Shown here: one piece after another, positions 1-64,000 of the stretch | Layout of the letters: each line of letters starts with the position of its first letter | How positions within the stretch are numbered: the first letter of the stretch is position 1 | NCBI GenBank assembly: GCA_934098745.1 | Contig: CAKOPG010000004.1 | Span: forward strand, 10,561 to 74,560 | DNA from: an uncultured Bacilli bacterium | Lineage (GTDB): Bacteria > Bacillota_I > Bacilli_A > RF39 > UBA660 | Direction of reading: 5' to 3' | DNA length: 64,000 nucleotides | Translations under genes and position numbers: made by a program | The notes under the pieces: model-generated | The model's database searches: none | What the model was told of the DNA's origin: nothing | The model's input: the letters and a program-made list of their open reading frames with translations, nothing else

Positions 1-491
1 TTGAAGTTGTTGACAATACAGTTACAGTTAAGGGACCAAAAGGAGAACTTAAATTAGATTTAATTAAAACATTAAAAGTTAATGTTGATGGTACTAATTT
101 AACTGTAGAAAAATTAAAAGAAGATAAATTTACAAATCAAATGCACGGAACTACAAATGCTAACATTCACAATATGATAGTAGGAGTTAGTGAAGGTTAT
201 AAAAAAGGATTAGAGATAATTGGAGTTGGATACAGATTTGCAGTTAGTGGTAATACCCTAACAATTCAAGCTGGCTATTCACATCCAGTAAAACTTGAAA
301 TTCCTGCTGGATTATCAGTAAATGCAATTAGTGCTACTGAAATCGAAGTAACTGGTGCTGACAAAATAGTAGTTGGTGAATTTGCTGCTAATATCCGTAA
401 AGTAAGACAACCTGAACCTTATAAAGGAAAAGGAATCCGTTATAAAGGTGAACATGTTCGTCATAAAGAAGGAAAGAAAGCATCTAAATAA
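1..491 (+). CDS. rplF: 50S ribosomal protein L6 (5' end outside window)
   Basis: Open frame from nt 3 reads EVVDNTVTVKGPKGELK and continues through track ORF 141..491 (GYSHPV, YKGKGIRYKGE). It lies directly upstream of rplR, as in the spc operon. Confidence 0.93.
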   Translation, partial: EVVDNTVTVKGPKGELKLDLIKTLKVNVDGTNLTVEKLKEDKFTNQMHGTTNANIHNMIVGVSEGYKKGLEIIGVGYRFAVSGNTLTIQAGYSHPVKLEIPAGLSVNAISATEIEVTGADKIVVGEFAANIRKVRQPEPYKGKGIRYKGEHVRHKEGKKASK

Positions 492-509
492 TAGAGGAGT
501 GATATTCTT

Positions 510-872
510 ATGATAAAGAAAGTTTCAAGAAATGAAATGCGTACTGAAAGACATCAAAGAATCAGAAAAGAAATCAGCGGAACAGCTGAAAGACCAAGAC
601 TTAATGTCTTCAGATCAAACGCAAACATTACAGCTCAAATCATCGATGACGAAAAAGGTTTAACTTTAGTAAGCGCTTCTACTAGAGAAAAAGAACTAAA
701 CATTAAAAATGGTGGAAACGTTGAAGCAGCTAAACTAATCGGCGCCGAAGTAGCAAAAAGAGCTAAAAAAGCAAAAATTACAAAAGTTGTATTTGATAGA
801 GGTGGATACCTATATCATGGACGTGTTAAAGCATTAGCAGATGCCGCACGTGAAAATGGATTAGAATTCTAA
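510..872 (+). CDS. rplR: 50S ribosomal protein L18
   Basis: Canonical L18 sequence ([49 protein letters not shown]). GAGGAG RBS upstream; operon position fits. Confidence 0.97.
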
Positions 873-887
873 TAAGGAGGATAACTT

Positions 888-1466
888 ATGAACGAAGAAG
901 TTAAAAAACCACAAGAAAGACCTGCTAGAACAAACGATAACAAAAATAACAAAAGACGTCCAAGAAAAACATTTGAAAAACCAAAAACAGATTTAGAAGA
1001 TAAAGTTATTTGTATCAATCGTGTTACTAAGGTTGTTAAAGGTGGTCGTCAATTTCGTTTCGCCGCTACAGTTGTAGTTGGTAATAGAAAAGGCAAAGTT
1101 GGTATTGGTTTAGGAAAAGCTAAAGAAATGCCGGATGCTGTAAAGAAAGCTACACAACAAGCATCTAAAAATCTAATAAATGTTGAATTAATTGATAATC
1201 GTACAATTTCTCATGAAATAATTGTTAAAGAAGGAGCCGTTAGAGTTATGCTTAAACCTGCTAAAGAAGGTACTGGAGTTAAAGCTGGTGGACCAGTAAG
1301 AGATGTTCTTGAATTAGCTGGAGTTAAAGATGTATTATCTAAAAGCTTAGGTTCTAGCACAAAAGTTAATATGGCTAGAGCTACATTAAATGCCCTTAAA
1401 ATGCAAAAATCACCATCACATGTTGCAACATTAAGAGGTAAAACAGTTGAGGAGATATTAAACTAA
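888..1466 (+). CDS. rpsE: 30S ribosomal protein S5 with basic N-terminal extension
   Basis: S5 core [18 protein letters not shown] ... [29 protein letters not shown]. About 35 extra K/R/N-rich residues at the N-terminus. Confidence 0.96.
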
Positions 1467-1900
1467 TGAAATTAAATGAATTAGAAAGTTTAAAGAAAGA
1501 TCGTAAAAGAGTAGGTCGTGGACCTGGTTCTGGAAACGGTAAAACAAGTGGTAAAGGACACAAAGGACAAAACGCTAGAAGTGGTGGTGGCGTAAGACCA
1601 GGATTTGAAGGTGGACAATTACCATTATATAGAAGATTATCAAAAAGAGGATTCAACAATTACAACTTTAGAACAGTTTATGCTACTGTTAATGTAGGAG
1701 ATTTAGAAAGATTTGAAGAAGGCACTGTTATTACAAAAGAATTATTAATTGAAACAGGCCTAGTTACAAAAGAATTAGATGGGATTAAGATTTTAGGTAA
1801 TGGAGAATTAACTAAAAAGTTAACCGTTAAAGCTAACAAATTCTCATCATCTGCAAAAACAAAAATAGAAAATGTTGGTGGAACAATCGAGGTGATTTAA
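1466..1900 (+). CDS. rplO: 50S ribosomal protein L15
   Basis: [26 protein letters not shown] motif. The ATG overlaps the rpsE stop (TAATG), leaving no room for rpmD. Confidence 0.96.
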
Positions 1901-1901
1901 G

Positions 1902-3161
1902 ATGTTTAAAACATTAAAATTACTGTTTCACAAAAAAAACAAAGACATTCGTAAAAGAGTATTATTTACCTTAGCATGTTTAGGTGTATTCATTATAGGT
2001 AAGACAATTCCTGTTCCTGGAACACAAGGAGCAATTTCCGGATTAAAATTATGGGAATTATATGATGCTATCTCTGGAGGAGCACTTGAAAGATTTTCTA
2101 TCTTCTCATTTGGAGTAATGCCATATATATCTGCTTCCATTATTACAGGAATTTTACAAATGGATATTATTCCATATTTCACAGAATTAAAAGAACAAGG
2201 AGCAACTGGAAGACAAAAAATAAATCAAATTAATAGATATCTAGGATTAGCCATTGCCTTTTTACAAGGCTTTGCCATGGCTTTTGCCTTTGTACCAAAT
2301 GGCGGAACTTTAGATTATCTAAAAATCGCTATCATTTTAACAGGTGGTACTGCCTTCCTATTATGGTTGGGAGATCAAATGACTCAAAAAGGTGTTGGAA
2401 ATGGTATATCACTGCTAATTATGGCTGGTATTATTTCAAGCATTCCTAATATGTTTATCGAGACTTTCCAATCACTAGTTTTAGGAAATGATTCGTTATT
2501 CCTAGGAATAGTTGCCTTCAGTTTATTTGTTCTAATATATATAGGTATAATTGTTGGTATTGTCTATATCGAGAAATCCGAAAGAAGAATACCTATTCAA
2601 TATGCTAACCAAACTCTATCAGCTTATGGAGCAAGACAGAACTATATACCATTTAAACTAAATAGTGCTTCTGTAATGCCCGTAATCTTTGCATCGGTAA
2701 TATTTACTATTCCATCATTTATTGCTGGACTTATGGATAGTGAAAAACCATTTGCAGTCTTTGTTACAAAATATGTAAATTATAATACCCCTATAGGATT
2801 TGCTGCTTACATATTAATAATTATTCTTTTCTGTTTCTTTTATACATTTTTACAAATTAATCCGGAAGAATTATCTAAAAACCTTAATAAACAAGGTGGA
2901 TATATTCCCGGTATAAGACCAGGTAAAGAAACAAAAGATTATATTAGTACTGTAATTGGAAGAATTACATTTATTGGTGCCTTAGCTATTGCTTTAATAG
3001 CCGGATTACCAATAATATTTAGTAGCTTTATTGATACTGGTCTTCCAAGTAGTGTATCAATAGGTGGAACAAGTATATTAATTGCTATTGGTGTAGCCCT
3101 TGAGACATACAACCAATTAGAAAATAGTTTATTAAATAGAAATTATAAAGGTGGTAAATAG
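1902..3161 (+). CDS. secY: preprotein translocase subunit SecY
   Basis: 419-aa polytopic protein between rplO and adk, with SecY-like segments (GVMPYISASII, GNGISLLIMAGI). Confidence 0.95.
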   Translation: MFKTLKLLFHKKNKDIRKRVLFTLACLGVFIIGKTIPVPGTQGAISGLKLWELYDAISGGALERFSIFSFGVMPYISASIITGILQMDIIPYFTELKEQGATGRQKINQINRYLGLAIAFLQGFAMAFAFVPNGGTLDYLKIAIILTGGTAFLLWLGDQMTQKGVGNGISLLIMAGIISSIPNMFIETFQSLVLGNDSLFLGIVAFSLFVLIYIGIIVGIVYIEKSERRIPIQYANQTLSAYGARQNYIPFKLNSASVMPVIFASVIFTIPSFIAGLMDSEKPFAVFVTKYVNYNTPIGFAAYILIIILFCFFYTFLQINPEELSKNLNKQGGYIPGIRPGKETKDYISTVIGRITFIGALAIALIAGLPIIFSSFIDTGLPSSVSIGGTSILIAIGVALETYNQLENSLLNRNYKGGK

Positions 3162-3162
3162 T

Positions 3163-3819
3163 ATGAAGAATATTATATTTATAGCCCCTCCGGCAGCTGG
3201 AAAGGGCACACAATCTAAATTAGTAAGTGAAGCATATAATATTCCTCATATATCCACTGGTGATCTTTTAAGAGAAGAAATAGCTAAAAATACTCCTTTA
3301 GGAAAATCAATCAAAGAAGATATGGATAAAGGAAATTTAGTATCTGATGAAGTTATTACAACCTTGTTAAAAAATAGAATAACTAAGGAAGATTGCAAAG
3401 ATGGCTATATTTTAGATGGATATCCAAGAAATATTGCCCAAGCCGAAATATATAATAACTTACTTGAAGAACTTAATTTTACCAAAGGTGTAGTTATCTT
3501 CTTTGATATTGATAAAGATTTAGCCCTTAAAAGAACTATCAGTAGAATAATCTGCCCAAATTGTGGTTCATCTTATAACTTATTAGTTGAAGATTTAAAA
3601 CCAAAAGAAGAAAATATTTGTGATAGATGTCATCATGAACTAAAAACTAGAACTGATGATACCGAAGAGGTTTTTATTCATCGTTTTGATACTTATATGA
3701 ATAGTACTAAAGAATTAATAGATTATTATGATAAATTAAATATTCTTCATAAGATAAACGTTGGAGAAAAGTCAGCTAACACAATATTTGAGGAAGTTAA
3801 AGGGATATTAAATGATTAG
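3163..3819 (+). CDS. adk: adenylate kinase (zinc-knuckle LID type)
   Basis: P-loop IAPPAAGKGTQ; LID cysteines CPNCGSSY...CDRCHHEL. ATG 3163 is preferred over track GTG 3151 because AAAGGTGG lies 9 nt upstream. Confidence 0.95.
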   Translation: MKNIIFIAPPAAGKGTQSKLVSEAYNIPHISTGDLLREEIAKNTPLGKSIKEDMDKGNLVSDEVITTLLKNRITKEDCKDGYILDGYPRNIAQAEIYNNLLEELNFTKGVVIFFDIDKDLALKRTISRIICPNCGSSYNLLVEDLKPKEENICDRCHHELKTRTDDTEEVFIHRFDTYMNSTKELIDYYDKLNILHKINVGEKSANTIFEEVKGILND

Positions 3820-4562
3820 TATTAAGTCAGATTATGAAATATCATTAATGAGAAAAGCTGGTAACATAGTATATCAAACACATAAATACTTATTACCATA
3901 TGTTAAACCAGGTATTACAACTAAAGAATTGGATAAATTAGCATATGACTTTATAACGAGTCATGATGCAACACCATCATTTTTAAATTACAATGGATTT
4001 CCAGGAACAATTTGTACATCCATAAATGAAGAGGTCGTTCATGGAATTCCTTCAAATAGAAAACTTAAAAATGGTGATATTATTGGTATTGATATTGGTG
4101 CCTGTTACAAAGGATATCATGGCGATTCTGCTTGGTCTTACGCTGTAGGCAGTGTCTCACGCGAAAAAGCGTATTTATTAGAACATACCGAAAAAGCACT
4201 ATACGAAGGACTAAAGCAAGTTAAACCAGGTAACCATATTGGTGATATATCAAATGCCATTGAAACATATGCTAATGAACATAAATTAGGTGTTGTTCGT
4301 GAATTAGTAGGCCATGGTGTTGGTTCTAATCTTCACGAAGATCCAGATGTACCTAACTATGGTAAAAAAGGTACCGGTCCAGTTTTAAAAGAAGGTATGA
4401 CTATAGCTATAGAACCAATGTTAAATCTAGGAACACCTAAAATATATATTTTAGATGATGATTGGACAATAGTTACAAGAGACGAATTACCATCTGCTCA
4501 CTTTGAGCATAGTGTTGTCGTTACCAAAGATGGCTATAGAATATTAACAGGAGATGATAATT

Positions 4563-4570
<8 letters not shown>
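3812..4570 (+). CDS. map: type I methionine aminopeptidase
   Basis: MetAP signature blocks [26 protein letters not shown]. Conserved adk-map-infA order. Confidence 0.95.
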
Positions 4571-4906
<336 letters not shown>

Positions 4907-4925
4907 TTTTTAGGAGGAAAAATAA

Positions 4926-5294
4926 ATGGCAAGAATTAAAGGTATTGATATACCAAATGACAAAAGAATTGAAATTTCACTAACTTATATTTATGGTATT
5001 GGCAGAAAATTATCTAAACAAATTTTAACAGCAGCTAATGTTGACTTAGATAAAAAAGCAAAAGATCTAACCGAAGAAGAGTTAGCAAGTATCAGAAAAG
5101 AAATTGAAAACCATACCGTTGAAGGTGACTTAAGAAGAGAAATCAACATGAACATTAAAACAAAAATGGAAATCAATTCTTATCAAGGAACTAGACATAA
5201 AAAGAATCTACCAGTTAGAGGACAAAGAACTAACAGAAATGCTAGAACTCGTAAGGGTAGAGGAAAAGTTGTTGCAAACAAGAAGAAAGCTTAA
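4926..5294 (+). CDS. rpsM: 30S ribosomal protein S13
   Basis: [26 protein letters not shown] ... [18 protein letters not shown]. Confidence 0.97.
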
Positions 5295-5318
5295 ATTTAT
5301 TAAAAGGAGGATATTTAT

Positions 5319-5708
5319 ATGGGAAAAACATATAACGCTAGAAAACGTAAAGTTAAGAAAAATGTTCCACATGGTGAAGTACATATTCATACAACCTTCA
5401 ACAATACAGTAATTACTATTACTGATACCGAAGGAAATACTATTAGTTGGGCTTCAGCTGGAACAATGGGAATAAAAGGTAGCAAGAAGTCAACTCCATT
5501 TGCAGCTGGTATGGCCGCTGAAAAAGCTGGTAAAGTTGCTGCTGATGCTGGTATGAAAACAGTTGATGTATTTGTTAAAGGATTAGGTGCTGGAAGAGAA
5601 TCAGCTATAAGATCATTAGCAACTGCTGGATTAGAAGTAAAATCAATTACTGATGTAACACCAATTCCACACAATGGATGCCGTCCACCAAAAAAACGTC
5701 GTGGATAA
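5319..5708 (+). CDS. rpsK: 30S ribosomal protein S11
   Basis: [22 protein letters not shown] ... [15 protein letters not shown]. Confidence 0.97.
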
Positions 5709-5727
5709 AAGAAAGGGAGTGTGTTAA

Positions 5728-6681
5728 ATGTTAAAATTTGAAAAACCAGAATATAAAGTAAAAGAATATGCAAGTGATAATTTTTACGGAAAGTTTGAAA
5801 TTGAACCCCTTGAAAGAGGCTTTGGAACAACTCTTGGTAACGCTCTAAGAAGAGTAATGTTATCAAGTTTACCAGGAGACGCCATCACTAGTATTAAAAT
5901 TGATGGTGTAGCTCATGAGTTTCAAAAAGTTGATGGTATTATCGAAGATGTTACCGCAATCGTCTTAAACGTAAAAAGCATTGTTATTAAAAATCATTCT
6001 AGTGATTACAATAAAATCTTAAGATTATCAAAATCAACAGCTGGCCCTGTAACAGCCGCTGACATTGAAAAAGATGCCGATATTGAAATTCTTAATCCTG
6101 ATCAAATTATTTGCACTCTTGCTGAAGGCGGAAGTATAAATATGGAAATGACTATTTCATCAGGAAGAGGATATGTCAGAGCTGAAGAAAATAAGAAATT
6201 ATTTGATAAAAATAAGATGAATGTTATTGCTATCGATAGTTCATATTCTCCAATAGAGAGAATAAACTATGAAGTAGAACCAGCAAGAGTTGGTCAAAAC
6301 GATCACTATGATAAATTAATTCTAGAAATCTGGACTAATGGTTCAATTACTCCAGAAGAATCTATTGCATTAGGCTCAAGAATTTTAATAGAACATTTTG
6401 AAATATTAGCAGACTTAAATGAAATAGCTGATGAAACAGGACTTATGATTGCTAAAGTTGAAGATCCTAACGTTAAAATATTAGAAACTTCAATTGATGA
6501 TTTAGATTTATCAGTAAGAGCATACAATTGCCTAAAAAGAGCAGGTATTCTTACTCTTAAAAATTTAGTTGATAAGAGTGAAAATGAAATGATGAAGATT
6601 AGAAACCTAGGTAAAAAATCTTTAAAAGAAGTTATGGACAAGGTTAAAGATATGGGCTTAAGTTTCAGATCTGAAGACTAA
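5728..6681 (+). CDS. rpoA: DNA-directed RNA polymerase subunit alpha
   Basis: N-terminal [20 protein letters not shown]; C-terminal domain [17 protein letters not shown]. Position between rpsK and rplQ. Confidence 0.97.
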
Positions 6682-6698
6682 AAAAGGAGGAACGTATT

Positions 6699-7040
6699 AT
6701 GGCATACAGAAAATTAGGAAGAAATAACAAACACAGAAGAAGTATGTTAGCAACTTTAACAAAACAACTAATTGAAAACGAAAGAATTATTACTACTGAA
6801 GATAGAGCAAAAGAAGTTAGAAAATGCTTTGATAAAATGGTAACATATGGTAAAAATGGTTCATTAGTATCTAGAAGATTAGCCCTAGCTTTCTTACATA
6901 ATGATGAAGCTTGCGTTTCTAAAGTATTTAACGAATTAGCTCCACGTTATAAAGAAAGAAATGGTGGTTATACAAGAATCATTAAATATAAAGAAAGAAA
7001 AGGAGATAACGCTCTACAAGTTATCTTAGAATTAGTTTAA
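6699..7040 (+). CDS. rplQ: 50S ribosomal protein L17
   Basis: [20 protein letters not shown] ... [10 protein letters not shown]. Confidence 0.96.
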
Positions 7041-7048
7041 CTATCACA

Positions 7049-7093
7049 AAGTAATATATAGATTTCAAAATTTATATATTACTTTTTCTTTTC
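7049..7093 (+). terminator. rho-independent terminator of the alpha operon
   Basis: Perfect 12-bp stem AAGTAATATATA / TATATATTACTT (7049-7060 / 7073-7084) followed by TTTCTTTTC. Confidence 0.8.
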
Positions 7094-7153
7094 AAAAAAT
7101 TACTGACAAAAAATAAATAATATGTTAAAATCTACTTATTAGGATGTGATAAA

Positions 7154-7660
7154 ATGAGTACAAGTAAAGAAAGAATCTATTATACAATAATGCATAGAAG
7201 AGCTCTTAAAGCAATTAGTAAAGTGTATTGTCCCAAAGAGTATCAAGATGAAATTGATAAAAGGCTTATTTATCATGATATGGATAAAGTAATTATGAAT
7301 TTAATAGATATTCCATATGAAGAAGTAAAAAAAATTCATCGTCTAAACAGTAGGCATCATTACATTCCAAATACCACCTATACTAAAGCAGATTATCTTG
7401 AAATGATTTTCGATTGGGAATCAGCAAGATATACCAAAGATGACAAACCAGCTAATGCCTACAATACCTTAATCAAATATTATGAACCATTGATTAAAGA
7501 AATCAAACCTATTCTTGAAGAAATCCATTTAGATACTGAAGATGATACTAAAAATGAAGAAGTAACTAAATTAATTGATTATAATTTAACCGATGAAGAT
7601 ATAAAGAAAGAAATAACCAATTATCTTAATATCATGCTTTTGAAAACAGGAATAAAATAA
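7154..7660 (+). CDS. hypothetical protein with HD-superfamily-like H..HD..H..D spacing
   Basis: 168-aa ORF with GGATG-type RBS. Motifs IMHRRA, YHDMDK, NSRHHY, FDWES. Family not recognised with confidence. Confidence 0.6.
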   Translation: MSTSKERIYYTIMHRRALKAISKVYCPKEYQDEIDKRLIYHDMDKVIMNLIDIPYEEVKKIHRLNSRHHYIPNTTYTKADYLEMIFDWESARYTKDDKPANAYNTLIKYYEPLIKEIKPILEEIHLDTEDDTKNEEVTKLIDYNLTDEDIKKEITNYLNIMLLKTGIK

Positions 7661-7758
7661 ATATCTATATCTTATTGAATTAATAATTATATCCATTACT
7701 TTATAGTCTTAAAAATATCAAAATAAGTAAAATTGATACCTTAGAGGAGAACATAACT

Positions 7759-8544
7759 ATGAATAAAAAGAATGAAGTAATAACATCAATTATTATAATT
7801 ATTTCTTCATTATCATTTATTGTCATTGGCTTTATTATTGGCATTAATTATAATAAGACTAATAATATTATTGAAAATAGTAGCCAATTTAATGTAAATA
7901 AAGATAATTCAAATGAAAATTTACCAAATGACAATATGGAAGAAATAATAAATATTCAAGCCGACTTAAAATTAGTCAAAGAAAGTAATGATCTAAATAA
8001 TCTTGAGAAAGCTGTAAAAATATCAAGTATATTATATCAAAATACATTTAAAATTTTAAAAATTGAAAAGAACGTAACATGTGAAAAGACAGCTGATACA
8101 TATGCATGTTTCTTTATAGATGATCAAAATGTTAACTATAACTTAAACATTTCTAATAATTTTAAACGTGTTTTAATAGATCAAACTTGGTATAATTTAT
8201 TTAATGAAAATAATTCCACTGATTTGTCACTAGATAAGCTAATTAACTATCTAAATTATAATGCTTATTCAAAATATTTAATAAAAGAATTAAATATTAG
8301 CCAACCGGATGGCATATATAGTTACATGCAAAATAAATTTTCTTTAACCGAACAAGATGCTTGTATTGGATATGATGAAGATAAAAACTTCTTTAACATT
8401 AAAATAAACAAAGTAAATAATTCCAAACTAGGATGGTATTATTTTGATAAATGGACTGGTAAATGCCAAAATACCATTGATACAGTAGCCATATACAGAA
8501 TAAATAAAAAAGATTATACTTATAAAGTACTAATTAGCAGTTAA
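7759..8544 (+). CDS. hypothetical membrane-anchored protein (single N-terminal TM)
   Basis: GAGGAG RBS. N-terminal hydrophobic helix IIIIISSLSFIVIGFIIGI followed by an N/K-rich soluble part. Confidence 0.7.
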   Translation: MNKKNEVITSIIIIISSLSFIVIGFIIGINYNKTNNIIENSSQFNVNKDNSNENLPNDNMEEIINIQADLKLVKESNDLNNLEKAVKISSILYQNTFKILKIEKNVTCEKTADTYACFFIDDQNVNYNLNISNNFKRVLIDQTWYNLFNENNSTDLSLDKLINYLNYNAYSKYLIKELNISQPDGIYSYMQNKFSLTEQDACIGYDEDKNFFNIKINKVNNSKLGWYYFDKWTGKCQNTIDTVAIYRINKKDYTYKVLISS

Positions 8545-8682
8545 TTATTCTTAATTTTTTGCTTATATAAACTTCTTAATTCTTTATAAAAAATGATAAA
8601 GAAATGTGAATAAGCGAGCGATAATTACGCTTGTTTTTTTTACTTAAATTTATGTTAATTTTATTAAAAATTCTCTAAATAA

Positions 8683-8691
8683 TGCTATAAT
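8683..8691 (+). promoter_or_regulatory. extended -10 promoter element upstream of ligA
   Basis: TGCTATAAT matches TGnTATAAT and lies about 40 nt before the ligA start. Confidence 0.5.
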
Positions 8692-8726
8692 AATATATAT
8701 ATAGAAAAATATTATCAAACTTATAG

Positions 8727-10739
<2,013 letters not shown>

Positions 10740-10757
10740 AAAGAAAGAAGTGGAAGT

Positions 10758-11975
10758 ATGTTAGATTTATATTATAAATATGCTTATTTATTATTAACCA
10801 AAGGTTTATGTATTAAAGAAAACCAACCATTAGTAATAAATGCTCCTATAGAAAGTATTGATTTTATTCGTATTCTTACAAAGGTAGCATGTGAACTAAA
10901 AATAAAAGATATTTACTTTGATTGGCAAGATGATGAACTAGAGCATACTCTTTTAGAAAGTTATGCCAAAGAAAATATTGCAAATAGTCTTTTTTGGAAT
11001 AAATCCATTCATGATATATATGCCAAAAAAAATGCCGCCTTTTTATTCTTAATAGCCTCATCCGGAAACATTATGGCAAGCATTCCCTCAGAAAAAATGA
11101 AAATAGCTAATGCCATCAGATTAGAAACTAAAAAATTATATCGAAACTTACAATCAAATAACCAAATTAAATGGTGTATTGCCTCTGTTGCTACAGAAAA
11201 ATGGGGAAATCTAGTTTTTCCAAATGATGAAAATGCTAAAGACAAATTATGGCAAACTATCTTTGATATCTGTTTAGTTAATGAAGAAAATCCATGCTTA
11301 TCATGGCAAGAAAAAATGCTTCATAATAAAGAATTATGTGATAAATTAACTGCCTTAAACATAAAGAGTTTAAATTATCAAAATAGCCTTGGCACTAACT
11401 TAAATATTGAATTACCTTATAAAGCAATCTGGTGTGGTGGCGATAGTTATATTCTAGGAGATAAACCTATTGTTAATATACCAACAGAAGAAGTTTTTAC
11501 AACTCCTAATAAATTTAAAACTTCTGGTATTGTATATTGTTCCAAACCATTAATCCATGAAGGAATTACTATAGATGGTATTGTTTTAGAATTTGCTTCA
11601 GGTAAAGTAGTAAAATATTATGCTAAAATAAATCAAGAAGAATTAAAAAATATCATAGAATTTGATAAAGAGTCTTCGATGTTAGGAGAAGTAGCTTTAG
11701 TAGATTATAATTCCAAAATATCAAAAACTAATTTGTTATTTTATGAAACCCTTTTTGATGAAAATGCTGCTTGTCATATTGCTCTAGGTAGAGGCTTCAA
11801 AGAATGCTTAGATAATGGTCACAATTTAACCGAAGCAAAGCTAGAAAATATTGGTTACAATAAATCAAAAAATCATGTCGATATTATGATTGGTACTAAA
11901 GACTTACAAATTATTGCTACAACGTATGATAATAAAAAAATTACTATTTTTAAAGATGGAAGTTTTAATATTTAA
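10758..11975 (+). CDS. M29-family aminopeptidase (AmpS/PepS-like)
   Basis: C-terminal block EEVFTTPN ... GEVALV ... LFDENAACHIALGRGF is typical of thermophilic metalloprotease family M29. Confidence 0.85.
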   Translation: MLDLYYKYAYLLLTKGLCIKENQPLVINAPIESIDFIRILTKVACELKIKDIYFDWQDDELEHTLLESYAKENIANSLFWNKSIHDIYAKKNAAFLFLIASSGNIMASIPSEKMKIANAIRLETKKLYRNLQSNNQIKWCIASVATEKWGNLVFPNDENAKDKLWQTIFDICLVNEENPCLSWQEKMLHNKELCDKLTALNIKSLNYQNSLGTNLNIELPYKAIWCGGDSYILGDKPIVNIPTEEVFTTPNKFKTSGIVYCSKPLIHEGITIDGIVLEFASGKVVKYYAKINQEELKNIIEFDKESSMLGEVALVDYNSKISKTNLLFYETLFDENAACHIALGRGFKECLDNGHNLTEAKLENIGYNKSKNHVDIMIGTKDLQIIATTYDNKKITIFKDGSFNI

Positions 11976-12030
11976 AACTTCTTTTTGTATAAAAAAAGAT
12001 AACTTAAACATAATATTAATGGTGAAGACA

Positions 12031-12468
12031 ATGAATGAAAATAATGAACTAGCATTATATATTTACAAAAATGCTGATATGGGCGTTAAAGCTACTACTA
12101 AGTTAATTAAACTTCTAAATAATAGTGATAATAAAATCAAAAATATTGTTGAAGGTGAATTAAAGGGATATGAAAACTTTCTAAAGAAAAGTAAAACCTA
12201 TTTAAAAAAGAATAAAATATCCCCTAAAGCTAATAGTATTATAGCGGAAATTTCATCTTATATTGGCATGAATTTAGAATTTATGAAAGATAATAGTGAT
12301 GCTAAAATAGCTGATATCTTAATTAGAGGTTTCACTATGGGCAATATTGAAATCGATAAAAAGATTGATAAATATAAGTGTGATGCTGATAAATCTCTAA
12401 TAAAACTAGCAAAAGAATTAAAAAAATTCGGTGAAGAAAACATCGAACTCCTAAAACCATATCTCTAA
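12031..12468 (+). CDS. hypothetical helical protein
   Basis: In-frame ATG 12031 after GGTGAAG. The upstream part of track ORF 11890.. overlaps the aminopeptidase and is discounted. Confidence 0.65.
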   Translation: MNENNELALYIYKNADMGVKATTKLIKLLNNSDNKIKNIVEGELKGYENFLKKSKTYLKKNKISPKANSIIAEISSYIGMNLEFMKDNSDAKIADILIRGFTMGNIEIDKKIDKYKCDADKSLIKLAKELKKFGEENIELLKPYL

Positions 12469-12490
12469 ATATGGTTTTCTTTCTATACAA

Positions 12491-12991
12491 ATGTATTATT
12501 TAAAATTATTTTTACTATATTCTTTGCTAGGCTTTGTAATGGAATCAACTCTTTTTAAAATATTATTATGTAAAAAACATAGCGGTATCTTTTATGGACC
12601 TATAACCGCTGTATATGGTATAGGAATAATAGCCCTAACACTAATAGACAAGTATATGTTTTCCAAAATAAAGAAAAATACAATAATAAAACTTATAATA
12701 GAATATATAACAGTAACTATTATTTTAACTTTAATAGAATATATTGGTGGAAATACTTTAGAATACATCTTCAACATAACAATGTGGAATTATACCAAAT
12801 ATAAATACCATTTTGGTAAATATATTTGTCTAAATAATTCTTTAATATGGGGATTATTAGGAGTATTTTATATCAACATTTTTAAAAAATTTACTGATAA
12901 ACTATTAAAACAAATAAATAATAGAGAAACTATCTTATTTTTATTCATATTTACTATAGATTTAATAGTTACCTTAATTACCAAAACTTAA
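12491..12991 (+). CDS. polytopic membrane protein, 'putative ABC-transporter type IV'-like family
   Basis: Five or six TM helices. Segments MESTLFKI, GPITAVYGIG, EYIGGNTLEYIFNITMWNY, SLIWGLLG resemble that family. Recognised by eye only. Confidence 0.5.
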   Translation: MYYLKLFLLYSLLGFVMESTLFKILLCKKHSGIFYGPITAVYGIGIIALTLIDKYMFSKIKKNTIIKLIIEYITVTIILTLIEYIGGNTLEYIFNITMWNYTKYKYHFGKYICLNNSLIWGLLGVFYINIFKKFTDKLLKQINNRETILFLFIFTIDLIVTLITKT

Positions 12992-13025
12992 TACTTTTAA
13001 TAAAGTTATTAAACTAATAAAACAC

Positions 13026-13052
13026 AAAAAAACTAATTCATTGCTGAATCAG
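13026..13052 (-). terminator. terminator of tRNA-Met transcription unit
   Basis: On the minus strand: ACTGATTCA gca.. TGAATTAGT stem (one G-U) followed by TTTTTTT. Confidence 0.65.
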
Positions 13053-13087
13053 TATCTCTAAACTCGAAAATCGAGAAAATTACAACT

Positions 13088-13164
13088 TGGTAGCGACGGG
13101 GGGATTCGAACCCTCGACCCTTCGGGTATGAACCGAATGCTCTAGCCAACTGAGCTACATCGCC
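13088..13164 (-). tRNA. tRNA-Met (anticodon CAT; elongator or tRNA-Ile2 type), CCA encoded
   Basis: Reverse complement GGCGATGTAGCTCAGTTGGCTAGAGCATTCGGTTCATACCCGAAGGGTCGAGGGTTCGAATCCCCCCGTCGCTACCA folds as a cloverleaf with anticodon loop TTCATAC. A TTGTCA-17-TATTAT promoter lies to its right. Confidence 0.9.
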
Positions 13165-13591
13165 ATAAATCAAACAAGCAATATAATAATATCATAAATA
13201 TTATTAATTGACAATACCTAACATAAAAATTTCCTAAAAAATTTAAAAAAGAATTTGTAAATTCTTGAATTCTTGTAAAATTATGTATTCTTAGTTATTT
13301 TGTATAATTTAGTTTCTTTAACAGAATATTACAAGCATAGTAAGTAGTACTATTATCTGCTTTAATATTCTTTTTTATCTATTCCTGACCTAAAACAGAG
13401 ATGTTCACTTTCATTAACGCTCCTTACTACTGAATTATTATGAAGAATTTCAGAATCAAATATATAAAATTTATCATCATAACATAAATAACTATATCAT
13501 AGAAAACTTTCTTTTTATAATATTAAAAGAAAAAAAACAACTTATTACTAAATTGATATCTTTAAACCTAAAAATTGAGAAAACAACAACT

Positions 13592-13668
13592 TGGTAGCGA
13601 CAGGGAAATTCGAACCCTTGACCTTTCATGTATGAACCGAACGCTCTAACTAGTTGAGATATATCATT
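13592..13668 (-). pseudogene. decayed duplicate of the tRNA-Met(CAT) unit
   Basis: Same length and flanks as 13088..13164, and it keeps the TTCATAC loop and GGTTCGAAT. Pairing is broken in the acceptor, D, anticodon (2 of 5 pairs lost) and T stems. Confidence 0.7.
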
Positions 13669-13864
13669 ACCTTTATCAAGCATTATTAATATATCATAAA
13701 ATTTTATATTAAATGACTAATTATTACAAGCATTTTTTCAAAAATATCTCCTCCATATAAAATACTATAATTAAAAATTAAAAAAATGAAAAATTTAATG
13801 TTGAATTTAACAATTTTTTACTATTTTGTGTTATACTTTATATATAGAATAAGGAGGCTTTAAC

Positions 13865-14227
13865 ATGACTAACAAACTTGAATTTTTAAAAAAATATGGT
13901 GTTGACGTTGAAAAAGGATTAGAAAACACCATGGATGAAGAAACATATAATGAAATATTAAATGATTATTTCAACGAACTTCCTGAAATGATAAATAAAC
14001 TTGCTAGCTATCTTACCAATAATGACATGAATAATTATGCTATTACAGTCCACGCCCTAAAAAGTAACTCAAGAACTCTTGGTTTCACTTCTTTCGGGGA
14101 ACGTTGTTATAAACATGAAATGGAAAGTAAAGCTAATAATGTTGAATTTATCAAAGCAGAGTTTAATAATTTAGTAAATAATGCTAAGAATGTTTATGCT
14201 ATTATCAAAGCATATAAATCTTTATAG
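13865..14227 (+). CDS. histidine phosphotransfer (Hpt) domain protein
   Basis: 120 aa, AAGGAGG RBS. Phospho-His motif VHALKSNSRTLGF. Confidence 0.8.
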   Translation: MTNKLEFLKKYGVDVEKGLENTMDEETYNEILNDYFNELPEMINKLASYLTNNDMNNYAITVHALKSNSRTLGFTSFGERCYKHEMESKANNVEFIKAEFNNLVNNAKNVYAIIKAYKSL

Positions 14228-14236
14228 GAGGTAAAC

Positions 14237-15868
14237 ATGAATAATGTTGGAAAATTAATACAGAAAATTCTCTTAAATAAATTTAACAATGCCTATATCA
14301 TTGACGTAATGAATGATAAAGTATATATTTATGAATTCAAAAATGATACAATTATAAATACCAAAAATACTAGTTATTCCGATTTTATCTCATCTCTAAG
14401 TGCAATTTTAAATAGTAATGATTTAAAAGAACTTACTAGTAACTTATCTCTTCAACATTTAGAAGAATTATCCCACAGTAGCAAAGATAAAATAAATCAA
14501 GTAATAGAGAAAAAGACCGAAACTGGTGAAATAAAAAAATATATTTTAGACATCTCATTAATAGATTTTGAGAAAAATAAAATAATTGTTGTTATGGAAG
14601 AAGAAAGTGACTCTACCACAGATACATCCAATGATAAAAATAATAATGAAATAAAAATCCATGAAATGATTGATACTATTTCTGACTCTCTTTTAAAAAT
14701 TTATAATATTTTTAATAATAGCAATAATAGCGAAGAAGTAAAAAACATTGGTAATTATATTAATACAATATTATCAGATTTAACTAACAGCTATCCAGAA
14801 TTTAATAAAAGTTTTAAAGAAAATGCTATATCATTGAGCAGTTTAGGAACGCCATCCTTATTAATTGTTGATGATGACATGATTACCAGAAATTTGCTTA
14901 AGAAAATATTTGCTGATGATTATAATATTAAAATAGCTACAAATGGCGAAGAAGCAATTAAAATACTAGAAGAGAATAATAACAAAAGTATGTTTGAAAC
15001 CCGTGACAATATTGTCGGAATCTTCCTAGATCTAATAATGCCTGTTATGGATGGCTTTGCCGTTTTAGACTATCTAAATAAAAATAGTTACCTAAATAAA
15101 ATACCAGTAGCTATTATTAGTGGAGATTATTCTAAAGAAACAAGAAATAAAGTATATAGTTATCATATTGCTGATATGTTAGAAAAACCATTTAATACAG
15201 AAATTATCAAGCATCGTATTAACAATTTAGTTAATCTGTATAAATCAAGTAATTCCTTAAATGAAATGATTCTTAACCAATACTCAGACTTAAAGAATAT
15301 TATAGATACTATAATCAGTGCATACAAATACGACTATCAAAAAAATATTGAAAATGTCAAAAAATATACCGAAATAATTGGCTTAGATGTTATGAACAAT
15401 TACAAAGAATATAATTTAGATGAACTAAAAATTAGTAAGATGAAAGAAGCCTCTTGTTATTATGATATTGGTTATTATGCTATTCCAAGAGTTATATATA
15501 GCAAAGATACTAACTTTACCAAAGAAGAAACAGATATTATCAAAAATTACCCAATTATTGGTTCTAAAATAATTAAATATGGTCTTAAAAATAATGGCGA
15601 TAGTATTTTTACAGATTACGCTTATGAAATTACTAAGTATTATCATGAAAGATATGATGGCAGTGGCTATCCAGAAGGCCTATCCAAAGATAAAATTCCT
15701 ATAAGCGCCAGCATAGTTTCCTTAGCTGTAGAATATAACAATCTCTTAAATACATACAATAACAATAATGATATTATAAATACAATCATCAGTAAAAGTG
15801 GTAGTAAATTTAATCCCAAAGTTATCGAAAGCTTTAAAAGAGTTTATCCAAATCTTTCAAATAAGTAA
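14237..15868 (+). CDS. response regulator: unknown N-domain + receiver + degenerate HD-GYP domain
   Basis: Receiver [12 protein letters not shown] ... [11 protein letters not shown]-terminal [14 protein letters not shown] (GYP motif), but the HDIGK position reads YDIGY. Confidence 0.8.
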
Positions 15869-15879
15869 GGGTTGATTTT

Positions 15880-17751
15880 ATGTTCAATAGTATATCTATT
15901 CAAATATGTAGTTTAACTTACGTTATCATGCTTATTATTGTCTATCTTTATAAAAGAAAGTATGATTCATTAGAAAACCGCACGTATAAACATTTACTTA
16001 TTAATACTATATTTATTTTAATATTAGATTTAATGTCTATCTTTATAATTAAAAATCATCTTGATTATACATCCATAAGTAAAATTTTTATCAAAGGCTT
16101 TTTATGTTTAGTAATGCTTTGGTTTTTGCTGTTTTTTCTATATATTATTCTAAGCCAATATCAAGAAAACGTTAGCAAATTCAAAGAAATATTCAAGAAA
16201 AAGGCCGGCATTAAATTATGGACAGTTTTATTAACTATAACTATGGGGATAGTAATTTATTTACCATTAAAATATTCATCTAATCCAATATATATATATG
16301 GACCAGCTTTTAATTTTACTTATTATATTAGCATGATTTTGTTTATCACCGATGTTATCATTCTTATAGTTAGCAAAAATAAAATAAGCAACAGTAGAAA
16401 AATAACATTATTAATATTTATTTTAATAATTTCTATAGTATATTCACTTCAATTCATTTATAATGATTTACTACTTATAAGTAGTGTTTTAGCACTAATA
16501 ACAGTATTTATGTATTTTATCTTAGTTAACCCCGACATACGCTATATAGATGAATTAAATGAGTTACGTGAGGCAGCCGAAAGTGCTAACAAAGCCAAAA
16601 CAGAATTCTTAGCCAGTATGTCCCACGAAATAAGAACCCCTATGAATGCCATCATAGGACTTACTGATTCTGCTTTGACCAACGATTTACCAAATAGCGT
16701 TCGTGAAGATATTAAAAACATCAACAACGCTGGTCAAATTCTATTAGAGATTATTAACAATATTCTAGATATATCAAAAATAGAAGAAGGAAAAATGGAA
16801 CTAGTTAATGCTCCATATAACATTTCCAATATTGTTCAAGAATTATCTAATATCGTTATCGTAAGAATAGGGGAAAAGCCAATTAGATTTAATACCAATA
16901 TTGATTCAAATATTCCATGTAAATTATATGGCGATGAAACGAAAATTTTTCAGATATGTCTAAATCTTTTGAATAATGCAGCTAAATATACTGATAAAGG
17001 AGAAATAACTCTAAGTATTACCAGTAGAGCATTCAGTGACATAGCATATTTAACAATTAGTGTCAAAGATACTGGTAAAGGCATAAAGAAAGAAGACTAT
17101 GATAAATTATTCGAAAAATTCACTCGTCTAGACAAACAAGCTAATCAGACAATTGAAGGTACAGGTTTAGGCTTGGTAATTACCAAAGAAATGGTGCAAC
17201 TTATGAATGGTAAAATTAGTTTTACCAGTGAATATGGTAGGGGATCAACATTTAACGTTATGATACCCCAGAAAATAATAGATAGTAAGCCAATTGGCGT
17301 TATTAATGATTTTGATTTAAAAGAAAAAGAAATTACTTACTTCAACGGTTCAAACTATAAAATACTAGTAGTAGATGATAATAAATTAAACCTTAAAGTA
17401 GCCGAAAAATTGCTAAGACCATATAACTTTCAAGTTACTACCGTTACTAGTGGTTTAGCTTGCTTAAATTATACTAAAAAAACTAAATATGATTTAATTT
17501 TTCTAGATCACATGATGCCAGAAATGGATGGTATTCAAACATTAAAATACTTAAAACAAAGAGTAGATTTTGTTAATACCCCAATTGTAGCATTAACTGC
17601 AAATGCCATTTCCGGAATGAAAGAAATGTATTTAAAAGAAGGTTTTGATGATTATTTATCTAAACCAATTGATCAAGTAAAATTAAATGAAGTCTTAAAA
17701 AGAAACTTAAAAATAGAGGAAAGTAATCCTCAAAATAACAAAATGGAATAG
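15880..17751 (+). CDS. hybrid sensor histidine kinase (multi-TM sensor, HisKA, HATPase, C-terminal receiver)
   Basis: H-box [13 protein letters not shown]; G-boxes [19 protein letters not shown]; receiver [13 protein letters not shown] ... [14 protein letters not shown]. About six N-terminal TM helices. Confidence 0.9.
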
Positions 17752-17775
17752 TGATAATCACTATTCTTTTTATTA
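17746..17775 (+). terminator. terminator after hybrid kinase
   Basis: GAATAGTGAT / ATCACTATTC inverted repeat followed by TTTTTATT. Confidence 0.7.
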
Positions 17776-17838
17776 TTAAATTTCTTGACAATTATTTAAA
17801 AAGTGTTATTATAATAGAAAAATGATTAAGGAGGAATT

Positions 17839-18312
17839 ATGTTAAATAATTCAAATGACAAAAAATTTATTGCCACCATAAAATATCTTAAAGAGTTAAA
17901 TCAAGCATCAAAAAAATCTGAAGATTTTCTAACACCCGAGGAACAACTAATAACAATTATTAAAAATGCAATTGTTTCATCGCCAGATAATGCTGGTAGT
18001 ATATTTTTTAAAACTACCAAAGAAGGAAAATTAGTTGTCAGTAGTGTCCAACCTCACAGTTATAACTGGCCCTTAAAAAATAAAATTATTGATCTCGACA
18101 CAGTTTTATCAACTTGTGAAAAACTAGGCATTTCATGGCAATTAAAACCTCGAGAAATATACGCCTTTGAAAGAAACAATGAAGAAACAACCATTCTAGA
18201 TGAATTTGGTAATCCGGTAGTCAAAGTTGATACAGAACTATTATTTGGTATTGATATCAAAAATTATAAATCAACCATTAAAATTAGAAAAAAAGCAAAA
18301 AACAAAGAGTAG
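17839..18312 (+). CDS. hypothetical protein
   Basis: 157-aa ORF with AAGGAGG RBS; no recognisable motif. Confidence 0.7.
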   Translation: MLNNSNDKKFIATIKYLKELNQASKKSEDFLTPEEQLITIIKNAIVSSPDNAGSIFFKTTKEGKLVVSSVQPHSYNWPLKNKIIDLDTVLSTCEKLGISWQLKPREIYAFERNNEETTILDEFGNPVVKVDTELLFGIDIKNYKSTIKIRKKAKNKE

Positions 18313-18331
18313 TTTTCAAAGCACTACTCTT
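18305..18331. terminator. bidirectional hairpin between convergent genes
   Basis: AAGAGTAGT ... ACTACTCTT 9-bp stem spanning both stop codons. Confidence 0.55.
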
Positions 18332-19869
18332 TAACTATTATAAGAAACACTAACACTATATTGTGAATTATCAATATTAGCCAATTTTTCAAAAAAAGCA
18401 AAATCATCATCTTCATACAAAATTTTATAATTGTTATCTTTATCCAAAATATCAAATAATTGACTATCATTTTTATATATCAAAACATGTGTTATTTGAT
18501 AAAATTCAAACCTTTCACGATAATTACTAACTATATACTCATAATCATCAAAAATATCGTAATCAAATCCGCTAAATTGTTTTGTATATAAATCAGCTCT
18601 TGAATCAATAAAAACAGGGATATTATTAAATAGAAGATAACTTCCAAAATTATAATCATTAAATATTTTAGCTTTACCCAAATCGACATTATCTAAAATA
18701 TATTTAGTAGCGTCTACCGGGTAAAAAGATTTATCGACAAAATCATTTTTTGATTGCCTATAAAACAGAAATCCCGAAAATAACAAAACAGCAACGAATG
18801 AAACCCCAATAGCTATTTTTTTATTAAAGAAATTTATAATTGTTTCTTCTTTTAAAATATTAGGCTTTTTTACAAAATCAGAAAATACTCTGGCATAATA
18901 AATTGTCCCAATTAAAGCCAGTAAAGACATGTGCCTAATAGAAACAATAGACATTAAAGTAAGGCCTAATACCATAAAAATATCTCTTAACCTAGGTTTT
19001 GTAAATATTGCTAAAAATAAAGTTTCAAAAACAATAATAATGGTAAAAGGACTGTCCTTCCATGACATCATCTGATGTTCTGATATATATTCTTGAGAAT
19101 TACCCATCATTGTCTTAATTAAATAAGTATATGGTGTATCACCAATTGGCGTAATCAATCCCGTTACTAAACTAAAAGCCATAATTATTAATAAATATTT
19201 TACAAACTTATCTTCATCAGTTACAATTTTTTTTTCGAGCAAATTTCCTAAAAATTTCCACTTAGTACCTAACCAAACAATTAAAGCTTCAGCCAAATAT
19301 GGTAAGTAAATAATAAAATAAAATGGCCATACAGCAACATGTATGTTACATAATACAAGAGATATTAATAACAATCCATATACATATATTTTTTTCTTAT
19401 TCTTTAAAAATGATTCAATAAATTCAATTTCTAAAGCAAATAAAATAAAACTAACAAGTTGTGCTCTAGCAGTTACAAATCCACTCAAAGAAAGTGCACA
19501 AATAAAGGTAGCAAAAGCCGCTATTCCTAGATTATGACAAATTTTTTGATTAACTTTAAAAATAATCCATAAAAGAATTATAAACAATATAATTGAAGAA
19601 ATATAAATACCAGTAAAACCAAAAAAATGATATATTACATATATAAACACATCGTATAACCAGTGAGGATAAGTATATGCTAATCCCGTATGAAAAGAAA
19701 AATGATCCATCATATCAATTCCACTATTAGTAATTAATTCACCAATCTTTATCGTATAAAAAGTATCATTTTGAAATCCTTTTTTTACCAATCCTATTGC
19801 TAAAATAGTTATCCATATAATAAATAAATTTTTAAATACTTTTTTCTTTTTTTCCACTACCATCACCAC
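18331..19869 (-). CDS. large polytopic membrane protein, possibly a GT-C-type glycosyltransferase
   Basis: 512 aa with about 11 TM helices plus a C-terminal soluble domain. N-terminal DTFYTIKIGELI..G..MMDHFSF resembles lipid-linked sugar transferases. Function is uncertain. Confidence 0.6.
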   Translation of the reverse strand: MVMVVEKKKKVFKNLFIIWITILAIGLVKKGFQNDTFYTIKIGELITNSGIDMMDHFSFHTGLAYTYPHWLYDVFIYVIYHFFGFTGIYISSIILFIILLWIIFKVNQKICHNLGIAAFATFICALSLSGFVTARAQLVSFILFALEIEFIESFLKNKKKIYVYGLLLISLVLCNIHVAVWPFYFIIYLPYLAEALIVWLGTKWKFLGNLLEKKIVTDEDKFVKYLLIIMAFSLVTGLITPIGDTPYTYLIKTMMGNSQEYISEHQMMSWKDSPFTIIIVFETLFLAIFTKPRLRDIFMVLGLTLMSIVSIRHMSLLALIGTIYYARVFSDFVKKPNILKEETIINFFNKKIAIGVSFVAVLLFSGFLFYRQSKNDFVDKSFYPVDATKYILDNVDLGKAKIFNDYNFGSYLLFNNIPVFIDSRADLYTKQFSGFDYDIFDDYEYIVSNYRERFEFYQITHVLIYKNDSQLFDILDKDNNYKILYEDDDFAFFEKLANIDNSQYSVSVSYNS

Positions 19870-19932
19870 ATTAAATATATCACATAAAAAATATATTTAC
19901 AATTTATTAGACATTTTTATTACACTAAAATT

Positions 19933-19969
19933 AAAAAAACGTTATATTATAAAAAGCGTAAATATAACG
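19933..19969 (-). terminator. terminator of flippase gene
   Basis: Minus strand: CGTTATATT ... AATATAACG 9-bp stem followed by TTTTTTT. Confidence 0.7.
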
Positions 19970-19996
19970 ATTACAAACAATTAAACTAATCAAAAA

Positions 19997-21280
19997 CTAT
20001 CTAGTTAGTGACTTCTTAACATAGTAAATATGTTGTCCTGTTACATATATAATATTAACTAAACTAGCCACAATAAATCCCCATATTCCTATAAAGAATG
20101 GCAAAACTATAAGTAAAACATTCTTAATTATAGCTCCGACTAATGTTCCATACATAGCTTGCTTTGCCATATTTGTGGCCTGTAAATAAGAAGTAAGAGG
20201 TCCTTGAATATAATGCAGTAAAAAGAATGGTGCTATTACCCTAATATAAGTAACTCCTAGTTCAGTATTATAAACAAGTTTTAAAAGCATTCCCGGAATC
20301 AACATATTGATAATTGTAAAAAGCACCCCAATAACCAAAGAAATTCCTATCGCTTGCTTTAATTTTTTCTTAATATAATCATAATTCCTACTAGCATAAT
20401 TATTTGCAATGACCGGTAATAAAGAAGTGGCAATAGCCATAGTAAAGAAAGAGGGAAGCAACAATAATGGATAAACATATCCTGTAATTACTCCATATTC
20501 CAAAGTAATATAACTATTAGTAAAACCTACCTTAAGCATCACAAATGTTAAAATTACCGGTTCTAAAAAATAAGATATTGATCCTATTAATCTACTTCCT
20601 GTAGAAGATAATGAAATATCCATTAAATCCTTAAAAATCATTTTATCAAACTTAAAATCATTTATATTAATCTTTTTATTAGGAATAAACAAAATTAAAC
20701 AAATTATTGAAGAGAATTCACTGATAACATTAATTAGTACAACTCCTACACAGGCAATATTAATTCCATATTCTAATAACTTTGGTATTAAGAAAATAAT
20801 AAATCCAAATCTTACTAACTGTTCTACTATATTAGAAACAACATAAGGTCCCATATTTTCTTTTCCATAAAAATACCCCTTCAAAATACTAGAAAGACAA
20901 ATAAAAGGTAAAGTGAATCCAATAGCCATAATTGGATATTTTGTCATATCATTATTGAGAAGTTTTGTAGCAATAGTTGGTGCTAATAATATTAACAAAA
21001 TCATTAAAATAAAATTATATATTAAACTAACAGGTATAATTGATAAAACAATTTTTTTACTTTTTCCATTCTCTGAAACTAATTTACTAATGGAAGTAGA
21101 TAATGACATAGTACACAAAGTAATAAAAAGATTAAAAGTAGGTAAAACTAGCATATACAAAGAAATGCCATCATCTCCAATACTTCTAGTTAAAAATATT
21201 TTAATGATCATTGCTAGTATTTTAGTAATTAATCCACCAATGATTAAAATAATTGTTGATTTAATAAATTTATTTTTCAT
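19997..21280 (-). CDS. MOP-superfamily flippase (MurJ/SpoVB-like polysaccharide or lipid II flippase)
   Basis: 427 aa with 12+ TM helices. N-terminal KSTIILIIGGLITKILAMIIKIFLTRSIG is typical of this family. Divergent from murC. Confidence 0.6.
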   Translation of the reverse strand: MKNKFIKSTIILIIGGLITKILAMIIKIFLTRSIGDDGISLYMLVLPTFNLFITLCTMSLSTSISKLVSENGKSKKIVLSIIPVSLIYNFILMILLILLAPTIATKLLNNDMTKYPIMAIGFTLPFICLSSILKGYFYGKENMGPYVVSNIVEQLVRFGFIIFLIPKLLEYGINIACVGVVLINVISEFSSIICLILFIPNKKININDFKFDKMIFKDLMDISLSSTGSRLIGSISYFLEPVILTFVMLKVGFTNSYITLEYGVITGYVYPLLLLPSFFTMAIATSLLPVIANNYASRNYDYIKKKLKQAIGISLVIGVLFTIINMLIPGMLLKLVYNTELGVTYIRVIAPFFLLHYIQGPLTSYLQATNMAKQAMYGTLVGAIIKNVLLIVLPFFIGIWGFIVASLVNIIYVTGQHIYYVKKSLTR

Positions 21281-21350
21281 AATAAATTATATGTTTTTAG
21301 TTTATATTTATTTTTAATATGATATAATTAATTAGAAGGAAAGTGATAAC

Positions 21351-22655
21351 ATGTACCATTTTATTGGTATAAAAGGTGCTGGTATGAGTGCCTTAGCCGT
21401 AATTTTAAAACAGTTAGGTCATTCCGTTAAAGGAAGTGATCTTTCCAAACATTTTTTTACTGAGGCCGAATTAATCAATAATGCCATTCCATTTACTGAA
21501 TATAATGAAATGAATATTACTGCAGGTTTAACCATAATTAAAGGAGCATCTATAAAAGAAGATAACATCGAGTTAATTAAAGCCAGAAAGTTAAACTTAG
21601 AAATAATTGAGTATCAAGAAATGTTAGGAAAACTAACCCAAAAATATAAGTCTATATGTATAGCAGGCTGTCATGGAAAAACAACTACAACAGCCATGAC
21701 CGCTCACGTTTTAGATAATGCCATAGGAATTAATTATTTAATAGGTGATGGTACAGGACACGCAAACAAAGAAAATACCTTATTTGCTTTAGAAAGTTGT
21801 GAATACAAGCGTCATTTTTTATCCTATCATCCTTACTATGTTGTTATTTTAAACATTGATTTAGATCATGTCGATTATTATCATGACATTTCTGATATAG
21901 TTAATGCCTATGAAAGTTTTGCAAATTTAACTGAGAAGAAAGTTGTTGCAAATGGTGATGATGAAAATGTCAAAAAAATGAATTTATCAAAGACCCCATT
22001 TCTATTTGGCTTAAATGAAGAAAATAACCTTTATGCTAAAAATATTTCTTACACCAAAGATGGTATTTCTTTTGATGCATTTTTAGAAAAACAATTTTAT
22101 AGTCATTTTGATTTTCCTATATATGGAACCCATCAATTACTTGACTCCCTTGCTGTAATAAGTATTTGCTACCTAGAAGGAATCAATCCCACTATTATAA
22201 ATGAATATTTTAAGACTTTTAAAGGTGCTAAAAGAAGATTTACAGAAACTGTAGTTGGCAATAATATTATTATTGATGATTATGCTCATCACCCAAATGA
22301 AATAAAATCAACAATTAATGCCATCAAACAAAAATATCCTGATAAATTAATTATCTCCATTTTTCAACCACACACTTTTTCCAGAACAAAAGAATTTGCT
22401 AAAGAAATAGCTGAGGCTTTAGGAAATACTGATGCTTCTTACATCATGAAAATTCATCCAGCTCGTGAAAAACAAGAACAATTTCCTGATGTTACTAACA
22501 ATATAATTATTTCTAAGATGAATAAAGCTTATCCAATAGAAATAACTGATGCCCTTGTTTTAGATAAGTATGATAATGCCGTCTTCATATTTATGTCACC
22601 AAATGATTTAAGTAAACTAGAAGAAGATTTAATAAAGTTAAAAGAAAAAAAATAA
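21351..22655 (+). CDS. murC: UDP-N-acetylmuramate--L-alanine ligase
   Basis: MYHFIGIKGAGMSALA, GCHGKTTTTAM, DDYAHHPNEI. Confidence 0.93.
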   Translation: MYHFIGIKGAGMSALAVILKQLGHSVKGSDLSKHFFTEAELINNAIPFTEYNEMNITAGLTIIKGASIKEDNIELIKARKLNLEIIEYQEMLGKLTQKYKSICIAGCHGKTTTTAMTAHVLDNAIGINYLIGDGTGHANKENTLFALESCEYKRHFLSYHPYYVVILNIDLDHVDYYHDISDIVNAYESFANLTEKKVVANGDDENVKKMNLSKTPFLFGLNEENNLYAKNISYTKDGISFDAFLEKQFYSHFDFPIYGTHQLLDSLAVISICYLEGINPTIINEYFKTFKGAKRRFTETVVGNNIIIDDYAHHPNEIKSTINAIKQKYPDKLIISIFQPHTFSRTKEFAKEIAEALGNTDASYIMKIHPAREKQEQFPDVTNNIIISKMNKAYPIEITDALVLDKYDNAVFIFMSPNDLSKLEEDLIKLKEKK

Positions 22656-22658
22656 AAA

Positions 22659-22690
22659 AGTTTTACGAAAAAAAAGTAAAACTCTTTTTT
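22659..22690 (+). terminator. murC terminator
   Basis: AGTTTTAC ... GTAAAACT stem followed by CTTTTTT. Confidence 0.7.
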
Positions 22691-22723
22691 ATTTACGAAC
22701 AATATTAATGAGGAGGTGAGAAT

Positions 22724-24802
22724 ATGAAAAATTATGTCGTTTTACAAGATGGCCTAAAAGAATGTGGAAGCGCTTGCCTTTTGTCAATAATTAGGTACTA
22801 TGGAGGAGATATTAGTCTTGATAAAATTATAGAGTTAACTTCAACAACTAAAGAGGGAACATCTTTTTACATGTTACAAATAGCAGCTAAAGAATTAGGA
22901 CTATTATCTAAAGGTTATAAAATAACAGATATAAATAAGTTAATTGAAATAAAAAAACCATTTATTAGTCAAGTAGTTATAAAAAATTATACACATTTTG
23001 TTGTTGTTTATAAACTAAAAAATAACAAAATAACTCTTATGGATCCAGCTAAAGGAATGGTTAATATTTCTTTAAATGAATTTAAAAATATTTATACTGG
23101 CAATATTTTAATACTAGAGCCATTTAAACCATTACCAATATTCAAAAGTTCTAACTATGTTATAAATATCATTAAAGCAATACTTTATAATAATAAAAAA
23201 ATTATTATAAATTTGATTCTTCTAACTTTAATGATTATGGTTTTTACTGGTCTTTATAGTTATCATTTTAAAATAATTATAGACTATGTTATTAATACTA
23301 ATAGTTTAAACCTTTTAGTCATTACAATTATCTTTCTAATAATCTTTACTATTAAAATATCCCTTGAATACTTACGTAGTAATCTTTTGATGTACTTTAA
23401 CCAAAAAATAGATTTATCCATAATTACGACGACCATAAATAAAATCATCTCACTTCCTTATAGTTATTATAAAAACAAAACTACTGGAGAAATGATTTCA
23501 CGTATAAATGATTTGTTTTCCATTAAAAATGTTATTTCCAAATTAATTATAATATTCTTTTTAGATTTCTTTCTTATTATTGGAACCTTTCTAATATTAT
23601 TTAAAATAAATAAGAATATAACTTTAATTTTATTAATAATAACTATTTGTTACTTTTTTATCTTTCTAATATATAAAAATAGTATTAAAAATATTACTTA
23701 TACCATTCAAGAAGATAATTCGAATCTTAATTCTATACTAGTTGAATCAATTAGTAGTTATGAAACAATTAAAGGATTAACATTAGAAAAAAACTTTATT
23801 AGCAAGATAAATAGTTTATATTTAAAATACATAAATAGTAATTTACTACTTAGTAAAACCATCAATCAAGAAGAATTCCTTAAAAATTTTTTTGAAGGTA
23901 TCTTATTACTACTATGTACTTATTTAGGCTCAAAGTATATTATGGATAAAACATTAACTATTGGCACTATGATAACTTATAATACACTCATTTATTATTT
24001 TATTACTCCTACTAAGGATTTCTTTAGTTTTTATAAAGAATTTATTTATACTAAAAATAGTATTAAAAGAATAAACAATTTATTAAATATAAAATATGAA
24101 AAGTTAGACAAGAAAAGCAATTTATTAGTAATGGGGTCTATTGATATTAGGAATTTATCTTTTTCGTATAATCAACAAAAAAATATTTTAAATAATATAA
24201 GTCTGTCTATTCGAAGAGGGGATAAAGTATTAATTTTGGGTTCTTCAGGATCCGGCAAATCAACTCTTTTAAAGGTATTATACAAGTATTATGATATAAA
24301 TAGAGGCATGATTTATATAGATAATTATGATTTTCTTGATTTTACCATTAGAGATATTCGTGAAAATATTACTTATATTTCACAAAATGAACTATTATAT
24401 ACGGATACTATAAAAAACAACATTATATTAGATAGAGAAGTATCAGCTGAAAAGTTTTTACATGTGTGTCGTTTAACATATGTAGAGGATATACTTAAAG
24501 ATAATCTTCTGTCATATAATTTTGTCTTAGAAGAAAATGGTGCTAATATTTCTGGTGGACAAAGGCAACGCATTATTTTAGCAAGGTCTTTACTAAAAAA
24601 CACCCCAATTATCATGCTTGATGAAGCGTTAAATGAAATAGATATTACTTTAGAAAGAAAGATATTAAAAAATATTTTTATATACTACTATAATAAAACA
24701 ATTATTATCGTATCTCATAGACACGATAATATGGACTTATATGACAAAGTAATATATATAGAGAACGGTTCTTTAAAGGAAGTGAAGACAAAACGTGCAT
24801 GA
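22724..24802 (+). CDS. bacteriocin ABC exporter with N-terminal C39 double-glycine peptidase domain
   Basis: C39 catalytic context LKECGSACLLSIIRYYGG, THFVVVYK, MDPAKG. Six-TM domain. NBD GSSGSGKST, LSGGQRQRI, IMLDEALNEID. Confidence 0.92.
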   Translation: MKNYVVLQDGLKECGSACLLSIIRYYGGDISLDKIIELTSTTKEGTSFYMLQIAAKELGLLSKGYKITDINKLIEIKKPFISQVVIKNYTHFVVVYKLKNNKITLMDPAKGMVNISLNEFKNIYTGNILILEPFKPLPIFKSSNYVINIIKAILYNNKKIIINLILLTLMIMVFTGLYSYHFKIIIDYVINTNSLNLLVITIIFLIIFTIKISLEYLRSNLLMYFNQKIDLSIITTTINKIISLPYSYYKNKTTGEMISRINDLFSIKNVISKLIIIFFLDFFLIIGTFLILFKINKNITLILLIITICYFFIFLIYKNSIKNITYTIQEDNSNLNSILVESISSYETIKGLTLEKNFISKINSLYLKYINSNLLLSKTINQEEFLKNFFEGILLLLCTYLGSKYIMDKTLTIGTMITYNTLIYYFITPTKDFFSFYKEFIYTKNSIKRINNLLNIKYEKLDKKSNLLVMGSIDIRNLSFSYNQQKNILNNISLSIRRGDKVLILGSSGSGKSTLLKVLYKYYDINRGMIYIDNYDFLDFTIRDIRENITYISQNELLYTDTIKNNIILDREVSAEKFLHVCRLTYVEDILKDNLLSYNFVLEENGANISGGQRQRIILARSLLKNTPIIMLDEALNEIDITLERKILKNIFIYYYNKTIIIVSHRHDNMDLYDKVIYIENGSLKEVKTKRA

Positions 24803-25211
24803 TAATATTGACATAGAATTAGTTTTAAAAAAGAATAATTATGGAAAAATATATCAAATTAATTATATTATTATGATAATCTTATTAATATTTATATACA
24901 TTATATTTACTTATAAAATTCAGTTCATCTATGAAACAGAAGGTAAAATACTATCTGGTAATTTAGTATTATATGTTAATAAAAATGATTTAAAGTATAT
25001 AAATAATAGAAATATATTGAAGATAGACGACAAATACTATTATTATCATCTCATCAAAATAGATTCAGAACTGGATAACAATAACCTAAATGACTATTGC
25101 TATGTATATTTAAAAATTCCAGATTTAAAAACTATTGATAATTATGTGTATAAAGTTACAATTAATAAAGAAGAAAAGACTATTGCTGAATATTTAAAAA
25201 CCAATTTATAA
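24795..25211 (+). CDS. small membrane-anchored accessory protein of the exporter (much shorter than ComB/LcnD-type accessories)
   Basis: GTG start overlaps the exporter stop. One N-terminal TM (IIMIILLIFIYIIF) followed by about 95 soluble residues. Role inferred from position only. Confidence 0.55.
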   Translation: MHDNIDIELVLKKNNYGKIYQINYIIMIILLIFIYIIFTYKIQFIYETEGKILSGNLVLYVNKNDLKYINNRNILKIDDKYYYYHLIKIDSELDNNNLNDYCYVYLKIPDLKTIDNYVYKVTINKEEKTIAEYLKTNL

Positions 25212-25223
25212 GGAGGTGTTCAT

Positions 25224-25361
25224 TTGGAATTAACAAATAAAGAAATGCAAAACGTAACTGGCGGTTTTTCATTTGGCATATTTGCCGGCCTAGCCAGTGC
25301 ACTTGTCTTTTTTGTGGGATTAGCCAGTGGTTATACTAATCCTACAAGCTGTAATAACTAA
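25224..25361 (+). CDS. double-glycine-leader bacteriocin precursor A (45 aa, hydrophobic GxxxG-rich core)
   Basis: AGGAGG 7 nt before TTG. MELTNKEMQNVTGG / FSFGIFAGLASALVFFVGLASGYTNPTSCNN. The leader fits the L-12, E-8, hydrophobic -7, V-4, GG consensus. Not in the ORF track. Confidence 0.85.
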   Translation: MELTNKEMQNVTGGFSFGIFAGLASALVFFVGLASGYTNPTSCNN

Positions 25362-25376
25362 TTTATAGGAGGTCTA

Positions 25377-25541
25377 ATGGAATTAAAAAAAGATGAATTA
25401 ATGAATATTACTGGCGGTTCTTTGACAGCAGCATTTATCAATGCATTATCAAAAGCAATTAAAACAATTTATGAACTAGGAAAAGAAACTGGTAGCAGTA
25501 TTCGTAGATTAATTGAAGAAACATATTGTTCAATTAACTAA
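25377..25541 (+). CDS. double-glycine-leader peptide precursor B (54 aa, amphipathic core)
   Basis: AGGAGG RBS then ATG. MELKKDELMNITGG / SLTAAFINALSKAIKTIYELGKETGSSIRRLIEETYCSIN. Consensus leader L-12, E-8, L-7, I-4, GG. Not in the ORF track. Confidence 0.85.
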   Translation: MELKKDELMNITGGSLTAAFINALSKAIKTIYELGKETGSSIRRLIEETYCSIN

Positions 25542-25617
25542 GAATTGTTACCATGATTTCTTTAATAATTAGAAAAATAGAATAACAAGATATTTACTAA
25601 TATTTCTTGAAAAAAAA

Positions 25618-25656
25618 CTCTCTTTCTGCTAAAATTATATAAAGCAGATAGGAGAG
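25618..25656 (+). promoter_or_regulatory. hairpin sequestering the RBS of the downstream membrane-protein gene
   Basis: CTCTCTTTCTGCT (25618-25630) pairs with AGCAGATAGGAGAG (25643-25656). The 3' arm contains the AGGAGAG Shine-Dalgarno for ATG 25663. Confidence 0.5.
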
Positions 25657-25662
25657 ATTGCA

Positions 25663-27060
25663 ATGGAAAAAACAATAAAGATTAAAACCATTGAATTTTT
25701 TGAAATTATTTTCCTATATTATATTACAAAAAATTACAATCTTTTTCCATTTACTATATCTTTAAGCTTATATTATATTTTTAAATCCTGTTTTGCCAAC
25801 TTAAAATTAAGCAACATAAAAGAAGAATATTTATGTAACAAATCTAATATGAAGTTAGTTATATTATTGCTTCTAGTAATTTCCTTTTGCTTTTTAATAT
25901 TAAGTATTCTTTTAAGCGATGTAATGAACACTATCTTAGATACAAATGACATGTTTTTGGTATTTCTTTTTATGGGGCTTAGTATTTCTTCAGAGCCATT
26001 AATTAATATATATAGTGAATACTTAATGATTATGAAACATAAATCAGCTAATACTTTGTATAATTCTTATTATATATTAGAATTAGTCCTATATATAATA
26101 ATATCATTTTTTTCTTTTAAAATACTAAAGCTTCCTAATAATATTGCTATATCACTGTTGTATTTACCCAAAATAATATCAATAATATTAATAAGCATTC
26201 TTTGGTATTTTATCTTAAAAAATAAAAAAGAACTTGTCATACCAAAAGAAAAGTCTTATAATTATCAGGTGGTCAAGAAGATATTTAAAAAAAATATCCA
26301 CAAAAGTTTTATTAAAATCATAAATTATAGTTACCTTTATATTTCTATAGTATTAGTATATTTAGTTTTAACTACAAGATATAATTATAATAAAACAGAA
26401 ATATACACATTAATACCCATAGTATATTTATACTTAAAGCATTTAGTAAACTATTATTTAATGATATTAAATAATAATTTAAGTATTTTAGGTAAAAATA
26501 TTTCTTACAATTTATATTCTACACTTAAACTAATGCTTCCATTAACCATAATAGGAAGTATTGTATCACCAATAATATGCCAAATTTTGTTTAATAACCC
26601 AAATATATCATTATATCTTTCACCGTTGTTATTCTTAGCTATATTCGAGGAAATGTACCTCATATCTTATGACGGAATATATAATAAAAAAATAGTAAAT
26701 ATAAGTTTAATTATTGGTATTTTTTCCAAAATAATAATTACAATACCTTTAATTAATGCTTTTTACCGTATGGGGTATAATTTAATATATGGTGATATAT
26801 TAAGTACATCATTAAGTTTATTCATTTCAATAGGTATTAATTATTTATATTCTAAAAATAAATATCATTTTGAAGAAAAATATCTTGGTAAAATATTATC
26901 GATATTTTATGAAAATATATTATTAAGTATAGTGTTAATAATAACTCAATTTATAATCCCATTACATAACTTAAATTATTTAAAGTCTCTAGTATATTTA
27001 CCAGTATATTTAGCAATAAGTATTTTATTTATTAAAATTAAGAATGAGAAAAGAGGTTAA
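25663..27060 (+). CDS. polytopic membrane protein (about 12-14 TM), candidate immunity/transport component of the bacteriocin locus
   Basis: 465 aa, very hydrophobic, directly downstream of the two peptides. Family not recognised (MOP/Wzx-like is possible). Confidence 0.6.
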   Translation: MEKTIKIKTIEFFEIIFLYYITKNYNLFPFTISLSLYYIFKSCFANLKLSNIKEEYLCNKSNMKLVILLLLVISFCFLILSILLSDVMNTILDTNDMFLVFLFMGLSISSEPLINIYSEYLMIMKHKSANTLYNSYYILELVLYIIISFFSFKILKLPNNIAISLLYLPKIISIILISILWYFILKNKKELVIPKEKSYNYQVVKKIFKKNIHKSFIKIINYSYLYISIVLVYLVLTTRYNYNKTEIYTLIPIVYLYLKHLVNYYLMILNNNLSILGKNISYNLYSTLKLMLPLTIIGSIVSPIICQILFNNPNISLYLSPLLFLAIFEEMYLISYDGIYNKKIVNISLIIGIFSKIIITIPLINAFYRMGYNLIYGDILSTSLSLFISIGINYLYSKNKYHFEEKYLGKILSIFYENILLSIVLIITQFIIPLHNLNYLKSLVYLPVYLAISILFIKIKNEKRG

Positions 27061-27061
27061 T

Positions 27062-28675
27062 ATGGAAAAAATTTATATTTTCGGACATCGTAATCCCGAT
27101 ACTGACAGTGTTACTGCAGCTATAACACTATCATATCTAAAGCGAAAACAAGGACTTCATACAGTCCCTGTTATATTAAGTTCAATTTCTAAAGAGACAT
27201 CATATGCCCTAAATTATTTTGGAGTTAAAGAGCCTATGTTTTTAAATGATGTCAAGCTAAAAGTAAAAGATTTAGAATATTCAAAAGGATATATGGCAAC
27301 ATCTGATATATCTATCTATGAGGCATATCTTCGTATGGAAAAAGAAGGAATAAGTAAAATACCCATCGTTGATAAATCAAAAAAATTATTAGGTATGCTG
27401 AGTATGAAAGATATAGCTAAAGAATGCCTAATAGGGGATCAATCAAAAATTGAAACTTACTATAAAAATATCATTTTAACAATTGAAGGAGAAAAAGTTT
27501 TAGAATTTGATAATATTATAAAAGGAAGATTAATTATTCCTGGTTTTCGTTCTACAACATTTATAAATGAAATTGAGTTGAAACCTAATGATATTTTGAT
27601 AACAGGAAATCGTTATAGCATTATTGAATATGCTATAAACTCAAAAGTAAAAATGATAATTGTTACAGATAATCAAGAAATAAAAGAAGAACAATTGTCC
27701 GAAGCTAAAAAAAATAAGGTAAACATTATTAGAACGAAATATAGTATTTTGGATACTATTAAAAAATTTAACTTCTGTAATAACGTTGGAACAATTATTA
27801 ATACAAAAAAAGTCCATACTATTAACGAAAATGAAGATTTAAGTAGTTTTATTTCCGCTGCTGAAAAAGCTAAATACACCTACTATCCAATAGTTAATAA
27901 TGATAAAAAATGTCTAGGAATTATAAAGTTTGCCAATGTAGGATACCAAAACAAAAAGAAAGTTATTTTAGTAGATCATAACTCATATGAACAGTCAGCA
28001 ATTGGCTTAAATGAAGCTGAAATTCTAGAAATAGTTGATCATCATAATATATCTAATATAGGTACAACACATCCAATCAATTTTAGAAATATGCCTGTCG
28101 GTAGTACTAATACAATTATTTATTTGATGTATAAAGAAAATAATGTCAAAATACCTAAAAACATTGCAGGATTGATGTTATCTGGTATTTTATCTGATAC
28201 TCTTATTTTAAATTCGCCAACAACCACAATCATTGATAAAGATGCGGTTAATAATTTAGCAAGAATAGCTAAAGTAGATTATAAAAAATATGGCTTTGAT
28301 ATGCTATCATATGGAACAAATTTATCAGGAAAAACCAAAGAAGAAATATTATATACTGATTTTAAAAAATACCCAACCGATGAGGGAACAATAGGCTTAG
28401 GTCAAATATTTACTACAGATATTAGCGAAATCGACGGTGAAAAAGAAGAATATATTAATATGCTAAATGAGATCGCTAGCCATAATGAATATAAATTTAT
28501 TGCTTTATTTGTAACCGATATTATTAAAAATGGCACATATATATACTATAGTAACGGAGCTAAAGAAATCTTGGATCATGCCTTTAATGTAGAAACCAAA
28601 GAGGGAATATATCTAGATGGCATATTATCAAGAAAGATGCAAATTTTACCTGCAATTCTGGATGTAATGAATTAA
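27062..28675 (+). CDS. ppaC: CBS-domain-containing family II (Mn-dependent) inorganic pyrophosphatase
   Basis: IFGHRNPDTDS, ILVDHNSYEQS, SGILSDTLILNSPTTT. A CBS/DRTGG insert lies between DHH and DHHA2. ATG 27062 preferred (AAGAGG RBS). Confidence 0.88.
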   Translation: MEKIYIFGHRNPDTDSVTAAITLSYLKRKQGLHTVPVILSSISKETSYALNYFGVKEPMFLNDVKLKVKDLEYSKGYMATSDISIYEAYLRMEKEGISKIPIVDKSKKLLGMLSMKDIAKECLIGDQSKIETYYKNIILTIEGEKVLEFDNIIKGRLIIPGFRSTTFINEIELKPNDILITGNRYSIIEYAINSKVKMIIVTDNQEIKEEQLSEAKKNKVNIIRTKYSILDTIKKFNFCNNVGTIINTKKVHTINENEDLSSFISAAEKAKYTYYPIVNNDKKCLGIIKFANVGYQNKKKVILVDHNSYEQSAIGLNEAEILEIVDHHNISNIGTTHPINFRNMPVGSTNTIIYLMYKENNVKIPKNIAGLMLSGILSDTLILNSPTTTIIDKDAVNNLARIAKVDYKKYGFDMLSYGTNLSGKTKEEILYTDFKKYPTDEGTIGLGQIFTTDISEIDGEKEEYINMLNEIASHNEYKFIALFVTDIIKNGTYIYYSNGAKEILDHAFNVETKEGIYLDGILSRKMQILPAILDVMN

Positions 28676-28767
28676 GAGTATATTATTAAATATCCTATCT
28701 ATTTATTAATTATTAATAATAAATTTTAAATATTATAAATTACTTTCGAGTAAGTATATATCACAAG

Positions 28768-28798
28768 AAGCATTAAGCATAACATTAATGCTTTTTTC
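28768..28798 (+). terminator. ppaC terminator
   Basis: AAGCATTAA ... TTAATGCTT 9-bp stem followed by TTTTT. Confidence 0.7.
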
Positions 28799-28841
28799 TA
28801 GTTAAAAACTGCTTAAATTCCAATAAAAAGTATATAATTAC

Positions 28842-28870
28842 TTGAAAAAAACAATATATTTAGATATAAT
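28842..28870 (+). promoter_or_regulatory. sigma-A type promoter of ackA-nrnA
   Basis: TTGAAA, 17 nt, TATAAT; about 20 nt before the AGAGGTG RBS. Confidence 0.65.
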
Positions 28871-28891
28871 TACTAAAGAAAGAGGTGTAAA

Positions 28892-30112
28892 ATGATAGTA
28901 TTATCAGTAAATGCAGGAAGTTCTTCCTTAAAATTCCAAGCTTTTGATATGCCTGAAGAGAATGTTTTAATATCAGGTGTTTTTGAAAGAATCGGTATGA
29001 AAGAAAGCTTCTATACAATTAAACTAAATGGAGAAAAAATAAAAAAAGAAGTTGAATTAAAAAATCATGAAGATGCTCTTCAAATCTTGATGGAAGAATT
29101 AATTGACAACGAAATAGTAAAATCACTTGATGAAATTAAAGCTATTGGTCACCGTATTGCTCAAGGTGGTCCATACTTTAGTAAAACCGAAGAAATGACT
29201 GACGAAAATATAAAGAAAGTAAAAGAGTTATCAGTTTTAGCTCCACTTCATAATCCAGCAGCCGTAAAGGGTATCAAAGCTGCTAAAGCCGTAGTTCCAA
29301 ATGCTCTTCAAACAGGAGCTTTTGATACAGCTTTTCACCAAACAATTGAAGAAGAAAATTATTTATACCCAGTTCCATATGAATGGTGTGACAAATATAA
29401 AGTAAGAAAATATGGCTTTCATGGAACTAGTCATAAATATGTTGCTTATCGTATGAATGAAATTCTAGGAAGATATAATACTAAATTAATTACTTGCCAT
29501 ATTGGTAATGGTGCTAGTATTTCCGCAATCAATGAGGGTGTTTGCGTCAATACATCTATGGGATTAACTCCTAACTCAGGACTTATGATGGGTTCTCGTT
29601 GTGGAGATATGGATGCCACCGTTATTACCTATATGATGCAACAATTAGAATGTACTCCAGAAGAAATGGATGCAATTTTAAATAAACAAAGTGGACTACT
29701 TGGAATTAGTGGAGTAAGTAGTGATTCAAGAGATATTGAAGATGGTATTAAAATAGGTAATGCTAGATGTAGTTTAGCTCAAAAAATGTTTACTAATAAA
29801 ATAATTGATCACATAGCCAAATATTATGTTGAACTTGGCGGTTGTGATGCTATTGTCTTTACAGCCGGTATTGGAGAAAATTCTATTCATACCAGAAGAG
29901 AAATTCTTGACGGCTTAGCAGTTTTAGGTATTAAAATTGATGAAGAAGCCAATGATTGTCGCGGCGTAGAAAGGCTAATTACTACTGAAGATTCTTCTAT
30001 ACCATGTTATGTTATTCCAACAAATGAAGAATTGATGATTGCTAGAGATACATACATGTTATATCAAGAAAAACAAAAAGAACAAGAATTGATTGAAAAT
30101 GAAATTATTTAA
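28892..30112 (+). CDS. ackA: acetate kinase (paralogue 1)
   Basis: VLSVNAGSSSLKF, AFDTAFHQT, YGFHGTSHKY, FTAGIGENS, IPTNEELMIA. Confidence 0.93.
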   Translation: MIVLSVNAGSSSLKFQAFDMPEENVLISGVFERIGMKESFYTIKLNGEKIKKEVELKNHEDALQILMEELIDNEIVKSLDEIKAIGHRIAQGGPYFSKTEEMTDENIKKVKELSVLAPLHNPAAVKGIKAAKAVVPNALQTGAFDTAFHQTIEEENYLYPVPYEWCDKYKVRKYGFHGTSHKYVAYRMNEILGRYNTKLITCHIGNGASISAINEGVCVNTSMGLTPNSGLMMGSRCGDMDATVITYMMQQLECTPEEMDAILNKQSGLLGISGVSSDSRDIEDGIKIGNARCSLAQKMFTNKIIDHIAKYYVELGGCDAIVFTAGIGENSIHTRREILDGLAVLGIKIDEEANDCRGVERLITTEDSSIPCYVIPTNEELMIARDTYMLYQEKQKEQELIENEII

Positions 30113-31055
30113 AGAAATTTTAAAACAAATAAAAAAATATGATATTATTGTTATTGCCAGGCATATTGGTGCTGATCCGGATGCATTAGGAAGTCAGTTT
30201 GCATTAAAAGAACTAATTAAAAATACTTTTAAAAACAAAAAAGTATATGCAGTAGGTTCCATTGCCTCAAGATTTAGATTTATGGGAAGTTTAGAAAAAA
30301 TTGACAATGTTGATTTATCCAAAGCTCTTTTGATTATCTTAGATACACCAGATAAAAAACGTATTGAAGATATTGAAGATGTTAACTTATTTGCTCAAGT
30401 AATCAAGATAGATCATCATCCATTTGTAGAAAAATATGCGGATATTGAATATATTGATAGTACCTCTAGTAGTACTTGTCAGTTAATATTTAAGTTTATC
30501 CTAGAAAACAAACTTAAACTATCTACTAAAATGGCTGAAAATATTTATATAGGTATTATTGGAGACACAGATCGTTTCTTACATGACTATACAAATAATG
30601 AAACATTTAAACTTACTAGCAAACTTCTTGAATTAAGTAACATTGATTTTACTAAGTTATATGAGCCATTGTATTCAAGGCCATTAACTGAAGTAAGATT
30701 TCAAGGATATATTTATCAAAATTTGATACTTACTGAAAACCATGTTGCTTATATCAAGATAACTGACGACATTATAAAAAAGTTTGAAGTTGATTCTGCC
30801 GCCGCTGGAAACATGATTAATGACTTAAAGTTTGTAAATGAAATTTTAGTATGGGTTTTCTTTTCCGAAGATATTAAGATGAAAATAATAAAAGCAAATA
30901 TCAGATCTCGTGGTCCAATTATTAATGAAACAGCAGCTACATATGGTGGCGGTGGACATCCATATGCCTCTGGCGCTAGATTAAAAAGTTGGCTTGATGC
31001 AGAAAATTTAATAAAAGATTTAGATGAAGTAGCTAAAAATTACAACCCAAAATAG
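30093..31055 (+). CDS. nrnA: DHH/DHHA1 phosphoesterase (NrnA-like oligoribonuclease / pAp phosphatase)
   Basis: ARHIGADPDALGS, KIDHHPF, GGGGHPYASGA. Overlaps the ackA stop. Confidence 0.85.
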   Translation: MKMKLFKEILKQIKKYDIIVIARHIGADPDALGSQFALKELIKNTFKNKKVYAVGSIASRFRFMGSLEKIDNVDLSKALLIILDTPDKKRIEDIEDVNLFAQVIKIDHHPFVEKYADIEYIDSTSSSTCQLIFKFILENKLKLSTKMAENIYIGIIGDTDRFLHDYTNNETFKLTSKLLELSNIDFTKLYEPLYSRPLTEVRFQGYIYQNLILTENHVAYIKITDDIIKKFEVDSAAAGNMINDLKFVNEILVWVFFSEDIKMKIIKANIRSRGPIINETAATYGGGGHPYASGARLKSWLDAENLIKDLDEVAKNYNPK

Positions 31056-31122
31056 CTCTTCATCTTTTCTTATATAGTTGAAAAAAACAAAAACCTATAG
31101 TATAATCTACTTAGGTGATTAT

Positions 31123-31518
31123 ATGAACATTTACTTACAATTAACTGTTGAAACACTTATTGTTTTTACGTTAGTATTTTGCTTAAATTATTTTCTATGC
31201 GTTAAAAAAAATAAAAAAATAAAAAAAAATAATTTACCATTAGAACTTTATTGCATAACTAATATATTTTCATTAGATATCAAAATGATTGATTTTCACA
31301 AGTTTCAATGTACCTGTGCGCTAATAAATTCTTTTATTATAACCGCCACTTACCTAATAGTTATTTATTTAGTCAAACACATGATATTAAAAGTAACCAT
31401 AGGAATTGTTCTCCTAATACTTTTAATATTAATCTGCTATGGTTTATTAGGTAGATATTACTGTTATCGCGAAGAGAAATTGCTTTCAAATAAAAAGAAT
31501 AATAAATCCTCAAAATAG
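31123..31518 (+). CDS. small membrane protein, hypothetical
   Basis: ATG 31123 follows TATAAT (31101) and an AGGTGA RBS. Three or four TM helices. Confidence 0.6.
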   Translation: MNIYLQLTVETLIVFTLVFCLNYFLCVKKNKKIKKNNLPLELYCITNIFSLDIKMIDFHKFQCTCALINSFIITATYLIVIYLVKHMILKVTIGIVLLILLILICYGLLGRYYCYREEKLLSNKKNNKSSK

Positions 31519-31578
31519 TTACTTATATAGTACTATTTTTTTTGATATTGCATATCTTAAATTGAGGAGTGATCTAAA

Positions 31579-32103
31579 TTGGCATATAAAGAAATAGTTA
31601 CTAAAGCTGTAATTGGCAAGGGTAAGAAAAAATATCGTAATGACTATCAGATTACAGTAGATGTTATTCCAACAACAATTCTTGGCTGTTGGATAATAAA
31701 TCATAATTTTTCCGCCAAAGAAATAAATGGCAAAATTATAATTAATGGAAGTTTTGATGCTAATATTTGGTATTCATATGATAATGATACTAAAACTAAC
31801 GTTATTACCAGAAATATTACTTATACCGAAGAAGAAAAATTATCATTAGCAAATAATGATATTGTCAATAAAGAAGTTATTGTCCGAAGCCTAAAACAAC
31901 CTACTTGTGTTAAAGCTAAAGAAGAAGGAAATAACATAAATATCGAAATAGAAAAAGAACTAGGATTAGAAATAATTGGTGATACAAAAGTAAAAGTATC
32001 ATCTGTTGAAGAAGAAGATACTTGGGATATTTTAGGTAGCGATGAAAATGAAGAAATAGATAATATTAATACTAACTATATTGAAGAAGAGATGAAAAAA
32101 TAA
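31579..32103 (+). CDS. cotE: spore coat assembly protein CotE homologue
   Basis: YKEIVTKAVIGKGKK ... ILGCWIINH ... NIWYSYDNDTKTNV ... acidic tail parallels B. subtilis CotE (YREIITKAVVAKGRK ... ILGGWIINH ... VWYSY..NTKTEV ... acidic tail). TTG start after GAGGAG. Confidence 0.8.
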   Translation: MAYKEIVTKAVIGKGKKKYRNDYQITVDVIPTTILGCWIINHNFSAKEINGKIIINGSFDANIWYSYDNDTKTNVITRNITYTEEEKLSLANNDIVNKEVIVRSLKQPTCVKAKEEGNNINIEIEKELGLEIIGDTKVKVSSVEEEDTWDILGSDENEEIDNINTNYIEEEMKK

Positions 32104-32181
32104 TTCTCTTTTTTTCATTCATTTCATCTTGACTAATAAACCTCTTCTTTAGTATAATTGATATACTAAGGAGAGATAGTT

Positions 32182-33237
32182 ATGGAAGGTACATATACAT
32201 ATAGTGATTTTTTAATTTCCATATTAGATAAAAAATCAGAAAAATTACCTGATACATATAAAAAAGAATTAAAATTAAATTTATATCTAACATTATTATC
32301 TCTAAGTAACAATAATTATCAAGAATCATATTATGAAAATAATTTTAACATAATAGACGATTTTTTAAGAAAGATAAATAATTTAAAAATAAAAATCCAA
32401 TTAAAAAGAAAAATTTCCGAAATAGATAAACTGTTAACAGAAATAACTGCAATTTATAATGATAACACTAAACTAATTGATAAATATAATGAAGAAAAAT
32501 TGGATATTATATCAACATTGAATGAAAAAAACGCTAAAGAAATAACAAAAATAGTTGATACTTTAACTAAAGCAAAATTTAAACAACACGATTTTCATAC
32601 TAATAACATTGACTTAAGAAAAGAAGTTTCTGATAGCATTTTAAATTGCAATGTGACAGTTGAAGATGAAACTATAAATATTCATAATCCAAATAAAGAA
32701 ATAAAAATTCAATTGTCAGATTTCTTTCTTCTATTTGATTATTTACTAGATATAAATTTATATGAAAATATTTTTACAAATGAACTATCTAATAAACAAC
32801 ATAAAAAAATGATTGAAAATATCATTTCTATAATAGAAACAGATACTATTCCTGAAGATTCATCCATCAAATTTGTTCCTATGGTATTGACATACTTTTT
32901 AACGAAAAATAACAATAAATTTACCAATACTGATACGAGTTCATTTAGCATTGAAAATATCAAAATAACAGACCTGTATTCATTTGCAAATAACAAAAAT
33001 AATACTAATGAAAATACCGCTAAGTGGGAAAAAATCTCTATCCCCAATGCATATCTTTTCGACAAATTAATTAAATGTATCAAAAAAGGAATGTATTACA
33101 ATACTGAAGAGAAATATATTTTTGAAAACATTTCCGATAACAAAACAAGTGATTTTAAAGTGAGCATTTCCAATGATAAAATTATTGTATTTTTAAAAAA
33201 TAGTATTTTAGAAAATAAAACCTTAACTAATTTTTAA
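32182..33237 (+). CDS. hypothetical protein
   Basis: 351-aa N/K/I-rich ORF with AAGGAGAG RBS. Confidence 0.65.
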   Translation: MEGTYTYSDFLISILDKKSEKLPDTYKKELKLNLYLTLLSLSNNNYQESYYENNFNIIDDFLRKINNLKIKIQLKRKISEIDKLLTEITAIYNDNTKLIDKYNEEKLDIISTLNEKNAKEITKIVDTLTKAKFKQHDFHTNNIDLRKEVSDSILNCNVTVEDETINIHNPNKEIKIQLSDFFLLFDYLLDINLYENIFTNELSNKQHKKMIENIISIIETDTIPEDSSIKFVPMVLTYFLTKNNNKFTNTDTSSFSIENIKITDLYSFANNKNNTNENTAKWEKISIPNAYLFDKLIKCIKKGMYYNTEEKYIFENISDNKTSDFKVSISNDKIIVFLKNSILENKTLTNF

Positions 33238-33355
33238 GGTTTTTCTCCATCTCCAGAAAAATATTTTATAAAAAAATAAAATTATTACTATTTTTCCCAA
33301 AAAACTATTTAATTTTTTTTAATTGTTTGGTATAATGATGAAGAGTAGGTGGAAT

Positions 33356-34000
33356 ATGGACAAGAAGAAATTTTTGCTGTTGGGATTCATAGTCCTTATT
33401 TTGACCGGTTGCGCTAGATTGACTGACAATTATGATGACATTGTTACTAATACTATGAATAATAAAAATAATACTGTCAACACCGTTTCTACAGGTTATG
33501 AATTGTATATACCACTCGGCGTAACCCAAGTATCAGATAATGAATATAATCAAAAATTAAAAATCAAGGACAGATACATTTATTTGTACGTTGACACAAT
33601 CAGTTATTATTATAAAAATAGTTTAAATAATAAAAAAGAGAATAATTATGATTACTATTATAAAGAAATAAACAATAATAATAAGACTGGCTATATCGGA
33701 ATTGAAAAACAAGATAATGACATGTATTTCTGCAATATTGTTTATAATTATTCAAAAATAGAATTTTATTCTAATTTAACTGATTTAAAAGTTCTTTTGG
33801 CAAATTCATTAATTATTCAAAATAGTATTAAATTTAATGATAATCTTATAAAGATGAATTTAGAAGGTAATTCAAGTGATAGTAAAGAAATTAAATATCA
33901 ATTAGATAGACCAAAAGATAGTGAAAGCACATTTTCTAAAGTTTTACAAGAATATGTAGCAGATGAAAAAGACGATGTTGTATTGCCTGATGACGATTAA
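33356..34000 (+). CDS. lipoprotein, hypothetical
   Basis: MDKKKFLLLGFIVLILTGC lipobox signal peptide. TATAAT at 33331 means the track start 33323 is upstream of the likely TSS. Confidence 0.75.
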   Translation: MDKKKFLLLGFIVLILTGCARLTDNYDDIVTNTMNNKNNTVNTVSTGYELYIPLGVTQVSDNEYNQKLKIKDRYIYLYVDTISYYYKNSLNNKKENNYDYYYKEINNNNKTGYIGIEKQDNDMYFCNIVYNYSKIEFYSNLTDLKVLLANSLIIQNSIKFNDNLIKMNLEGNSSDSKEIKYQLDRPKDSESTFSKVLQEYVADEKDDVVLPDDD

Positions 34001-34017
34001 ATTTTGGAGGTGTAATA

Positions 34018-35037
34018 GTGAAACTATTAGATAAAATAAAAGACTTATTCATGGATGAAATAACTGAAGATGAAGAAATAGATCTTTTAGAGGAAGAAAA
34101 AGAAGAATACAAAGAACCTAAATATGAATTACCAAAAGTAATGCGTGAAACTATCAAAGAAGAAGAAAAAGTAGAATTAAAAGTAAAACCAGAAGAATTT
34201 GTTAAAAATGAAGTTAACACAAATGGTGTAGTGAGACAACCTCAAAAAGAACAAGAACCACCTAAAAAGTTTAATTTCCCAATTGATTTTGGAGATGAAT
34301 TACCATCAAGAAACAATAAAAATTACAGCAACCAAAATATCCTAAAAATAGAAAAGGAAAAAGAACGCGAAAAAGAAGCAACAAAAAAAGTAGCAGAATT
34401 ATATCCGAAGAAAGAAGAAATAAGGGTAAAGCCTAAATTTAAGGCTACACCAGTTATTTCCCCAGTATATGGAATTTTAGATAAAAACTACAAAAAGGAA
34501 GAAGTTAAAGAAAAACCAGAAGAAAATTTTGAAATGAAAAGGCCTTCTAAAAAAGTTGATTTTGAAACAGTACGTAAAAAAGCCTTTGGTAACTTAGTTG
34601 ATGATATAAAGGATAACTTAATATGTGAAAATTGTGAATTGTATAAAGAAGTTAAAAAGATAAGTTCACTAAAAGAAGATGACCTTCTATATGATATGAC
34701 AGTAGATCCTAAAGACAAAGAAGTTACAATAGAAAAAGCCTATGATAATTATGAAGAATTTGGCGTTGCTTATGAACCACAAACCACAAAGGTTAATAGC
34801 ACTGAAGAACAAGATAAATCTGATTTAGACAAAATAATTAATGATAGTAACGAAAATATTGAAAATTCTTCTTCACAAGTTGATTTAAGCAAAAAAGAAT
34901 TGCCAGATGACAAAGAGGAAACAAAAGAAGAAAAAATTCCTACAAGAAGCAAAAAAGACACCGAAAAAGATACAAAAGTAGATGATGATTTTTTTGAATT
35001 GATTGATTCAATGTATAAAGAAAGGTCTGATGAATAA
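34018..35037 (+). CDS. K/E-rich hypothetical protein
   Basis: GTG start after GGAGGTG. 339 aa of highly charged low-complexity sequence with one CENCELY segment. Confidence 0.65.
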   Translation: MKLLDKIKDLFMDEITEDEEIDLLEEEKEEYKEPKYELPKVMRETIKEEEKVELKVKPEEFVKNEVNTNGVVRQPQKEQEPPKKFNFPIDFGDELPSRNNKNYSNQNILKIEKEKEREKEATKKVAELYPKKEEIRVKPKFKATPVISPVYGILDKNYKKEEVKEKPEENFEMKRPSKKVDFETVRKKAFGNLVDDIKDNLICENCELYKEVKKISSLKEDDLLYDMTVDPKDKEVTIEKAYDNYEEFGVAYEPQTTKVNSTEEQDKSDLDKIINDSNENIENSSSQVDLSKKELPDDKEETKEEKIPTRSKKDTEKDTKVDDDFFELIDSMYKERSDE

Positions 35038-35318
35038 TGGCAATAGAAGTATTATCGATTGTTTTATACACGCTTGGTTCTATTTTACTAATTGTTTTAA
35101 TAATATTAGGTATAAAAATGATTTTTACTATGAATAAAATTTCATTACTTGTCGAAGATATTAATACGAAGTTAAAATCATTAAATGGTTTATTTTCAAT
35201 TGTCGATTTTACCACAGACAAATTGGCAACCATAACTGATAAATTTGTTGATGGTATGACTTCACTTATCAGAAGAATATTTAATAGAAAAAAAGAGGAG
35301 GAATTTAAAGATGAGTAA
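35037..35318 (+). CDS. DUF948-like membrane-anchored protein (YtxG-like)
   Basis: N-terminal TM plus a coiled segment. ATG overlaps the upstream stop. Paired with a YtxH-like gene, as in the Bacillus ytxGH locus. Confidence 0.55.
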   Translation: MAIEVLSIVLYTLGSILLIVLIILGIKMIFTMNKISLLVEDINTKLKSLNGLFSIVDFTTDKLATITDKFVDGMTSLIRRIFNRKKEEEFKDE

Positions 35319-35724
35319 AAGAAAAGGTGGCTTATTTAAATTTATAGCCGGTATTGGTTTAGGAGTTGGTGCAGGTATGCTTTTAGCTCCAAAATCAGGT
35401 GAAGAATTAAGAAAAGATTTAAAAAAGAAAATTGGTGAATTGACAGATAAAGCCAAAGAAATTGATGTCAAAGAAGTAGCTGATGAATTTACAACAAAAA
35501 TAGAAAATCTAAAGAAAGAAATTGAAGATCTAGATAAAGAGAAAGCTTTAGATATTGCTAAGAAAAAAAGTGAAGATTTGAAAGTTAAAGCTAATGAATT
35601 ACTAGAACTAGCTAAAGAAAAAGGAACACCTGTAATTGAAAAAGCAACAGAAGAAGTAAAACAAAAAGCTATTCAAGTGACCAAAGAAGTTCTAAAAAAA
35701 TTAGAAAAAGAAGAAACGAAATAG
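35311..35724 (+). CDS. YtxH-domain protein
   Basis: GIGLGVGAGMLLAPKSGEELRKDLKKK is the YtxH signature. Confidence 0.75.
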   Translation: MSKRKGGLFKFIAGIGLGVGAGMLLAPKSGEELRKDLKKKIGELTDKAKEIDVKEVADEFTTKIENLKKEIEDLDKEKALDIAKKKSEDLKVKANELLELAKEKGTPVIEKATEEVKQKAIQVTKEVLKKLEKEETK

Positions 35725-35738
35725 TTTCTTTTTTTTAA
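35712..35738 (+). terminator. terminator after ytxH-like gene
   Basis: AGAAAC gaaata GTTTCT followed by TTTTTTTT. Confidence 0.65.
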
Positions 35739-35772
35739 AAATTATTATATAATTTTAATAGAGGTGATTAAC

Positions 35773-36168
35773 ATGAATAACAAAGGATTTACATTAATAG
35801 AATTAATAGCTACAATAGCTTTATTGGCTGTAATTGCACTTATTTCTTTCGTTTCAGTTGATAAAATTTTAATTACTTCAAAAGTTAATGATTGTAATAC
35901 TTTATTAAATAATATTAAAAGTTCCGCTAAAGAATATGCTAGTGATAATCGATATAATAATAATATAAATTTAGAAGATGAATTTGATGCATCAATATTA
36001 ACAAACAATAAATATTTATCAACTCCTATACAAAATCCTTTTATTAAAGAAGAAATCAATCCCCAAACAATTAAAATTAAATTAGAATTATATGATAATT
36101 ATACTGTTAAAGACGTTACTATAACAAATAATGGTAATATTATAGATTGTTCTACTAATAAATGGTAA
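35773..36168 (+). CDS. type IV pilin/pseudopilin-like protein (prepilin N-terminal methylation motif)
   Basis: MNNKGFTLIELIATIALLAVIALISF. No cognate ATPase, platform or peptidase genes in the window. Confidence 0.8.
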   Translation: MNNKGFTLIELIATIALLAVIALISFVSVDKILITSKVNDCNTLLNNIKSSAKEYASDNRYNNNINLEDEFDASILTNNKYLSTPIQNPFIKEEINPQTIKIKLELYDNYTVKDVTITNNGNIIDCSTNKW

Positions 36169-36265
36169 AAAGCCGTTTAAAATACAAATATAAAGAATAT
36201 AATATAAAGTATTTATTTAATATTGAAGATAAATAAATATTATGATAAAATTAAAGTGAAGTAAG

Positions 36266-36484
36266 GTGATAAAAAATATGGATGAAAGTGATATTAAGTC
36301 GTTAATTAGAGAAGTTAGCGAAAGCATGAAAAAAATGGGGTATAATCCCGTTACTCAGATCGTAGGTTACCTAATTAGTAATGATTTAGGTTATATACCA
36401 GAATTTGATGACAATCGAAATAAAGTTGCAAAGTTAGATCGAACATTAATTTTAGAAAGTATGATTAGTGAATACTTAAAATGA
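36266..36484 (+). CDS. ireB: IreB-family regulatory phosphoprotein (UPF0297, YrzL)
   Basis: GYNPVTQIVGYLISNDLGYIP. Conserved position upstream of ruvX. Confidence 0.85.
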   Translation: MIKNMDESDIKSLIREVSESMKKMGYNPVTQIVGYLISNDLGYIPEFDDNRNKVAKLDRTLILESMISEYLK

Positions 36485-36897
36485 GATATTTAGGATTAGA
36501 TTTAGGTAGTAAAACACTAGGCATTGCTATTAGTGATTTAACTAATTGTATTGCCTCAGTTTATACTACTCTCCGTTTTGAAAACGAAGACTATCATAGC
36601 CTATTATCTCCTCTTGAAAAGATTATTAGTAAAGAGAAAATAACTACTCTTATTTTAGGCTTTCCAAAGAATATGAATAACAGCATAGGCCCTCGTGCTA
36701 TGATAACTCTAGATTTCAAAAAAATGTTAGAAGATACCCTCAATATTCCTGTAATAATGGAAGATGAAAGACTTACTTCTGTTATTTCTAACAATGTATT
36801 GATAAAAGCCGATGTCTCTAGAAAAAAAAGAAAGAAAAAAGTAGATGGCATGGCTGCAGTTATAATTTTGCAAAGCTATTTAGATAAAAAGAAATAG
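36481..36897 (+). CDS. ruvX: putative pre-16S rRNA nuclease / Holliday junction resolvase-like YqgF
   Basis: MRYLGLDLGSKTLGIAISD ... DERLTS. Confidence 0.9.
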   Translation: MRYLGLDLGSKTLGIAISDLTNCIASVYTTLRFENEDYHSLLSPLEKIISKEKITTLILGFPKNMNNSIGPRAMITLDFKKMLEDTLNIPVIMEDERLTSVISNNVLIKADVSRKKRKKKVDGMAAVIILQSYLDKKK

Positions 36898-36912
36898 AAA
36901 AGGTAGATATAT

Positions 36913-37188
36913 ATGGAAAAGCAAAAATTTATTATATTAGATAAAGATAAAAATAAAGTTGAATGTGAACCATTGTTTACATTTGAATCAGAAGAGACTA
37001 AAAAAAATTATGTTGTATACACTGATAATACTTATGACGAAGCTGGAAATGTTAGAGTTTTTGCCTCAATTTATAACATGACTGATAAGGGTGGCGAATT
37101 ATTACCAATCAAAACAGATAAAGAATGGAAAATAATTGAAACCATTTTAGAAACCATCCAAGATGAAACAAAGAAAAGTGGCGAATAA
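36913..37188 (+). CDS. DUF1292 protein (YrzB-like)
   Basis: FIILDKDKNKVECEPLFTFESEETKKNYVVYTD pattern, plus synteny. Confidence 0.8.
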   Translation: MEKQKFIILDKDKNKVECEPLFTFESEETKKNYVVYTDNTYDEAGNVRVFASIYNMTDKGGELLPIKTDKEWKIIETILETIQDETKKSGE

Positions 37189-37190
37189 TT

Positions 37191-38264
37191 ATGAATAAGA
37201 AGTACAAGATTATTGCTATTTCTCTAATTACCATATTGGTAATTGTTTTTGGAATAGGTTTTTATTATAATTATCAAATGTCTGCTATATCAAAAGAAAG
37301 TGATAAAGTAGTAGTTGAAATAAAAGAAGGCAGTATATATTCCATTGGTGATACATTATATAAGAATAATTTAATTAGAAGTCCATTAATATTCAAAATA
37401 TATATTAAGATGAATAATATAAACAACCTAAAAGCTTCAACGTATGAACTTGATAGAAATATGAATTTGAAACAAATTATAGAAACATTAGAAGAAGGTA
37501 ATAGCTATAACCCTAATCAAATTACAATAACCTTTAAAGAAGGTCTAAATATTAGAAAAATTGCCAATGTTGTAGCAGAAAATACCAATATTACTTATGA
37601 AGAATTTATGGATCAAGTAAATAACAAAGAGTATATTGAAACTCTAATAAACAAGTATTGGTTTTTAACCGATGATATTAAAAACTCTAAAATATATTAT
37701 CCTCTTGAAGGGTATTTGTTTCCAAATACGTACGCTTTTTTAAATAAAGATGTAAAATCAAATGAAATTATTGAAAAAATGCTAGATGAAATGGACAAGC
37801 AATTAACTAAATATAAAGATGAAATAACAAAAAGTGAACTAAGTATTCATAAACTAATTACTTTAGCTTCCATTGTAGAATTAGAAGGAGCATCATCAGA
37901 TGATAGAGCTTCCGTAGCTGGTGTTTTTTATAACCGTATAAAAGATGGCTGGGTCCTTGGTTCAGACGTTACTACTTATTACTATCTTAAAATAGATGAT
38001 TTTAAACAATCATTAAATGGTAACAAAGATCTATATACTTGTGATAATGCTTATAACACTAGATGTACATCTTTTATAGGCCTTCCAGTTGGACCAATTT
38101 CTAATCCTGGAAAGGAATCTATTGAATCAACAATCAATTATAAAAAACATAATTATTATTATTTTGTTGCAGATTGTAATGGAAAAACATATTTAAATAA
38201 GGACAGTACAGGTCATTACAATACAATTCAAAGATTAAAAAATGAAAATAATTGGTGTGTATAG
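37191..38264 (+). CDS. mltG: endolytic murein transglycosylase MltG (YceG-like)
   Basis: N-terminal TM. LASIVELEGASSDDRASVAGVFYNRIKDGWVLGSDVTTYY. Confidence 0.9.
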   Translation: MNKKYKIIAISLITILVIVFGIGFYYNYQMSAISKESDKVVVEIKEGSIYSIGDTLYKNNLIRSPLIFKIYIKMNNINNLKASTYELDRNMNLKQIIETLEEGNSYNPNQITITFKEGLNIRKIANVVAENTNITYEEFMDQVNNKEYIETLINKYWFLTDDIKNSKIYYPLEGYLFPNTYAFLNKDVKSNEIIEKMLDEMDKQLTKYKDEITKSELSIHKLITLASIVELEGASSDDRASVAGVFYNRIKDGWVLGSDVTTYYYLKIDDFKQSLNGNKDLYTCDNAYNTRCTSFIGLPVGPISNPGKESIESTINYKKHNYYYFVADCNGKTYLNKDSTGHYNTIQRLKNENNWCV

Positions 38265-38289
38265 GGATAAATATTCATATCCCTTTTTA
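38264..38289 (+). terminator. mltG terminator
   Basis: GGGATA ... TATCCC stem followed by TTTTT. Confidence 0.6.
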
Positions 38290-38479
38290 GTTTAACCAAA
38301 ATATTAATATTGTTGTTTCTTTAATTCTTTAAAAAAAGTTTATCTTTTAATCAAACAAAGATAACAATAAAAACAAACAAATGTATTAATTTATTATTGA
38401 CATTATTTCTTATTTATGATAATATCTTAATACAGACGAAAAAATAATGATATATTTAATACTAATAAATGGAGGAAAT

Positions 38480-39058
38480 ATGTTTAAAGAAATAGAAGAA
38501 TATGCTCATAGAGAAAATATTCCTATTATGTTACCCGATGGAATAGATTATCTTTGTAATTATATTAAAACTCACAATATTAAAAGAATTTTAGAAATTG
38601 GTAGTGCTATAGGATACTCAGCTATTCGCATGGCAAGTATCAATTCAGATATAACTATAACCACTATTGAAAAAGATCCCGTTAGGTATGCTAAAGCTGT
38701 AGAAAATATAAAAAAGTATCATTTAGAAAATCAAATTGAAATAATTTTAGGTGATGCCCTTGTTACCACAATAAATGGTGAATATGACCTATTATTTATA
38801 GATGCTTCAAAAGGTCATAATATTGACTTCTTTGAAAAATATCATACTAATTTGACAAACTGTGGTATAATAGTGACCGATAATTTACATTTTCATGGCC
38901 TTGTCCAAAATGAAGAATTAATAAAAACTAAAAATCAACGAGGATTAGTAAAAAAGATTAAGCAATTTATTACATTTTTAAATGAAAATAAAGAATATCA
39001 TACAGAATATATTAATGTCGGTGATGGTATTTCCATAAGTTATCCAAACAAAAACTAA
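38480..39058 (+). CDS. trmR: SAM-dependent O-methyltransferase, TrmR (YrrM)-like tRNA ho5U methyltransferase
   Basis: ILEIGSAIGYSAI SAM-binding motif and DLLFIDASK. Synteny with the two U32 genes. ATG 38480 after GGAGGA. Confidence 0.75.
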   Translation: MFKEIEEYAHRENIPIMLPDGIDYLCNYIKTHNIKRILEIGSAIGYSAIRMASINSDITITTIEKDPVRYAKAVENIKKYHLENQIEIILGDALVTTINGEYDLLFIDASKGHNIDFFEKYHTNLTNCGIIVTDNLHFHGLVQNEELIKTKNQRGLVKKIKQFITFLNENKEYHTEYINVGDGISISYPNKN

Positions 39059-39082
39059 AATTTAATTATCAGGGGGTATATA

Positions 39083-39889
39083 ATGAAAGTTTTAGAAATA
39101 TATGATGGCAAAGAAAAAAGCATAATTGTAAATGGCAAAAATGTCTTTACTAGAATGGATAATTATTTTGCAAAGTATCCAAAAGATTTCCGTAAATTAT
39201 ATGACGAAAATCTTCAAGATTTAACAATTTTTAAGGTTGATGAAATGTATGATTCTGATATGGCTGGGGGATATGTCTCTGATGACAACATCATCCTTTT
39301 TAAAGACAATTATACTTTACCACATGAATTAATTCATATGGCCACGAATGATCGAAAAAATGGTCATATGGCTATAATTAACAGATTTAACCAAATGGAG
39401 CGCCCCTTAATCGAAGGATTAACTGAATATTCAGCAACTATTATTGGTGATCAAGAAATACCAAATTTTTATTATTTTGAATCTTTTGTGGCTCAAATGA
39501 TTTATAATATTGAAGGAGTCCTTCATGCGTTTTTTACAGCCAATGGGGAAGAATTTATCAAAGCCTTCCCAAATCGTAAAAATATCTATAGTTTAATGTA
39601 TGCATTATTTCACTACAGTAATAATCACCTAGAAGTATTAGAAACTTGCCAAATAGATGATCTTATAATTAGTGATATCCAAGACGTTATTAAAAATTTA
39701 CTTGATATTGAATTATCCTATGAAAATGATCAACAAAAATTAAAATTATATTGCGAAGAATTCTTAGATGTTTTATATAGTGAATATCTTAATTGCTATC
39801 TTGGAGAAATTTACCCCGATTATAAGAATTTTGCTCATAACATTGTTAATAAAAAAATTAAAGTTAGAACACAAAAGAACAAAAAATAA
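39083..39889 (+). CDS. hypothetical HExxH protein (putative zinc metallopeptidase)
   Basis: LPHELIHMATND motif. GGGGG RBS. Inserted between trmR and the U32 pair. Confidence 0.6.
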   Translation: MKVLEIYDGKEKSIIVNGKNVFTRMDNYFAKYPKDFRKLYDENLQDLTIFKVDEMYDSDMAGGYVSDDNIILFKDNYTLPHELIHMATNDRKNGHMAIINRFNQMERPLIEGLTEYSATIIGDQEIPNFYYFESFVAQMIYNIEGVLHAFFTANGEEFIKAFPNRKNIYSLMYALFHYSNNHLEVLETCQIDDLIISDIQDVIKNLLDIELSYENDQQKLKLYCEEFLDVLYSEYLNCYLGEIYPDYKNFAHNIVNKKIKVRTQKNKK

Positions 39890-39909
39890 AATAATAAAGG
39901 AGGATTATT

Positions 39910-40716
39910 ATGAAACTACTAGTTACTGCAAATAGCGAAAAACACCTGCAACAATTAATAAAAAAAGAAATAACTGGTGTTCTTATATATGTTGATAAAC
40001 TATCAGTGAATGGCAGTTATTATACAAATATAGACATCTTAGAAAAAGTGAATTTTAAAGATAAAGAAATTTATATAGTTTTGAATAAACTAATGCATAA
40101 TAATGATTTACCATATTTAAGAGAAATTTTAACAGTCCTTAAAAATAAAAATGTCAAAATAATGTTTTATGATATGAGTGTCTATAATATAGCAAAAGAA
40201 CTTGATATGGTTAATAAACTAGTAATTTATCAAGATCACTTAAATGCTAGTGTAAACTCTAATAATTTTTATCATAAACTAGGTATTAATAGCAGTTATG
40301 TTACTTCAGATATAACAAAAGAAGAATTATTAACAATAAAAAAAGATACCAACATGACAATAATGTTTACCGTATATGGCTATTTACCGATTTTTTACTC
40401 CCGCAGATACTTAATAACTAATTATTTAAAATATACATCTCTTACTTCTGGTACTAATTATGAAATAATAAGTGACGAAAATATTAGTTATCCTATATCT
40501 GAAGAAGCATATGGTACAACAGTATATACAAAAGAACCAGTTAACTTAATTAATTATTTAGAAGAATTATCCTCTATAGATTATTTCGTTTTACATAGTA
40601 ATATGATTTCAGATGAGAACTTTGATGTTATATTAGATAAATTTTTGAATAAAGAGCAAATGACCGATTGTTATTTAGGATTTTTCCTAACTAAAACAAC
40701 TTATAAAGTAAAGTAG
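39910..40716 (+). CDS. peptidase U32 family protein (YrrN/TrhP-like)
   Basis: AAGGAGG RBS. FTVYGYLPIFYSRRYLITNY resembles a U32 core. Paired with a YrrO-like gene. Confidence 0.65.
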   Translation: MKLLVTANSEKHLQQLIKKEITGVLIYVDKLSVNGSYYTNIDILEKVNFKDKEIYIVLNKLMHNNDLPYLREILTVLKNKNVKIMFYDMSVYNIAKELDMVNKLVIYQDHLNASVNSNNFYHKLGINSSYVTSDITKEELLTIKKDTNMTIMFTVYGYLPIFYSRRYLITNYLKYTSLTSGTNYEIISDENISYPISEEAYGTTVYTKEPVNLINYLEELSSIDYFVLHSNMISDENFDVILDKFLNKEQMTDCYLGFFLTKTTYKVK

Positions 40717-40723
40717 GTGAATT

Positions 40724-41929
40724 ATGGAAAAAGAAAATAAAAAAGTTGAATTATTATCACCTGCCGGTAATTTAGAAAGAGTAAAAATAGCCTTATTATA
40801 TGGCGCCGATGCCGTATATTTTGGTGGCCGTAATTATAGTTTAAGGGCCAATGCGAAGAATTTAGATATAAAAGAAATAAAAGAAGCCTGCGATTATGCT
40901 CATAATTATGGGAAAAAAGTCTATGTTACCGTCAATATTATTTTTCACAATGAAGATGTTTCTGGACTAGCAGATTATTTGAAAGAATTAGAAAAATGTG
41001 GTGTCGATGCCATTATAGTTTCCGATCCATTAGTCATAAATATAGTTTCCGAGAATAAAATAAATATACCTATTCACATTTCCACCCAATATTCTTCTCT
41101 TAACTATGAAACTGTTAAATTTTGGAAAAAAATGGGTGTCGAAAGAGTAGTTTTAGCAAGAGAAACATCGCGTGATGAAATAAAAGAAATAATAGACAAA
41201 ACAGGTGTAGAAATAGAAACCTTTATCCATGGAGCTATGTGTGCTAGCTATTCTGGTAGATGTGTTTTATCAAATTATTTTACCAATAGAGATGCTAATC
41301 GTGGTGGTTGTGCACAAGTATGTCGTTTTAGTTTTGATCTAAAAAAAGATGATGAAATCATTGACAACAAAGTTAAGTTTACTATGTGTTCTAAAGATTT
41401 ATGCATGTTAGAATTTCTTCCAGATATGATTGATATTGGTATATGTAGCTTAAAAGTTGAAGGAAGAATGCGTAGTATTTATTATATTGCCACAGTTATA
41501 AGTACATATAGACATGCAATTGATGATTACTATGCTAAGAAATTGACAAAAGATAGAATGAACTACTACATGAAAATTTTAAATAGAGTAGCTAATAGAG
41601 ATAACGTTCCACAGTTTTATAATAAATTTCCTACCGAAGCCGAACAATATTTTTTAGGAAGAGAAGAAGTATCAAATCAAGATTATTTAGGTATAGTTGA
41701 TTCATATGATGGAGAATATGTAACTTTAATACAAAAGAATTATTTTAAACCAGGAGATGCTGTTGAAATAATTTCTCCAACCAAAGAAACGATTCAATTA
41801 ATCGTTCCAGATATTTATGATGAAAACGGAGAAAAATTAGATTGTGCTAGACATCCTGAGCAAATCATTAAATTTAAATTATCGCATCCTGTTGAAAAAT
41901 ATGACATGATGAGAACTTTAATAAAATAG
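40724..41929 (+). CDS. peptidase U32 family protein (YrrO/TrhP-like, tRNA U34 hydroxylation)
   Basis: ELLSPAGNLERVKIALLYGADAVYFGG ... FIHGAMCASYSGRCVLSNY ... RDANRGGCAQVCR. Confidence 0.85.
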   Translation: MEKENKKVELLSPAGNLERVKIALLYGADAVYFGGRNYSLRANAKNLDIKEIKEACDYAHNYGKKVYVTVNIIFHNEDVSGLADYLKELEKCGVDAIIVSDPLVINIVSENKINIPIHISTQYSSLNYETVKFWKKMGVERVVLARETSRDEIKEIIDKTGVEIETFIHGAMCASYSGRCVLSNYFTNRDANRGGCAQVCRFSFDLKKDDEIIDNKVKFTMCSKDLCMLEFLPDMIDIGICSLKVEGRMRSIYYIATVISTYRHAIDDYYAKKLTKDRMNYYMKILNRVANRDNVPQFYNKFPTEAEQYFLGREEVSNQDYLGIVDSYDGEYVTLIQKNYFKPGDAVEIISPTKETIQLIVPDIYDENGEKLDCARHPEQIIKFKLSHPVEKYDMMRTLIK

Positions 41930-41994
41930 TAGTTTTTACTTGACAAAAAGTAAAATAACTAGTAAAATGTTGAAATGTTAAAAGAGGTGAAAAT

Positions 41995-42462
41995 ATGAGC
42001 AATAAAGTATATTTAACAAATGAGGGTTTTCTTGAAATAGAAGAGGAATTAAATCACTTAAAGGATGTTAAGAGACCCGAAGTAATTAAAGCTTTAAAAG
42101 ATGCTAGAGCATTAGGAGATTTATCAGAAAATGCTGACTACGATGCTGCTAGAGATGAACAAGCAAAAGTTGAAGGAAGAATTGCTGAACTTGAGAAATT
42201 ACTTGAGACAGCTGAATTAATAGAAAAAAGAGATACAGATAAAGTATCCCTTGGAGCAACCGTTAAAATTATGTATGAAGATGATGAAGATGATGTTGAA
42301 GAATATCGTATAGTAGGATCAAAAGAAGCAGATCCATCTAATAATAAGATATCTAATGAATCACCATTAGCCAAAGCCATTATGGGAGCTAAGGCCGGTG
42401 AAGAACGTACAGTTGAAAGCCCTAACGGAAATTACAAAGTTACCGTTATTGAAATAAAGTAA
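41995..42462 (+). CDS. greA: transcription elongation factor GreA
   Basis: LTNEGFLEIEEELNHLK ... GDLSENADYDAARDEQ. Confidence 0.96.
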   Translation: MSNKVYLTNEGFLEIEEELNHLKDVKRPEVIKALKDARALGDLSENADYDAARDEQAKVEGRIAELEKLLETAELIEKRDTDKVSLGATVKIMYEDDEDDVEEYRIVGSKEADPSNNKISNESPLAKAIMGAKAGEERTVESPNGNYKVTVIEIK

Positions 42463-42474
42463 GGAGTGAATAAT

Positions 42475-43734
42475 TTGAAGCAAGAATTTAATTTTAAATT
42501 AGAAGGAAAAGAATGGGAAGAGTTACAAGAACAGGCATTTGCAAAGGTAAACAAAAAAGCTAAAATTGATGGTTTTAGACCTGGCAAAGCTCCTAAAAAT
42601 ATCTACATAAAAAAGTATGGAACAAGTGATATTTTATATGAGGCTACTGACATGGCTATTGAAAAAGAATATCAAAAAATTATTACGGAAAAAAAGTTAT
42701 TACCTGTTATTGAACCAAAAGTAGAACTTGTAAAATGTGATGAAAAAGAAGTCGAAGTTAAATTTATTTTCGTAACAGAACCTGAAGTTACACTTGGAGC
42801 ATATACAAATTTGGGTGTAAAAAAAGAAAAAGCCAAAGTCACTAAAGAAGAAATTAAAACAAGAATTGATGATCTATTAAATGAATATGCTGAACTTGAA
42901 ATCAAAGAAGGTGCAGTAGAATCTGGTGATGTATCTATTATAGATTTTATTGGTTACAAAGATGGTGCAGAATTTGAAGGAGGAAAAGCTGAGAATTATT
43001 CATTAACTATCGGAAGTAATTCCTTTATTCCTGGTTTTGAAGACGCAATAATTGGAATGCAAAAAGGTGAAACAAAAGACATAAATCTTACATTCCCAGA
43101 AGATTATATGGCCGAAGAACTAAAAGGAAAAGATGTTGTATTTAAAGTAACAGTTCATGAAATAAAAAAACGTGTTGTACCAAAATTAGATAAAGACTTC
43201 TTTGATGATTTAGGCATGGAAGGTGTGACAACAAAAGAAGAATTAGAACATGAAATTGAACATGAAATTATGCATCAAAAAGAGCATGAACTACATCACG
43301 CCTATGAAGAAAAATGCTTAGAAAAAGCAGCCGAAAATATGAAAATAGATATTTGTGATGAACTAGTAGCTGATGAAGTAGAACATATGTATAAAGAATT
43401 TATGCAAAGAATGCAAATGCAAGGCATTAGTGAAGAAATGTATTATGAATATACAAAATCTAAAAAAGAAGATATTACTAGCCAAATGAGAGAAGATGCT
43501 ATAAAGAGAATTAAATATCGCTATCTTTTAAAAGAAATAATTAAAAAAGAGAAAATTAAAGTAACTGATAAAGAAGCTAAAGCTCAAGTTAAAGAAATGG
43601 CTGAAATGTATAATGTAGATGAAGAAACTATTCTAAAAGAAGTACCTTTAGATAATATTAAATTTGAAGCAATGTACCAAAAAGCTATGGATATTGTTAC
43701 TGCTAATGAATCTAAAAAGAAAGAAGAAAAGTAA
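42475..43734 (+). CDS. tig: trigger factor
   Basis: IDGFRPGKAPKNI, FKBP-type middle domain IDFIGYKDGAEFEGGKAENY. TTG 42475 (AAGGAG 8 nt upstream) preferred over track GTG 42466. Confidence 0.92.
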   Translation: MKQEFNFKLEGKEWEELQEQAFAKVNKKAKIDGFRPGKAPKNIYIKKYGTSDILYEATDMAIEKEYQKIITEKKLLPVIEPKVELVKCDEKEVEVKFIFVTEPEVTLGAYTNLGVKKEKAKVTKEEIKTRIDDLLNEYAELEIKEGAVESGDVSIIDFIGYKDGAEFEGGKAENYSLTIGSNSFIPGFEDAIIGMQKGETKDINLTFPEDYMAEELKGKDVVFKVTVHEIKKRVVPKLDKDFFDDLGMEGVTTKEELEHEIEHEIMHQKEHELHHAYEEKCLEKAAENMKIDICDELVADEVEHMYKEFMQRMQMQGISEEMYYEYTKSKKEDITSQMREDAIKRIKYRYLLKEIIKKEKIKVTDKEAKAQVKEMAEMYNVDEETILKEVPLDNIKFEAMYQKAMDIVTANESKKKEEK

Positions 43735-43765
43735 AAGTCACAAAAGACTTTTTTTCTTTTACACA
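43735..43765 (+). terminator. tig terminator
   Basis: AAAGTC acaa.. GACTTT followed by TTTTTCTTTT. Confidence 0.6.
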
Positions 43766-44055
43766 TCTATATAATATAAAATATTATTTTCTCAACAATT
43801 ATAATATGCCAAAGAACGAAATACATTAGGAGAGAAATTTCATTGAATATAATGTCTAGTATCAGTAATTGTAATTAGGTATTGGTAATCATATAAAGAA
43901 CAATTTTTAAATTATAATAATAAATAATGACATTATTTTCAAGAAAAATCCTAATTTAGCTTTAAGATCGAACCTTTTTGATGTAAAGTTACCAAAAATA
44001 TATTAGATAGATTAAATAATATGATATAATTGTATACAGTTAGTTAAGGAGTGAT

Positions 44056-44574
44056 ATGATGGCTAATACATTAGCAGAATTTTTTGTAAATGCTTTTTCG
44101 GGATTAACAAGCCTAAAATATGGTAAAGAATTAATAATTTTTATTATTTCTATGATGCCTATTTTAGAACTTCGTGGAGGATTAATAGCTGCCACACTTT
44201 TAGGGTTAAAAGGCTTACCAAGCTTTATTATTTGCTTTGTTGGAAACATTATTCCAATCCCATTTATATTATGGTTAATTACACCAATATTTAATAAATT
44301 AAAGAAAACCAAAATGTTCAGTGGTTTAGTAAATAAAATTGAAAAGAAAGCTTTATCAAAAAAAGAACAAATAGAAAAACTTAAATATATTGGTTTAATG
44401 TTATTTGTTGGTATTCCTTTACCAGGAACTGGCGCATGGACTGGTTGTTTAATAGCTGCCATGCTTGATATGGATAAGAAAAAAGCCATGTTATATACCA
44501 TACTAGGAGTTATAATGGCTGGTATAATTATGATGATTGTTTCATATGGTATTTTAGACAATATAATTCATTAA
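44056..44574 (+). CDS. small multidrug export-like membrane protein (COG2426 type)
   Basis: AAGGAG RBS. PILELRGGLIAA and GIPLPGTGAWTG segments are typical of the family. Chosen over the fully overlapping antisense ORF. Confidence 0.65.
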   Translation: MMANTLAEFFVNAFSGLTSLKYGKELIIFIISMMPILELRGGLIAATLLGLKGLPSFIICFVGNIIPIPFILWLITPIFNKLKKTKMFSGLVNKIEKKALSKKEQIEKLKYIGLMLFVGIPLPGTGAWTGCLIAAMLDMDKKKAMLYTILGVIMAGIIMMIVSYGILDNIIH

Positions 44575-44649
44575 ATTACAAAAAACACTTGAAAAAATCA
44601 TTTAATAATGATATAATTTTAATTGTCTTTGAAAAAAAGATAATTAAAT

Positions 44650-44725
44650 GGGCTGTTAGCTCAGTTGGTAGAGCAACTGACTCTTAATCAGTGGGTCTAG
44701 GGTTCGAATCCCTAACAGCCCACCA
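44650..44725 (+). tRNA. tRNA-Lys (CTT)
   Basis: GGGCTGTTAGCTCAGTTGGTAGAGCAACTGACTCTTAATCAGTGGGTCTAGGGTTCGAATCCCTAACAGCCCACCA; anticodon loop CTCTTAA. Confidence 0.95.
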
Positions 44726-44801
44726 TTTAATTGTTTAAATTGAAAAAAATGCTTGATATTATATTTATTTAATGTTATAATCAATTAGCAGGGAACAAAA
44801 T

Positions 44802-44878
<77 letters not shown>

Positions 44879-44889
44879 TTTTGTTTTAT

Positions 44890-44966
44890 GGCCCGTTGGT
44901 GAAGTGGTTCAACACACATGCCTTTCACGCATGCATTCATGGGTTCAAATCCCGTACGGGTCACCA
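44890..44966 (+). tRNA. tRNA-Glu (TTC)
   Basis: GGCCCGTTGGTGAAGTGGTTCAACACACATGCCTTTCACGCATGCATTCATGGGTTCAAATCCCGTACGGGTCACCA. Confidence 0.93.
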
Positions 44967-44977
44967 ATGAGAAATTA

Positions 44978-45008
44978 AAAGTCTTTAGAAATAAAGGCTT
45001 TTTGTTTG
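44978..45008 (+). terminator. terminator of tRNA cluster
   Basis: AAAGTCTTT ... AAAGGCTTT stem (one G-U) followed by TTGTTTG. Confidence 0.6.
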
Positions 45009-45091
45009 CTATAATGTGATATATAGTTACATTAAACATCTTTTCTTACTAAAATTTGTATGTTATAATTATCTCATAAGGAGAGATTATA

Positions 45092-46297
45092 ATGAGTGAA
45101 AAATATTTAGTTGTTAATTGTGGTAGTTCTTCCTTAAAGTTTTCCGTGTATGAAATGCCAAATGAAAAAGAACTTATCAACGGTTATATTGAAAAGATAG
45201 GGCACCCTGACAGTTTTTGGACAATAAAAATTAATGGTAATAAAAAAATAGGACAAAAATATATAGACAATCATGAGTCAGCAGTTCAAGTAATGTTGGA
45301 AGAATTAATAAACAACAAAATAATTACAACTATGTCGGAAATTAAAGGTGTAGGTCATAGAGTTTTGCATGGTGGAGAAAGATATAATGATTCTGTAAAA
45401 ATAGATGATGAAGTACTTAGAAATATTATTAATTTAACAAACCTGGGGCCTCTTCATCATCCAGGTGAAATTGCTGGTATAAAAGCTATGCAAGAGGCCA
45501 TGCCTAATACCATTCAAGTAGCTGTATTTGACACTGCTTTTCATCAAACAATGCCAGAAGAAAATTATATTTATGCTGTTCCATACGAATGGTATTTAAA
45601 ATATAAAGTAAGAAGGTACGGTTTTCATGGAACTAGTCATAAATATATTACTGAGCATATGCAAGAAAAGCTTAATAAGAAAAATGTAAATTTAATTATT
45701 TGTCATGTAGGAAGTGGAGCTAGTATTTCTTGTGTAAAAAATGGAGAATGTTTTGCTACAACCATGGGATTAACACCATTAGATGGTTTAGTAATGGGAA
45801 CCCGTAGTGGCGCTGTAGATCCATCAATTATAAAATTTATGGCCGATGAAAGTGGATTAAATGTAGACTTTATAACAGAAGAATTAAACAAAAAAAGCGG
45901 ATTATTAGGAATATGTGGTAAAAATGATTTCCGGGATGTTTTAAAACTAAAAGAATCAGGCGATGAAAGAGGAATACTTGCTTATAACATTTTTCGAAAT
46001 TCAATAATTAATTATATTGCTGAGTATTATTTCAAGTTATTAGGCAATGTAGATGCTATCGTCTTCACAGCAGGAGTATTAGAAAATAATGCCATTTTAA
46101 GAGCAGATATAGTAAACCGCATTTCTACATGTATTGATATGTCATTAGATGATGAAATGAATAATAATATAGGATATGGTCATGATTTAAAAGAAGGATT
46201 AATAACTAAAGAAAATTCCAAAATACCAGTATACGTTGTTCCAACCTCTGAAGAAATAATGATAGTTAGAGATACCTATGAAATAGTTAATAAGTAA
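45092..46297 (+). CDS. ackA: acetate/short-chain acyl kinase (paralogue 2)
   Basis: VVNCGSSSLKF, VFDTAFHQT, YGFHGTSHKY, FTAGVLENN, VPTSEEIMIV. Roughly half identical to the 28892 copy by eye. Confidence 0.88.
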   Translation: MSEKYLVVNCGSSSLKFSVYEMPNEKELINGYIEKIGHPDSFWTIKINGNKKIGQKYIDNHESAVQVMLEELINNKIITTMSEIKGVGHRVLHGGERYNDSVKIDDEVLRNIINLTNLGPLHHPGEIAGIKAMQEAMPNTIQVAVFDTAFHQTMPEENYIYAVPYEWYLKYKVRRYGFHGTSHKYITEHMQEKLNKKNVNLIICHVGSGASISCVKNGECFATTMGLTPLDGLVMGTRSGAVDPSIIKFMADESGLNVDFITEELNKKSGLLGICGKNDFRDVLKLKESGDERGILAYNIFRNSIINYIAEYYFKLLGNVDAIVFTAGVLENNAILRADIVNRISTCIDMSLDDEMNNNIGYGHDLKEGLITKENSKIPVYVVPTSEEIMIVRDTYEIVNK

Positions 46298-46424
46298 AAT
46301 TTAAAGTAATTTATAGCAATATAAATTGCTTTTTATATAGTATCAAACTTTTATTTAATTAACATATAGTAAATATAAGTATAGACTTTATCTAATCAAT
46401 TTGGTAAAATTAATTTAAGATGGA

Positions 46425-48431
46425 GTGATGTATATGAATGAATTAGAAAAAATAGAAGGAATTGGTCCTAAAACCAGTGAATTATTAGCTAAATTAAAAA
46501 TTAATACTATTGATGATTTAATAAATTACTATCCATACAGATATGAAGTGTTGAAAAGAAGCAATCTTTTAGAGATAAAAGATGGTGATAAAATAATTAT
46601 TGATGGTATTGTCGAAGGACAACCAACAATCATTTATTTATCTCCAAAACTAAAAAAAATTATTCTAAGAATTAACACCTATCAAAGCATTTTAAATGTT
46701 ACTATTTATAATAAAATATATTTAATGGAGAATTTAAAAATAGGCACTTATGTAACCGTTATTGGTAAATATGATAAAATTAAAAATACCGTTGTTGCTA
46801 GTGATGTTCGTTTAGAAAGATTACCATCTATTCCTAAAATAGAGAGTATATATTATACAACTTCTGGTTTATCTAAAAAAAGTATTTCGAAATTTATTAT
46901 GTCTCTTATTATGGGCGGTTACAAGCCGATAGAAAAAATTCCTGAATATATTATAGATAAATATAATTTAATGACAAAATATGAAGCCATTGTTGAAATA
47001 CATAATCCTACAGATGTAATTCTTTTAAAAAAAGCACGACAAAGATTAAAATATGAAGAATTATTTATATATCTATTAAAAATAAATTACTTAAAAATGA
47101 AAAATCAAGAGGATGAACATGCTTTGACTAGAAATATAGATAAAGTAAAATTAGACGAACTAATCAAATCATTACCATATGAATTAACTATTGATCAAAA
47201 AATAGTAACAGAAGAGATTTTAAATGATATGTCTTCCAATAAAAGAATGAATCGATTATTACAAGGTGATGTTGGCAGTGGAAAAACTATTGTTGCATTA
47301 ATTAGTGCGTATGCCAATTATCTTTCAAAATATCAAACAGCCCTTATGGTACCTACAGAAATTCTTGCTAATCAGCATTATAGTGAAGCCAAAGAAATTT
47401 TACAAAAATTAGGAATGAATGTAAGTATATTGACTTCATCTACCAATAAAAAGGACAAAGAAAAAATAATAGCTGATTTAGCAACAGGAAAAATAGATTT
47501 GATTATTGGGACACAATCATTAATACAAGATAATGTAACATTTCATAATTTGGGTTTAGTTATAACAGATGAACAACATCGTTTTGGTGTTAATCAACGC
47601 AGTAAATTTAAAAACAAAGGTATTAGCCCAGATGTTTTATTAATGAGTGCTACCCCAATTCCTAGAACCTATGCTTTGACTATATATGGTGACATGGAAG
47701 TATCAAGCATAAAAAGCAAACCAATTGGTAGGAAAGAAGTAATAACATATTTTAAGAAAGAAAGAGATATTACTCAAGTACTAGAGCTAATGTATGAACA
47801 ATTAAAAAGTAATCATCAAATTTATGTAATTGCTCCGACGATAGATAGTGATAGTGATGAAGTAGAAAATATAAATAGTTTAACAGAAAAGATGAATAAA
47901 GCCTTTGGAAAAATATATAACATATCAGCTATCCATGGTAAATTAGATTCAAAAGAAAAAAACAAAATAATGTCAGATTATGAAAAAGGAAAAATAAATA
48001 TTTTAATATCGACAACAGTTATTGAAGTTGGTGTTAATGTCCCAAATGCCAGTATGATTGTTATTTTCGATGCTAACTATTTTGGCTTATCAACTATTCA
48101 TCAATTAAGAGGCAGAGTTGGTCGTAGTAATATCCAAAGTTATTGTGTATTGATAGCCAAAGAGTATCAAGAGAGACTAAAAATGTTAGAAACATGTCAT
48201 GATGGCTTTGAAATTAGTGAATATGACTTTAAAAATAGAGGAGAAGGGGATTTATTTGGTATTAGACAAAGTGGTGAAATCGGCTTGAAATTGGCCAATG
48301 TTAAAAGAGACTACCAAATGTTGTTAAAAGCCAGAGATGATGCTATTGAATTTTTACCAATATTACTAGAAAATAAGTACAAATATCAAGAAATCTACAA
48401 AGAGTTGGAATGTCTTAATAATATCGATTAA
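46425..48431 (+). CDS. recG: ATP-dependent DNA helicase RecG
   Basis: Wedge domain, then GDVGSGKT, TDEQHRFGV, LMSATPIPRT, QLRGRVGR. Confidence 0.95.
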   Translation: MMYMNELEKIEGIGPKTSELLAKLKINTIDDLINYYPYRYEVLKRSNLLEIKDGDKIIIDGIVEGQPTIIYLSPKLKKIILRINTYQSILNVTIYNKIYLMENLKIGTYVTVIGKYDKIKNTVVASDVRLERLPSIPKIESIYYTTSGLSKKSISKFIMSLIMGGYKPIEKIPEYIIDKYNLMTKYEAIVEIHNPTDVILLKKARQRLKYEELFIYLLKINYLKMKNQEDEHALTRNIDKVKLDELIKSLPYELTIDQKIVTEEILNDMSSNKRMNRLLQGDVGSGKTIVALISAYANYLSKYQTALMVPTEILANQHYSEAKEILQKLGMNVSILTSSTNKKDKEKIIADLATGKIDLIIGTQSLIQDNVTFHNLGLVITDEQHRFGVNQRSKFKNKGISPDVLLMSATPIPRTYALTIYGDMEVSSIKSKPIGRKEVITYFKKERDITQVLELMYEQLKSNHQIYVIAPTIDSDSDEVENINSLTEKMNKAFGKIYNISAIHGKLDSKEKNKIMSDYEKGKINILISTTVIEVGVNVPNASMIVIFDANYFGLSTIHQLRGRVGRSNIQSYCVLIAKEYQERLKMLETCHDGFEISEYDFKNRGEGDLFGIRQSGEIGLKLANVKRDYQMLLKARDDAIEFLPILLENKYKYQEIYKELECLNNID

Positions 48432-48470
48432 ATTACAAATAAAAAAAAATTAATTTCTTTTAAAAAGTAC

Positions 48471-48499
48471 TTGCTTTTCTATTCAAAATATAATACAAT
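48471..48499 (+). promoter_or_regulatory. candidate promoter of structured RNA
   Basis: TTGCTT (48471-48476), 17 nt, TACAAT (48494-48499). Confidence 0.5.
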
Positions 48500-48505
48500 T
48501 ATATT

Positions 48506-48616
48506 GTCATAATAAATAGATATTATGACCAACCTTTTTACACTCGCTACGGTTTTATGTAGGAGTGTTCAACCAAAACCCCCTGAAGAGAGCATTTAAC
48601 CGTGCTCTCATTTTTT
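48506..48616 (+). ncRNA. candidate about 110-nt structured small RNA (three hairpins, the last an intrinsic terminator)
   Basis: Hairpin 1: GTCATAATA/TATTATGAC (48506-48529). Hairpin 2: ACACTC-G-CTAC/GTAG-GAGTGT (48540-48568). Hairpin 3: GAGAGCA/TGCTCTC followed by A and T6 (48588-48616). No ORF in the interval. Confidence 0.45.
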
Positions 48617-48664
48617 GTGCCCATTTTATAAGAGTTTGTGAGGTATCGGAATTGCTAAAATAAT

Positions 48665-48686
48665 TTTAGGTACAATTTAGGTACAA
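48665..48686 (+). repeat. perfect tandem 11-bp repeat TTTAGGTACAA x2
   Basis: Read directly: 48665-48675 is identical to 48676-48686. Confidence 0.9.
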
Positions 48687-48842
48687 AAAAATTTGATTCT
48701 ATGAATAGTTCATTGAGAAAAAGTGCCGAAAGTGGCAAAAATTATCAATGGATTTTTAATTATAACGATGATACGGATAAAATATGAATAATCCGTATGA
48801 CCGAAAAAAAACAATAATATTCCGCAAATGGAATAAAATATA

Positions 48843-48871
48843 TTGACATATTATTCCAGAAACGGTATAAT
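48843..48871 (+). promoter_or_regulatory. consensus sigma-A promoter of the Fic/DUF3800 operon
   Basis: TTGACA, exactly 17 nt, TATAAT; 21 nt upstream of ATG 48893 with an AGAGGTGA RBS. Confidence 0.75.
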
Positions 48872-48892
48872 CTATACATAGAGGTGATAACT

Positions 48893-49216
48893 ATGCATAT
48901 TAAAGATGTGAAAGATATTAGTGATATTGCTAAAGATATTAAAGATCTAACTGAGCAAATGAAAAATCCAACAAGAGAAGGTATGGAAAAAGCAATAAAG
49001 AGTGTTAGACAACACTTATTATTAGAAACAGAAGTATATGAAGATGCATTATGTGTTGCTAATAAGAGTTCAAAAGTAAATATTGAAAATATTGATAATA
49101 ACATTCTATATGGAAAACTTGATGATTATAAAACTATATGCTTTAGTTATCTTCTAGATAAGTATGGTAAAGAGCAACTTGATGAAATTATTAAAGAATA
49201 TAAATTGGAGGTGTAA
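48893..49216 (+). CDS. hypothetical small protein, first gene of the Fic operon
   Basis: 107 aa, RBS AGAGGTGA. The stop lies 2 nt before the Fic start. Confidence 0.65.
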   Translation: MHIKDVKDISDIAKDIKDLTEQMKNPTREGMEKAIKSVRQHLLLETEVYEDALCVANKSSKVNIENIDNNILYGKLDDYKTICFSYLLDKYGKEQLDEIIKEYKLEV

Positions 49217-49218
49217 AA

Positions 49219-50142
49219 ATGAATTTTATGACAATTAAAGAGGCAAGTGAAAAATGGGATATTAGTGAAAGAAGAATAAGACAACTTATTCAAGATGGTA
49301 GAATTTTAGGTGCAAAAAAAATTGGCTCTGCATGGTATATTCCAAATGATGCTGGCAAACCAATTGATAAGAGGGTAAAAGAAGAAATTGAATTTAAAAT
49401 AGATCTACCAGAAGATTATTTCAAAGAAGTAGATGAAAAACTTACTAAATTAAATAGCAAAAGACCATTGTCAAAAGAAGCAACAGAATCATTACAAAAT
49501 GCGATTAATCTAGAATGGACATACAACAGTAATGGTATTGAAGGTAACACTTTAACATTAAAAGAAACAAAAGTAGTATTAGAAGGAATTACTATTGGAG
49601 GTAAGTCTATAAAAGAGCATTTAGAAGCTATAAACCATGAAAATGCTATTGAATATTTAGAAGAATTAATTGGTGATAAAAGTGAAATATCTGAATGGAA
49701 TATTAAAGGATTACATCAATTAGTTTTAAAAGGAATTGATGATGAAAATGCCGGAAGATATAGAAATCATGATGTAATTATTAGTGGTGCACAACATAGA
49801 CCACCACAATATATAAAAGTTCCAGAATTAATGGAAAAATTAATAATGAACTATGATGAATGGGATAAGTATCATCCAATAATAAGAGCGGCGTTATTAC
49901 ATGGCGAGTTAGTTAAAATACACCCGTTTATTGATGGAAATGGTAGAACATCTAGATTAATAATGAATATGGAGCTAATGAGAAGTGGATATGTACCAGT
50001 TATCATTAAAAAAGATAATAGATTAAAATATTATGAAGCACTTGATAAAGCACATACAACAGGAGATTATACTGATTTTGTTAAATTAGTAACAGAAGCA
50101 GAAAATGAAATGCTTGATAGATATTTATCGGTAGTAGAATAG
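49219..50142 (+). CDS. HTH-Fic family protein (class II auto-inhibited Fic AMPylase-like)
   Basis: N-terminal excisionase/MerR-like HTH MTIKEASEKWDISERRIRQLI. Inhibitory motif SNGIEGN (S/TxxxEG/N). Active site HPFIDGNGRTSR. Confidence 0.88.
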   Translation: MNFMTIKEASEKWDISERRIRQLIQDGRILGAKKIGSAWYIPNDAGKPIDKRVKEEIEFKIDLPEDYFKEVDEKLTKLNSKRPLSKEATESLQNAINLEWTYNSNGIEGNTLTLKETKVVLEGITIGGKSIKEHLEAINHENAIEYLEELIGDKSEISEWNIKGLHQLVLKGIDDENAGRYRNHDVIISGAQHRPPQYIKVPELMEKLIMNYDEWDKYHPIIRAALLHGELVKIHPFIDGNGRTSRLIMNMELMRSGYVPVIIKKDNRLKYYEALDKAHTTGDYTDFVKLVTEAENEMLDRYLSVVE

Positions 50143-50156
50143 GAGGTATTAAGATT

Positions 50157-50882
50157 ATGTCAAAAATATATAATTTATATTGTGATGAAAGCTGTCATCT
50201 TCAATATGATGGTAACGATATTATGGTTATAGGTACTGTGTACTGTGAAAAAAAGTACAGTTATGAAATAAATACTGATATAAGAAAAATAAAAGAAAAA
50301 TATGGTATCTCATTAAGTAACGAAACTAAGTGGAATAAGGCTCATCAAAATAAGATCGATTATTATACAGAGTTAATAAAATATTTTTTTGATAACGATA
50401 AGTTGAATTTCAGATGTGTTGTAGCAACAAACAAGAAGAATTTAAACTGTAAAGAATATAATATATCTTATGATGACTGGTATAATAGAATATATTATTT
50501 ATTGATAAAAGAACTTATAGACATAGAAAACAATTATAGAATATATATGGATATAAAAGACTCATTAGGTGGTGAAAGAGTTAAGAATTTAAAAACAGTT
50601 TTAAATAGAACATTATATGATTTTACAGAAGAAACAATTGATAGGGTTCAAATAATACGAAGCGACGAAGTTGAGATAATGCAATTAACAGATTTACTGA
50701 TTGGTGCTGTATCTTATAAAAACAGGGGATTAGCAACTAATGCTGGAAAAAATCAATTAATACAAATAATAGAAAATCTATCAGGCAAGAACTTGACGTC
50801 TACATCAAGACCTAAGATGTTTCATGGAAAATTTGATATATTTGTATGGGAACCAGGACATAAGAAATATGGAAAAATGTAA
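50157..50882 (+). CDS. DUF3800-like protein
   Basis: The N-terminal YNLYCDESCHLQ matches the DES-containing start of DUF3800 proteins as I recall it. AGGAGG RBS. Confidence 0.6.
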   Translation: MSKIYNLYCDESCHLQYDGNDIMVIGTVYCEKKYSYEINTDIRKIKEKYGISLSNETKWNKAHQNKIDYYTELIKYFFDNDKLNFRCVVATNKKNLNCKEYNISYDDWYNRIYYLLIKELIDIENNYRIYMDIKDSLGGERVKNLKTVLNRTLYDFTEETIDRVQIIRSDEVEIMQLTDLLIGAVSYKNRGLATNAGKNQLIQIIENLSGKNLTSTSRPKMFHGKFDIFVWEPGHKKYGKM

Positions 50883-51363
50883 TTTACAATCCAAGTTAGA
50901 TTTAAATGATGTAAGCAAAGATAGTATCGATAAAGCTTACAATGTTTATTTAAAAGAAATAGGAAATAATGATACTCTAACATTTAAAGGACTTCCTGTT
51001 AAAGTAACAAAAACTTTAGATTATAATTTAAGACAACAAACTTTTGAACATATTATATCTAGAGATATGAAAGCAAGATTGTATGATTCAAATAGATTAA
51101 ATAAAATTCCGTGGATAAAACATATAATATCATATTGTAATAATGAAAATTGTGGTAATTATTCATTTATAAATGATAGAGGTAAAGAATACTGTTTATG
51201 GTGTAAAAAAGAAAATTATTTAATTATATTAGAATTAAGAACAGATAAAAAAACAAATAAACCATTTTACTATTTAAAAACTGCATATCCAATTATATAT
51301 GGTGATAAGCTAAAACAGATGCAAAAGAAGGAAAAAAAGCAAAATGAAAACAGTAAGAACTAA
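50869..51363 (+). CDS. hypothetical Cys-cluster (Zn-ribbon-like) protein, translationally coupled to the DUF3800-like gene
   Basis: CNNENCGNY...CLWCKKE cysteine cluster. Overlaps the upstream stop by 14 nt. The start is uncertain (ATG 50824 is an alternative). Confidence 0.55.
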   Translation: MEKCNLQSKLDLNDVSKDSIDKAYNVYLKEIGNNDTLTFKGLPVKVTKTLDYNLRQQTFEHIISRDMKARLYDSNRLNKIPWIKHIISYCNNENCGNYSFINDRGKEYCLWCKKENYLIILELRTDKKTNKPFYYLKTAYPIIYGDKLKQMQKKEKKQNENSKN

Positions 51364-51512
51364 ATCTTACCGTTTTCGCCGCTCTTTTACCACTTGGATA
51401 ATGAGCAAAAGTTGTAGTACATACTACATTATATATTATGTTACTACCTATTATAACTATACCAATTAATTTTGAAAAAATCAATGGATTTGCGAAATAT
51501 TATATAAAAAAG

Positions 51513-51546
51513 TTTTACATTTTGTCAAGTCTTTTTTTACATTTTG
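51513..51546. repeat. two 12-bp direct repeats TTTTACATTTTG spaced 22 bp, abutting the integrase stop
   Basis: 51513-51524 and 51535-51546 are identical. Candidate recombinase arm-type sites. Confidence 0.6.
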
Positions 51547-52656
51547 CTAATTTTCTTCTAAGCTATCTATAACAGAAACAACAGAGTCGAGGGCAGTACT
51601 AAACATATGAGAATATGTATTTAGTGTTTCCTCGATTTTTGTGTGTCCTAAATATTTGGCAACTAATGTAACATTAGCACCATTATTAATAAGTAATGAA
51701 GCACATGAATGTCTGAAATCATGGATCCTAATAACTTTTAAACCAGCAAGATTTGCTAGTTTAGTTCTTCTAAGATATATATTAGAATCAGCTATAGGTT
51801 TAGCATCTGAAACTACAAAGAAATCATCATTAAATCCATAATAGTCTTTTTTATCCTGCTCATAGAGCATTTTAAGGTCATTTAACAAGACTTTAGTAAT
51901 AGGAACTATTCTTCTACTATCTCTTGTCTTAGTATCTGAAAATTCGAATTTAACACGGTTATTTCTTTGCGTTATTTGCTTATTAACAGATAATACTTTT
52001 TTATCGAAATAAATATCTTTCCAAGTAAGTCCTTTTAATTCTCCTTTACGTAGTCCACAATAATACAAAATTTCAAACACACATTTCCATCTTAGATCTT
52101 CTTCATTAGAAATAAACTTTTTAAATTCATCATAAGTATAATAAGCCATTTCTTTTCTACGTTCATTGGGATCTTGAAATTTTGTCATTTTATTATATAC
52201 TGCCTGAAAATTTAAGTTATGCCATTTAACTCCAAAATTTAAAATAGATTTAAGAAACTTATAAATATCATTTTTATATCTAAGAGATATATTAAGTTTA
52301 TTTATTTCTCGCTTCCATTGTTCAAATTGCATAATATTAAAATCTTTTACTTTAATAGGAAAGAAACATTCTATAAATTTTTCTTTATTATCATAACCAT
52401 ACTTAGTAGTTTCTTTCATTATTTCATCGTTATGCATTCTAAACTCATCATATAAGTCTTTAAATGTCATATTGTTATCTTCAACTTTATCAGTAGAGGT
52501 AACTAAAAACATTCTCTCTGCATCAGCTGCTTCTTTTTTAGTTAGATATCTTTTAGATCTATATTGTTTAGTAGCACCAAATGCATCTTTATAACTAAAC
52601 TTAAAATACCAAGCTCTACCATTTTTAGTAGGCTTAGGATCTTTGTAAACTGCCAT
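51547..52656 (-). CDS. int: tyrosine site-specific recombinase (phage integrase family)
   Basis: C-terminal catalytic region GLRKGEL ... RIHDFRHSCASLLINNGANVTLVAKYLGHTKIEETLNTYSH. N-terminal SAM-like domain. Confidence 0.93.
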   Translation of the reverse strand: MAVYKDPKPTKNGRAWYFKFSYKDAFGATKQYRSKRYLTKKEAADAERMFLVTSTDKVEDNNMTFKDLYDEFRMHNDEIMKETTKYGYDNKEKFIECFFPIKVKDFNIMQFEQWKREINKLNISLRYKNDIYKFLKSILNFGVKWHNLNFQAVYNKMTKFQDPNERRKEMAYYTYDEFKKFISNEEDLRWKCVFEILYYCGLRKGELKGLTWKDIYFDKKVLSVNKQITQRNNRVKFEFSDTKTRDSRRIVPITKVLLNDLKMLYEQDKKDYYGFNDDFFVVSDAKPIADSNIYLRRTKLANLAGLKVIRIHDFRHSCASLLINNGANVTLVAKYLGHTKIEETLNTYSHMFSTALDSVVSVIDSLEEN

Positions 52657-52809
52657 TATTTCACCAACTTTCTTGTAGAAATCCCTAATTGGTGATATAA
52701 TTATAGACGAGAAATCTCCAAAATTATATTTATTATAATTATTAAAGTTTACCAGACTTTTTAATTAGGGATTTTTCACTTTGATCACTGTTCCAGCAGT
52801 GGTCTTTTT

Positions 52810-53463
52810 TTAATCATAATATCTTTTAACTTGAACTACAGAACCAATAATTCTAAAGTTCTCATATTCAATAGTACCTTTTAAATAAGTAGTAGGTTTA
52901 AAATCACTGCTAAGATTTAAAGGCATAACCATTATTCCATCATTTATAGTAATAAGTTTTCTAATAGTTGCTATATCTTGTCCTTTTTCCTTAACACAAT
53001 AGAATCCATCTTTATTCATTTTATTTTGTTCTCTAAGAATTATACAATCGTTTTGATGAAACTCAGGATCCATAGTATTATCAGGCATAATTAATCCAAA
53101 ATAACTTTGTTTGTTCTTTATCCATTCTGGAGGTATTAGTTCTTCACCAACTTTAAATGCATTAGTTTTATCAGATAATATATTTCCAAAATATATTTTA
53201 GAAAAAACATCAACTATAACAGTATCATCATTTAATAAATCATCTTCATCTTCAAGCATCTCTTCAATTAAATCAGATTTCTTGATACCAAAGTAATCAG
53301 CAATCATATTTATTTTTTCTACTCTTGGAAATATTCTTCCAGTACACCAATCTGTTAGAGTAGTGTAAGGAATATTTAATCCTTTAGCAAGTTCTTTTCT
53401 AGATACCTTGCGTTCTTTCATAATCGTATTAAGGTTATGTATAAATACATCTCTGCTATCCAT
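52810..53463 (-). CDS. cI/LexA-like repressor (XRE HTH + S24 peptidase-like domain)
   Basis: ATG 53463 after AGGAGG. HTH RKVSRKELAKGLNIPYTTLTDW. C-terminal MPDNTMDPEFHQNDCIIL ... ATIRKL. The track ORF extension to 53805 is discounted. Confidence 0.85.
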   Translation of the reverse strand: MDSRDVFIHNLNTIMKERKVSRKELAKGLNIPYTTLTDWCTGRIFPRVEKINMIADYFGIKKSDLIEEMLEDEDDLLNDDTVIVDVFSKIYFGNILSDKTNAFKVGEELIPPEWIKNKQSYFGLIMPDNTMDPEFHQNDCIILREQNKMNKDGFYCVKEKGQDIATIRKLITINDGIMVMPLNLSSDFKPTTYLKGTIEYENFRIIGSVVQVKRYYD

Positions 53464-53497
53464 ATTGTTACCTCCTCTAATATAAGTATAGCTTACT

Positions 53498-53536
53498 TTA
53501 CGAAAACATTCAAGTAAAATTATGAAAATTTCGTAA
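53498..53536. promoter_or_regulatory. operator-like inverted half-sites TTACGA ... TCGTAA in the divergent cI/cro control region
   Basis: TTACGA at 53498-53503 and TCGTAA at 53531-53536, within the 133-bp divergent intergenic region. Confidence 0.5.
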
Positions 53537-53596
53537 TTTCTATTTACATTTGAAAATTTTTGTAATATTATTAAAATAGGAAGGAGGTCAAAATAA

Positions 53597-53881
53597 GTGC
53601 AGGCTACGTTAAGAGCAATTCGTGTGCACTTAGGTATAAGCATTGATGAAGCAGCTAGAAGAATTGGAATACCAAAGAATAGATTAATAGCCATCGAAAA
53701 ACATAGAACATGTCCTTCATGGCAATTAATTAAAAGATTTATGAGAGTATATGATATACCTTCTGTTAATAATTTGTTGGTATCTAACAAAAAAGAAGAA
53801 ATCAAAATGCATTATAAGTTTTCACACGATCCAATTGTTAGATGTAGTAGTAAAGAAGTAAATGAAGTATGTAGTAAATAG
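53597..53881 (+). CDS. Cro/XRE-family HTH regulator
   Basis: GTG start after GGAAGGAGG. LRAIRVHLGISIDEAARRIGIPKNRLIAIE. Confidence 0.8.
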   Translation: MQATLRAIRVHLGISIDEAARRIGIPKNRLIAIEKHRTCPSWQLIKRFMRVYDIPSVNNLLVSNKKEEIKMHYKFSHDPIVRCSSKEVNEVCSK

Positions 53882-53926
53882 AATTTTATATCATGCAGTA
53901 TCGATATACTTTTTAATAATTTTATG

Positions 53927-53943
53927 TTACGAAAATATCGTAA
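53927..53943. promoter_or_regulatory. palindromic operator-like site TTACGA-AAATA-TCGTAA
   Basis: Perfect 6-bp arms with the same half-site as in the cI/cro region, upstream of the replication operon. Confidence 0.55.
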
Positions 53944-53992
53944 TTAAAGAGTCTGGTAAACTTTAATGAAATAATAAAAAGGAGATTGAAAA

Positions 53993-54256
53993 ATGAAAAG
54001 TAAAACAATATTATCGGCAGAAGAAACGCTAGAAATATTAAATAGTCAGTGGGCTACTGTACAAGATATAATGAAAATAGGTGCTGTGGGAAGAAATAAA
54101 GCAAGAGATATTAAAAATAAAATATCAGATGAAATTATATCAAGTGGATTTAGACTACCTAATAACTTAGTACCAATGGAGAAAGTAATTGATTATTTTA
54201 AAATCAATATAGATTTTTTAGTATCAATTAATAATTCTAAACATGGGAACTTATAA
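53993..54256 (+). CDS. hypothetical small protein (position compatible with an excisionase/regulator)
   Basis: 87 aa, AAGGAGA RBS. No motif recognised. Confidence 0.6.
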   Translation: MKSKTILSAEETLEILNSQWATVQDIMKIGAVGRNKARDIKNKISDEIISSGFRLPNNLVPMEKVIDYFKINIDFLVSINNSKHGNL

Positions 54257-55064
54257 TAAAGAAAAATATTATTACTTTATGCTTAAATCAAACTTTTTTG
54301 ATAATGATGTATTAAAATACTTACAATCTGAACCTAATGGATATGAAAAAATAATTTTATATTTTAAACTTATATTTAAAACAATAAACAAAGATGGATA
54401 TCTAATAAAAAAAGTAGGATCTAAAAAGATTCCATACACAATAAAAGAATTATCAACAGAAACTAATCATTCTGAAGAATTAATAAATGAAGCAATAGAA
54501 TATTATATGGATACAGGAATGATAGAAAAAAGAGATGATAAATACTATATAGAAGATGCATTAGTACTTACTAATCAAACAACAGTAGGAGCTATGAATA
54601 TGAGAGAATATAGAATTAAGAATCCTGACAAGAGTAAGCCAAAATGTAAGAATAAATGTAAGCCAAATAGTAAGGTATATATAGATAATAAAACTAATAA
54701 ACATAACTTAGAAATAATAACTAATAAAAAAGAAATAGAAATAAATAGAAAAGAGTATCAAGACATAATAGATTATTTAAATTATAAGACACATTCTAAT
54801 TTTGTATTAATAGATGAATATAAAAAGATAATAGCTAATATATTAAAAAAATATACAATTAATGATATTAAGACAGTTATAGATAAAAAGACAAGCGAAT
54901 GGATTAATAATCCTAAAATGAAACCATACCTTACACCTGAAACATTATTTGGATCTAAATTTGAAAGATACTTACATCAGCAAGCAAAAGCTAAAACTAT
55001 TCAAGATATATCTTTAGAAGATATTAGAAGAGCTAAAGAAATGAGAGATAAACAAAATGGATAA
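54243..55064 (+). CDS. phage replisome organizer (N-terminal organizer domain + conserved phage C-terminus)
   Basis: YYYFMLKSNFFDNDVLKYLQSEPNGYEKIILYFKLIF, and C-terminal YQDIIDYLNYKTHSNF ... WINNPKMKPYLTPETLFG. Confidence 0.8.
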   Translation: MGTYNKEKYYYFMLKSNFFDNDVLKYLQSEPNGYEKIILYFKLIFKTINKDGYLIKKVGSKKIPYTIKELSTETNHSEELINEAIEYYMDTGMIEKRDDKYYIEDALVLTNQTTVGAMNMREYRIKNPDKSKPKCKNKCKPNSKVYIDNKTNKHNLEIITNKKEIEINRKEYQDIIDYLNYKTHSNFVLIDEYKKIIANILKKYTINDIKTVIDKKTSEWINNPKMKPYLTPETLFGSKFERYLHQQAKAKTIQDISLEDIRRAKEMRDKQNG

Positions 55065-55293
55065 GTTAGATTTTGTAGAAGGAATCAAAATACTATCATC
55101 TTGTTATCAAAAAGTAATTAGCAATGATGATATTTTGATATGGTATGAAATGTTAAAAGACATAGAACCAGAAGTATTTAAAAAAGCAATTATAGAACTA
55201 TGCAAAGAAAGAGCTTATATGCCAACCATACATGATATCTTAGATAAAACTAAAACAGTTAAGAATAATTATTATTTAGCTATTTTAGAATAA
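55057..55293 (+). CDS. putative replicative-helicase loader (G39P-like)
   Basis: 78 aa. FVEGIKILSSCYQ ... WYEMLKDIEPEVFKKAI ... YMPTIHDIL resembles the loader/inhibitor of phage G40P helicase. Recognised by eye. Confidence 0.5.
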   Translation: MDKLDFVEGIKILSSCYQKVISNDDILIWYEMLKDIEPEVFKKAIIELCKERAYMPTIHDILDKTKTVKNNYYLAILE

Positions 55294-55485
55294 ATGAAAA
55301 AAGATGGATACTTTAAATTAGGAGTAGTACCATTATCACCTGAACAAGAAGATAGAAACTATGGTAAATCCATTAGATGGATAGAAAGAGGAATCATACC
55401 AAGATTTTTATTAGAAGATATGCAAAAGTATATTAATAAGTCATCTAATAAATTAAATGGTAATGATAAAAATTATTTAGAGTAA
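55294..55485 (+). CDS. hypothetical small phage-like protein
   Basis: 63 aa, tightly packed in the operon. Confidence 0.5.
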   Translation: MKKDGYFKLGVVPLSPEQEDRNYGKSIRWIERGIIPRFLLEDMQKYINKSSNKLNGNDKNYLE

Positions 55486-55844
55486 TGTATAGATCATGTT
55501 CAGTATGTGGTAGAATTCATCCTGAAGATAAAATGTGTAAAAGAGTATATAAGAAGAATACTAAAGAAAGTCAATTTAGAAATACAAATGCTTGGATCAA
55601 GAAAAGAAATCAAATAAAGAAAAGAGATAGGTATTTATGTCAGTTATGTTTAAAAGATAATATATATACATATGATAACTTACAAGTACACCATATCATA
55701 CCACTAGCAAAAGATTATAATAAAAAACTTGATAGTGATAATTTAATTACACTATGTAGAATACATCATGAACAAGCAGAAAAAGGAATAATAACAAAAG
55801 AAGAATTATATGAATTATTAGAAGTCCCCCCGGAGGGTAGGTAA
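55485..55844 (+). CDS. HNH endonuclease
   Basis: CSVCGR...C..., LQVHHIIPL, NLITLCRIHHEQ. ATG overlaps the upstream stop (TAATG). Confidence 0.88.
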   Translation: MYRSCSVCGRIHPEDKMCKRVYKKNTKESQFRNTNAWIKKRNQIKKRDRYLCQLCLKDNIYTYDNLQVHHIIPLAKDYNKKLDSDNLITLCRIHHEQAEKGIITKEELYELLEVPPEGR

Positions 55845-55930
55845 TCCAAAAATATAATTTTTTCCACACCCACAGCCCACATACATTCACACAAAAATAT
55901 ATTTTCCGTGAGTTTTTTGGAAAACAAAAA

Positions 55931-55967
55931 GAGTATTAGAACAAAGACTAATACTCAATTTTTTTAA
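55931..55967. terminator. bidirectional terminator between the HNH operon and the convergent gene
   Basis: Perfect 9-bp stem GAGTATTAG / CTAATACTC, flanked by an A-run on the left and AATTTTTTT on the right. Confidence 0.7.
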
Positions 55968-56274
55968 AATCTAATGGATCTTCACTAATGATCTCTAAAG
56001 AATATTTCACTTTTAATAATTTAATTACTTCAGCTTTAACTTTATCATAATCTTCATCATCACTAACATTAAAGATATCTTTAGCTGAATTATAGTGCTG
56101 ATAAAACGTAGCCTCCCACATAGCATTCCTACTATAAGAACTAGCTATATAAAATGCAATTACTTCAGGCATAACATAAGTAATAATATACTCATGATAA
56201 TTATCATAAAAAGGATTAATTACTTTCTCTAATTCTTCATCAGAAATATCCTCATCAGTACATTTTCTAATCAT
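55948..56274 (-). CDS. small acidic hypothetical protein
   Basis: ATG 56274 after GGAGGA. 108 aa, rich in D/E. Confidence 0.6.
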   Translation of the reverse strand: MIRKCTDEDISDEELEKVINPFYDNYHEYIITYVMPEVIAFYIASSYSRNAMWEATFYQHYNSAKDIFNVSDDEDYDKVKAEVIKLLKVKYSLEIISEDPLDFKKIEY

Positions 56275-56402
56275 ACAATTCCTCCAATTCTTTGTATTAA
56301 TCACTTAAAAATTGATTTTTTGCAACAATTTATGTCAATTTATTTTAAAAATCAACAAATTATGTTATACTTATTATAGTAAGGAAAGTAAGGAGAAATG
56401 AT

Positions 56403-56624
56403 ATGAAGGAAAAAAATGAATTGTTAGCTTCAGCAAAGTTAACATCAAAAGGACAAATTACTATTCCGAAGATTGTTCGAGAAACATTAAATATTGAAGA
56501 AGGAGATTCTGTTATCTTTTATTTAGATGAAAAAAAGAATATAAAGATTTCAAACAGAAAGGATTGTAAAGTTACTCCAGACAGTGATAAAGAACAAGTA
56601 GTAGTAAAGAGAGGTAGTAAATAA
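56403..56624 (+). CDS. AbrB/MazE/SpoVT-family DNA-binding protein
   Basis: KLTSKGQITIPKIVRETLNIEEGDSVIFY swapped-hairpin motif. The stop overlaps the hsdM ATG (TAATG). Confidence 0.85.
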   Translation: MKEKNELLASAKLTSKGQITIPKIVRETLNIEEGDSVIFYLDEKKNIKISNRKDCKVTPDSDKEQVVVKRGSK

Positions 56625-58957
56625 TGAATAATAGTTTAATTAAGACAGTAAAAGAAAAGTCTAATTTTTTGTATAGTATTGCAGAAATATTGACAGGAGA
56701 TTATAAGCCACATCAATATGGTGATGTTATGCTTCCAATGGTTGTTTTGAAAAGATTTGATGATGTTTTGAGTGATACGAAAGATGCTGTTATTGAAGCA
56801 GCAAAAAAATATCCTGAAACATTTGCTAAAAGAGATTTTATATTGAAAGAAATATCAAAAAATAATTTTTATAATACAAGTAATTTTGATTTTAAAAAAT
56901 TATTAAATGAACCTAATGATATAGAAGCTAATTTTTATAATTATCTTGATGGCTTTTCTGATGAAGTAAAAGATATAATGGAAAAATTTAAAATAAAAGA
57001 TCAAATTCAAAAATTAAGTGAACATAATATTTTATATTTAATAATTGATAAATTTAATGAACCTCAAGCAAATATGCATCCGTCTAAAGTAACAAATATA
57101 GAAATGGGCTATATTTTTGAAGAAATAATAAGAAGATACAATGAATTATCTAATGAAGATGCAGGACAGCATTATACGCCTAGAGAAGTTATTGAATTAA
57201 TGGTTAATTTGGTGTTTGAAGATCAATCGGATTTAGCTGATGCCTCAAAAATAAAAACTGTTTATGATGGAGCATGTGGAACGGGTGGTATGTTAACTGG
57301 AAGCATGGAATACGTAAAAAAGCTAAACAGTTCTTCAAAATTATTATGTTATGGCCAAGAAATAGAAGATGCTACATATGCTGTTTGCAAAGCAGACATG
57401 CTAATTAAAGGAGAAAATCCAAATAATATTAGATTTGGTAGCACATTATCAAACGATCAATTTACAGGAGAAAAATTTGATTATATAATTATGAATCCTC
57501 CATTTGGTAGAGACTGGAAAAAAGATAAGGAAAAAGTGGAAAAGGAAGCTGAAAAAGGAGCAGATGGTAGATTTTTTGCTGGAACTCCACCTATTTCAGA
57601 TAGTCAATTATTATTCTTACAAAATGCAGTTTCTAAAATGAAATCAGAAGGATCTAAAGTAGCAATCATTCATAATGGATCTGCATTATGGAATGGAGAG
57701 GCAGGCAAAAGCGAAAGTGAAATCAGAAGATATATAATTGAAAATGATTTATTAGATTGTATTGTTCAATTGCCTACAAATTTGTTTTATAATACTCCAA
57801 TAACAACATATATATGGATTCTTTCAAATAATAAACCTGTACACAGAAAAAATAAAATTCAATTAATAAATGCCGAATCTTTTTATAAAAAAATGCGTAA
57901 AAGTTTAGGCGAAAAGAAAAACGAAATATTACCAAATCAGATTAAAGAAATAACAAAAATTTATGGAGAATTTGTACAAAACAAGTATTCAAAAATTTTT
58001 GAAAAATCTTTTTTTGGATATCAATTAATAAATGTACTTTTACCAAAATACGACGATAACAAAAATGTCGTTATGAAAAATAATAAAGTTGTTTTTGATA
58101 AGAAAAATAAAAATAAGGAGTTTATACCTTTATCAACAAATCCAATTGAATATTTTGAAAAAGAAGTTAAACCTTATTATGAAGATGCGAACTTTGAAAA
58201 AGACGAAATAAAAATAGGATATTCCATTGACTTTGTAAAATATTTTCATGAGCCAATAAAATTTGAAAAAACAACTGAAATAATGAAAAAGATAAATCAA
58301 AATACTAACCTTATTGAAAACACTGTAAAAGATTTATTCGATGATGTAGAAGATGACAATATAAGCTTTAAAATTGAAAAGTATTTAAAAGTAAAAAGTT
58401 GCTTTGTGGTAGCTAAAGACAAAGCACATTTGGATGATCCGGTTATTCTCTCTTTAGCTCGTGATGGTGTTAGAATACGTGATATATCTACAAATGAAGG
58501 ACAATTGGCAGATAGTTATTATGATTATAATCCAGTTAAGAAAAATGACTTGTTACTTAATCCAATGGACTTGGTTAGTGGGGCCAATTGTACTTTATCT
58601 GATAAAGAAGGTGTTATAAGTCCTGCTTATGTAAATTTAAGAAATAAAAAGGGCTATTATTCAAAATATTATGATTATTTCTTTAAAACTCAGTATTGGA
58701 CAAGAAATTTCTTTGCTTGTGGTAAGGGTGTATCCTTTGATAATAGATGGACTTTGAATAATGATGCCTTAATGAATTATAAAATTCCTGTTATTCCTTA
58801 TGATACTCAGAAAAAAATTGCAGATGATTTAGATGTAAAGATAAATAAAATCAATAAAGCCAAAAAAGAACTTGAAGATCAAATTCAATTATTAGAAAGA
58901 TATAAAAGATCATTAATTAATGAAAGAGTATTAGGAGAAGAGAAGTATGAATTATAA
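56624..58957 (+). CDS. hsdM: type I R-M methyltransferase fused to a half-size specificity (single TRD + conserved helix) domain
   Basis: HsdM N-domain, motif I YDGACGTGGML, motif IV IIMNPPFG. The C-terminal 200 aa or so is HsdS-like (GVISPAYVNL ... YKIPVIPYDTQKKIADDLD ... LLERYKRSLINERVLG). Confidence 0.85.
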   Translation: MNNSLIKTVKEKSNFLYSIAEILTGDYKPHQYGDVMLPMVVLKRFDDVLSDTKDAVIEAAKKYPETFAKRDFILKEISKNNFYNTSNFDFKKLLNEPNDIEANFYNYLDGFSDEVKDIMEKFKIKDQIQKLSEHNILYLIIDKFNEPQANMHPSKVTNIEMGYIFEEIIRRYNELSNEDAGQHYTPREVIELMVNLVFEDQSDLADASKIKTVYDGACGTGGMLTGSMEYVKKLNSSSKLLCYGQEIEDATYAVCKADMLIKGENPNNIRFGSTLSNDQFTGEKFDYIIMNPPFGRDWKKDKEKVEKEAEKGADGRFFAGTPPISDSQLLFLQNAVSKMKSEGSKVAIIHNGSALWNGEAGKSESEIRRYIIENDLLDCIVQLPTNLFYNTPITTYIWILSNNKPVHRKNKIQLINAESFYKKMRKSLGEKKNEILPNQIKEITKIYGEFVQNKYSKIFEKSFFGYQLINVLLPKYDDNKNVVMKNNKVVFDKKNKNKEFIPLSTNPIEYFEKEVKPYYEDANFEKDEIKIGYSIDFVKYFHEPIKFEKTTEIMKKINQNTNLIENTVKDLFDDVEDDNISFKIEKYLKVKSCFVVAKDKAHLDDPVILSLARDGVRIRDISTNEGQLADSYYDYNPVKKNDLLLNPMDLVSGANCTLSDKEGVISPAYVNLRNKKGYYSKYYDYFFKTQYWTRNFFACGKGVSFDNRWTLNNDALMNYKIPVIPYDTQKKIADDLDVKINKINKAKKELEDQIQLLERYKRSLINERVLGEEKYEL

Positions 58958-61931
58958 AGAAATAAATTTCGAAGAATCAATTGAAAAATATTTAGTTACT
59001 AAGGGTGGATATCATATTAGTGATGGATTAGGATATGATAGATTAAAAGGATATAATCCTAAAGCATTAATTGATTTTATTGCATCTACTCAAAATAAAA
59101 AATGGATGAAACTAATGTCTATCCACGGTGAATATACAAAGGATTATTTTTTAAAAAAGGTTGAAGAACAAATAAAGGAACATGGTTTACTTGCTACTTT
59201 AAGAGATAAAATTAAACTTGATGGTATGGAATTTAGATTGGTGTTTTTTAAACCTGAAACATCAATGAATCCAGAATTAGAAGAATTATATGATGGCAAT
59301 ATATTAGAATGTGTAAGACAATTACATTATTCCATGGACAATGAAAATAGTGTTGACATAACTTTATTTGTGAATGGATTTCCAATTGTAATAATGGAAT
59401 TAAAAAATCAATATACAGGACAAGATATAAATAATTCAGTGCATCAATTTAAATTTGATAGAGATCCAGAAGAACCAATATTTAAATTTAATGAGAGAAG
59501 CTTAGTATATTTTGGAGTTGATTTGTTTGAATGTGTAATGACTACTAAGCTTGCAAAAGGTGCAACTTATTTCTTGCCGTTTAATCAGGGATCTAATGGT
59601 GCTGGAAATGTTGGTGGTGCAGGTAATCCAAATAATCAAAATGGATTTGGAACTTCATATTTATGGGAGAAAGTTTTATGTAAAGATTCTTTATTAGAGA
59701 TATTACAAAAATATATGCATTTAGATTATGAACCAACAAAATCATGGCGAACAGGAAAAATGATATTTCCGAGATATCATCAATTAGATGCAGTAACAAA
59801 ACTTGTTGCAGATGCTAAAGAAAATGGTAGCGGAAAAAATTACTTAATACAACATAGTGCAGGATCAGGAAAATCAAATTCAATAGCATGGCTTGCATAT
59901 AGATTGTCATCACTACATGATAATGATAATAATAAAGTGTTTGATTCAGTAATCGTTGTTACAGATAGAAAAGTATTAGATAGTCAACTACAAAATACAA
60001 TTTATCAGTTTGATCATGTACCAGGAACAGTAGTTAAAATAGATAAAGGAAAAACTTCTAAAGACTTATTAGAAGCAATTAATGATGGTAAAAAAATAAT
60101 AATTACTACATTACAAAAATTCCCTAGAATATATACAGAAATAAATAGTGTAGATAAGAAATTTGCTGTTATAGTTGATGAAGCACATTCTTCTCAAACT
60201 GGAGCTAGTGCTTCCAAATTAAAAGAAGGATTAGGAAATATTGAAGAAGTATTAGAAGAATACGCTAGAAATGAATTGGCTGAAGAAAACAATAGAGTAG
60301 AAGATGATGATCTTTTAATGAATGAGTTGGCTTCTCATGGAGATCATTCTAATATGTCATTCTTTGCTTTTACTGCAACACCAAAAGATAAGACATTACA
60401 AATATTTGGAACTAAATATCCAGATGGTAGCTACAGACCATATCATGTGTATTCAATGCAACAAGCTATTGAAGAAGGATTTATTCTTGACGTATTAAAA
60501 AATTATATGACATATGATATGTATTATAAAATTGTTAAAAGTGCTGCAGAAGATCCAGAAGTTAAAACTTCAAAAGGTATGAAAGCTATTGCAAGATATG
60601 AATCACTACATCCACATAATTTAAGCCAAAAAGCTGCAATAATGATAGAACATTTCTTGAATACAACAAGATATAAAATTGGTGGAAAAGCTAAAGCTAT
60701 GGTAGTTACATCATCTAGATTACATGCAGTAAGATATTTAAAAGAATTTAGAAAATATATTAAAGATCATAACATAACAGATGTTGATGTATTAGTGGCT
60801 TTCTCAGGTGACTTAAATGATGATGGAGAGATAGTAAGTGAAGAAAAATTAAATATTGATTATAAAGGAAATAATGAACATATTAAAGAAAATCAATTAC
60901 CAAAGAGATTTAATGAATCATATAACGTGTTAATTGTTGCAGAAAAATATCAAACAGGTTTTGATGAACCATTATTACATACAATGTTTGTTGATAAGCC
61001 TTTATACGGTGTAAAAGCAGTTCAAACTCTTTCAAGATTAAATAGAACATGTCCAGGTAAGACTGACACATTTGTGCTTGATTTTGTTAATACTGCAGAT
61101 GAAATTAGAGATTCATTTCAACCATATTATCAAGCAACTAATTTAACAGAAGGTGTAGATCCAAACAATGTTTATGCAATTTATAAAAGAGTAGAAGCAT
61201 ATAGATTATTTTCTGAGGATGAAGCTCTTGAGTTTGCAAAAGTATATTATAGTGGTAAAGAAGATATGTCTAAACTTAATTTCTATTTATATCCTGCAAG
61301 AAAGAAATATATAGATATGAAAAAAGAGGATCAAAGAGAGTTTAAGTCTATTCTTCAAGCATTTATTAGAAGCTATGGATTTGTAGTTCAAGTGGCTAGA
61401 ATGATGGATAAAGATATTCAAAGCAAGTATATTTTCTGTAAATATCTAAATAAAACATTACCTAAAGAACATGAAACAGTAATTGACTTAGATGATAAAA
61501 TAGAACTTGAATATTATAGATTAGAAAAGAAATTTGAAGGATCTATTGAATTGACTTCTGAAGAAGGAGAACTTAATCCTCCAAAAGGTATGATTGGTAA
61601 AAAAGAAGAAGAAAAAGAACCGCTAAGCGTTCTTGTTGATAAAATAAATCAAAGATATAAAACAAATTTTACCAATATGGATAAAGTTATGGAACAAATT
61701 ACACAAGATTTCTTGGATGATGAAGAAATGGTAAATCTAGCTAAACATAACGATCCTGAGTCATTTAGAAAAGTATATAATGATGAATTCCAAAGAAAAG
61801 CCTTTAGAAGATATCAACAAAATACTGATATGTTTGAAAAAATGATGTCAGAACCAGGATATATGGAAGACTTTATGACAAGTATGTTTAAGTTTATTTA
61901 TGATAAATTAAAGAATAAAGAAGAAAAATAA
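58947..61931 (+). CDS. hsdR: type I restriction endonuclease subunit R
   Basis: Nuclease motif DITLFVNGFPIVIMELKN. Helicase motifs QHSAGSGKSNS, VIVDEAHSSQ, FTATP, VAEKYQTGFDEP, QTLSRLNR. Overlaps hsdM by 11 nt. Confidence 0.92.
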   Translation: MNYKEINFEESIEKYLVTKGGYHISDGLGYDRLKGYNPKALIDFIASTQNKKWMKLMSIHGEYTKDYFLKKVEEQIKEHGLLATLRDKIKLDGMEFRLVFFKPETSMNPELEELYDGNILECVRQLHYSMDNENSVDITLFVNGFPIVIMELKNQYTGQDINNSVHQFKFDRDPEEPIFKFNERSLVYFGVDLFECVMTTKLAKGATYFLPFNQGSNGAGNVGGAGNPNNQNGFGTSYLWEKVLCKDSLLEILQKYMHLDYEPTKSWRTGKMIFPRYHQLDAVTKLVADAKENGSGKNYLIQHSAGSGKSNSIAWLAYRLSSLHDNDNNKVFDSVIVVTDRKVLDSQLQNTIYQFDHVPGTVVKIDKGKTSKDLLEAINDGKKIIITTLQKFPRIYTEINSVDKKFAVIVDEAHSSQTGASASKLKEGLGNIEEVLEEYARNELAEENNRVEDDDLLMNELASHGDHSNMSFFAFTATPKDKTLQIFGTKYPDGSYRPYHVYSMQQAIEEGFILDVLKNYMTYDMYYKIVKSAAEDPEVKTSKGMKAIARYESLHPHNLSQKAAIMIEHFLNTTRYKIGGKAKAMVVTSSRLHAVRYLKEFRKYIKDHNITDVDVLVAFSGDLNDDGEIVSEEKLNIDYKGNNEHIKENQLPKRFNESYNVLIVAEKYQTGFDEPLLHTMFVDKPLYGVKAVQTLSRLNRTCPGKTDTFVLDFVNTADEIRDSFQPYYQATNLTEGVDPNNVYAIYKRVEAYRLFSEDEALEFAKVYYSGKEDMSKLNFYLYPARKKYIDMKKEDQREFKSILQAFIRSYGFVVQVARMMDKDIQSKYIFCKYLNKTLPKEHETVIDLDDKIELEYYRLEKKFEGSIELTSEEGELNPPKGMIGKKEEEKEPLSVLVDKINQRYKTNFTNMDKVMEQITQDFLDDEEMVNLAKHNDPESFRKVYNDEFQRKAFRRYQQNTDMFEKMMSEPGYMEDFMTSMFKFIYDKLKNKEEK

Positions 61932-61955
61932 GTTCGTATTAATACGGACTTTTTT
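61931..61955 (+). terminator. hsdR terminator
   Basis: AGTTCGTATT / AATACGGACT stem (one G-U) followed by TTTTT. Confidence 0.7.
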
Positions 61956-62013
61956 GGTGTATTTAGGTAAAAAATGGTTTATTCTATGTTATAATTTATA
62001 TAGGTGATTACTT

Positions 62014-62400
62014 ATGATAATTAAAGTAGTAGCATGCTTAATTGAAAAGGATAATAAAGTTCTTATTGCAAAACGTTCAACAGGTGATCCTAATGTTTTA
62101 GGTAAATGGGAATTTCCAGGAGGAAAGGTAGAACCTGATGAGGATGAGAAACATGCCATTGAAAGAGAAATTAAAGAAGAATTTGAATTAGTAATAAAAG
62201 CTAACAATTATTTGATTAATAATATATGTGAATATCCAAAGAAAACTGTGGATTTAAGATTGTATAGTTGTGATTATATTTCTGGTGATTTTAAACTTCA
62301 TGATCATTCAGAATATAAATGGGTAGAGAAAGATAATTTATTAGATTATGATTTAGCACCTGCTGATATTCCTCTTGCCAAATTTGTTAAGGAGAAATAA
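62014..62400 (+). CDS. MutT-type Nudix hydrolase
   Basis: Nudix box GGKVEPDEDEKHAIEREIKEEFEL preceded by GKWEFPGG. TATAAT plus an AGGTGA RBS upstream. Confidence 0.9.
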   Translation: MIIKVVACLIEKDNKVLIAKRSTGDPNVLGKWEFPGGKVEPDEDEKHAIEREIKEEFELVIKANNYLINNICEYPKKTVDLRLYSCDYISGDFKLHDHSEYKWVEKDNLLDYDLAPADIPLAKFVKEK

Positions 62401-62402
62401 TT

Positions 62403-63683
62403 ATGAGTACTTTAAGAGAAATTGTTTATAATTCAGTTATTGCTATTCACAGAAGAACTGGAAAAGAGTGGATCCCACTAAAAGAAATTTATGAAGAAGT
62501 TGATAAAAAACGAGATGTTGGCATAAACAATGGCGGTGCTTCAGTAAGGGCAGCATTAGAAACACATAGTGCACTATCAGAAGTGTTTTCTGGAACCGAG
62601 GAATATATCCTTAAAGAAAAAGGATCAGGTCTTTATAAATCTATATATTATGATCAAATAAAATTTATAAATAATATAAATATTGGGGATGTATTCACAC
62701 GAGATCAATTAATGGCAATCTTTAAAATAAGTGGTCAGTCAGGCATAATGAAAACTAATTCATTAAATTGTTTAGTATTAACAACATCAGAAGAAAATGG
62801 TGTGTATGGTGATAGTACTGTTGAAAACGGATTTATTACATATACTGGTGAAGGATTAACTGGCGATCAAACTATTACAAAAAACAATAAGACAATTTAT
62901 GAGTCAAATGAAAATGATTTACCAATGTATTTATTTTCTAAAGATAATAATAAAAAATACATTTTTGAAGGGCAAGTTAAATTATGTGCAGAGCCATATC
63001 AAGTTATAGAAAAAGACATAGATGGAAACGATAGACTCGTATGGAAATTTCCTTTATCAATTGTATATCCAAATGATTATGATTTCGAAAAAGACGAAAA
63101 GTTCAATGAAATAGTTTATGAGATAACTGAAATAGAAAGTAAAGTATATTCTGATATGATGGAAGAAGAAAATGATTTAGAATATAGAGAAGGCAAAATA
63201 AATATCAGGAAATATAGAAAAACAGATAAAAAGATTCAAAGAACTAAGAAGCCAGATTATATAGCTGAAGAAATTATAAAAACAAATCAAGGAATTATAA
63301 ATGAGAAAGTTGTATATGAAAATGAGATTAAACGTCTAATGGAAGCTGAAGCAAAAGAGCAAGTTAGGAAAATGGAAGAATTCTTTGAAAATAAGAAAGA
63401 GAATGAAGGATTTGATATTTTATCATTTGAATTAAATGAAGATGGCGAATATGTTGAAAAATATATAGAAGTTAAATCAACAAAAGGTAATGAAGGAACA
63501 CCAATTGATATTACAGCTGATGAAATAGATTTTGCAAAAAAACATATAGATAATTATTATTTATATAGAATAATTAATAGCGAAAGCAAAGATCGATATC
63601 TAAAAATAGTAAAAGGTAAAGATTTATTCAATAATGCTGATTACAATTTTATTCCAACGAGTTATAAAATATATTCAAATTAA
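62403..63683 (+). CDS. wHTH + SRA(YDG)-like + DUF3883 (PD-(D/E)xK) protein; candidate modification-dependent (type IV) restriction enzyme
   Basis: The middle region IGDVFTRDQL..SGQSGI...VYGDSTVENGFITYTGEGLTGDQ...N follows the SRA pattern G..F..R...G.H..GI...Y.D....YTG.GG..DQ..N. The C-terminus FDILSFE...YIEVKSTKG...ITADEIDFAKKH..NYYLYRI is DUF3883-like. It starts 2 nt after the Nudix stop. Confidence 0.6.
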   Translation: MSTLREIVYNSVIAIHRRTGKEWIPLKEIYEEVDKKRDVGINNGGASVRAALETHSALSEVFSGTEEYILKEKGSGLYKSIYYDQIKFINNINIGDVFTRDQLMAIFKISGQSGIMKTNSLNCLVLTTSEENGVYGDSTVENGFITYTGEGLTGDQTITKNNKTIYESNENDLPMYLFSKDNNKKYIFEGQVKLCAEPYQVIEKDIDGNDRLVWKFPLSIVYPNDYDFEKDEKFNEIVYEITEIESKVYSDMMEEENDLEYREGKINIRKYRKTDKKIQRTKKPDYIAEEIIKTNQGIINEKVVYENEIKRLMEAEAKEQVRKMEEFFENKKENEGFDILSFELNEDGEYVEKYIEVKSTKGNEGTPIDITADEIDFAKKHIDNYYLYRIINSESKDRYLKIVKGKDLFNNADYNFIPTSYKIYSN

Positions 63684-63715
63684 AAGTCCAGAAACATTAA
63701 TTCTGAACTTTTTTA
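63683..63715. terminator. bidirectional terminator
   Basis: AAAGTCCAGAA / TTCTGAACTTT stem (one mismatch) followed by TTTTATTT, between convergent genes. Confidence 0.65.
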
Positions 63716-63954
63716 TTTGATATAAAAGTAATTTTAGTTGCGATAATTATAATTCTATGAAGATCATCAATTTCAATATATCCTTTAATGCCAATTAAAT
63801 CGTTTTCTTTAATATAATTATTTAGTTCTTTATGAAAACCTTTTGAGATATTTATTCTGACAATTTGATGATTTTCTAAGCCTTCGACCTTTAAGAGTAA
63901 TTCTTCGCCTTCAATGCCTTTAAAGCATCCAGAAATAACAACGCTATTAACCAT
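63697..63954 (-). CDS. hypothetical small protein (possible OB-fold)
   Basis: ATG 63954 after AAAGGAGG. 85 aa. No motif recognised. Confidence 0.55.
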   Translation of the reverse strand: MVNSVVISGCFKGIEGEELLLKVEGLENHQIVRINISKGFHKELNNYIKENDLIGIKGYIEIDDLHRIIIIATKITFISNKKVQN

Positions 63955-64000
63955 AATATCCTCCTTTTTAATAGTTGTTGTATTAATCACTTAATTATTG

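Follow-up and report, generated by a model that had tools for sequence, protein, structure and literature searches.

Do two short open reading frames in an uncultured Bacilli bacterium encode the two halves of a bacteriocin? Both lie within the 64,000-nucleotide stretch of DNA analysed here (the window), both are short, and both were overlooked by annotation. An original prediction had read them as a candidate two-peptide class IIb bacteriocin, with the alternative that the second might be a signalling pheromone. Our analysis reveals that the two frames, peptide A and peptide B, are genuine conserved genes. Judging from sequence comparisons, we think it reasonably probable that the product of the four-gene operon in which they reside is a class IIb-like bacteriocin of two peptides, belonging to a family not characterised before.

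The translations of both frames are identical to those originally proposed, and an AGGAGG ribosome binding site precedes each start codon (Table 1). In most relatives, an ATG is found at the position aligned with the TTG start of peptide A. The leaders of A and B share L at −12, E at −8, M or L at −7, V or I at −4 and G at −2 and −1, as expected from the claimed fit to the class II consensus, and peptide A passes the NCBIfam model TIGR01847 (bacteriocin_sig; 18.2 bits, cut-off 15.7). This pair of leaders is not a background pattern, because a regular expression for the leader, applied to all six frames of the window, gave only three matches, two of which are A and B while the third falls inside a 623-aa kinase.

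Table 1. Features of the peptide locus (window coordinates).
Feature	Position	Strand	Description
PCAT, 692 aa	22724..24802	+	C39 peptidase, six-TM ABC membrane domain, ATPase; operon gene 1
acc138, 138 aa	24795..25211	+	one TM; GTG start, 8 nt overlap with PCAT stop
RBS of peptide A, AGGAGG	25211-25216	+	direct sequence reading; 7 nt 5′ of TTG 25224
Peptide A ORF	25224-25361	+	TTG start, 45 aa
Peptide A double-glycine leader MELTNKEMQNVTGG, 14 aa	25224-25265	+	TIGR01847 match
Peptide A core FSFGIFAGLASALVFFVGLASGYTNPTSCNN, 31 aa + stop	25266-25361	+	hydrophobic helix, two GxxxG, SGYTNPxxCNN tail
RBS of peptide B, AGGAGG	25367-25372	+	direct sequence reading; 4 nt 5′ of ATG 25377
Peptide B ORF	25377-25541	+	ATG start, 54 aa
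Peptide B double-glycine leader MELKKDELMNITGG, 14 aa	25377-25418	+	sequence
Peptide B core SLTAAFINALSKAIKTIYELGKETGSSIRRLIEETYCSIN, 40 aa + stop	25419-25541	+	amphipathic helix, LGxxxGSxIRR, one C-terminal Cys
memb465, 465 aa	25663..27060	+	polytopic membrane protein, ~10-12 hydrophobic segments; family unassigned

Short, unannotated ORFs, one of them beginning with TTG, might be chance occurrences or decayed remnants that yield no product. We are practically certain that these are not, because the frames are conserved and intact and their substitutions are biased toward synonymous sites. Peptide A is followed by peptide B in 42 of 46 sources, the remaining four being truncated or deviant in their motifs. 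None of the 27 distinct A/B pairs shows any frame disruption, and dN/dS of the cores is close to 0.3 (~0.27 for A and ~0.32 for B), which excludes the lack of coding conservation that had been named as grounds for abandoning the original prediction. Moreover, the ribosome binding sites are strong, and a profile search with peptide B retrieved 332 clusters at 50% identity (E ≤ 1e-3), a family whose peptides are unnamed.

Conservation is concentrated in a small set of residues. The first 37 related loci yielded 25 distinct B sequences, every one with a core of 40 aa free of insertions and deletions, and G35, G39, R44 and C51 of this peptide are invariant over 93 family members. In peptide A, positions G18, G22, G32, G36, Y37, T38, N39, P40 and C43 are invariant within the close clade, and every one of the 27 distinct pairs, distant ones included, retains a tail of the form G...G[YLIVF]..P..C. 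Within the clade neither GxxxG motif of A varies, and all distant members also keep the second of these (G32xxxG36). Each peptide carries a single conserved unpaired cysteine located 0-5 residues from its C terminus; in the B family, a cysteine lies within the last six residues of 254 of 260 members. These cysteines, and the acc138 gene considered below, had escaped the original prediction.

The two cores differ in character in the manner first described. Core A is hydrophobic (GRAVY 0.92), has a net charge of 0 and a monoisotopic mass of 3171.54 Da, and contains G4xxxG8 and G18xxxG22 in mature numbering (G18xxxG22 and G32xxxG36 of the precursor). Core B is amphipathic, with a helical hydrophobic moment of 0.67 (18-residue), a net charge of +1 and a mass of 4403.34 Da, so that a hydrophobic and an amphipathic peptide form a complementary pair. 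An AF2 model of B built from a 93-sequence alignment predicts a single helix spanning residues 5-47, through the GxxxG motif (mean pLDDT 83, with values above 90 across residues 21-50). Cores of the B family are typically cationic, with a median charge of +4, and those of A range from 0 to +3.

A profile search of the peptides, which the original prediction had called for, gave a divided result. The whole precursor of A passes the NCBIfam class IIb bacteriocin model TIGR03949 (23.4 bits, cut-off 21.5), peptide B scores just under the same cut-off (20.1 bits), and 7 of 41 B-family members match at E ≤ 0.01; however, the B core is covered by no curated family. The TIGR03949 scores of both peptides owe much to the leader. 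No sequence similarity between the cores and named class IIb members was detectable, and a literature search on the conserved peptide motif strings returned nothing relevant for these sequences.

Since peptide A alone passes a curated bacteriocin model, and many PCAT (peptidase-containing ABC transporter) loci export several unrelated double-glycine peptides, A and B could act independently, either as two one-peptide (class IId-type) bacteriocins or as a bacteriocin and an unrelated double-glycine peptide, sharing an exporter without obligate synergy. We regard such independence as quite improbable. The two genes occur strictly 1:1 and in fixed order in the 27 distinct pairs and in every cassette examined, and they co-evolve, with core identities of A and B correlated at r = 0.75 over 351 pairs. 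In-frame A-B fusions also occur. The hydrophobic/amphipathic complementarity of the cores likewise argues for a joint function, as do the invariant GxxxG motifs and the matching single C-terminal cysteine in both peptides.

The peptides are the last two genes of an operon in the order PCAT, acc138, A and B, in which PCAT and acc138 overlap by 8 nt and the following gaps measure 12 nt (acc138 to A) and 15 nt (A to B). The claim that the peptides sit directly behind a C39 exporter needs correction, as the 138-aa ORF of acc138 intervenes. A promoter scan yielded 70 sites against 71.9 expected in DNA of 27% GC and was uninformative, and no intrinsic terminator was found 3′ of peptide B.

By its sequence, the first gene is a peptidase-containing ABC transporter with an intact catalytic site. 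Its Pfam matches to Peptidase_C39 (9.5e-33), ABC_membrane (4.4e-32) and ABC_tran (5.7e-27) all exceed their cut-offs, while the NCBIfam models TIGR01193 (389 bits) and NF045998 (Mbov_0121 PCAT; 313 bits) are matched below theirs. Its whole length can be aligned with PCAT1 (PDB 4RY2; E 2.6e-104), and Q8, C14 (ECGSAC), H91 (HFVVVY) and D107 (DPAKG) align with the PCAT1 equivalents. The ATPase motifs are found at residues 506 (Walker A), 610 (SGGQ) and 629 (Walker B). An apparent split of PCAT in one relative (L009), which could be taken for a pseudogene, is an assembly gap of Ns.

The second gene, acc138, encodes one N-terminal TM helix (approximately residues 16-39) followed by a predicted extracytoplasmic all-beta domain, and homologues of 131-148 aa occupy the same position in most loci. 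Sequence searches of Pfam, NCBIfam and PDB gave nothing significant, with no match to HlyD. A single-sequence AF2 model (pLDDT 64) shows a TM helix and beta strands, and the top Foldseek matches to this low-scoring model are the membrane-fusion proteins BesA, MacA and Spr0693, which are weak at E ~0.1 (probability up to 0.99, rmsd 3.2 Å over 79 columns, TM-score 0.39). The NCBIfam model NF045999 (MAG1140 family) is weakly matched by 7 of 17 acc homologues, the best at E 0.0017, and one over its full length. We regard acc138 as a candidate for a miniature, membrane-fusion-like accessory in export, for an immunity factor, or for both.

The setting of the operon is unusual for bacteriocins, in that the cassette is a vertically inherited feature of the core genome. 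In the window its neighbours are MurC, a SpoVB-like protein, a CBS-DHH pyrophosphatase and AckA. The cassette has a chromosomal location, and its synteny extends over a whole clade in which MurC is only 61-73% identical. Distant lineages carry it in at least seven other neighbourhoods among housekeeping genes, with rsmD/ylbD/ylbE upstream and rpsU-yqeY, ftsA-ftsZ or spoIIIAH nearby. Only PCAT, A and B are conserved in every cassette, and in one locus (L044) these three genes alone constitute the cassette and are flanked by housekeeping genes. A mobile-element origin was rejected when a tblastn search with the B-family consensus gave zero matches in plasmid and phage collections. Likewise, a modified double-glycine-leader RiPP (lanthipeptide, sactipeptide or glycocin) was rejected, there being no LanM/LanBC, radical-SAM or glycosyltransferase genes among the cluster neighbours.

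These neighbourhoods also bear on the suggestion that peptide B, or both peptides, may be a quorum-sensing pheromone of the double-glycine type, such as ComC, BlpC or PlnA. Such pheromones share the double-glycine leader and PCAT export, the Pfam ComC model gives a weak match (E 0.12; 12.6 bits against a cut-off of 20.4), and two family members resemble the EntF induction-factor model and the VP1 pheromone model, respectively, at E ~0.003-0.004. However, all of these pheromone-model matches are leader-driven and sub-threshold, and cores of 31 and 40 aa exceed the typical 17-27 aa of pheromones. A cluster of Hpt, response-regulator and hybrid-kinase genes does lie in the window at 13.9-17.8 kb, 5-11 kb upstream of the cassette, but it shows no linkage to the cassette elsewhere and its regulator is HD-type rather than LytTR-type. 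In none of at least eight genomic contexts does a histidine kinase or response regulator adjoin the cassette. This absence weakens the pheromone alternative of the original prediction, and we now consider that role very unlikely.

If the peptides are toxic to other cells, a gene for immunity would be sought close by. No known immunity family was detected at the window locus with Pfam or NCBIfam, and no immunity gene conserved with the cassette is recognisable over the cassettes compared. One candidate is memb465, located downstream of B and syntenic within the window's clade at 42-93% identity. This protein has no match in Pfam, NCBIfam or PDB. It does not follow B in two loci (L024 and L014), is separated from B by a 3.4-kb insertion in a third (L030), and is absent from all distant cassettes. 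Linkage of memb465 with the cassette is thus confined to the window's clade, and the possible role of this protein as an immunity factor is uncertain. In three distant lineages, an additional ORF of 49-53 aa with a single TM segment and a B-like tail overlaps the stop codon of B, although it is absent from the window. This ORF resembles small single-TM immunity proteins of class IIb systems such as CbnZ, a protein of 42 aa (PMC6957408), and by this likeness is a candidate immunity gene in those lineages.

A comparison of near-identical strains uncovered a second feature that could relate to competition. Synonymous divergence (dS) reaches 0.64-1.30 in the C-terminal half of the accessory gene, in A and in B, whereas outside this block it is 0.17 for the ABC transporter gene, 0.045 for AckA, 0.05 for CotE and 0.29 for memb465. 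The acc138 ectodomain diverges jointly with A and B. A divergent allele block confined to this ectodomain and the two peptides, in strains that are otherwise near-identical, suggests strain-level specificity types, and is expected for a locus of interference competition. However, mosaic recombination alone could explain the block, because dS of the pyrophosphatase gene is also raised (0.48).

The same body of evidence must be weighed for the possibility that the A/B pair serves the physiology of its producer, as a membrane heterodimer or short-range signal with a core-genome function in, for example, the envelope, division or sporulation. Vertical, syntenic inheritance over a deep clade, the recurrence of distant cassettes among housekeeping genes, and the lack of plasmid or phage copies all fit such a role, as do the absence of a conserved immunity gene, most clearly where PCAT, A and B stand alone, and the weak charge of the window peptides. 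Purifying selection acts on both cores, and their motifs and cysteines are near-universal over 260 family members. Nevertheless, in every context the cassette lacks a conserved neighbour encoding a sensor, a regulator or another partner, the hydrophobicity of peptide A is too high for a diffusible signal, and the neighbourhoods vary by lineage, so that guilt by association points to no one process. Toxin and immunity logic better accommodates the GxxxG pair, the cationic B family and the small TM ORF that follows B in three lineages, and the within-species divergent allele block fits competition. We therefore judge a physiological role unlikely, although it is the most serious of the competing explanations.

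Our preferred reading remains a class IIb-like bacteriocin. It rests on the adjacency and co-evolution of A and B, their double-glycine leaders, the C39 exporter, the TIGR03949 match of A and the GxxxG motifs, and draws further on the helix model of B, the recurrence of the cassette in distant genomes, the cationic B family, the small TM ORF of three lineages and the divergent allele block. It is weakened by the lack of a conserved immunity gene, core-genome synteny, the lack of plasmid and phage copies, the low charge of the window peptides, and a short accessory protein with a weak fold assignment. Of the original class IIb proposal, then, the arguments from adjacency, leaders, exporter and GxxxG motifs stand and are strengthened by the strict co-occurrence of A and B, while the unrecognised immunity gene, low charge and core-genome inheritance tell against it.

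In a plausible sequence of events for the bacteriocin, strong ribosome binding sites would ensure translation of both precursors, and the C39 domain of PCAT would recognise their 14-residue double-glycine leaders and cut after GG. The ABC domains would then export the cores, probably assisted by the membrane-anchored beta-domain accessory. Outside the cell, the 31-residue A and the 40-residue B may pack helix against helix via their invariant GxxxG faces and permeabilise the target membrane. The lone C-terminal-proximal cysteine of each peptide may hold A and B in parallel register.

A bolder version of this scheme, which we put forward tentatively and think improbable as a whole, would make A and B an obligate heterodimer with an intermolecular disulfide between the A (PxxC-NN) and B (YC-PIN) tails, exported by a minimal PCAT and mini-adaptor as a vertically inherited core trait shared by an extensive clade of uncultured Bacillota of the gut and rumen, with immunity conferred by the accessory ectodomain or by B-mimicking single-TM peptides in place of a classical immunity protein. 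If disulfide-joined, the pair would be a class II bacteriocin of two covalently stapled peptides, of which we know no example, and a literature search for two-peptide bacteriocins with an intermolecular disulfide gave no relevant case.

If active, the peptides would represent a large family of two-peptide antimicrobials, so far wholly uncharacterised, that comprises the 332 B clusters noted above. Their producers are uncultured low-GC Bacillota of the gut and rumen, abundant bacteria whose competitive biology is virtually uncharted, and strain-level specificity types would bear on strain competition in the gut. The A/B family also offers design rules, namely the GxxxG faces, the RR motif and one cysteine per peptide. 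Such a family would challenge two textbook assumptions about class IIb systems, namely that the structural genes always come with an immunity gene and that the loci are accessory rather than core. Should A and B instead lack antimicrobial activity, a conserved heterodimer that is exported by a PCAT and distributed like a housekeeping trait would suggest that double-glycine peptides have a physiological role not yet recognised.

Several known systems share parts of this locus. The exporter aligns over its full length with PCAT1 of Clostridium thermocellum (PDB 4RY2), with peptidase and ATPase motifs common to both, and with ComA of Streptococcus (PDB 8HF4; E 1.2e-92), in which the same motifs are conserved; however, homology is restricted to the exporter, as the cargo peptides of PCAT1 and ComA are unrelated to A and B. 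A second likeness is to a Mycoplasma PCAT pair, whose models NF045998 and NF045999 probably describe neighbouring genes, given their consecutive accession numbers. The window PCAT matches the former and some acc homologues match the latter, a model of 126 residues for a protein that is small, as is acc138. Yet the scores lie below the curated cut-offs (500 bits for NF045998 and 35 bits for NF045999), and the window's own acc138 has no match. Mbov_0121 is reportedly mentioned in one comparative-genomics and one secretome study. Among peptide models, the lactobin A/cerein 7B family (TIGR03949) is matched by peptide A above the curated cut-off, but the match runs from the leader into the Gly/Ala-rich beginning of the core, and the model lacks the GYTNPxxCNN and GSxIRR...C tails.

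The closest comparison is with the class IIb bacteriocins, including lactococcin G, plantaricin EF/JK and enterocin 1071. By definition (Nissen-Meyer et al. 2010, PMC2850506), a class IIb operon always contains an immunity gene, and a dedicated ABC transporter removes the leaders, of 15-30 residues, by cutting after GG. In contrast, the window cassette has no conserved immunity gene, and its leaders of 14 residues are at the very short end. Its operon places the exporter first and the peptides last, and its accessory protein has about one-third of the usual length for the HlyD type (~140 versus ~450 aa). The locus is core-genome and vertically inherited rather than plasmid-borne or strain-variable, and A and B each have one conserved unpaired cysteine near the C terminus. 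Although class IIb peptides are small and cationic, the mature A and B of the window fit in size but are nearly neutral (0 and +1). The likenesses are nonetheless extensive. As in class IIb systems, two distinct small genes are situated side by side in one operon, both products carry double-glycine leaders, and the mature peptides, 31 and 40 residues long, have a predicted helical structure and combine a hydrophobic with an amphipathic partner. Another class IIb trait seen here is a helix-helix motif of the GxxxG type (or AxxxA/SxxxS) in each of the two partners. As for lactococcin G, a dedicated C39 ABC exporter and an accessory gene share the operon of the peptides. Lactococcin G also has two GxxxG motifs in one peptide and one in the other (PMC2850506), and this is the distribution found here, with two in A and one in B.

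Two adjacent genes for small double-glycine-leader precursors, peptides A and B, lie in an operon headed by a peptidase-containing ABC transporter (PCAT) of the C39 type. In exact agreement with the original prediction, each is preceded by an AGGAGG ribosome-binding site and encodes a 14-residue leader with L at -12, E at -8, M or L at -7, V or I at -4 and a terminal GG. A six-frame scan of the 64-kb window (26.8% GC) finds this leader pattern three times: in the A and B ORFs and once inside a 623-aa kinase. The peptides had been placed directly behind the exporter, but the gene for a 138-aa accessory protein (acc) separates the exporter from A.

Features of the syntenic gene block and of the third small ORF of related loci
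Feature	Coordinates	Strand	Details
Block gene 1	18331-19869	-	512-aa membrane protein
Block genes 2-3			SpoVB-like flippase, MurC
Block gene 4, PCAT exporter	22724-24802	+	Peptidase_C39, ABC_membrane and ABC_tran domains
Block gene 5, acc	24795-25211	+	138 aa, GTG start
Block gene 6, peptide A	25224-25361	+	45 aa, TTG start; AGGAGG at 25211-25216
Block gene 7, peptide B	25377-25541	+	54 aa, ATG start; AGGAGG at 25367-25372
Block gene 8, memb465	25663-27060	+	465-aa membrane protein
Block genes 9-10			CBS-DHH pyrophosphatase (PPase), AckA
Block genes 11-12			NrnA-like protein, CotE
Third small ORF	L038 8153-8314; L040 8153-8302; L049 5147-5296		also in L048

Word-based protein searches returned five relatives of B (61-83% identity) and one of A. 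Fetching the contigs that encode relatives and scanning metagenomes with an alignment of A yielded 37 related loci, and 12 more were added later from distant relatives. An A-type ORF directly precedes a B-type ORF in 42 of 46 sources, representing 27 distinct pairs; the other four are contigs that end within B (L015, L027 and L031) and a motif-deviant copy (L034). The 40-residue B core has no insertions or deletions in any of the 25 distinct sequences from the first 37 loci, and most relatives have ATG where A starts with TTG. Median dN/dS, taken over pairs whose dS is not saturated, is 0.27 for core A and 0.32 for core B. These ratios and the conservation across relatives exclude a lack of synonymous-biased substitution, which the original prediction had named as evidence that would count against it. 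Chance ORFs are likewise excluded.

The B family is large. Its HMM matches 332 clusters at E<=1e-3 among 1.84 billion representative proteins, nearly all of 50-57 aa, and a second word-based search with a 41-sequence B profile returned 406 clusters at 90% identity. Names attached to the matches are limited to 'hypothetical protein', 'bacteriocin-like protein' and one '[Mollicutes bacterium]', and the nearest GTDB species representative is an 'uncultured Bacilli bacterium' MAG. The cores had been unfamiliar in the initial reading; that of B is covered by no curated Pfam or NCBIfam model, the model matches being leader-driven. Large surveys have already predicted thousands of GG precursors in gut genomes (PMC12648112). 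The system is of a known kind, yet the A/B family is widespread, unnamed and uncharacterised.

Conserved motifs define both peptides. The B motif [LIVMF]GxxxG[STNG]x[hydrophobic][RK][RNKY] is found in 228 of 260 family members, while 254 have a Cys within the last six residues and 231 have exactly one core Cys. Most exceptions to the Cys rule are sequences with a frameshift, an extension or a truncation, but one database protein, P0147, looks like a genuine Cys loss. Residues G14, G35, G39, R44 and C51 are invariant in a 93-sequence alignment, with which AlphaFold2 predicts B as one continuous helix (residues 5-47; pLDDT >90 over the GxxxG and RR region). Peptide A indeed carries the anticipated GxxxG-type motifs, G18xxxG22 and G32xxxG36, both invariant within its clade. 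Its tail, G-x-x-x-G-[YLIVF]-x-x-P-x-x-C, is kept in all 27 pairs, distant ones included (SGYTNPxxCNN in the window, IDGYVRPLKCN in distant lineages). Each mature peptide therefore has one conserved Cys, 0-5 residues from its C terminus. That a disulfide staples A and B into a heterodimer is rather unlikely; such a heterodimer has a predicted monoisotopic mass of 7572.86 Da, against 3171.54 Da for A and 4403.34 Da for B.

The exporter aligns end to end with the solved PCAT1 (4RY2, E 2.6e-104) and also with ComA. Its oxyanion glutamine Q8, catalytic C14 (ECGSAC), H91 (HFVVVY) and D107 (DPAKG) align to PCAT1 counterparts, and Walker A, signature and Walker B motifs are present. The acc gene overlaps the exporter stop by 8 nt, and a gap of 12 nt separates it from peptide A. 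Its product, predicted to comprise one N-terminal TM helix and then a beta-rich domain, has no sequence match in Pfam, NCBIfam or PDB. The best structural neighbours of a single-sequence AlphaFold model (pLDDT 64) are the membrane-fusion/periplasmic-adaptor proteins BesA, MacA and Spr0693, the match being weak (E about 0.1, probability up to 0.99, rmsd 3.2 A over 79 columns). Weak matches to NCBIfam NF045999 ('MAG1140 family') are given by 7 of 17 acc homologues (best E 0.0017), and the window's exporter scores 313 bits against NF045998 (Mycoplasma 'Mbov_0121' PCAT family), the consecutive accession number. We tentatively regard acc as a miniature export accessory. It is dispensable in some lineages, since L044 (3785-6162) lacks the gene and has A and B directly after PCAT, and L048/L049 (4686-4868) retain only a 47-60-aa soluble remnant.

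Core identities of A and B correlate across 351 pairs (r = 0.75). Database proteins P0097 and P0103 are in-frame A-B precursor fusions with an internal second GG leader; they are genuine unless read-through in sequencing or assembly produced them. Because pairing is strict, the partners co-evolve and fusions occur, it is quite unlikely that A and B are independent one-peptide bacteriocins.

Compared with strains that are otherwise near-identical (L009, L010 and L011; AckA 100% identical in L009, PCAT 96% in L010), the window has a stretch, from roughly 24900 to 25560, where nucleotide identity is 66-88% instead of about 95-99%. In this comparison dS is 1.30 for the C-terminal half of acc, 0.65 for peptide A and 0.64 for peptide B, followed by PPase (0.48), memb465 (0.29), PCAT (0.17), CotE (0.05) and AckA (0.045). 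A dN/dS at or below 0.2 points away from recent positive selection and to an old recombined allele block spanning the acc ectodomain and both cores, with general mosaicism as a caveat because PPase dS is also raised. Loci of competition or recognition are expected to carry such blocks, and this one suggests specificity types.

Three distant lineages, but not the window, have a third small ORF of 49-53 aa that overlaps the stop codon of B. It has a basic N terminus, one TM helix and a B-like tail (LGxxxG[ST]...) without a GG leader; the tails read LGRYLGTIVKY...C, FGNIVGTFIRSYGC and LGQYFGSIARTVSSI. Its product resembles the small single-TM immunity proteins of some class IIb systems, such as the 42-aa CbnZ (PMC6957408). 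The ORF may encode a small immunity protein or a membrane-anchored B decoy.

The twelve-gene block is syntenic in the window's clade, with MurC 61-73% and AckA about 90% identical across lineages. Distant B-family cassettes comprise PCAT, a ~143-aa TM protein, a 43-46-aa A-type peptide and B, in neighbourhoods that vary: U32 peptidase/rpsU-yqeY, ylbD-ylbE-rsmD/rpsU-yqeY, spoIIIAH/LemA-DUF2207, desulfoferrodoxin/rpsU, DUF4230/ftsA-ftsZ and rsgA-rpe. Given these neighbourhoods, the acc losses and the fact that memb465 occurs only in the window's clade (L024 and L014 lack it), PCAT, A and B alone make up an invariant module, usually with acc. A search of plasmid and phage collections with a B-family consensus gave nothing similar, and the module behaves like a chromosomal trait of long standing that is inherited vertically. 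In no context does a histidine kinase, response regulator, modification enzyme or member of a known immunity family lie next to the cassette. A quorum-sensing pheromone, proposed originally for B, is highly improbable, because receptors are absent from all contexts, the peptides are too long and A is too hydrophobic.

Several other elements were observed nearby. The 512-aa and 465-aa polytopic proteins, both syntenic across the clade, flank the murC-cassette region; the former has no Pfam match and memb465 none in Pfam, NCBIfam or PDB. memb465 is fast-evolving (42-47% identity where MurC has about 67%). In L030, B and the memb465 homologue are separated by a 3.4-kb insertion (8398-11688) that encodes two proteins, one of 195 aa that is lipoprotein-like and one of 786 aa whose repeats and C-terminal TM segment led us to judge it surface-protein-like. 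The B-memb465 spacer, whose fold as a whole has z = -3.18, contains a promoter-like site with a TG-extended -10 (TTGAAA, 17 nt, TGnTAAAAT; 25607-25635) and a hairpin (25618-25656) that pairs the memb465 Shine-Dalgarno GGAGAG; no U-tract terminator was found after peptide B. Directly 3' of the murC stop, an A/U-rich hairpin and U-tract (22650-22694; -10.6 kcal/mol, z = -2.99) together resemble a weak terminator upstream of the PCAT gene. Three phosphorelay proteins are encoded by a cluster at 13865-17751, 5-9 kb upstream of the cassette and unlinked to it in other genomes: a 120-aa Hpt protein, a 543-aa response regulator whose output domain is HD_5, and a 623-aa hybrid histidine kinase that carries a receiver domain. 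Within the window, Rfam matches only a three-tRNA cluster (44650-44963) and an isolated tRNA (13091-13164). A CotE homologue (31579-32103), with YabP/YqfD, SpoIIIAH and YlbD in related loci, indicates spore-forming Bacillota despite one relative's 'Mollicutes' label.

Published descriptions of class IIb bacteriocins list adjacent genes in one operon, GG leaders, cleavage by a dedicated ABC transporter, GxxxG motifs in all members, an accessory protein and an operon immunity gene (PMC2850506). At the sequence level the locus shows all of these, with cleavage as a prediction, except the immunity gene, which supports the original class IIb proposal in part. Peptide A passes NCBIfam TIGR03949 (23.4 bits; cut-off 21.5), B scores 20.1, and the two GxxxG motifs of A and one of B recall the arrangement in lactococcin G. 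On these grounds we consider A and B probably a class IIb-like two-peptide bacteriocin. The C39 domain would cleave both precursors after GG, the ABC domains would export the cores, perhaps aided by acc, and the hydrophobic A helix and amphipathic B helix would pack through their glycine faces in the target membrane. We infer killing and immunity as well as cleavage, export and A-B pairing.

Unlike canonical class IIb systems, the cassette has a minimal accessory protein, belongs to the vertically inherited core genome and has no immunity gene conserved with it, and the window's peptides are barely charged (A 0, B +1, versus a B-family median of +4). These four atypical features keep alive a rather unlikely alternative, in which the pair, once exported, would act on the producer itself or serve a short-range physiological function. 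The class IIb-like pair that we prefer also departs from canonical members in the conserved single C-terminal Cys of each peptide.

Follow-up and report, generated by a model that had tools for sequence, protein, structure and literature searches.

A single clade of small Nudix hydrolases recurs beside five classes of modified-cytosine nuclease; this is a new observation of the present work, and the locus analysed here carries one such pair, a 128-aa Nudix gene followed by a gene for a 426-aa winged-helix (WH)-SRA-DUF3883 protein, in a window of 64,000 nucleotides (the whole stretch of DNA that was analysed). We propose that the Nudix enzyme may keep modified dCTP out of host DNA and so prevent self-restriction by its partner, and we give this whole explanation, taken jointly with the reading of the locus as a self-contained, mobile two-gene operon, about an even chance of being right.

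The first-pass annotation had described two coupled genes between two terminators with a TATAAT box ahead of them, and all of these elements were recovered, the coding coordinates exactly and both hairpins as stable folds:

61930 to 61951, plus strand: intrinsic terminator of the upstream hsdR gene, from the terminator scan (fold -9.3 kcal/mol, z = -3.85)
61987 to 61995, plus strand: extended -10 promoter-like box TGTTATAAT, read from the sequence
62014 to 62400, plus strand: Nudix gene, 128 aa, with the ribosome-binding site AGGTGA at 62002-62007
62403 to 63683, plus strand: WH-SRA-DUF3883 gene, 426 aa, with the ribosome-binding site AGGAG at 62390-62394, within the Nudix 3′ end
63682 to 63712, both strands: hairpin with a T-run (plus strand -7.6 kcal/mol, z = -2.5; minus strand -13 kcal/mol, z = -4.9)

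The Nudix stop codon (TAA, 62398-62400) and the ATG of the 426-aa gene at 62403 are separated by a 2-nt spacer. Upstream, TATAAT at 61990-61995 with TG at 61987-61988 forms the motif TGnTATAAT, a predicted extended -10 ahead of the operon, for which no convincing -35 was found and which was absent from the output of the two-hexamer promoter scan. The hsdR terminator forms the left edge of the cassette, and relatives that have something else upstream become similar in DNA sequence from about 61968-61987, right after this terminator and at the cassette's own promoter. On the right, the hairpin is probably a bidirectional terminator common to the operon and a convergent 97-aa ORF (63697-63990). 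An antisense 72-aa ORF (61989-62207) was set aside as unsupported. The operon sits in an integrase-bearing defence island, directly downstream of a type I restriction-modification (R-M) system whose methyltransferase is of the N6-adenine type. Neither a second Nudix gene nor a MazG-like gene was found in the 64-kb window, and a search of the window for a C5 methyltransferase, a weak test with an M.HhaI query, returned none.

The 426-aa protein had been described as having three parts; the DUF3883 domain was borne out by Pfam and the SRA domain by Foldseek and by its family, the N-terminal part being winged-helix-like at the level of the fold only:

62403 to 62657, plus strand: winged-helix-like domain, aa 1-85 (AF2 topology, Foldseek)
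62658 to 63068, plus strand: SRA domain, aa ~86-222, a predicted reader of flipped 5mC/5hmC (Foldseek, PF26348 in homologues)
63288 to 63680, plus strand: DUF3883/NOV_C PD-(D/E)xK nuclease domain, aa ~296-426 (Pfam NOV_C, PADLOC PDC-S36)

The NOV_C/DUF3883 domain (PF13020) scored 57 bits (2.1e-15) against a cutoff of 22.1, and its D...ExK core is intact, the predicted catalytic residues D338, E356 and K358 being invariant in 25 sequences. PADLOC assigned the C-terminal half of the protein to PDC-S36 (5e-20), and the DUF3883 motifs quoted earlier, FDIL (337-340), IEVKST (355-360) and YYLYRI (385-390), are all present. For the reader domain, SAD_SRA (PF02182) reached 6e-4 and 20.0 bits, under the Pfam cutoff of 30.7, and profile and sequence searches of PDB sequences gave just a marginal ScoMcrA match (E = 0.03-0.05), so that the SRA call rests on structure and family. 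With the AF2 model, Foldseek matched this region at probability 1.0 to the SRA domains of ScoMcrA, SUVH5, UHRF1/2, TagI and MspJI (ScoMcrA 5zmn, 5.5e-9; SUVH5, target-normalised TM-score 0.65-0.69; MspJI, ~1e-6), and SauUSI was matched too. Among the relatives, the protein of locus L023 scored 34.6 with PF02182, above the cutoff, this domain is precomputed in many homologues, and PF26348 (SRA_ScoMcrA) is precomputed in every full-length homologue listed. The base-binding pocket motif is conserved, with D137, Y147, T148 and Q156 invariant and Y135, G149-E150-G151, G154 and D155 nearly so, and all quoted SRA motifs were found (G95.VF.R..L....G.SGI; VYGD, 134-137; YTGEG..GDQ, 147-156; Y.FEG, 186-190).

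For aa 1-85, the AF2 domain model (pLDDT 86.4) has helices at 4-19, 26-36 and 43-54 and strands at 68-70 and 77-80, an H-H-H-beta-beta topology, and the assignment as a winged helix is supported at this fold level only: the best Foldseek matches are all WH domains (ORC, forkhead, MukE, STIV F93; E = 0.02-0.4) and the top 50 include many named ones (also MCM and Rok; TM 0.4-0.63), Pfam matched nothing here, and the domain is missing in family members of ~340 aa. Readings of this region as a DpnI-type 6mA-sensing WH or a ScoMcrA sulfur-binding domain were rejected, Foldseek having given generic WH matches only.

An SRA reader fused to a DUF3883 nuclease, with no cognate methyltransferase found by the weak M.HhaI-query search, is a type IV architecture, and by analogy the 426-aa protein is predicted to be a modification-dependent type IV nuclease for 5mC and/or 5hmC DNA. 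The type IV logic put forward earlier agrees with experiment, since the reader-DUF3883 fusions McaZI, BwiMMI, EfaL9I and YenY4I are modification-dependent, with DUF3883 the catalytic domain in YenY4I and McaZI, and this group restricts the hmC phage T4gt and is toxic to Dcm+ cells (PMC6765204). That the protein is no DNA restriction enzyme, but an inactive nuclease or a member of the PUA superfamily with an RNA-directed or regulatory role, appears very improbable. The sub-cutoff SAD_SRA score would fit such a protein, as would the pTM of just 0.51 for the whole 426-aa AF2 model and the poor cutting in vitro of the characterised reader-DUF3883 enzymes (PMC6765204); however, the Foldseek matches are specifically to DNA 5mC-flipping SRA domains, neither the residues of the pocket motif nor those of D-ExK vary, the gene lies in a defence island, and one source annotation is '5-methylcytosine-specific restriction protein A'.

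The 128-aa protein belongs to the Nudix superfamily by fold and box, matching Pfam NUDIX at 1.9e-14 and 54.3 bits (cutoff 21.1) and NUDIX_4 at 3.8e-13. Every catalytic position of GX5EX7REUXEEXGU, the glutamates included, is present in its box (G37-x5-E43-x7-R51-E52-I53-x-E55-E56-x-E58-L59); the final consensus G is E, and the box is not 'perfect' as had been claimed. The analogy to NudG drawn at the same time held: the top NCBIfam match is the NudG model PRK10546 (1.6e-30, 105.7 bits) and the top PDB match is E. coli NudG 2rrk (3e-23), followed by 5x1x (1.7e-17). Because the best-scoring family is NudG and yet the score stays under the equivalog cutoff of 156, the protein is classed on its sequence as NudG-like, not as a NudG orthologue, and as a predicted (deoxy)nucleoside-triphosphate pyrophosphohydrolase. 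The MutT equivalog cutoffs were missed as well (TIGR00586, 70.1 vs 97.9; PRK10776, 58.1 vs 148), and we count these sub-cutoff NudG and MutT scores against the self-protection reading. The NudG residues from mutagenesis, which we take to be E33, R77 and D118, align with E33, K77 and D118, all three invariant, and R72 aligns with C72 of the window Nudix. E. coli NudG itself is a CTP/dCTP/5-methyl-dCTP pyrophosphohydrolase with a kcat/Km of ~1.3e6 /M/s for 5-methyl-dCTP (PMC5158307; PMC3744803). In PADLOC-DB, the window Nudix matches PDC-S07 at 4.9e-43.

In the window, the Nudix gene is adjacent to and co-oriented with a predicted 5mC/5hmC-dependent restriction gene, and co-occurrence elsewhere, which had been set beforehand as the test of the pairing, was strongly confirmed. 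Among 26 loci of the SRA-DUF3883 family in the genome collection (L001-L026), the Nudix gene lies directly upstream in 20, persisting down to 56% partner identity; it is absent in three and a pseudogene in one, and a contig end intervenes in two. In an independent metagenome scan seeded by the Nudix, there were at least 385 matches, of which the best 80 were sampled; roughly a dozen of these nearly duplicate the window locus, and 70 loci could be assessed. At these loci, where the Nudix is at least 69% identical, a modified-cytosine restriction enzyme starts no more than ~40 nt downstream in 58 of the 70, the partners being SRA-DUF3883 (20), SauUSI-like (20; 1.4e-119 to SauUSI 7clg), SRA-HNH (9), EVE-HNH (7; 5.7e-18 to VcaM4I 6YEX) and McrB_N-DUF3883 (2). 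These five architectures have differing readers and three nuclease folds; their common target is C5-modified cytosine. The other 12 loci, which count against self-protection, lack a recognised modified-cytosine nuclease and carry a DUF2075/SLFN-g3 helicase (3), a SWIM protein (1), an AAA protein (1) or no partner (7). Partners vary within the clade: Nudix clusters at 80% identity hold mixed partner classes, and in just 46 of 93 cases does a Nudix share its partner class with its closest relative that is not a duplicate. The two genes also lie side by side on plasmids of Bacillus and Priestia, with ~39% Nudix identity and in both gene orders, and in S. aureus, whose Nudix (PDB 5x1x, identified by sequence) is followed by a SauUSI-like gene. 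An argument from a 'protective gene first' order was dropped, since the Nudix lies downstream on B. thuringiensis pMC429 and the order is thus not universal.

The belief that this pairing had gone undescribed was mistaken. A MutT/Nudix gene was linked to at least 60 SauUSI-like enzymes by Xu et al. in 2011 (PMC3141236), the S. aureus Nudix gene was deleted by Monk et al. in 2012 with restriction retained (PMC3312211), and PADLOC holds the family as PDC-S07. A literature search for a function of the Nudix/type IV pairing turned up only the 2011 note and the 2012 deletion, and the words 'MutT' and 'hydrolase' do not occur in a recent SauUSI preprint (bioRxiv 10.1101/2025.10.16.682607).

The linkage data bear on an explanation that we consider improbable, namely that the Nudix is an ordinary antimutator (8-oxo-dGTP/2-OH-dATP), functionally untied to defence genes that insert beside it. 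A conserved Nudix with variable partners would be expected from this, and it would accommodate the ~10% of clade members without a defence partner, the lack of a restriction phenotype upon Nudix deletion (PMC3312211) and the stand-alone Nudix paralogue, 65% identical, that the L003 genome carries in addition and that also counts against self-protection. It is opposed by the upstream flanks, 62 of which sort into 39 unrelated clusters, and on this ground a core Nudix gene beside an insertion hotspot was rejected. Furthermore, integrative islands, plasmids and the chromosome of S. aureus all carry the pair, the paired genes are separated by 2-40 nt or overlap by 4 nt, cassette similarity begins at its own promoter, and the partners are almost all modified-cytosine enzymes, not general defence genes.

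Loss of the reader domain tends to go with loss of the Nudix, a correlation of three or four loci. L024 has a degenerate SRA and L026 a deleted one, neither with an intact Nudix, and at L009 the SRA motif is damaged and the Nudix is a pseudogene; at L023 the SRA is intact, the Nudix is missing, and a MazG-like NTP pyrophosphatase, of a kind that recurs in sister islands, lies two genes off. We count this joint decay in favour of the Nudix depending on the reader. Under the self-protection reading, the SRA domain would flip out and check C5-modified cytosine (5mC and/or 5hmC), the generic winged-helix domain would supply extra DNA contacts and the C-terminal DUF3883 PD-(D/E)xK domain would cleave the DNA. 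Modified dCMP from salvaged or scavenged methylated DNA, including debris of DNA that the nuclease has just destroyed, could be rephosphorylated and incorporated into the chromosome, leaving hemimodified sites open to nuclease attack. The Nudix would hydrolyse 5-methyl-dCTP, and possibly 5-hydroxymethyl-dCTP, to the monophosphate, and would thereby be the metabolic counterpart of the methyltransferase of a classical R-M system. The activity of NudG on 5-methyl-dCTP is counted in support of self-protection, and so, as signs of the hazard, are the toxicity of reader-DUF3883 enzymes in Dcm+ cells (PMC6765204) and the translocation of SauUSI on hemimethylated DNA (bioRxiv 10.1101/2025.10.16.682607). 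Retention of restriction after the S. aureus Nudix deletion (PMC3312211) is as predicted for a protective, not a catalytic, partner, and since the mutant was obtainable with no defect reported, such protection would be inessential in laboratory medium.

The Nudix might alternatively act offensively by degrading phage-made 5hm-dCTP or 5m-dCTP during infection, so that cytosine-replacing phages would stall or make unmodified DNA open to the type I system, with the type IV enzyme cutting DNA that is still modified; we judge this unlikely, though it is the alternative to be taken most seriously. It predicts the identical linkage to modified-cytosine enzymes and fits the type I R-M system directly upstream in the window, the standing of PDC-S07 as a single-gene defence candidate in PADLOC and the MazG-like NTP pyrophosphatase recurring in the same islands, and the 2012 deletion agrees with it equally, because plasmid restriction would not require the Nudix. 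Yet loss of modification would deprive the operon partner of its substrate, NudG/MutT-type enzymes are low-flux pool sanitisers and not bulk dNTPases, and the Nudix decays along with the SRA although it would still be useful alone. Nudix identity at the same loci is 66-78% vs 56-71% for the partner, which fits small-molecule housekeeping better than an arms-race interface. The collection of viral contigs that was scanned gave no member of the close Nudix clade, the profile scan yielding at most 35% identity and one short fragment at 45%. The comparative evidence leans towards self-protection over phage starvation.

That nuclease activity or control requires the Nudix, for instance because it binds the nuclease, removes an inhibitory nucleotide or clears pyrophosphate-type products left by ATP hydrolysis, is slightly less probable still than an unconnected antimutator. 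Tight translational coupling would suit this role, and the clearing of pyrophosphate-type products was suggested in 2011 (PMC3141236), but S. aureus restriction survives the deletion (PMC3312211), purified SauUSI, SRA-HNH, EVE-HNH and reader-DUF3883 enzymes need no Nudix to work or restrict, and an ATPase is missing from most partner types. The association of the same Nudix with structurally unrelated partners disfavours a specific protein-protein interface.

Self-protection is considered unnecessary for type IV enzymes, as the modification that they recognise is simply lacking in the host. Should the Nudix serve to keep the pool clean, this would not be the whole picture: 5-methyl-dCMP from salvage or from restriction would pose a genuine danger of autoimmunity, and mobile type IV cassettes would bring their own antidote. 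The self-protection reading would also answer the purpose of the SauUSI-adjacent Nudix, a question raised in 2011 for which the searchable literature gave no answer, would supply a function for PDC-S07 of PADLOC, and predicts that 5-methyl-deoxycytidine becomes toxic when Firmicutes, S. aureus among them, lose the Nudix by mutation. More broadly, and with somewhat less than even confidence, small NTP pyrophosphatases may be dedicated immunity factors for modification-dependent restriction, a NudG-like Nudix here and maybe a MazG-like enzyme in sister islands. Such factors would provide a self/non-self safeguard at the metabolite level, in which the precursor pool is kept clean rather than the DNA marked, as a portable cassette serving whichever modified-cytosine nuclease sits behind the Nudix. 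The WH-SRA-DUF3883 enzyme is in addition a possible new 5mC/5hmC-dependent reagent.

Among known systems, SauUSI (SAUSA300_2431/2432; 7clg, 5x1x) shares with the window a Nudix directly upstream of a 5mC/5hmC-dependent type IV gene, and Nudix genes 69-83% identical to that of the window stand ahead of SauUSI-like genes. SauUSI is, however, a 953-aa ATP-dependent PLD-helicase-DUF3427 motor that moves along hemimethylated DNA by translocation (bioRxiv 10.1101/2025.10.16.682607), whereas the window enzyme has 426 aa and no ATPase domain, and combines a canonical SRA with a PD-(D/E)xK nuclease. McaZI, BwiMMI, EfaL9I and YenY4I have, like the window protein, an N-terminal reader and a C-terminal DUF3883 PD-(D/E)xK domain, but they use DUF3427 as the reader (YenY4I has a PUA-like domain as well) instead of SRA, they have no winged helix, and they are reported to be partnered by DUF2075 NTPases or C5 methyltransferases instead of a Nudix. 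The ScoMcrA-type SRA (PF26348; best Foldseek match 5zmn) is shared with TagI and ScoA3IV/Sco5333 (SRA-HNH) and with ScoMcrA (SBD-SRA-HNH), and SRA-HNH enzymes of gut Firmicutes and of Bacillus and Priestia plasmids have the same Nudix partner; these enzymes carry an HNH nuclease in place of DUF3883, and ScoMcrA adds a phosphorothioate-binding domain. In the MspJI family, too, an SRA-like reader precedes a PD-(D/E)xK nuclease, but that nuclease is of another PD-(D/E)xK family, no sequence-level match was found, and MspJI is not known to have a Nudix partner. On the side of the Nudix, E. coli NudG (Orf135) and human DCTPP1 are pool sanitisers preferring 5-methyl-dCTP (PMC3744803; PMC5158307; see also PMC4491611); in contrast to the window gene, both are stand-alone housekeeping genes without a nuclease partner, and the DCTPP1 fold is MazG, not Nudix. 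Finally, PDC-S07 and PDC-S36 stand in PADLOC as separate single-gene candidates with no description line, whereas in the window they are joined as one operon.

The two ORFs proposed in the first-pass annotation were confirmed on the + strand, and the Nudix stop codon (TAA, 62398-62400) was separated from the gene 2 ATG by the claimed 2-nt spacer.

Features of the cassette
61930-61951, + strand: hsdR terminator (terminator scan; fold z = -3.85)
61990-61995: TATAAT box
6 nt before the Nudix ATG, + strand: gene 1 ribosome-binding site AGGTGA (sequence reading)
62014-62400, + strand: gene 1, Nudix protein of 128 aa
8 nt upstream of the gene 2 ATG, within the Nudix gene, + strand: gene 2 ribosome-binding site AGGAG (sequence reading)
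62403-63683, + strand: gene 2, SRA-DUF3883 protein of 426 aa
63682-63712, 3' of gene 2: second hairpin with T-run (fold z = -4.9 on the - strand, -2.5 on the + strand)

The presumed shared promoter was borne out in its TATAAT box, which carries a TG in the extended -10 position, but no convincing -35 was found, and for this reason the two-hexamer promoter scan did not list it. Both claimed flanking terminators were present as hairpins, the second of which is probably a bidirectional terminator common to the cassette and a convergent 97-aa ORF (63697-63990, - strand); this ORF had no Pfam or PADLOC match, and its conservation next to the cassette is limited to close relatives (86-94% identity). 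When the window was aligned with relatives carrying other upstream genes, DNA similarity began at ~61968-61987, which is the cassette's own promoter, directly past the hsdR terminator.

Gene 1 matched Pfam NUDIX and NUDIX_4, both above cutoffs. Its Nudix box, described as perfect, is slightly overstated, because glutamate (E58) replaces the last consensus glycine of an otherwise complete motif. The top NCBIfam model was NudG (PRK10546, 1.6e-30), with MutT models lower and all NudG and MutT scores under the equivalog cutoffs; the nearest solved structures were E. coli NudG (2rrk, 3e-23) and then 5x1x (1.7e-17). Gene 1 also matched the PADLOC-DB single-gene defence candidate PDC-S07 (4.9e-43). 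A stand-alone Nudix paralogue (65% identical) lies between transporter genes at L003:11510-11896, a genome-collection locus whose genome also holds a Nudix/SRA-DUF3883 cassette, and may be a housekeeping copy.

For gene 2, the proposed domain interpretation was supported by Pfam and by Foldseek of the AF2 model (25 sequences; mean pLDDT 76.5). The DUF3883 nuclease core was matched at residues 301-400 (NOV_C/DUF3883, 2.1e-15); the SAD_SRA match at residues 89-191 was weak and under the Pfam cutoff (6e-4). The SRA domain was recovered structurally, as the model matched ScoMcrA SBD+SRA (5zmn, 5.5e-9) and SUVH5 SRA-DNA complexes (target-normalised TM-score 0.65-0.69), with further PDB matches to KRYPTONITE/SUVH6, MspJI, TagI, UHRF1/UHRF2 SRA and SauUSI. 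Among the matches listed from 196 homologues, every full-length one carried precomputed PF13020 and PF26348 (SRA_ScoMcrA in gene tables), and many carried PF02182. In the family alignment, Y135-x-D137 ... Y147-T-G-E-G-x-x-G-D-Q156 was invariant or near-invariant and aligned with the counterpart segment of ScoMcrA, while D338 (FDILS) and E356-V-K358 (IEVKST) were invariant and lie on adjacent predicted strands, as a PD-(D/E)xK core expects. In YenY4I, McaZI, BwiMMI and EfaL9I, catalysis resides in DUF3883; these enzymes restrict T4gt, a phage with hmC DNA, and are toxic to Dcm+ hosts (PMC6765204). The N-terminal 85 residues, missing from about one fifth of the family, had no Pfam match; the claimed winged-helix-like region was reproduced in topology (helix-helix-helix-hairpin; domain-only model, pLDDT 86.4), but fold matches reached only E = 0.02-0.4. 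Since many of the top matches were named winged-helix domains (ORC, MCM, forkhead, MukE, STIV F93, Rok), this domain is, on the model, winged-helix-like, and Foldseek of it gave no sign of a specialised sensor. The parts of this wH-SRA-DUF3883 architecture are known, but their combination is uncharacterised.

Co-occurrence was seen among relatives of gene 2: a Nudix gene 66-93% identical lay directly upstream in 20 of 26 genome-collection loci (L001-L026), and two others were cut by a contig end. Of the remaining four, L024 has a degenerate SRA motif without SAD_SRA match and the 313-aa protein of L026 no longer contains an SRA domain, both loci being without Nudix; in L009 the YTGEG..GDQ motif is damaged and only fragments of the Nudix remain; and L023 has an intact SRA without Nudix, with a MazG-like NTP pyrophosphatase (PF12643) two genes downstream. 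This 105-aa protein, absent from the window, recurs in sister islands at 70-85% identity (L023:8133-8447, L096:3267-3578, L138:7692-8003, L161:3060-3371 and L098:2728-3039; also L119, L160, L123, L151 and L026). Its gene often comes immediately 3' of that for the type IV enzyme, and in most cases a DUF2075/SLFN-g3 helicase of ~590 aa comes next; the two form a second pair of small NTP pyrophosphatase and DNA-acting NTPase, adjoining that of Nudix and type IV enzyme. In L026, an ORF (7448-8089) with an HD-domain-like 'HD..E' signature, seen by eye, separates the SRA-less DUF3883 gene from a MazG-like gene and is possibly a YfbR-type 5'-deoxynucleotidase.

The Nudix family comprises >5800 clusters versus 196 for the nuclease family. 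Two Nudix proteins 81-83% identical to that of the window are directly followed by SRA_ScoMcrA-HNH genes, beside integrases. A Nudix-seeded metagenome scan gave 80 loci (69-100% identity; the best 80 of at least 385 matches, including about a dozen near-duplicates of the window locus), of which 70 had at least 300 nt downstream of the Nudix and were assessable. A modification-dependent enzyme started within ~40 nt of the Nudix in 58 of these.

Genes downstream of the Nudix in the 70 assessable metagenome loci
SRA-DUF3883: 20
SauUSI-like PLD-helicase-DUF3427: 20 (7clg, 1.4e-119; PADLOC mREase_IV, up to 8.8e-199)
SRA-HNH: 9
EVE-HNH: 7 (VcaM4I 6YEX, 5.7e-18)
McrB_N-DUF3883: 2
DUF2075/SLFN-g3 helicase (PDC-S41): 3
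SWIM protein: 1
AAA protein: 1
None of these: 7

Nudix clusters at 80% identity mixed partner classes, and in only 46 of 93 cases did a Nudix agree in partner class with its nearest non-duplicate relative. The 1.5-kb flanks upstream of the gene formed 39 unrelated clusters among 62 loci, so the idea of the Nudix as a core gene with an insertion hotspot at its side was rejected. A hitch-hiking Nudix with no functional tie to the nuclease is likewise disfavoured by these flanks and by the 58 modified-cytosine partners. These sequence comparisons indicate that the pair moves as a unit, the nuclease being exchanged behind a conserved Nudix. Three nucleases (L101, L118 and L123) are chimeric, joining an SRA that most resembles the SRA-HNH type (59-66% identity) to a nuclease domain of DUF3883 type (57-64% identity), and thereby show directly that domains have been shuffled among Nudix-linked enzymes. 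More distant pairs occur on a Priestia megaterium plasmid (Nudix ~39% identical, adjacent to SRA-HNH with a 4-nt overlap) and on B. thuringiensis pMC429 (~39%), where the order is reversed and the Nudix follows SRA-HNH after 33 nt; the pMC429 Nudix matched PDC-S07 better (4.5e-50) than that of the window. In an S. aureus fragment, a Nudix 97-98% identical to PDB 5x1x precedes the start of a SauUSI-like gene.

In the window, the pair stands at the end of a defence and mobile island, which spans at least 49-64 kb because the PDC-S04 and PDC-M04A candidates precede the integrase.

Features of the island
49219-50142: Fic/SoFic-like gene (PADLOC PDC-S04, 6e-38)
50157-50882: DUF3800 gene (PADLOC PDC-M04A, 5e-80)
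51547-52656, - strand: tyrosine integrase
52810-53805, - strand: CI/LexA-like repressor
54243-55064: phage replisome organiser
55485-55844: small HNH protein
56624-58957: type I HsdM fused to single-TRD HsdS (MTase_I residues 8-474, Specificity_I residues 586-770)
58947-61931: type I HsdR

No separate hsdS gene was visible between the fusion and hsdR. Upstream of all these genes is a tRNA-Lys/Ile/Glu cluster (44650-44966). GC is uniform (27%), and the most similar database entries are MAGs from the gut, labelled as uncultured Bacilli and as 'Clostridium sp. CAG:710'. Compared with window 51554-54397 and 61465-64000, L008 and L090 are deletion variants in which the integrase/repressor region is fused directly to the hsdR 3' end; they lack the replisome organiser, HNH gene, hsdM-S and most of hsdR and retain the cassette. 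L085 is 99.8% identical to window 57514-62557, and its similarity ends within the SRA-DUF3883 gene (~62557), through disruption of the allele or chimeric assembly.

The five partner classes differ in reader and span three nuclease folds (PD-(D/E)xK, HNH and PLD), some using ATP and most not, and their common feature is recognition of C5-modified cytosine. Given this common feature, the Nudix function would most simply be tied to modified cytosine nucleotides; NudG, the nearest characterised relative, prefers 5-methyl-dCTP (PMC5158307; PMC3744803). A Nudix serving as cofactor of the nuclease is disfavoured by its association with five nuclease architectures in the metagenome loci and by the deletion, in strain Newman, of the Nudix gene beside sauUSI, which left restriction intact (Monk et al., 2012, PMC3312211). 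Two roles fit such a tie. An offensive one, in which the Nudix destroys phage hm-dCTP or m-dCTP, would also account for the defence-island enrichment and is the less probable of the two. Our preferred reading is that the Nudix would provide self-protection against its own type IV nuclease, since modification-dependent enzymes are dangerous to 5mC-containing hosts (PMC6765204), SauUSI translocates on hemimethylated DNA (bioRxiv 10.1101/2025.10.16.682607), NudG/MutT-type enzymes are trace-level sanitisers (PMC5158307; PMC3744803), the Nudix is better conserved than the nucleases it accompanies and decays together with the reader, and restriction survives the Newman deletion. Restriction itself would release 5-methyl-dCMP within the cell, which would give a direct reason for coupling both genes.

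The claim that the pairing was undescribed did not hold: a conserved MutT/Nudix gene beside sauUSI was noted in 2011, accompanying no fewer than 60 SauUSI-like enzymes, its function being left open with pyrophosphate breakdown as a guess (Xu et al., 2011, PMC3141236). Neither a later explanation of the Nudix/type IV pairing nor its extension across five nuclease architectures was found in the searchable literature. Compared with these systems, the pairing is already known and the nuclease is a new domain combination, and the reason why a NudG-like Nudix accompanies restriction enzymes for modified cytosine is a real and directly testable question.
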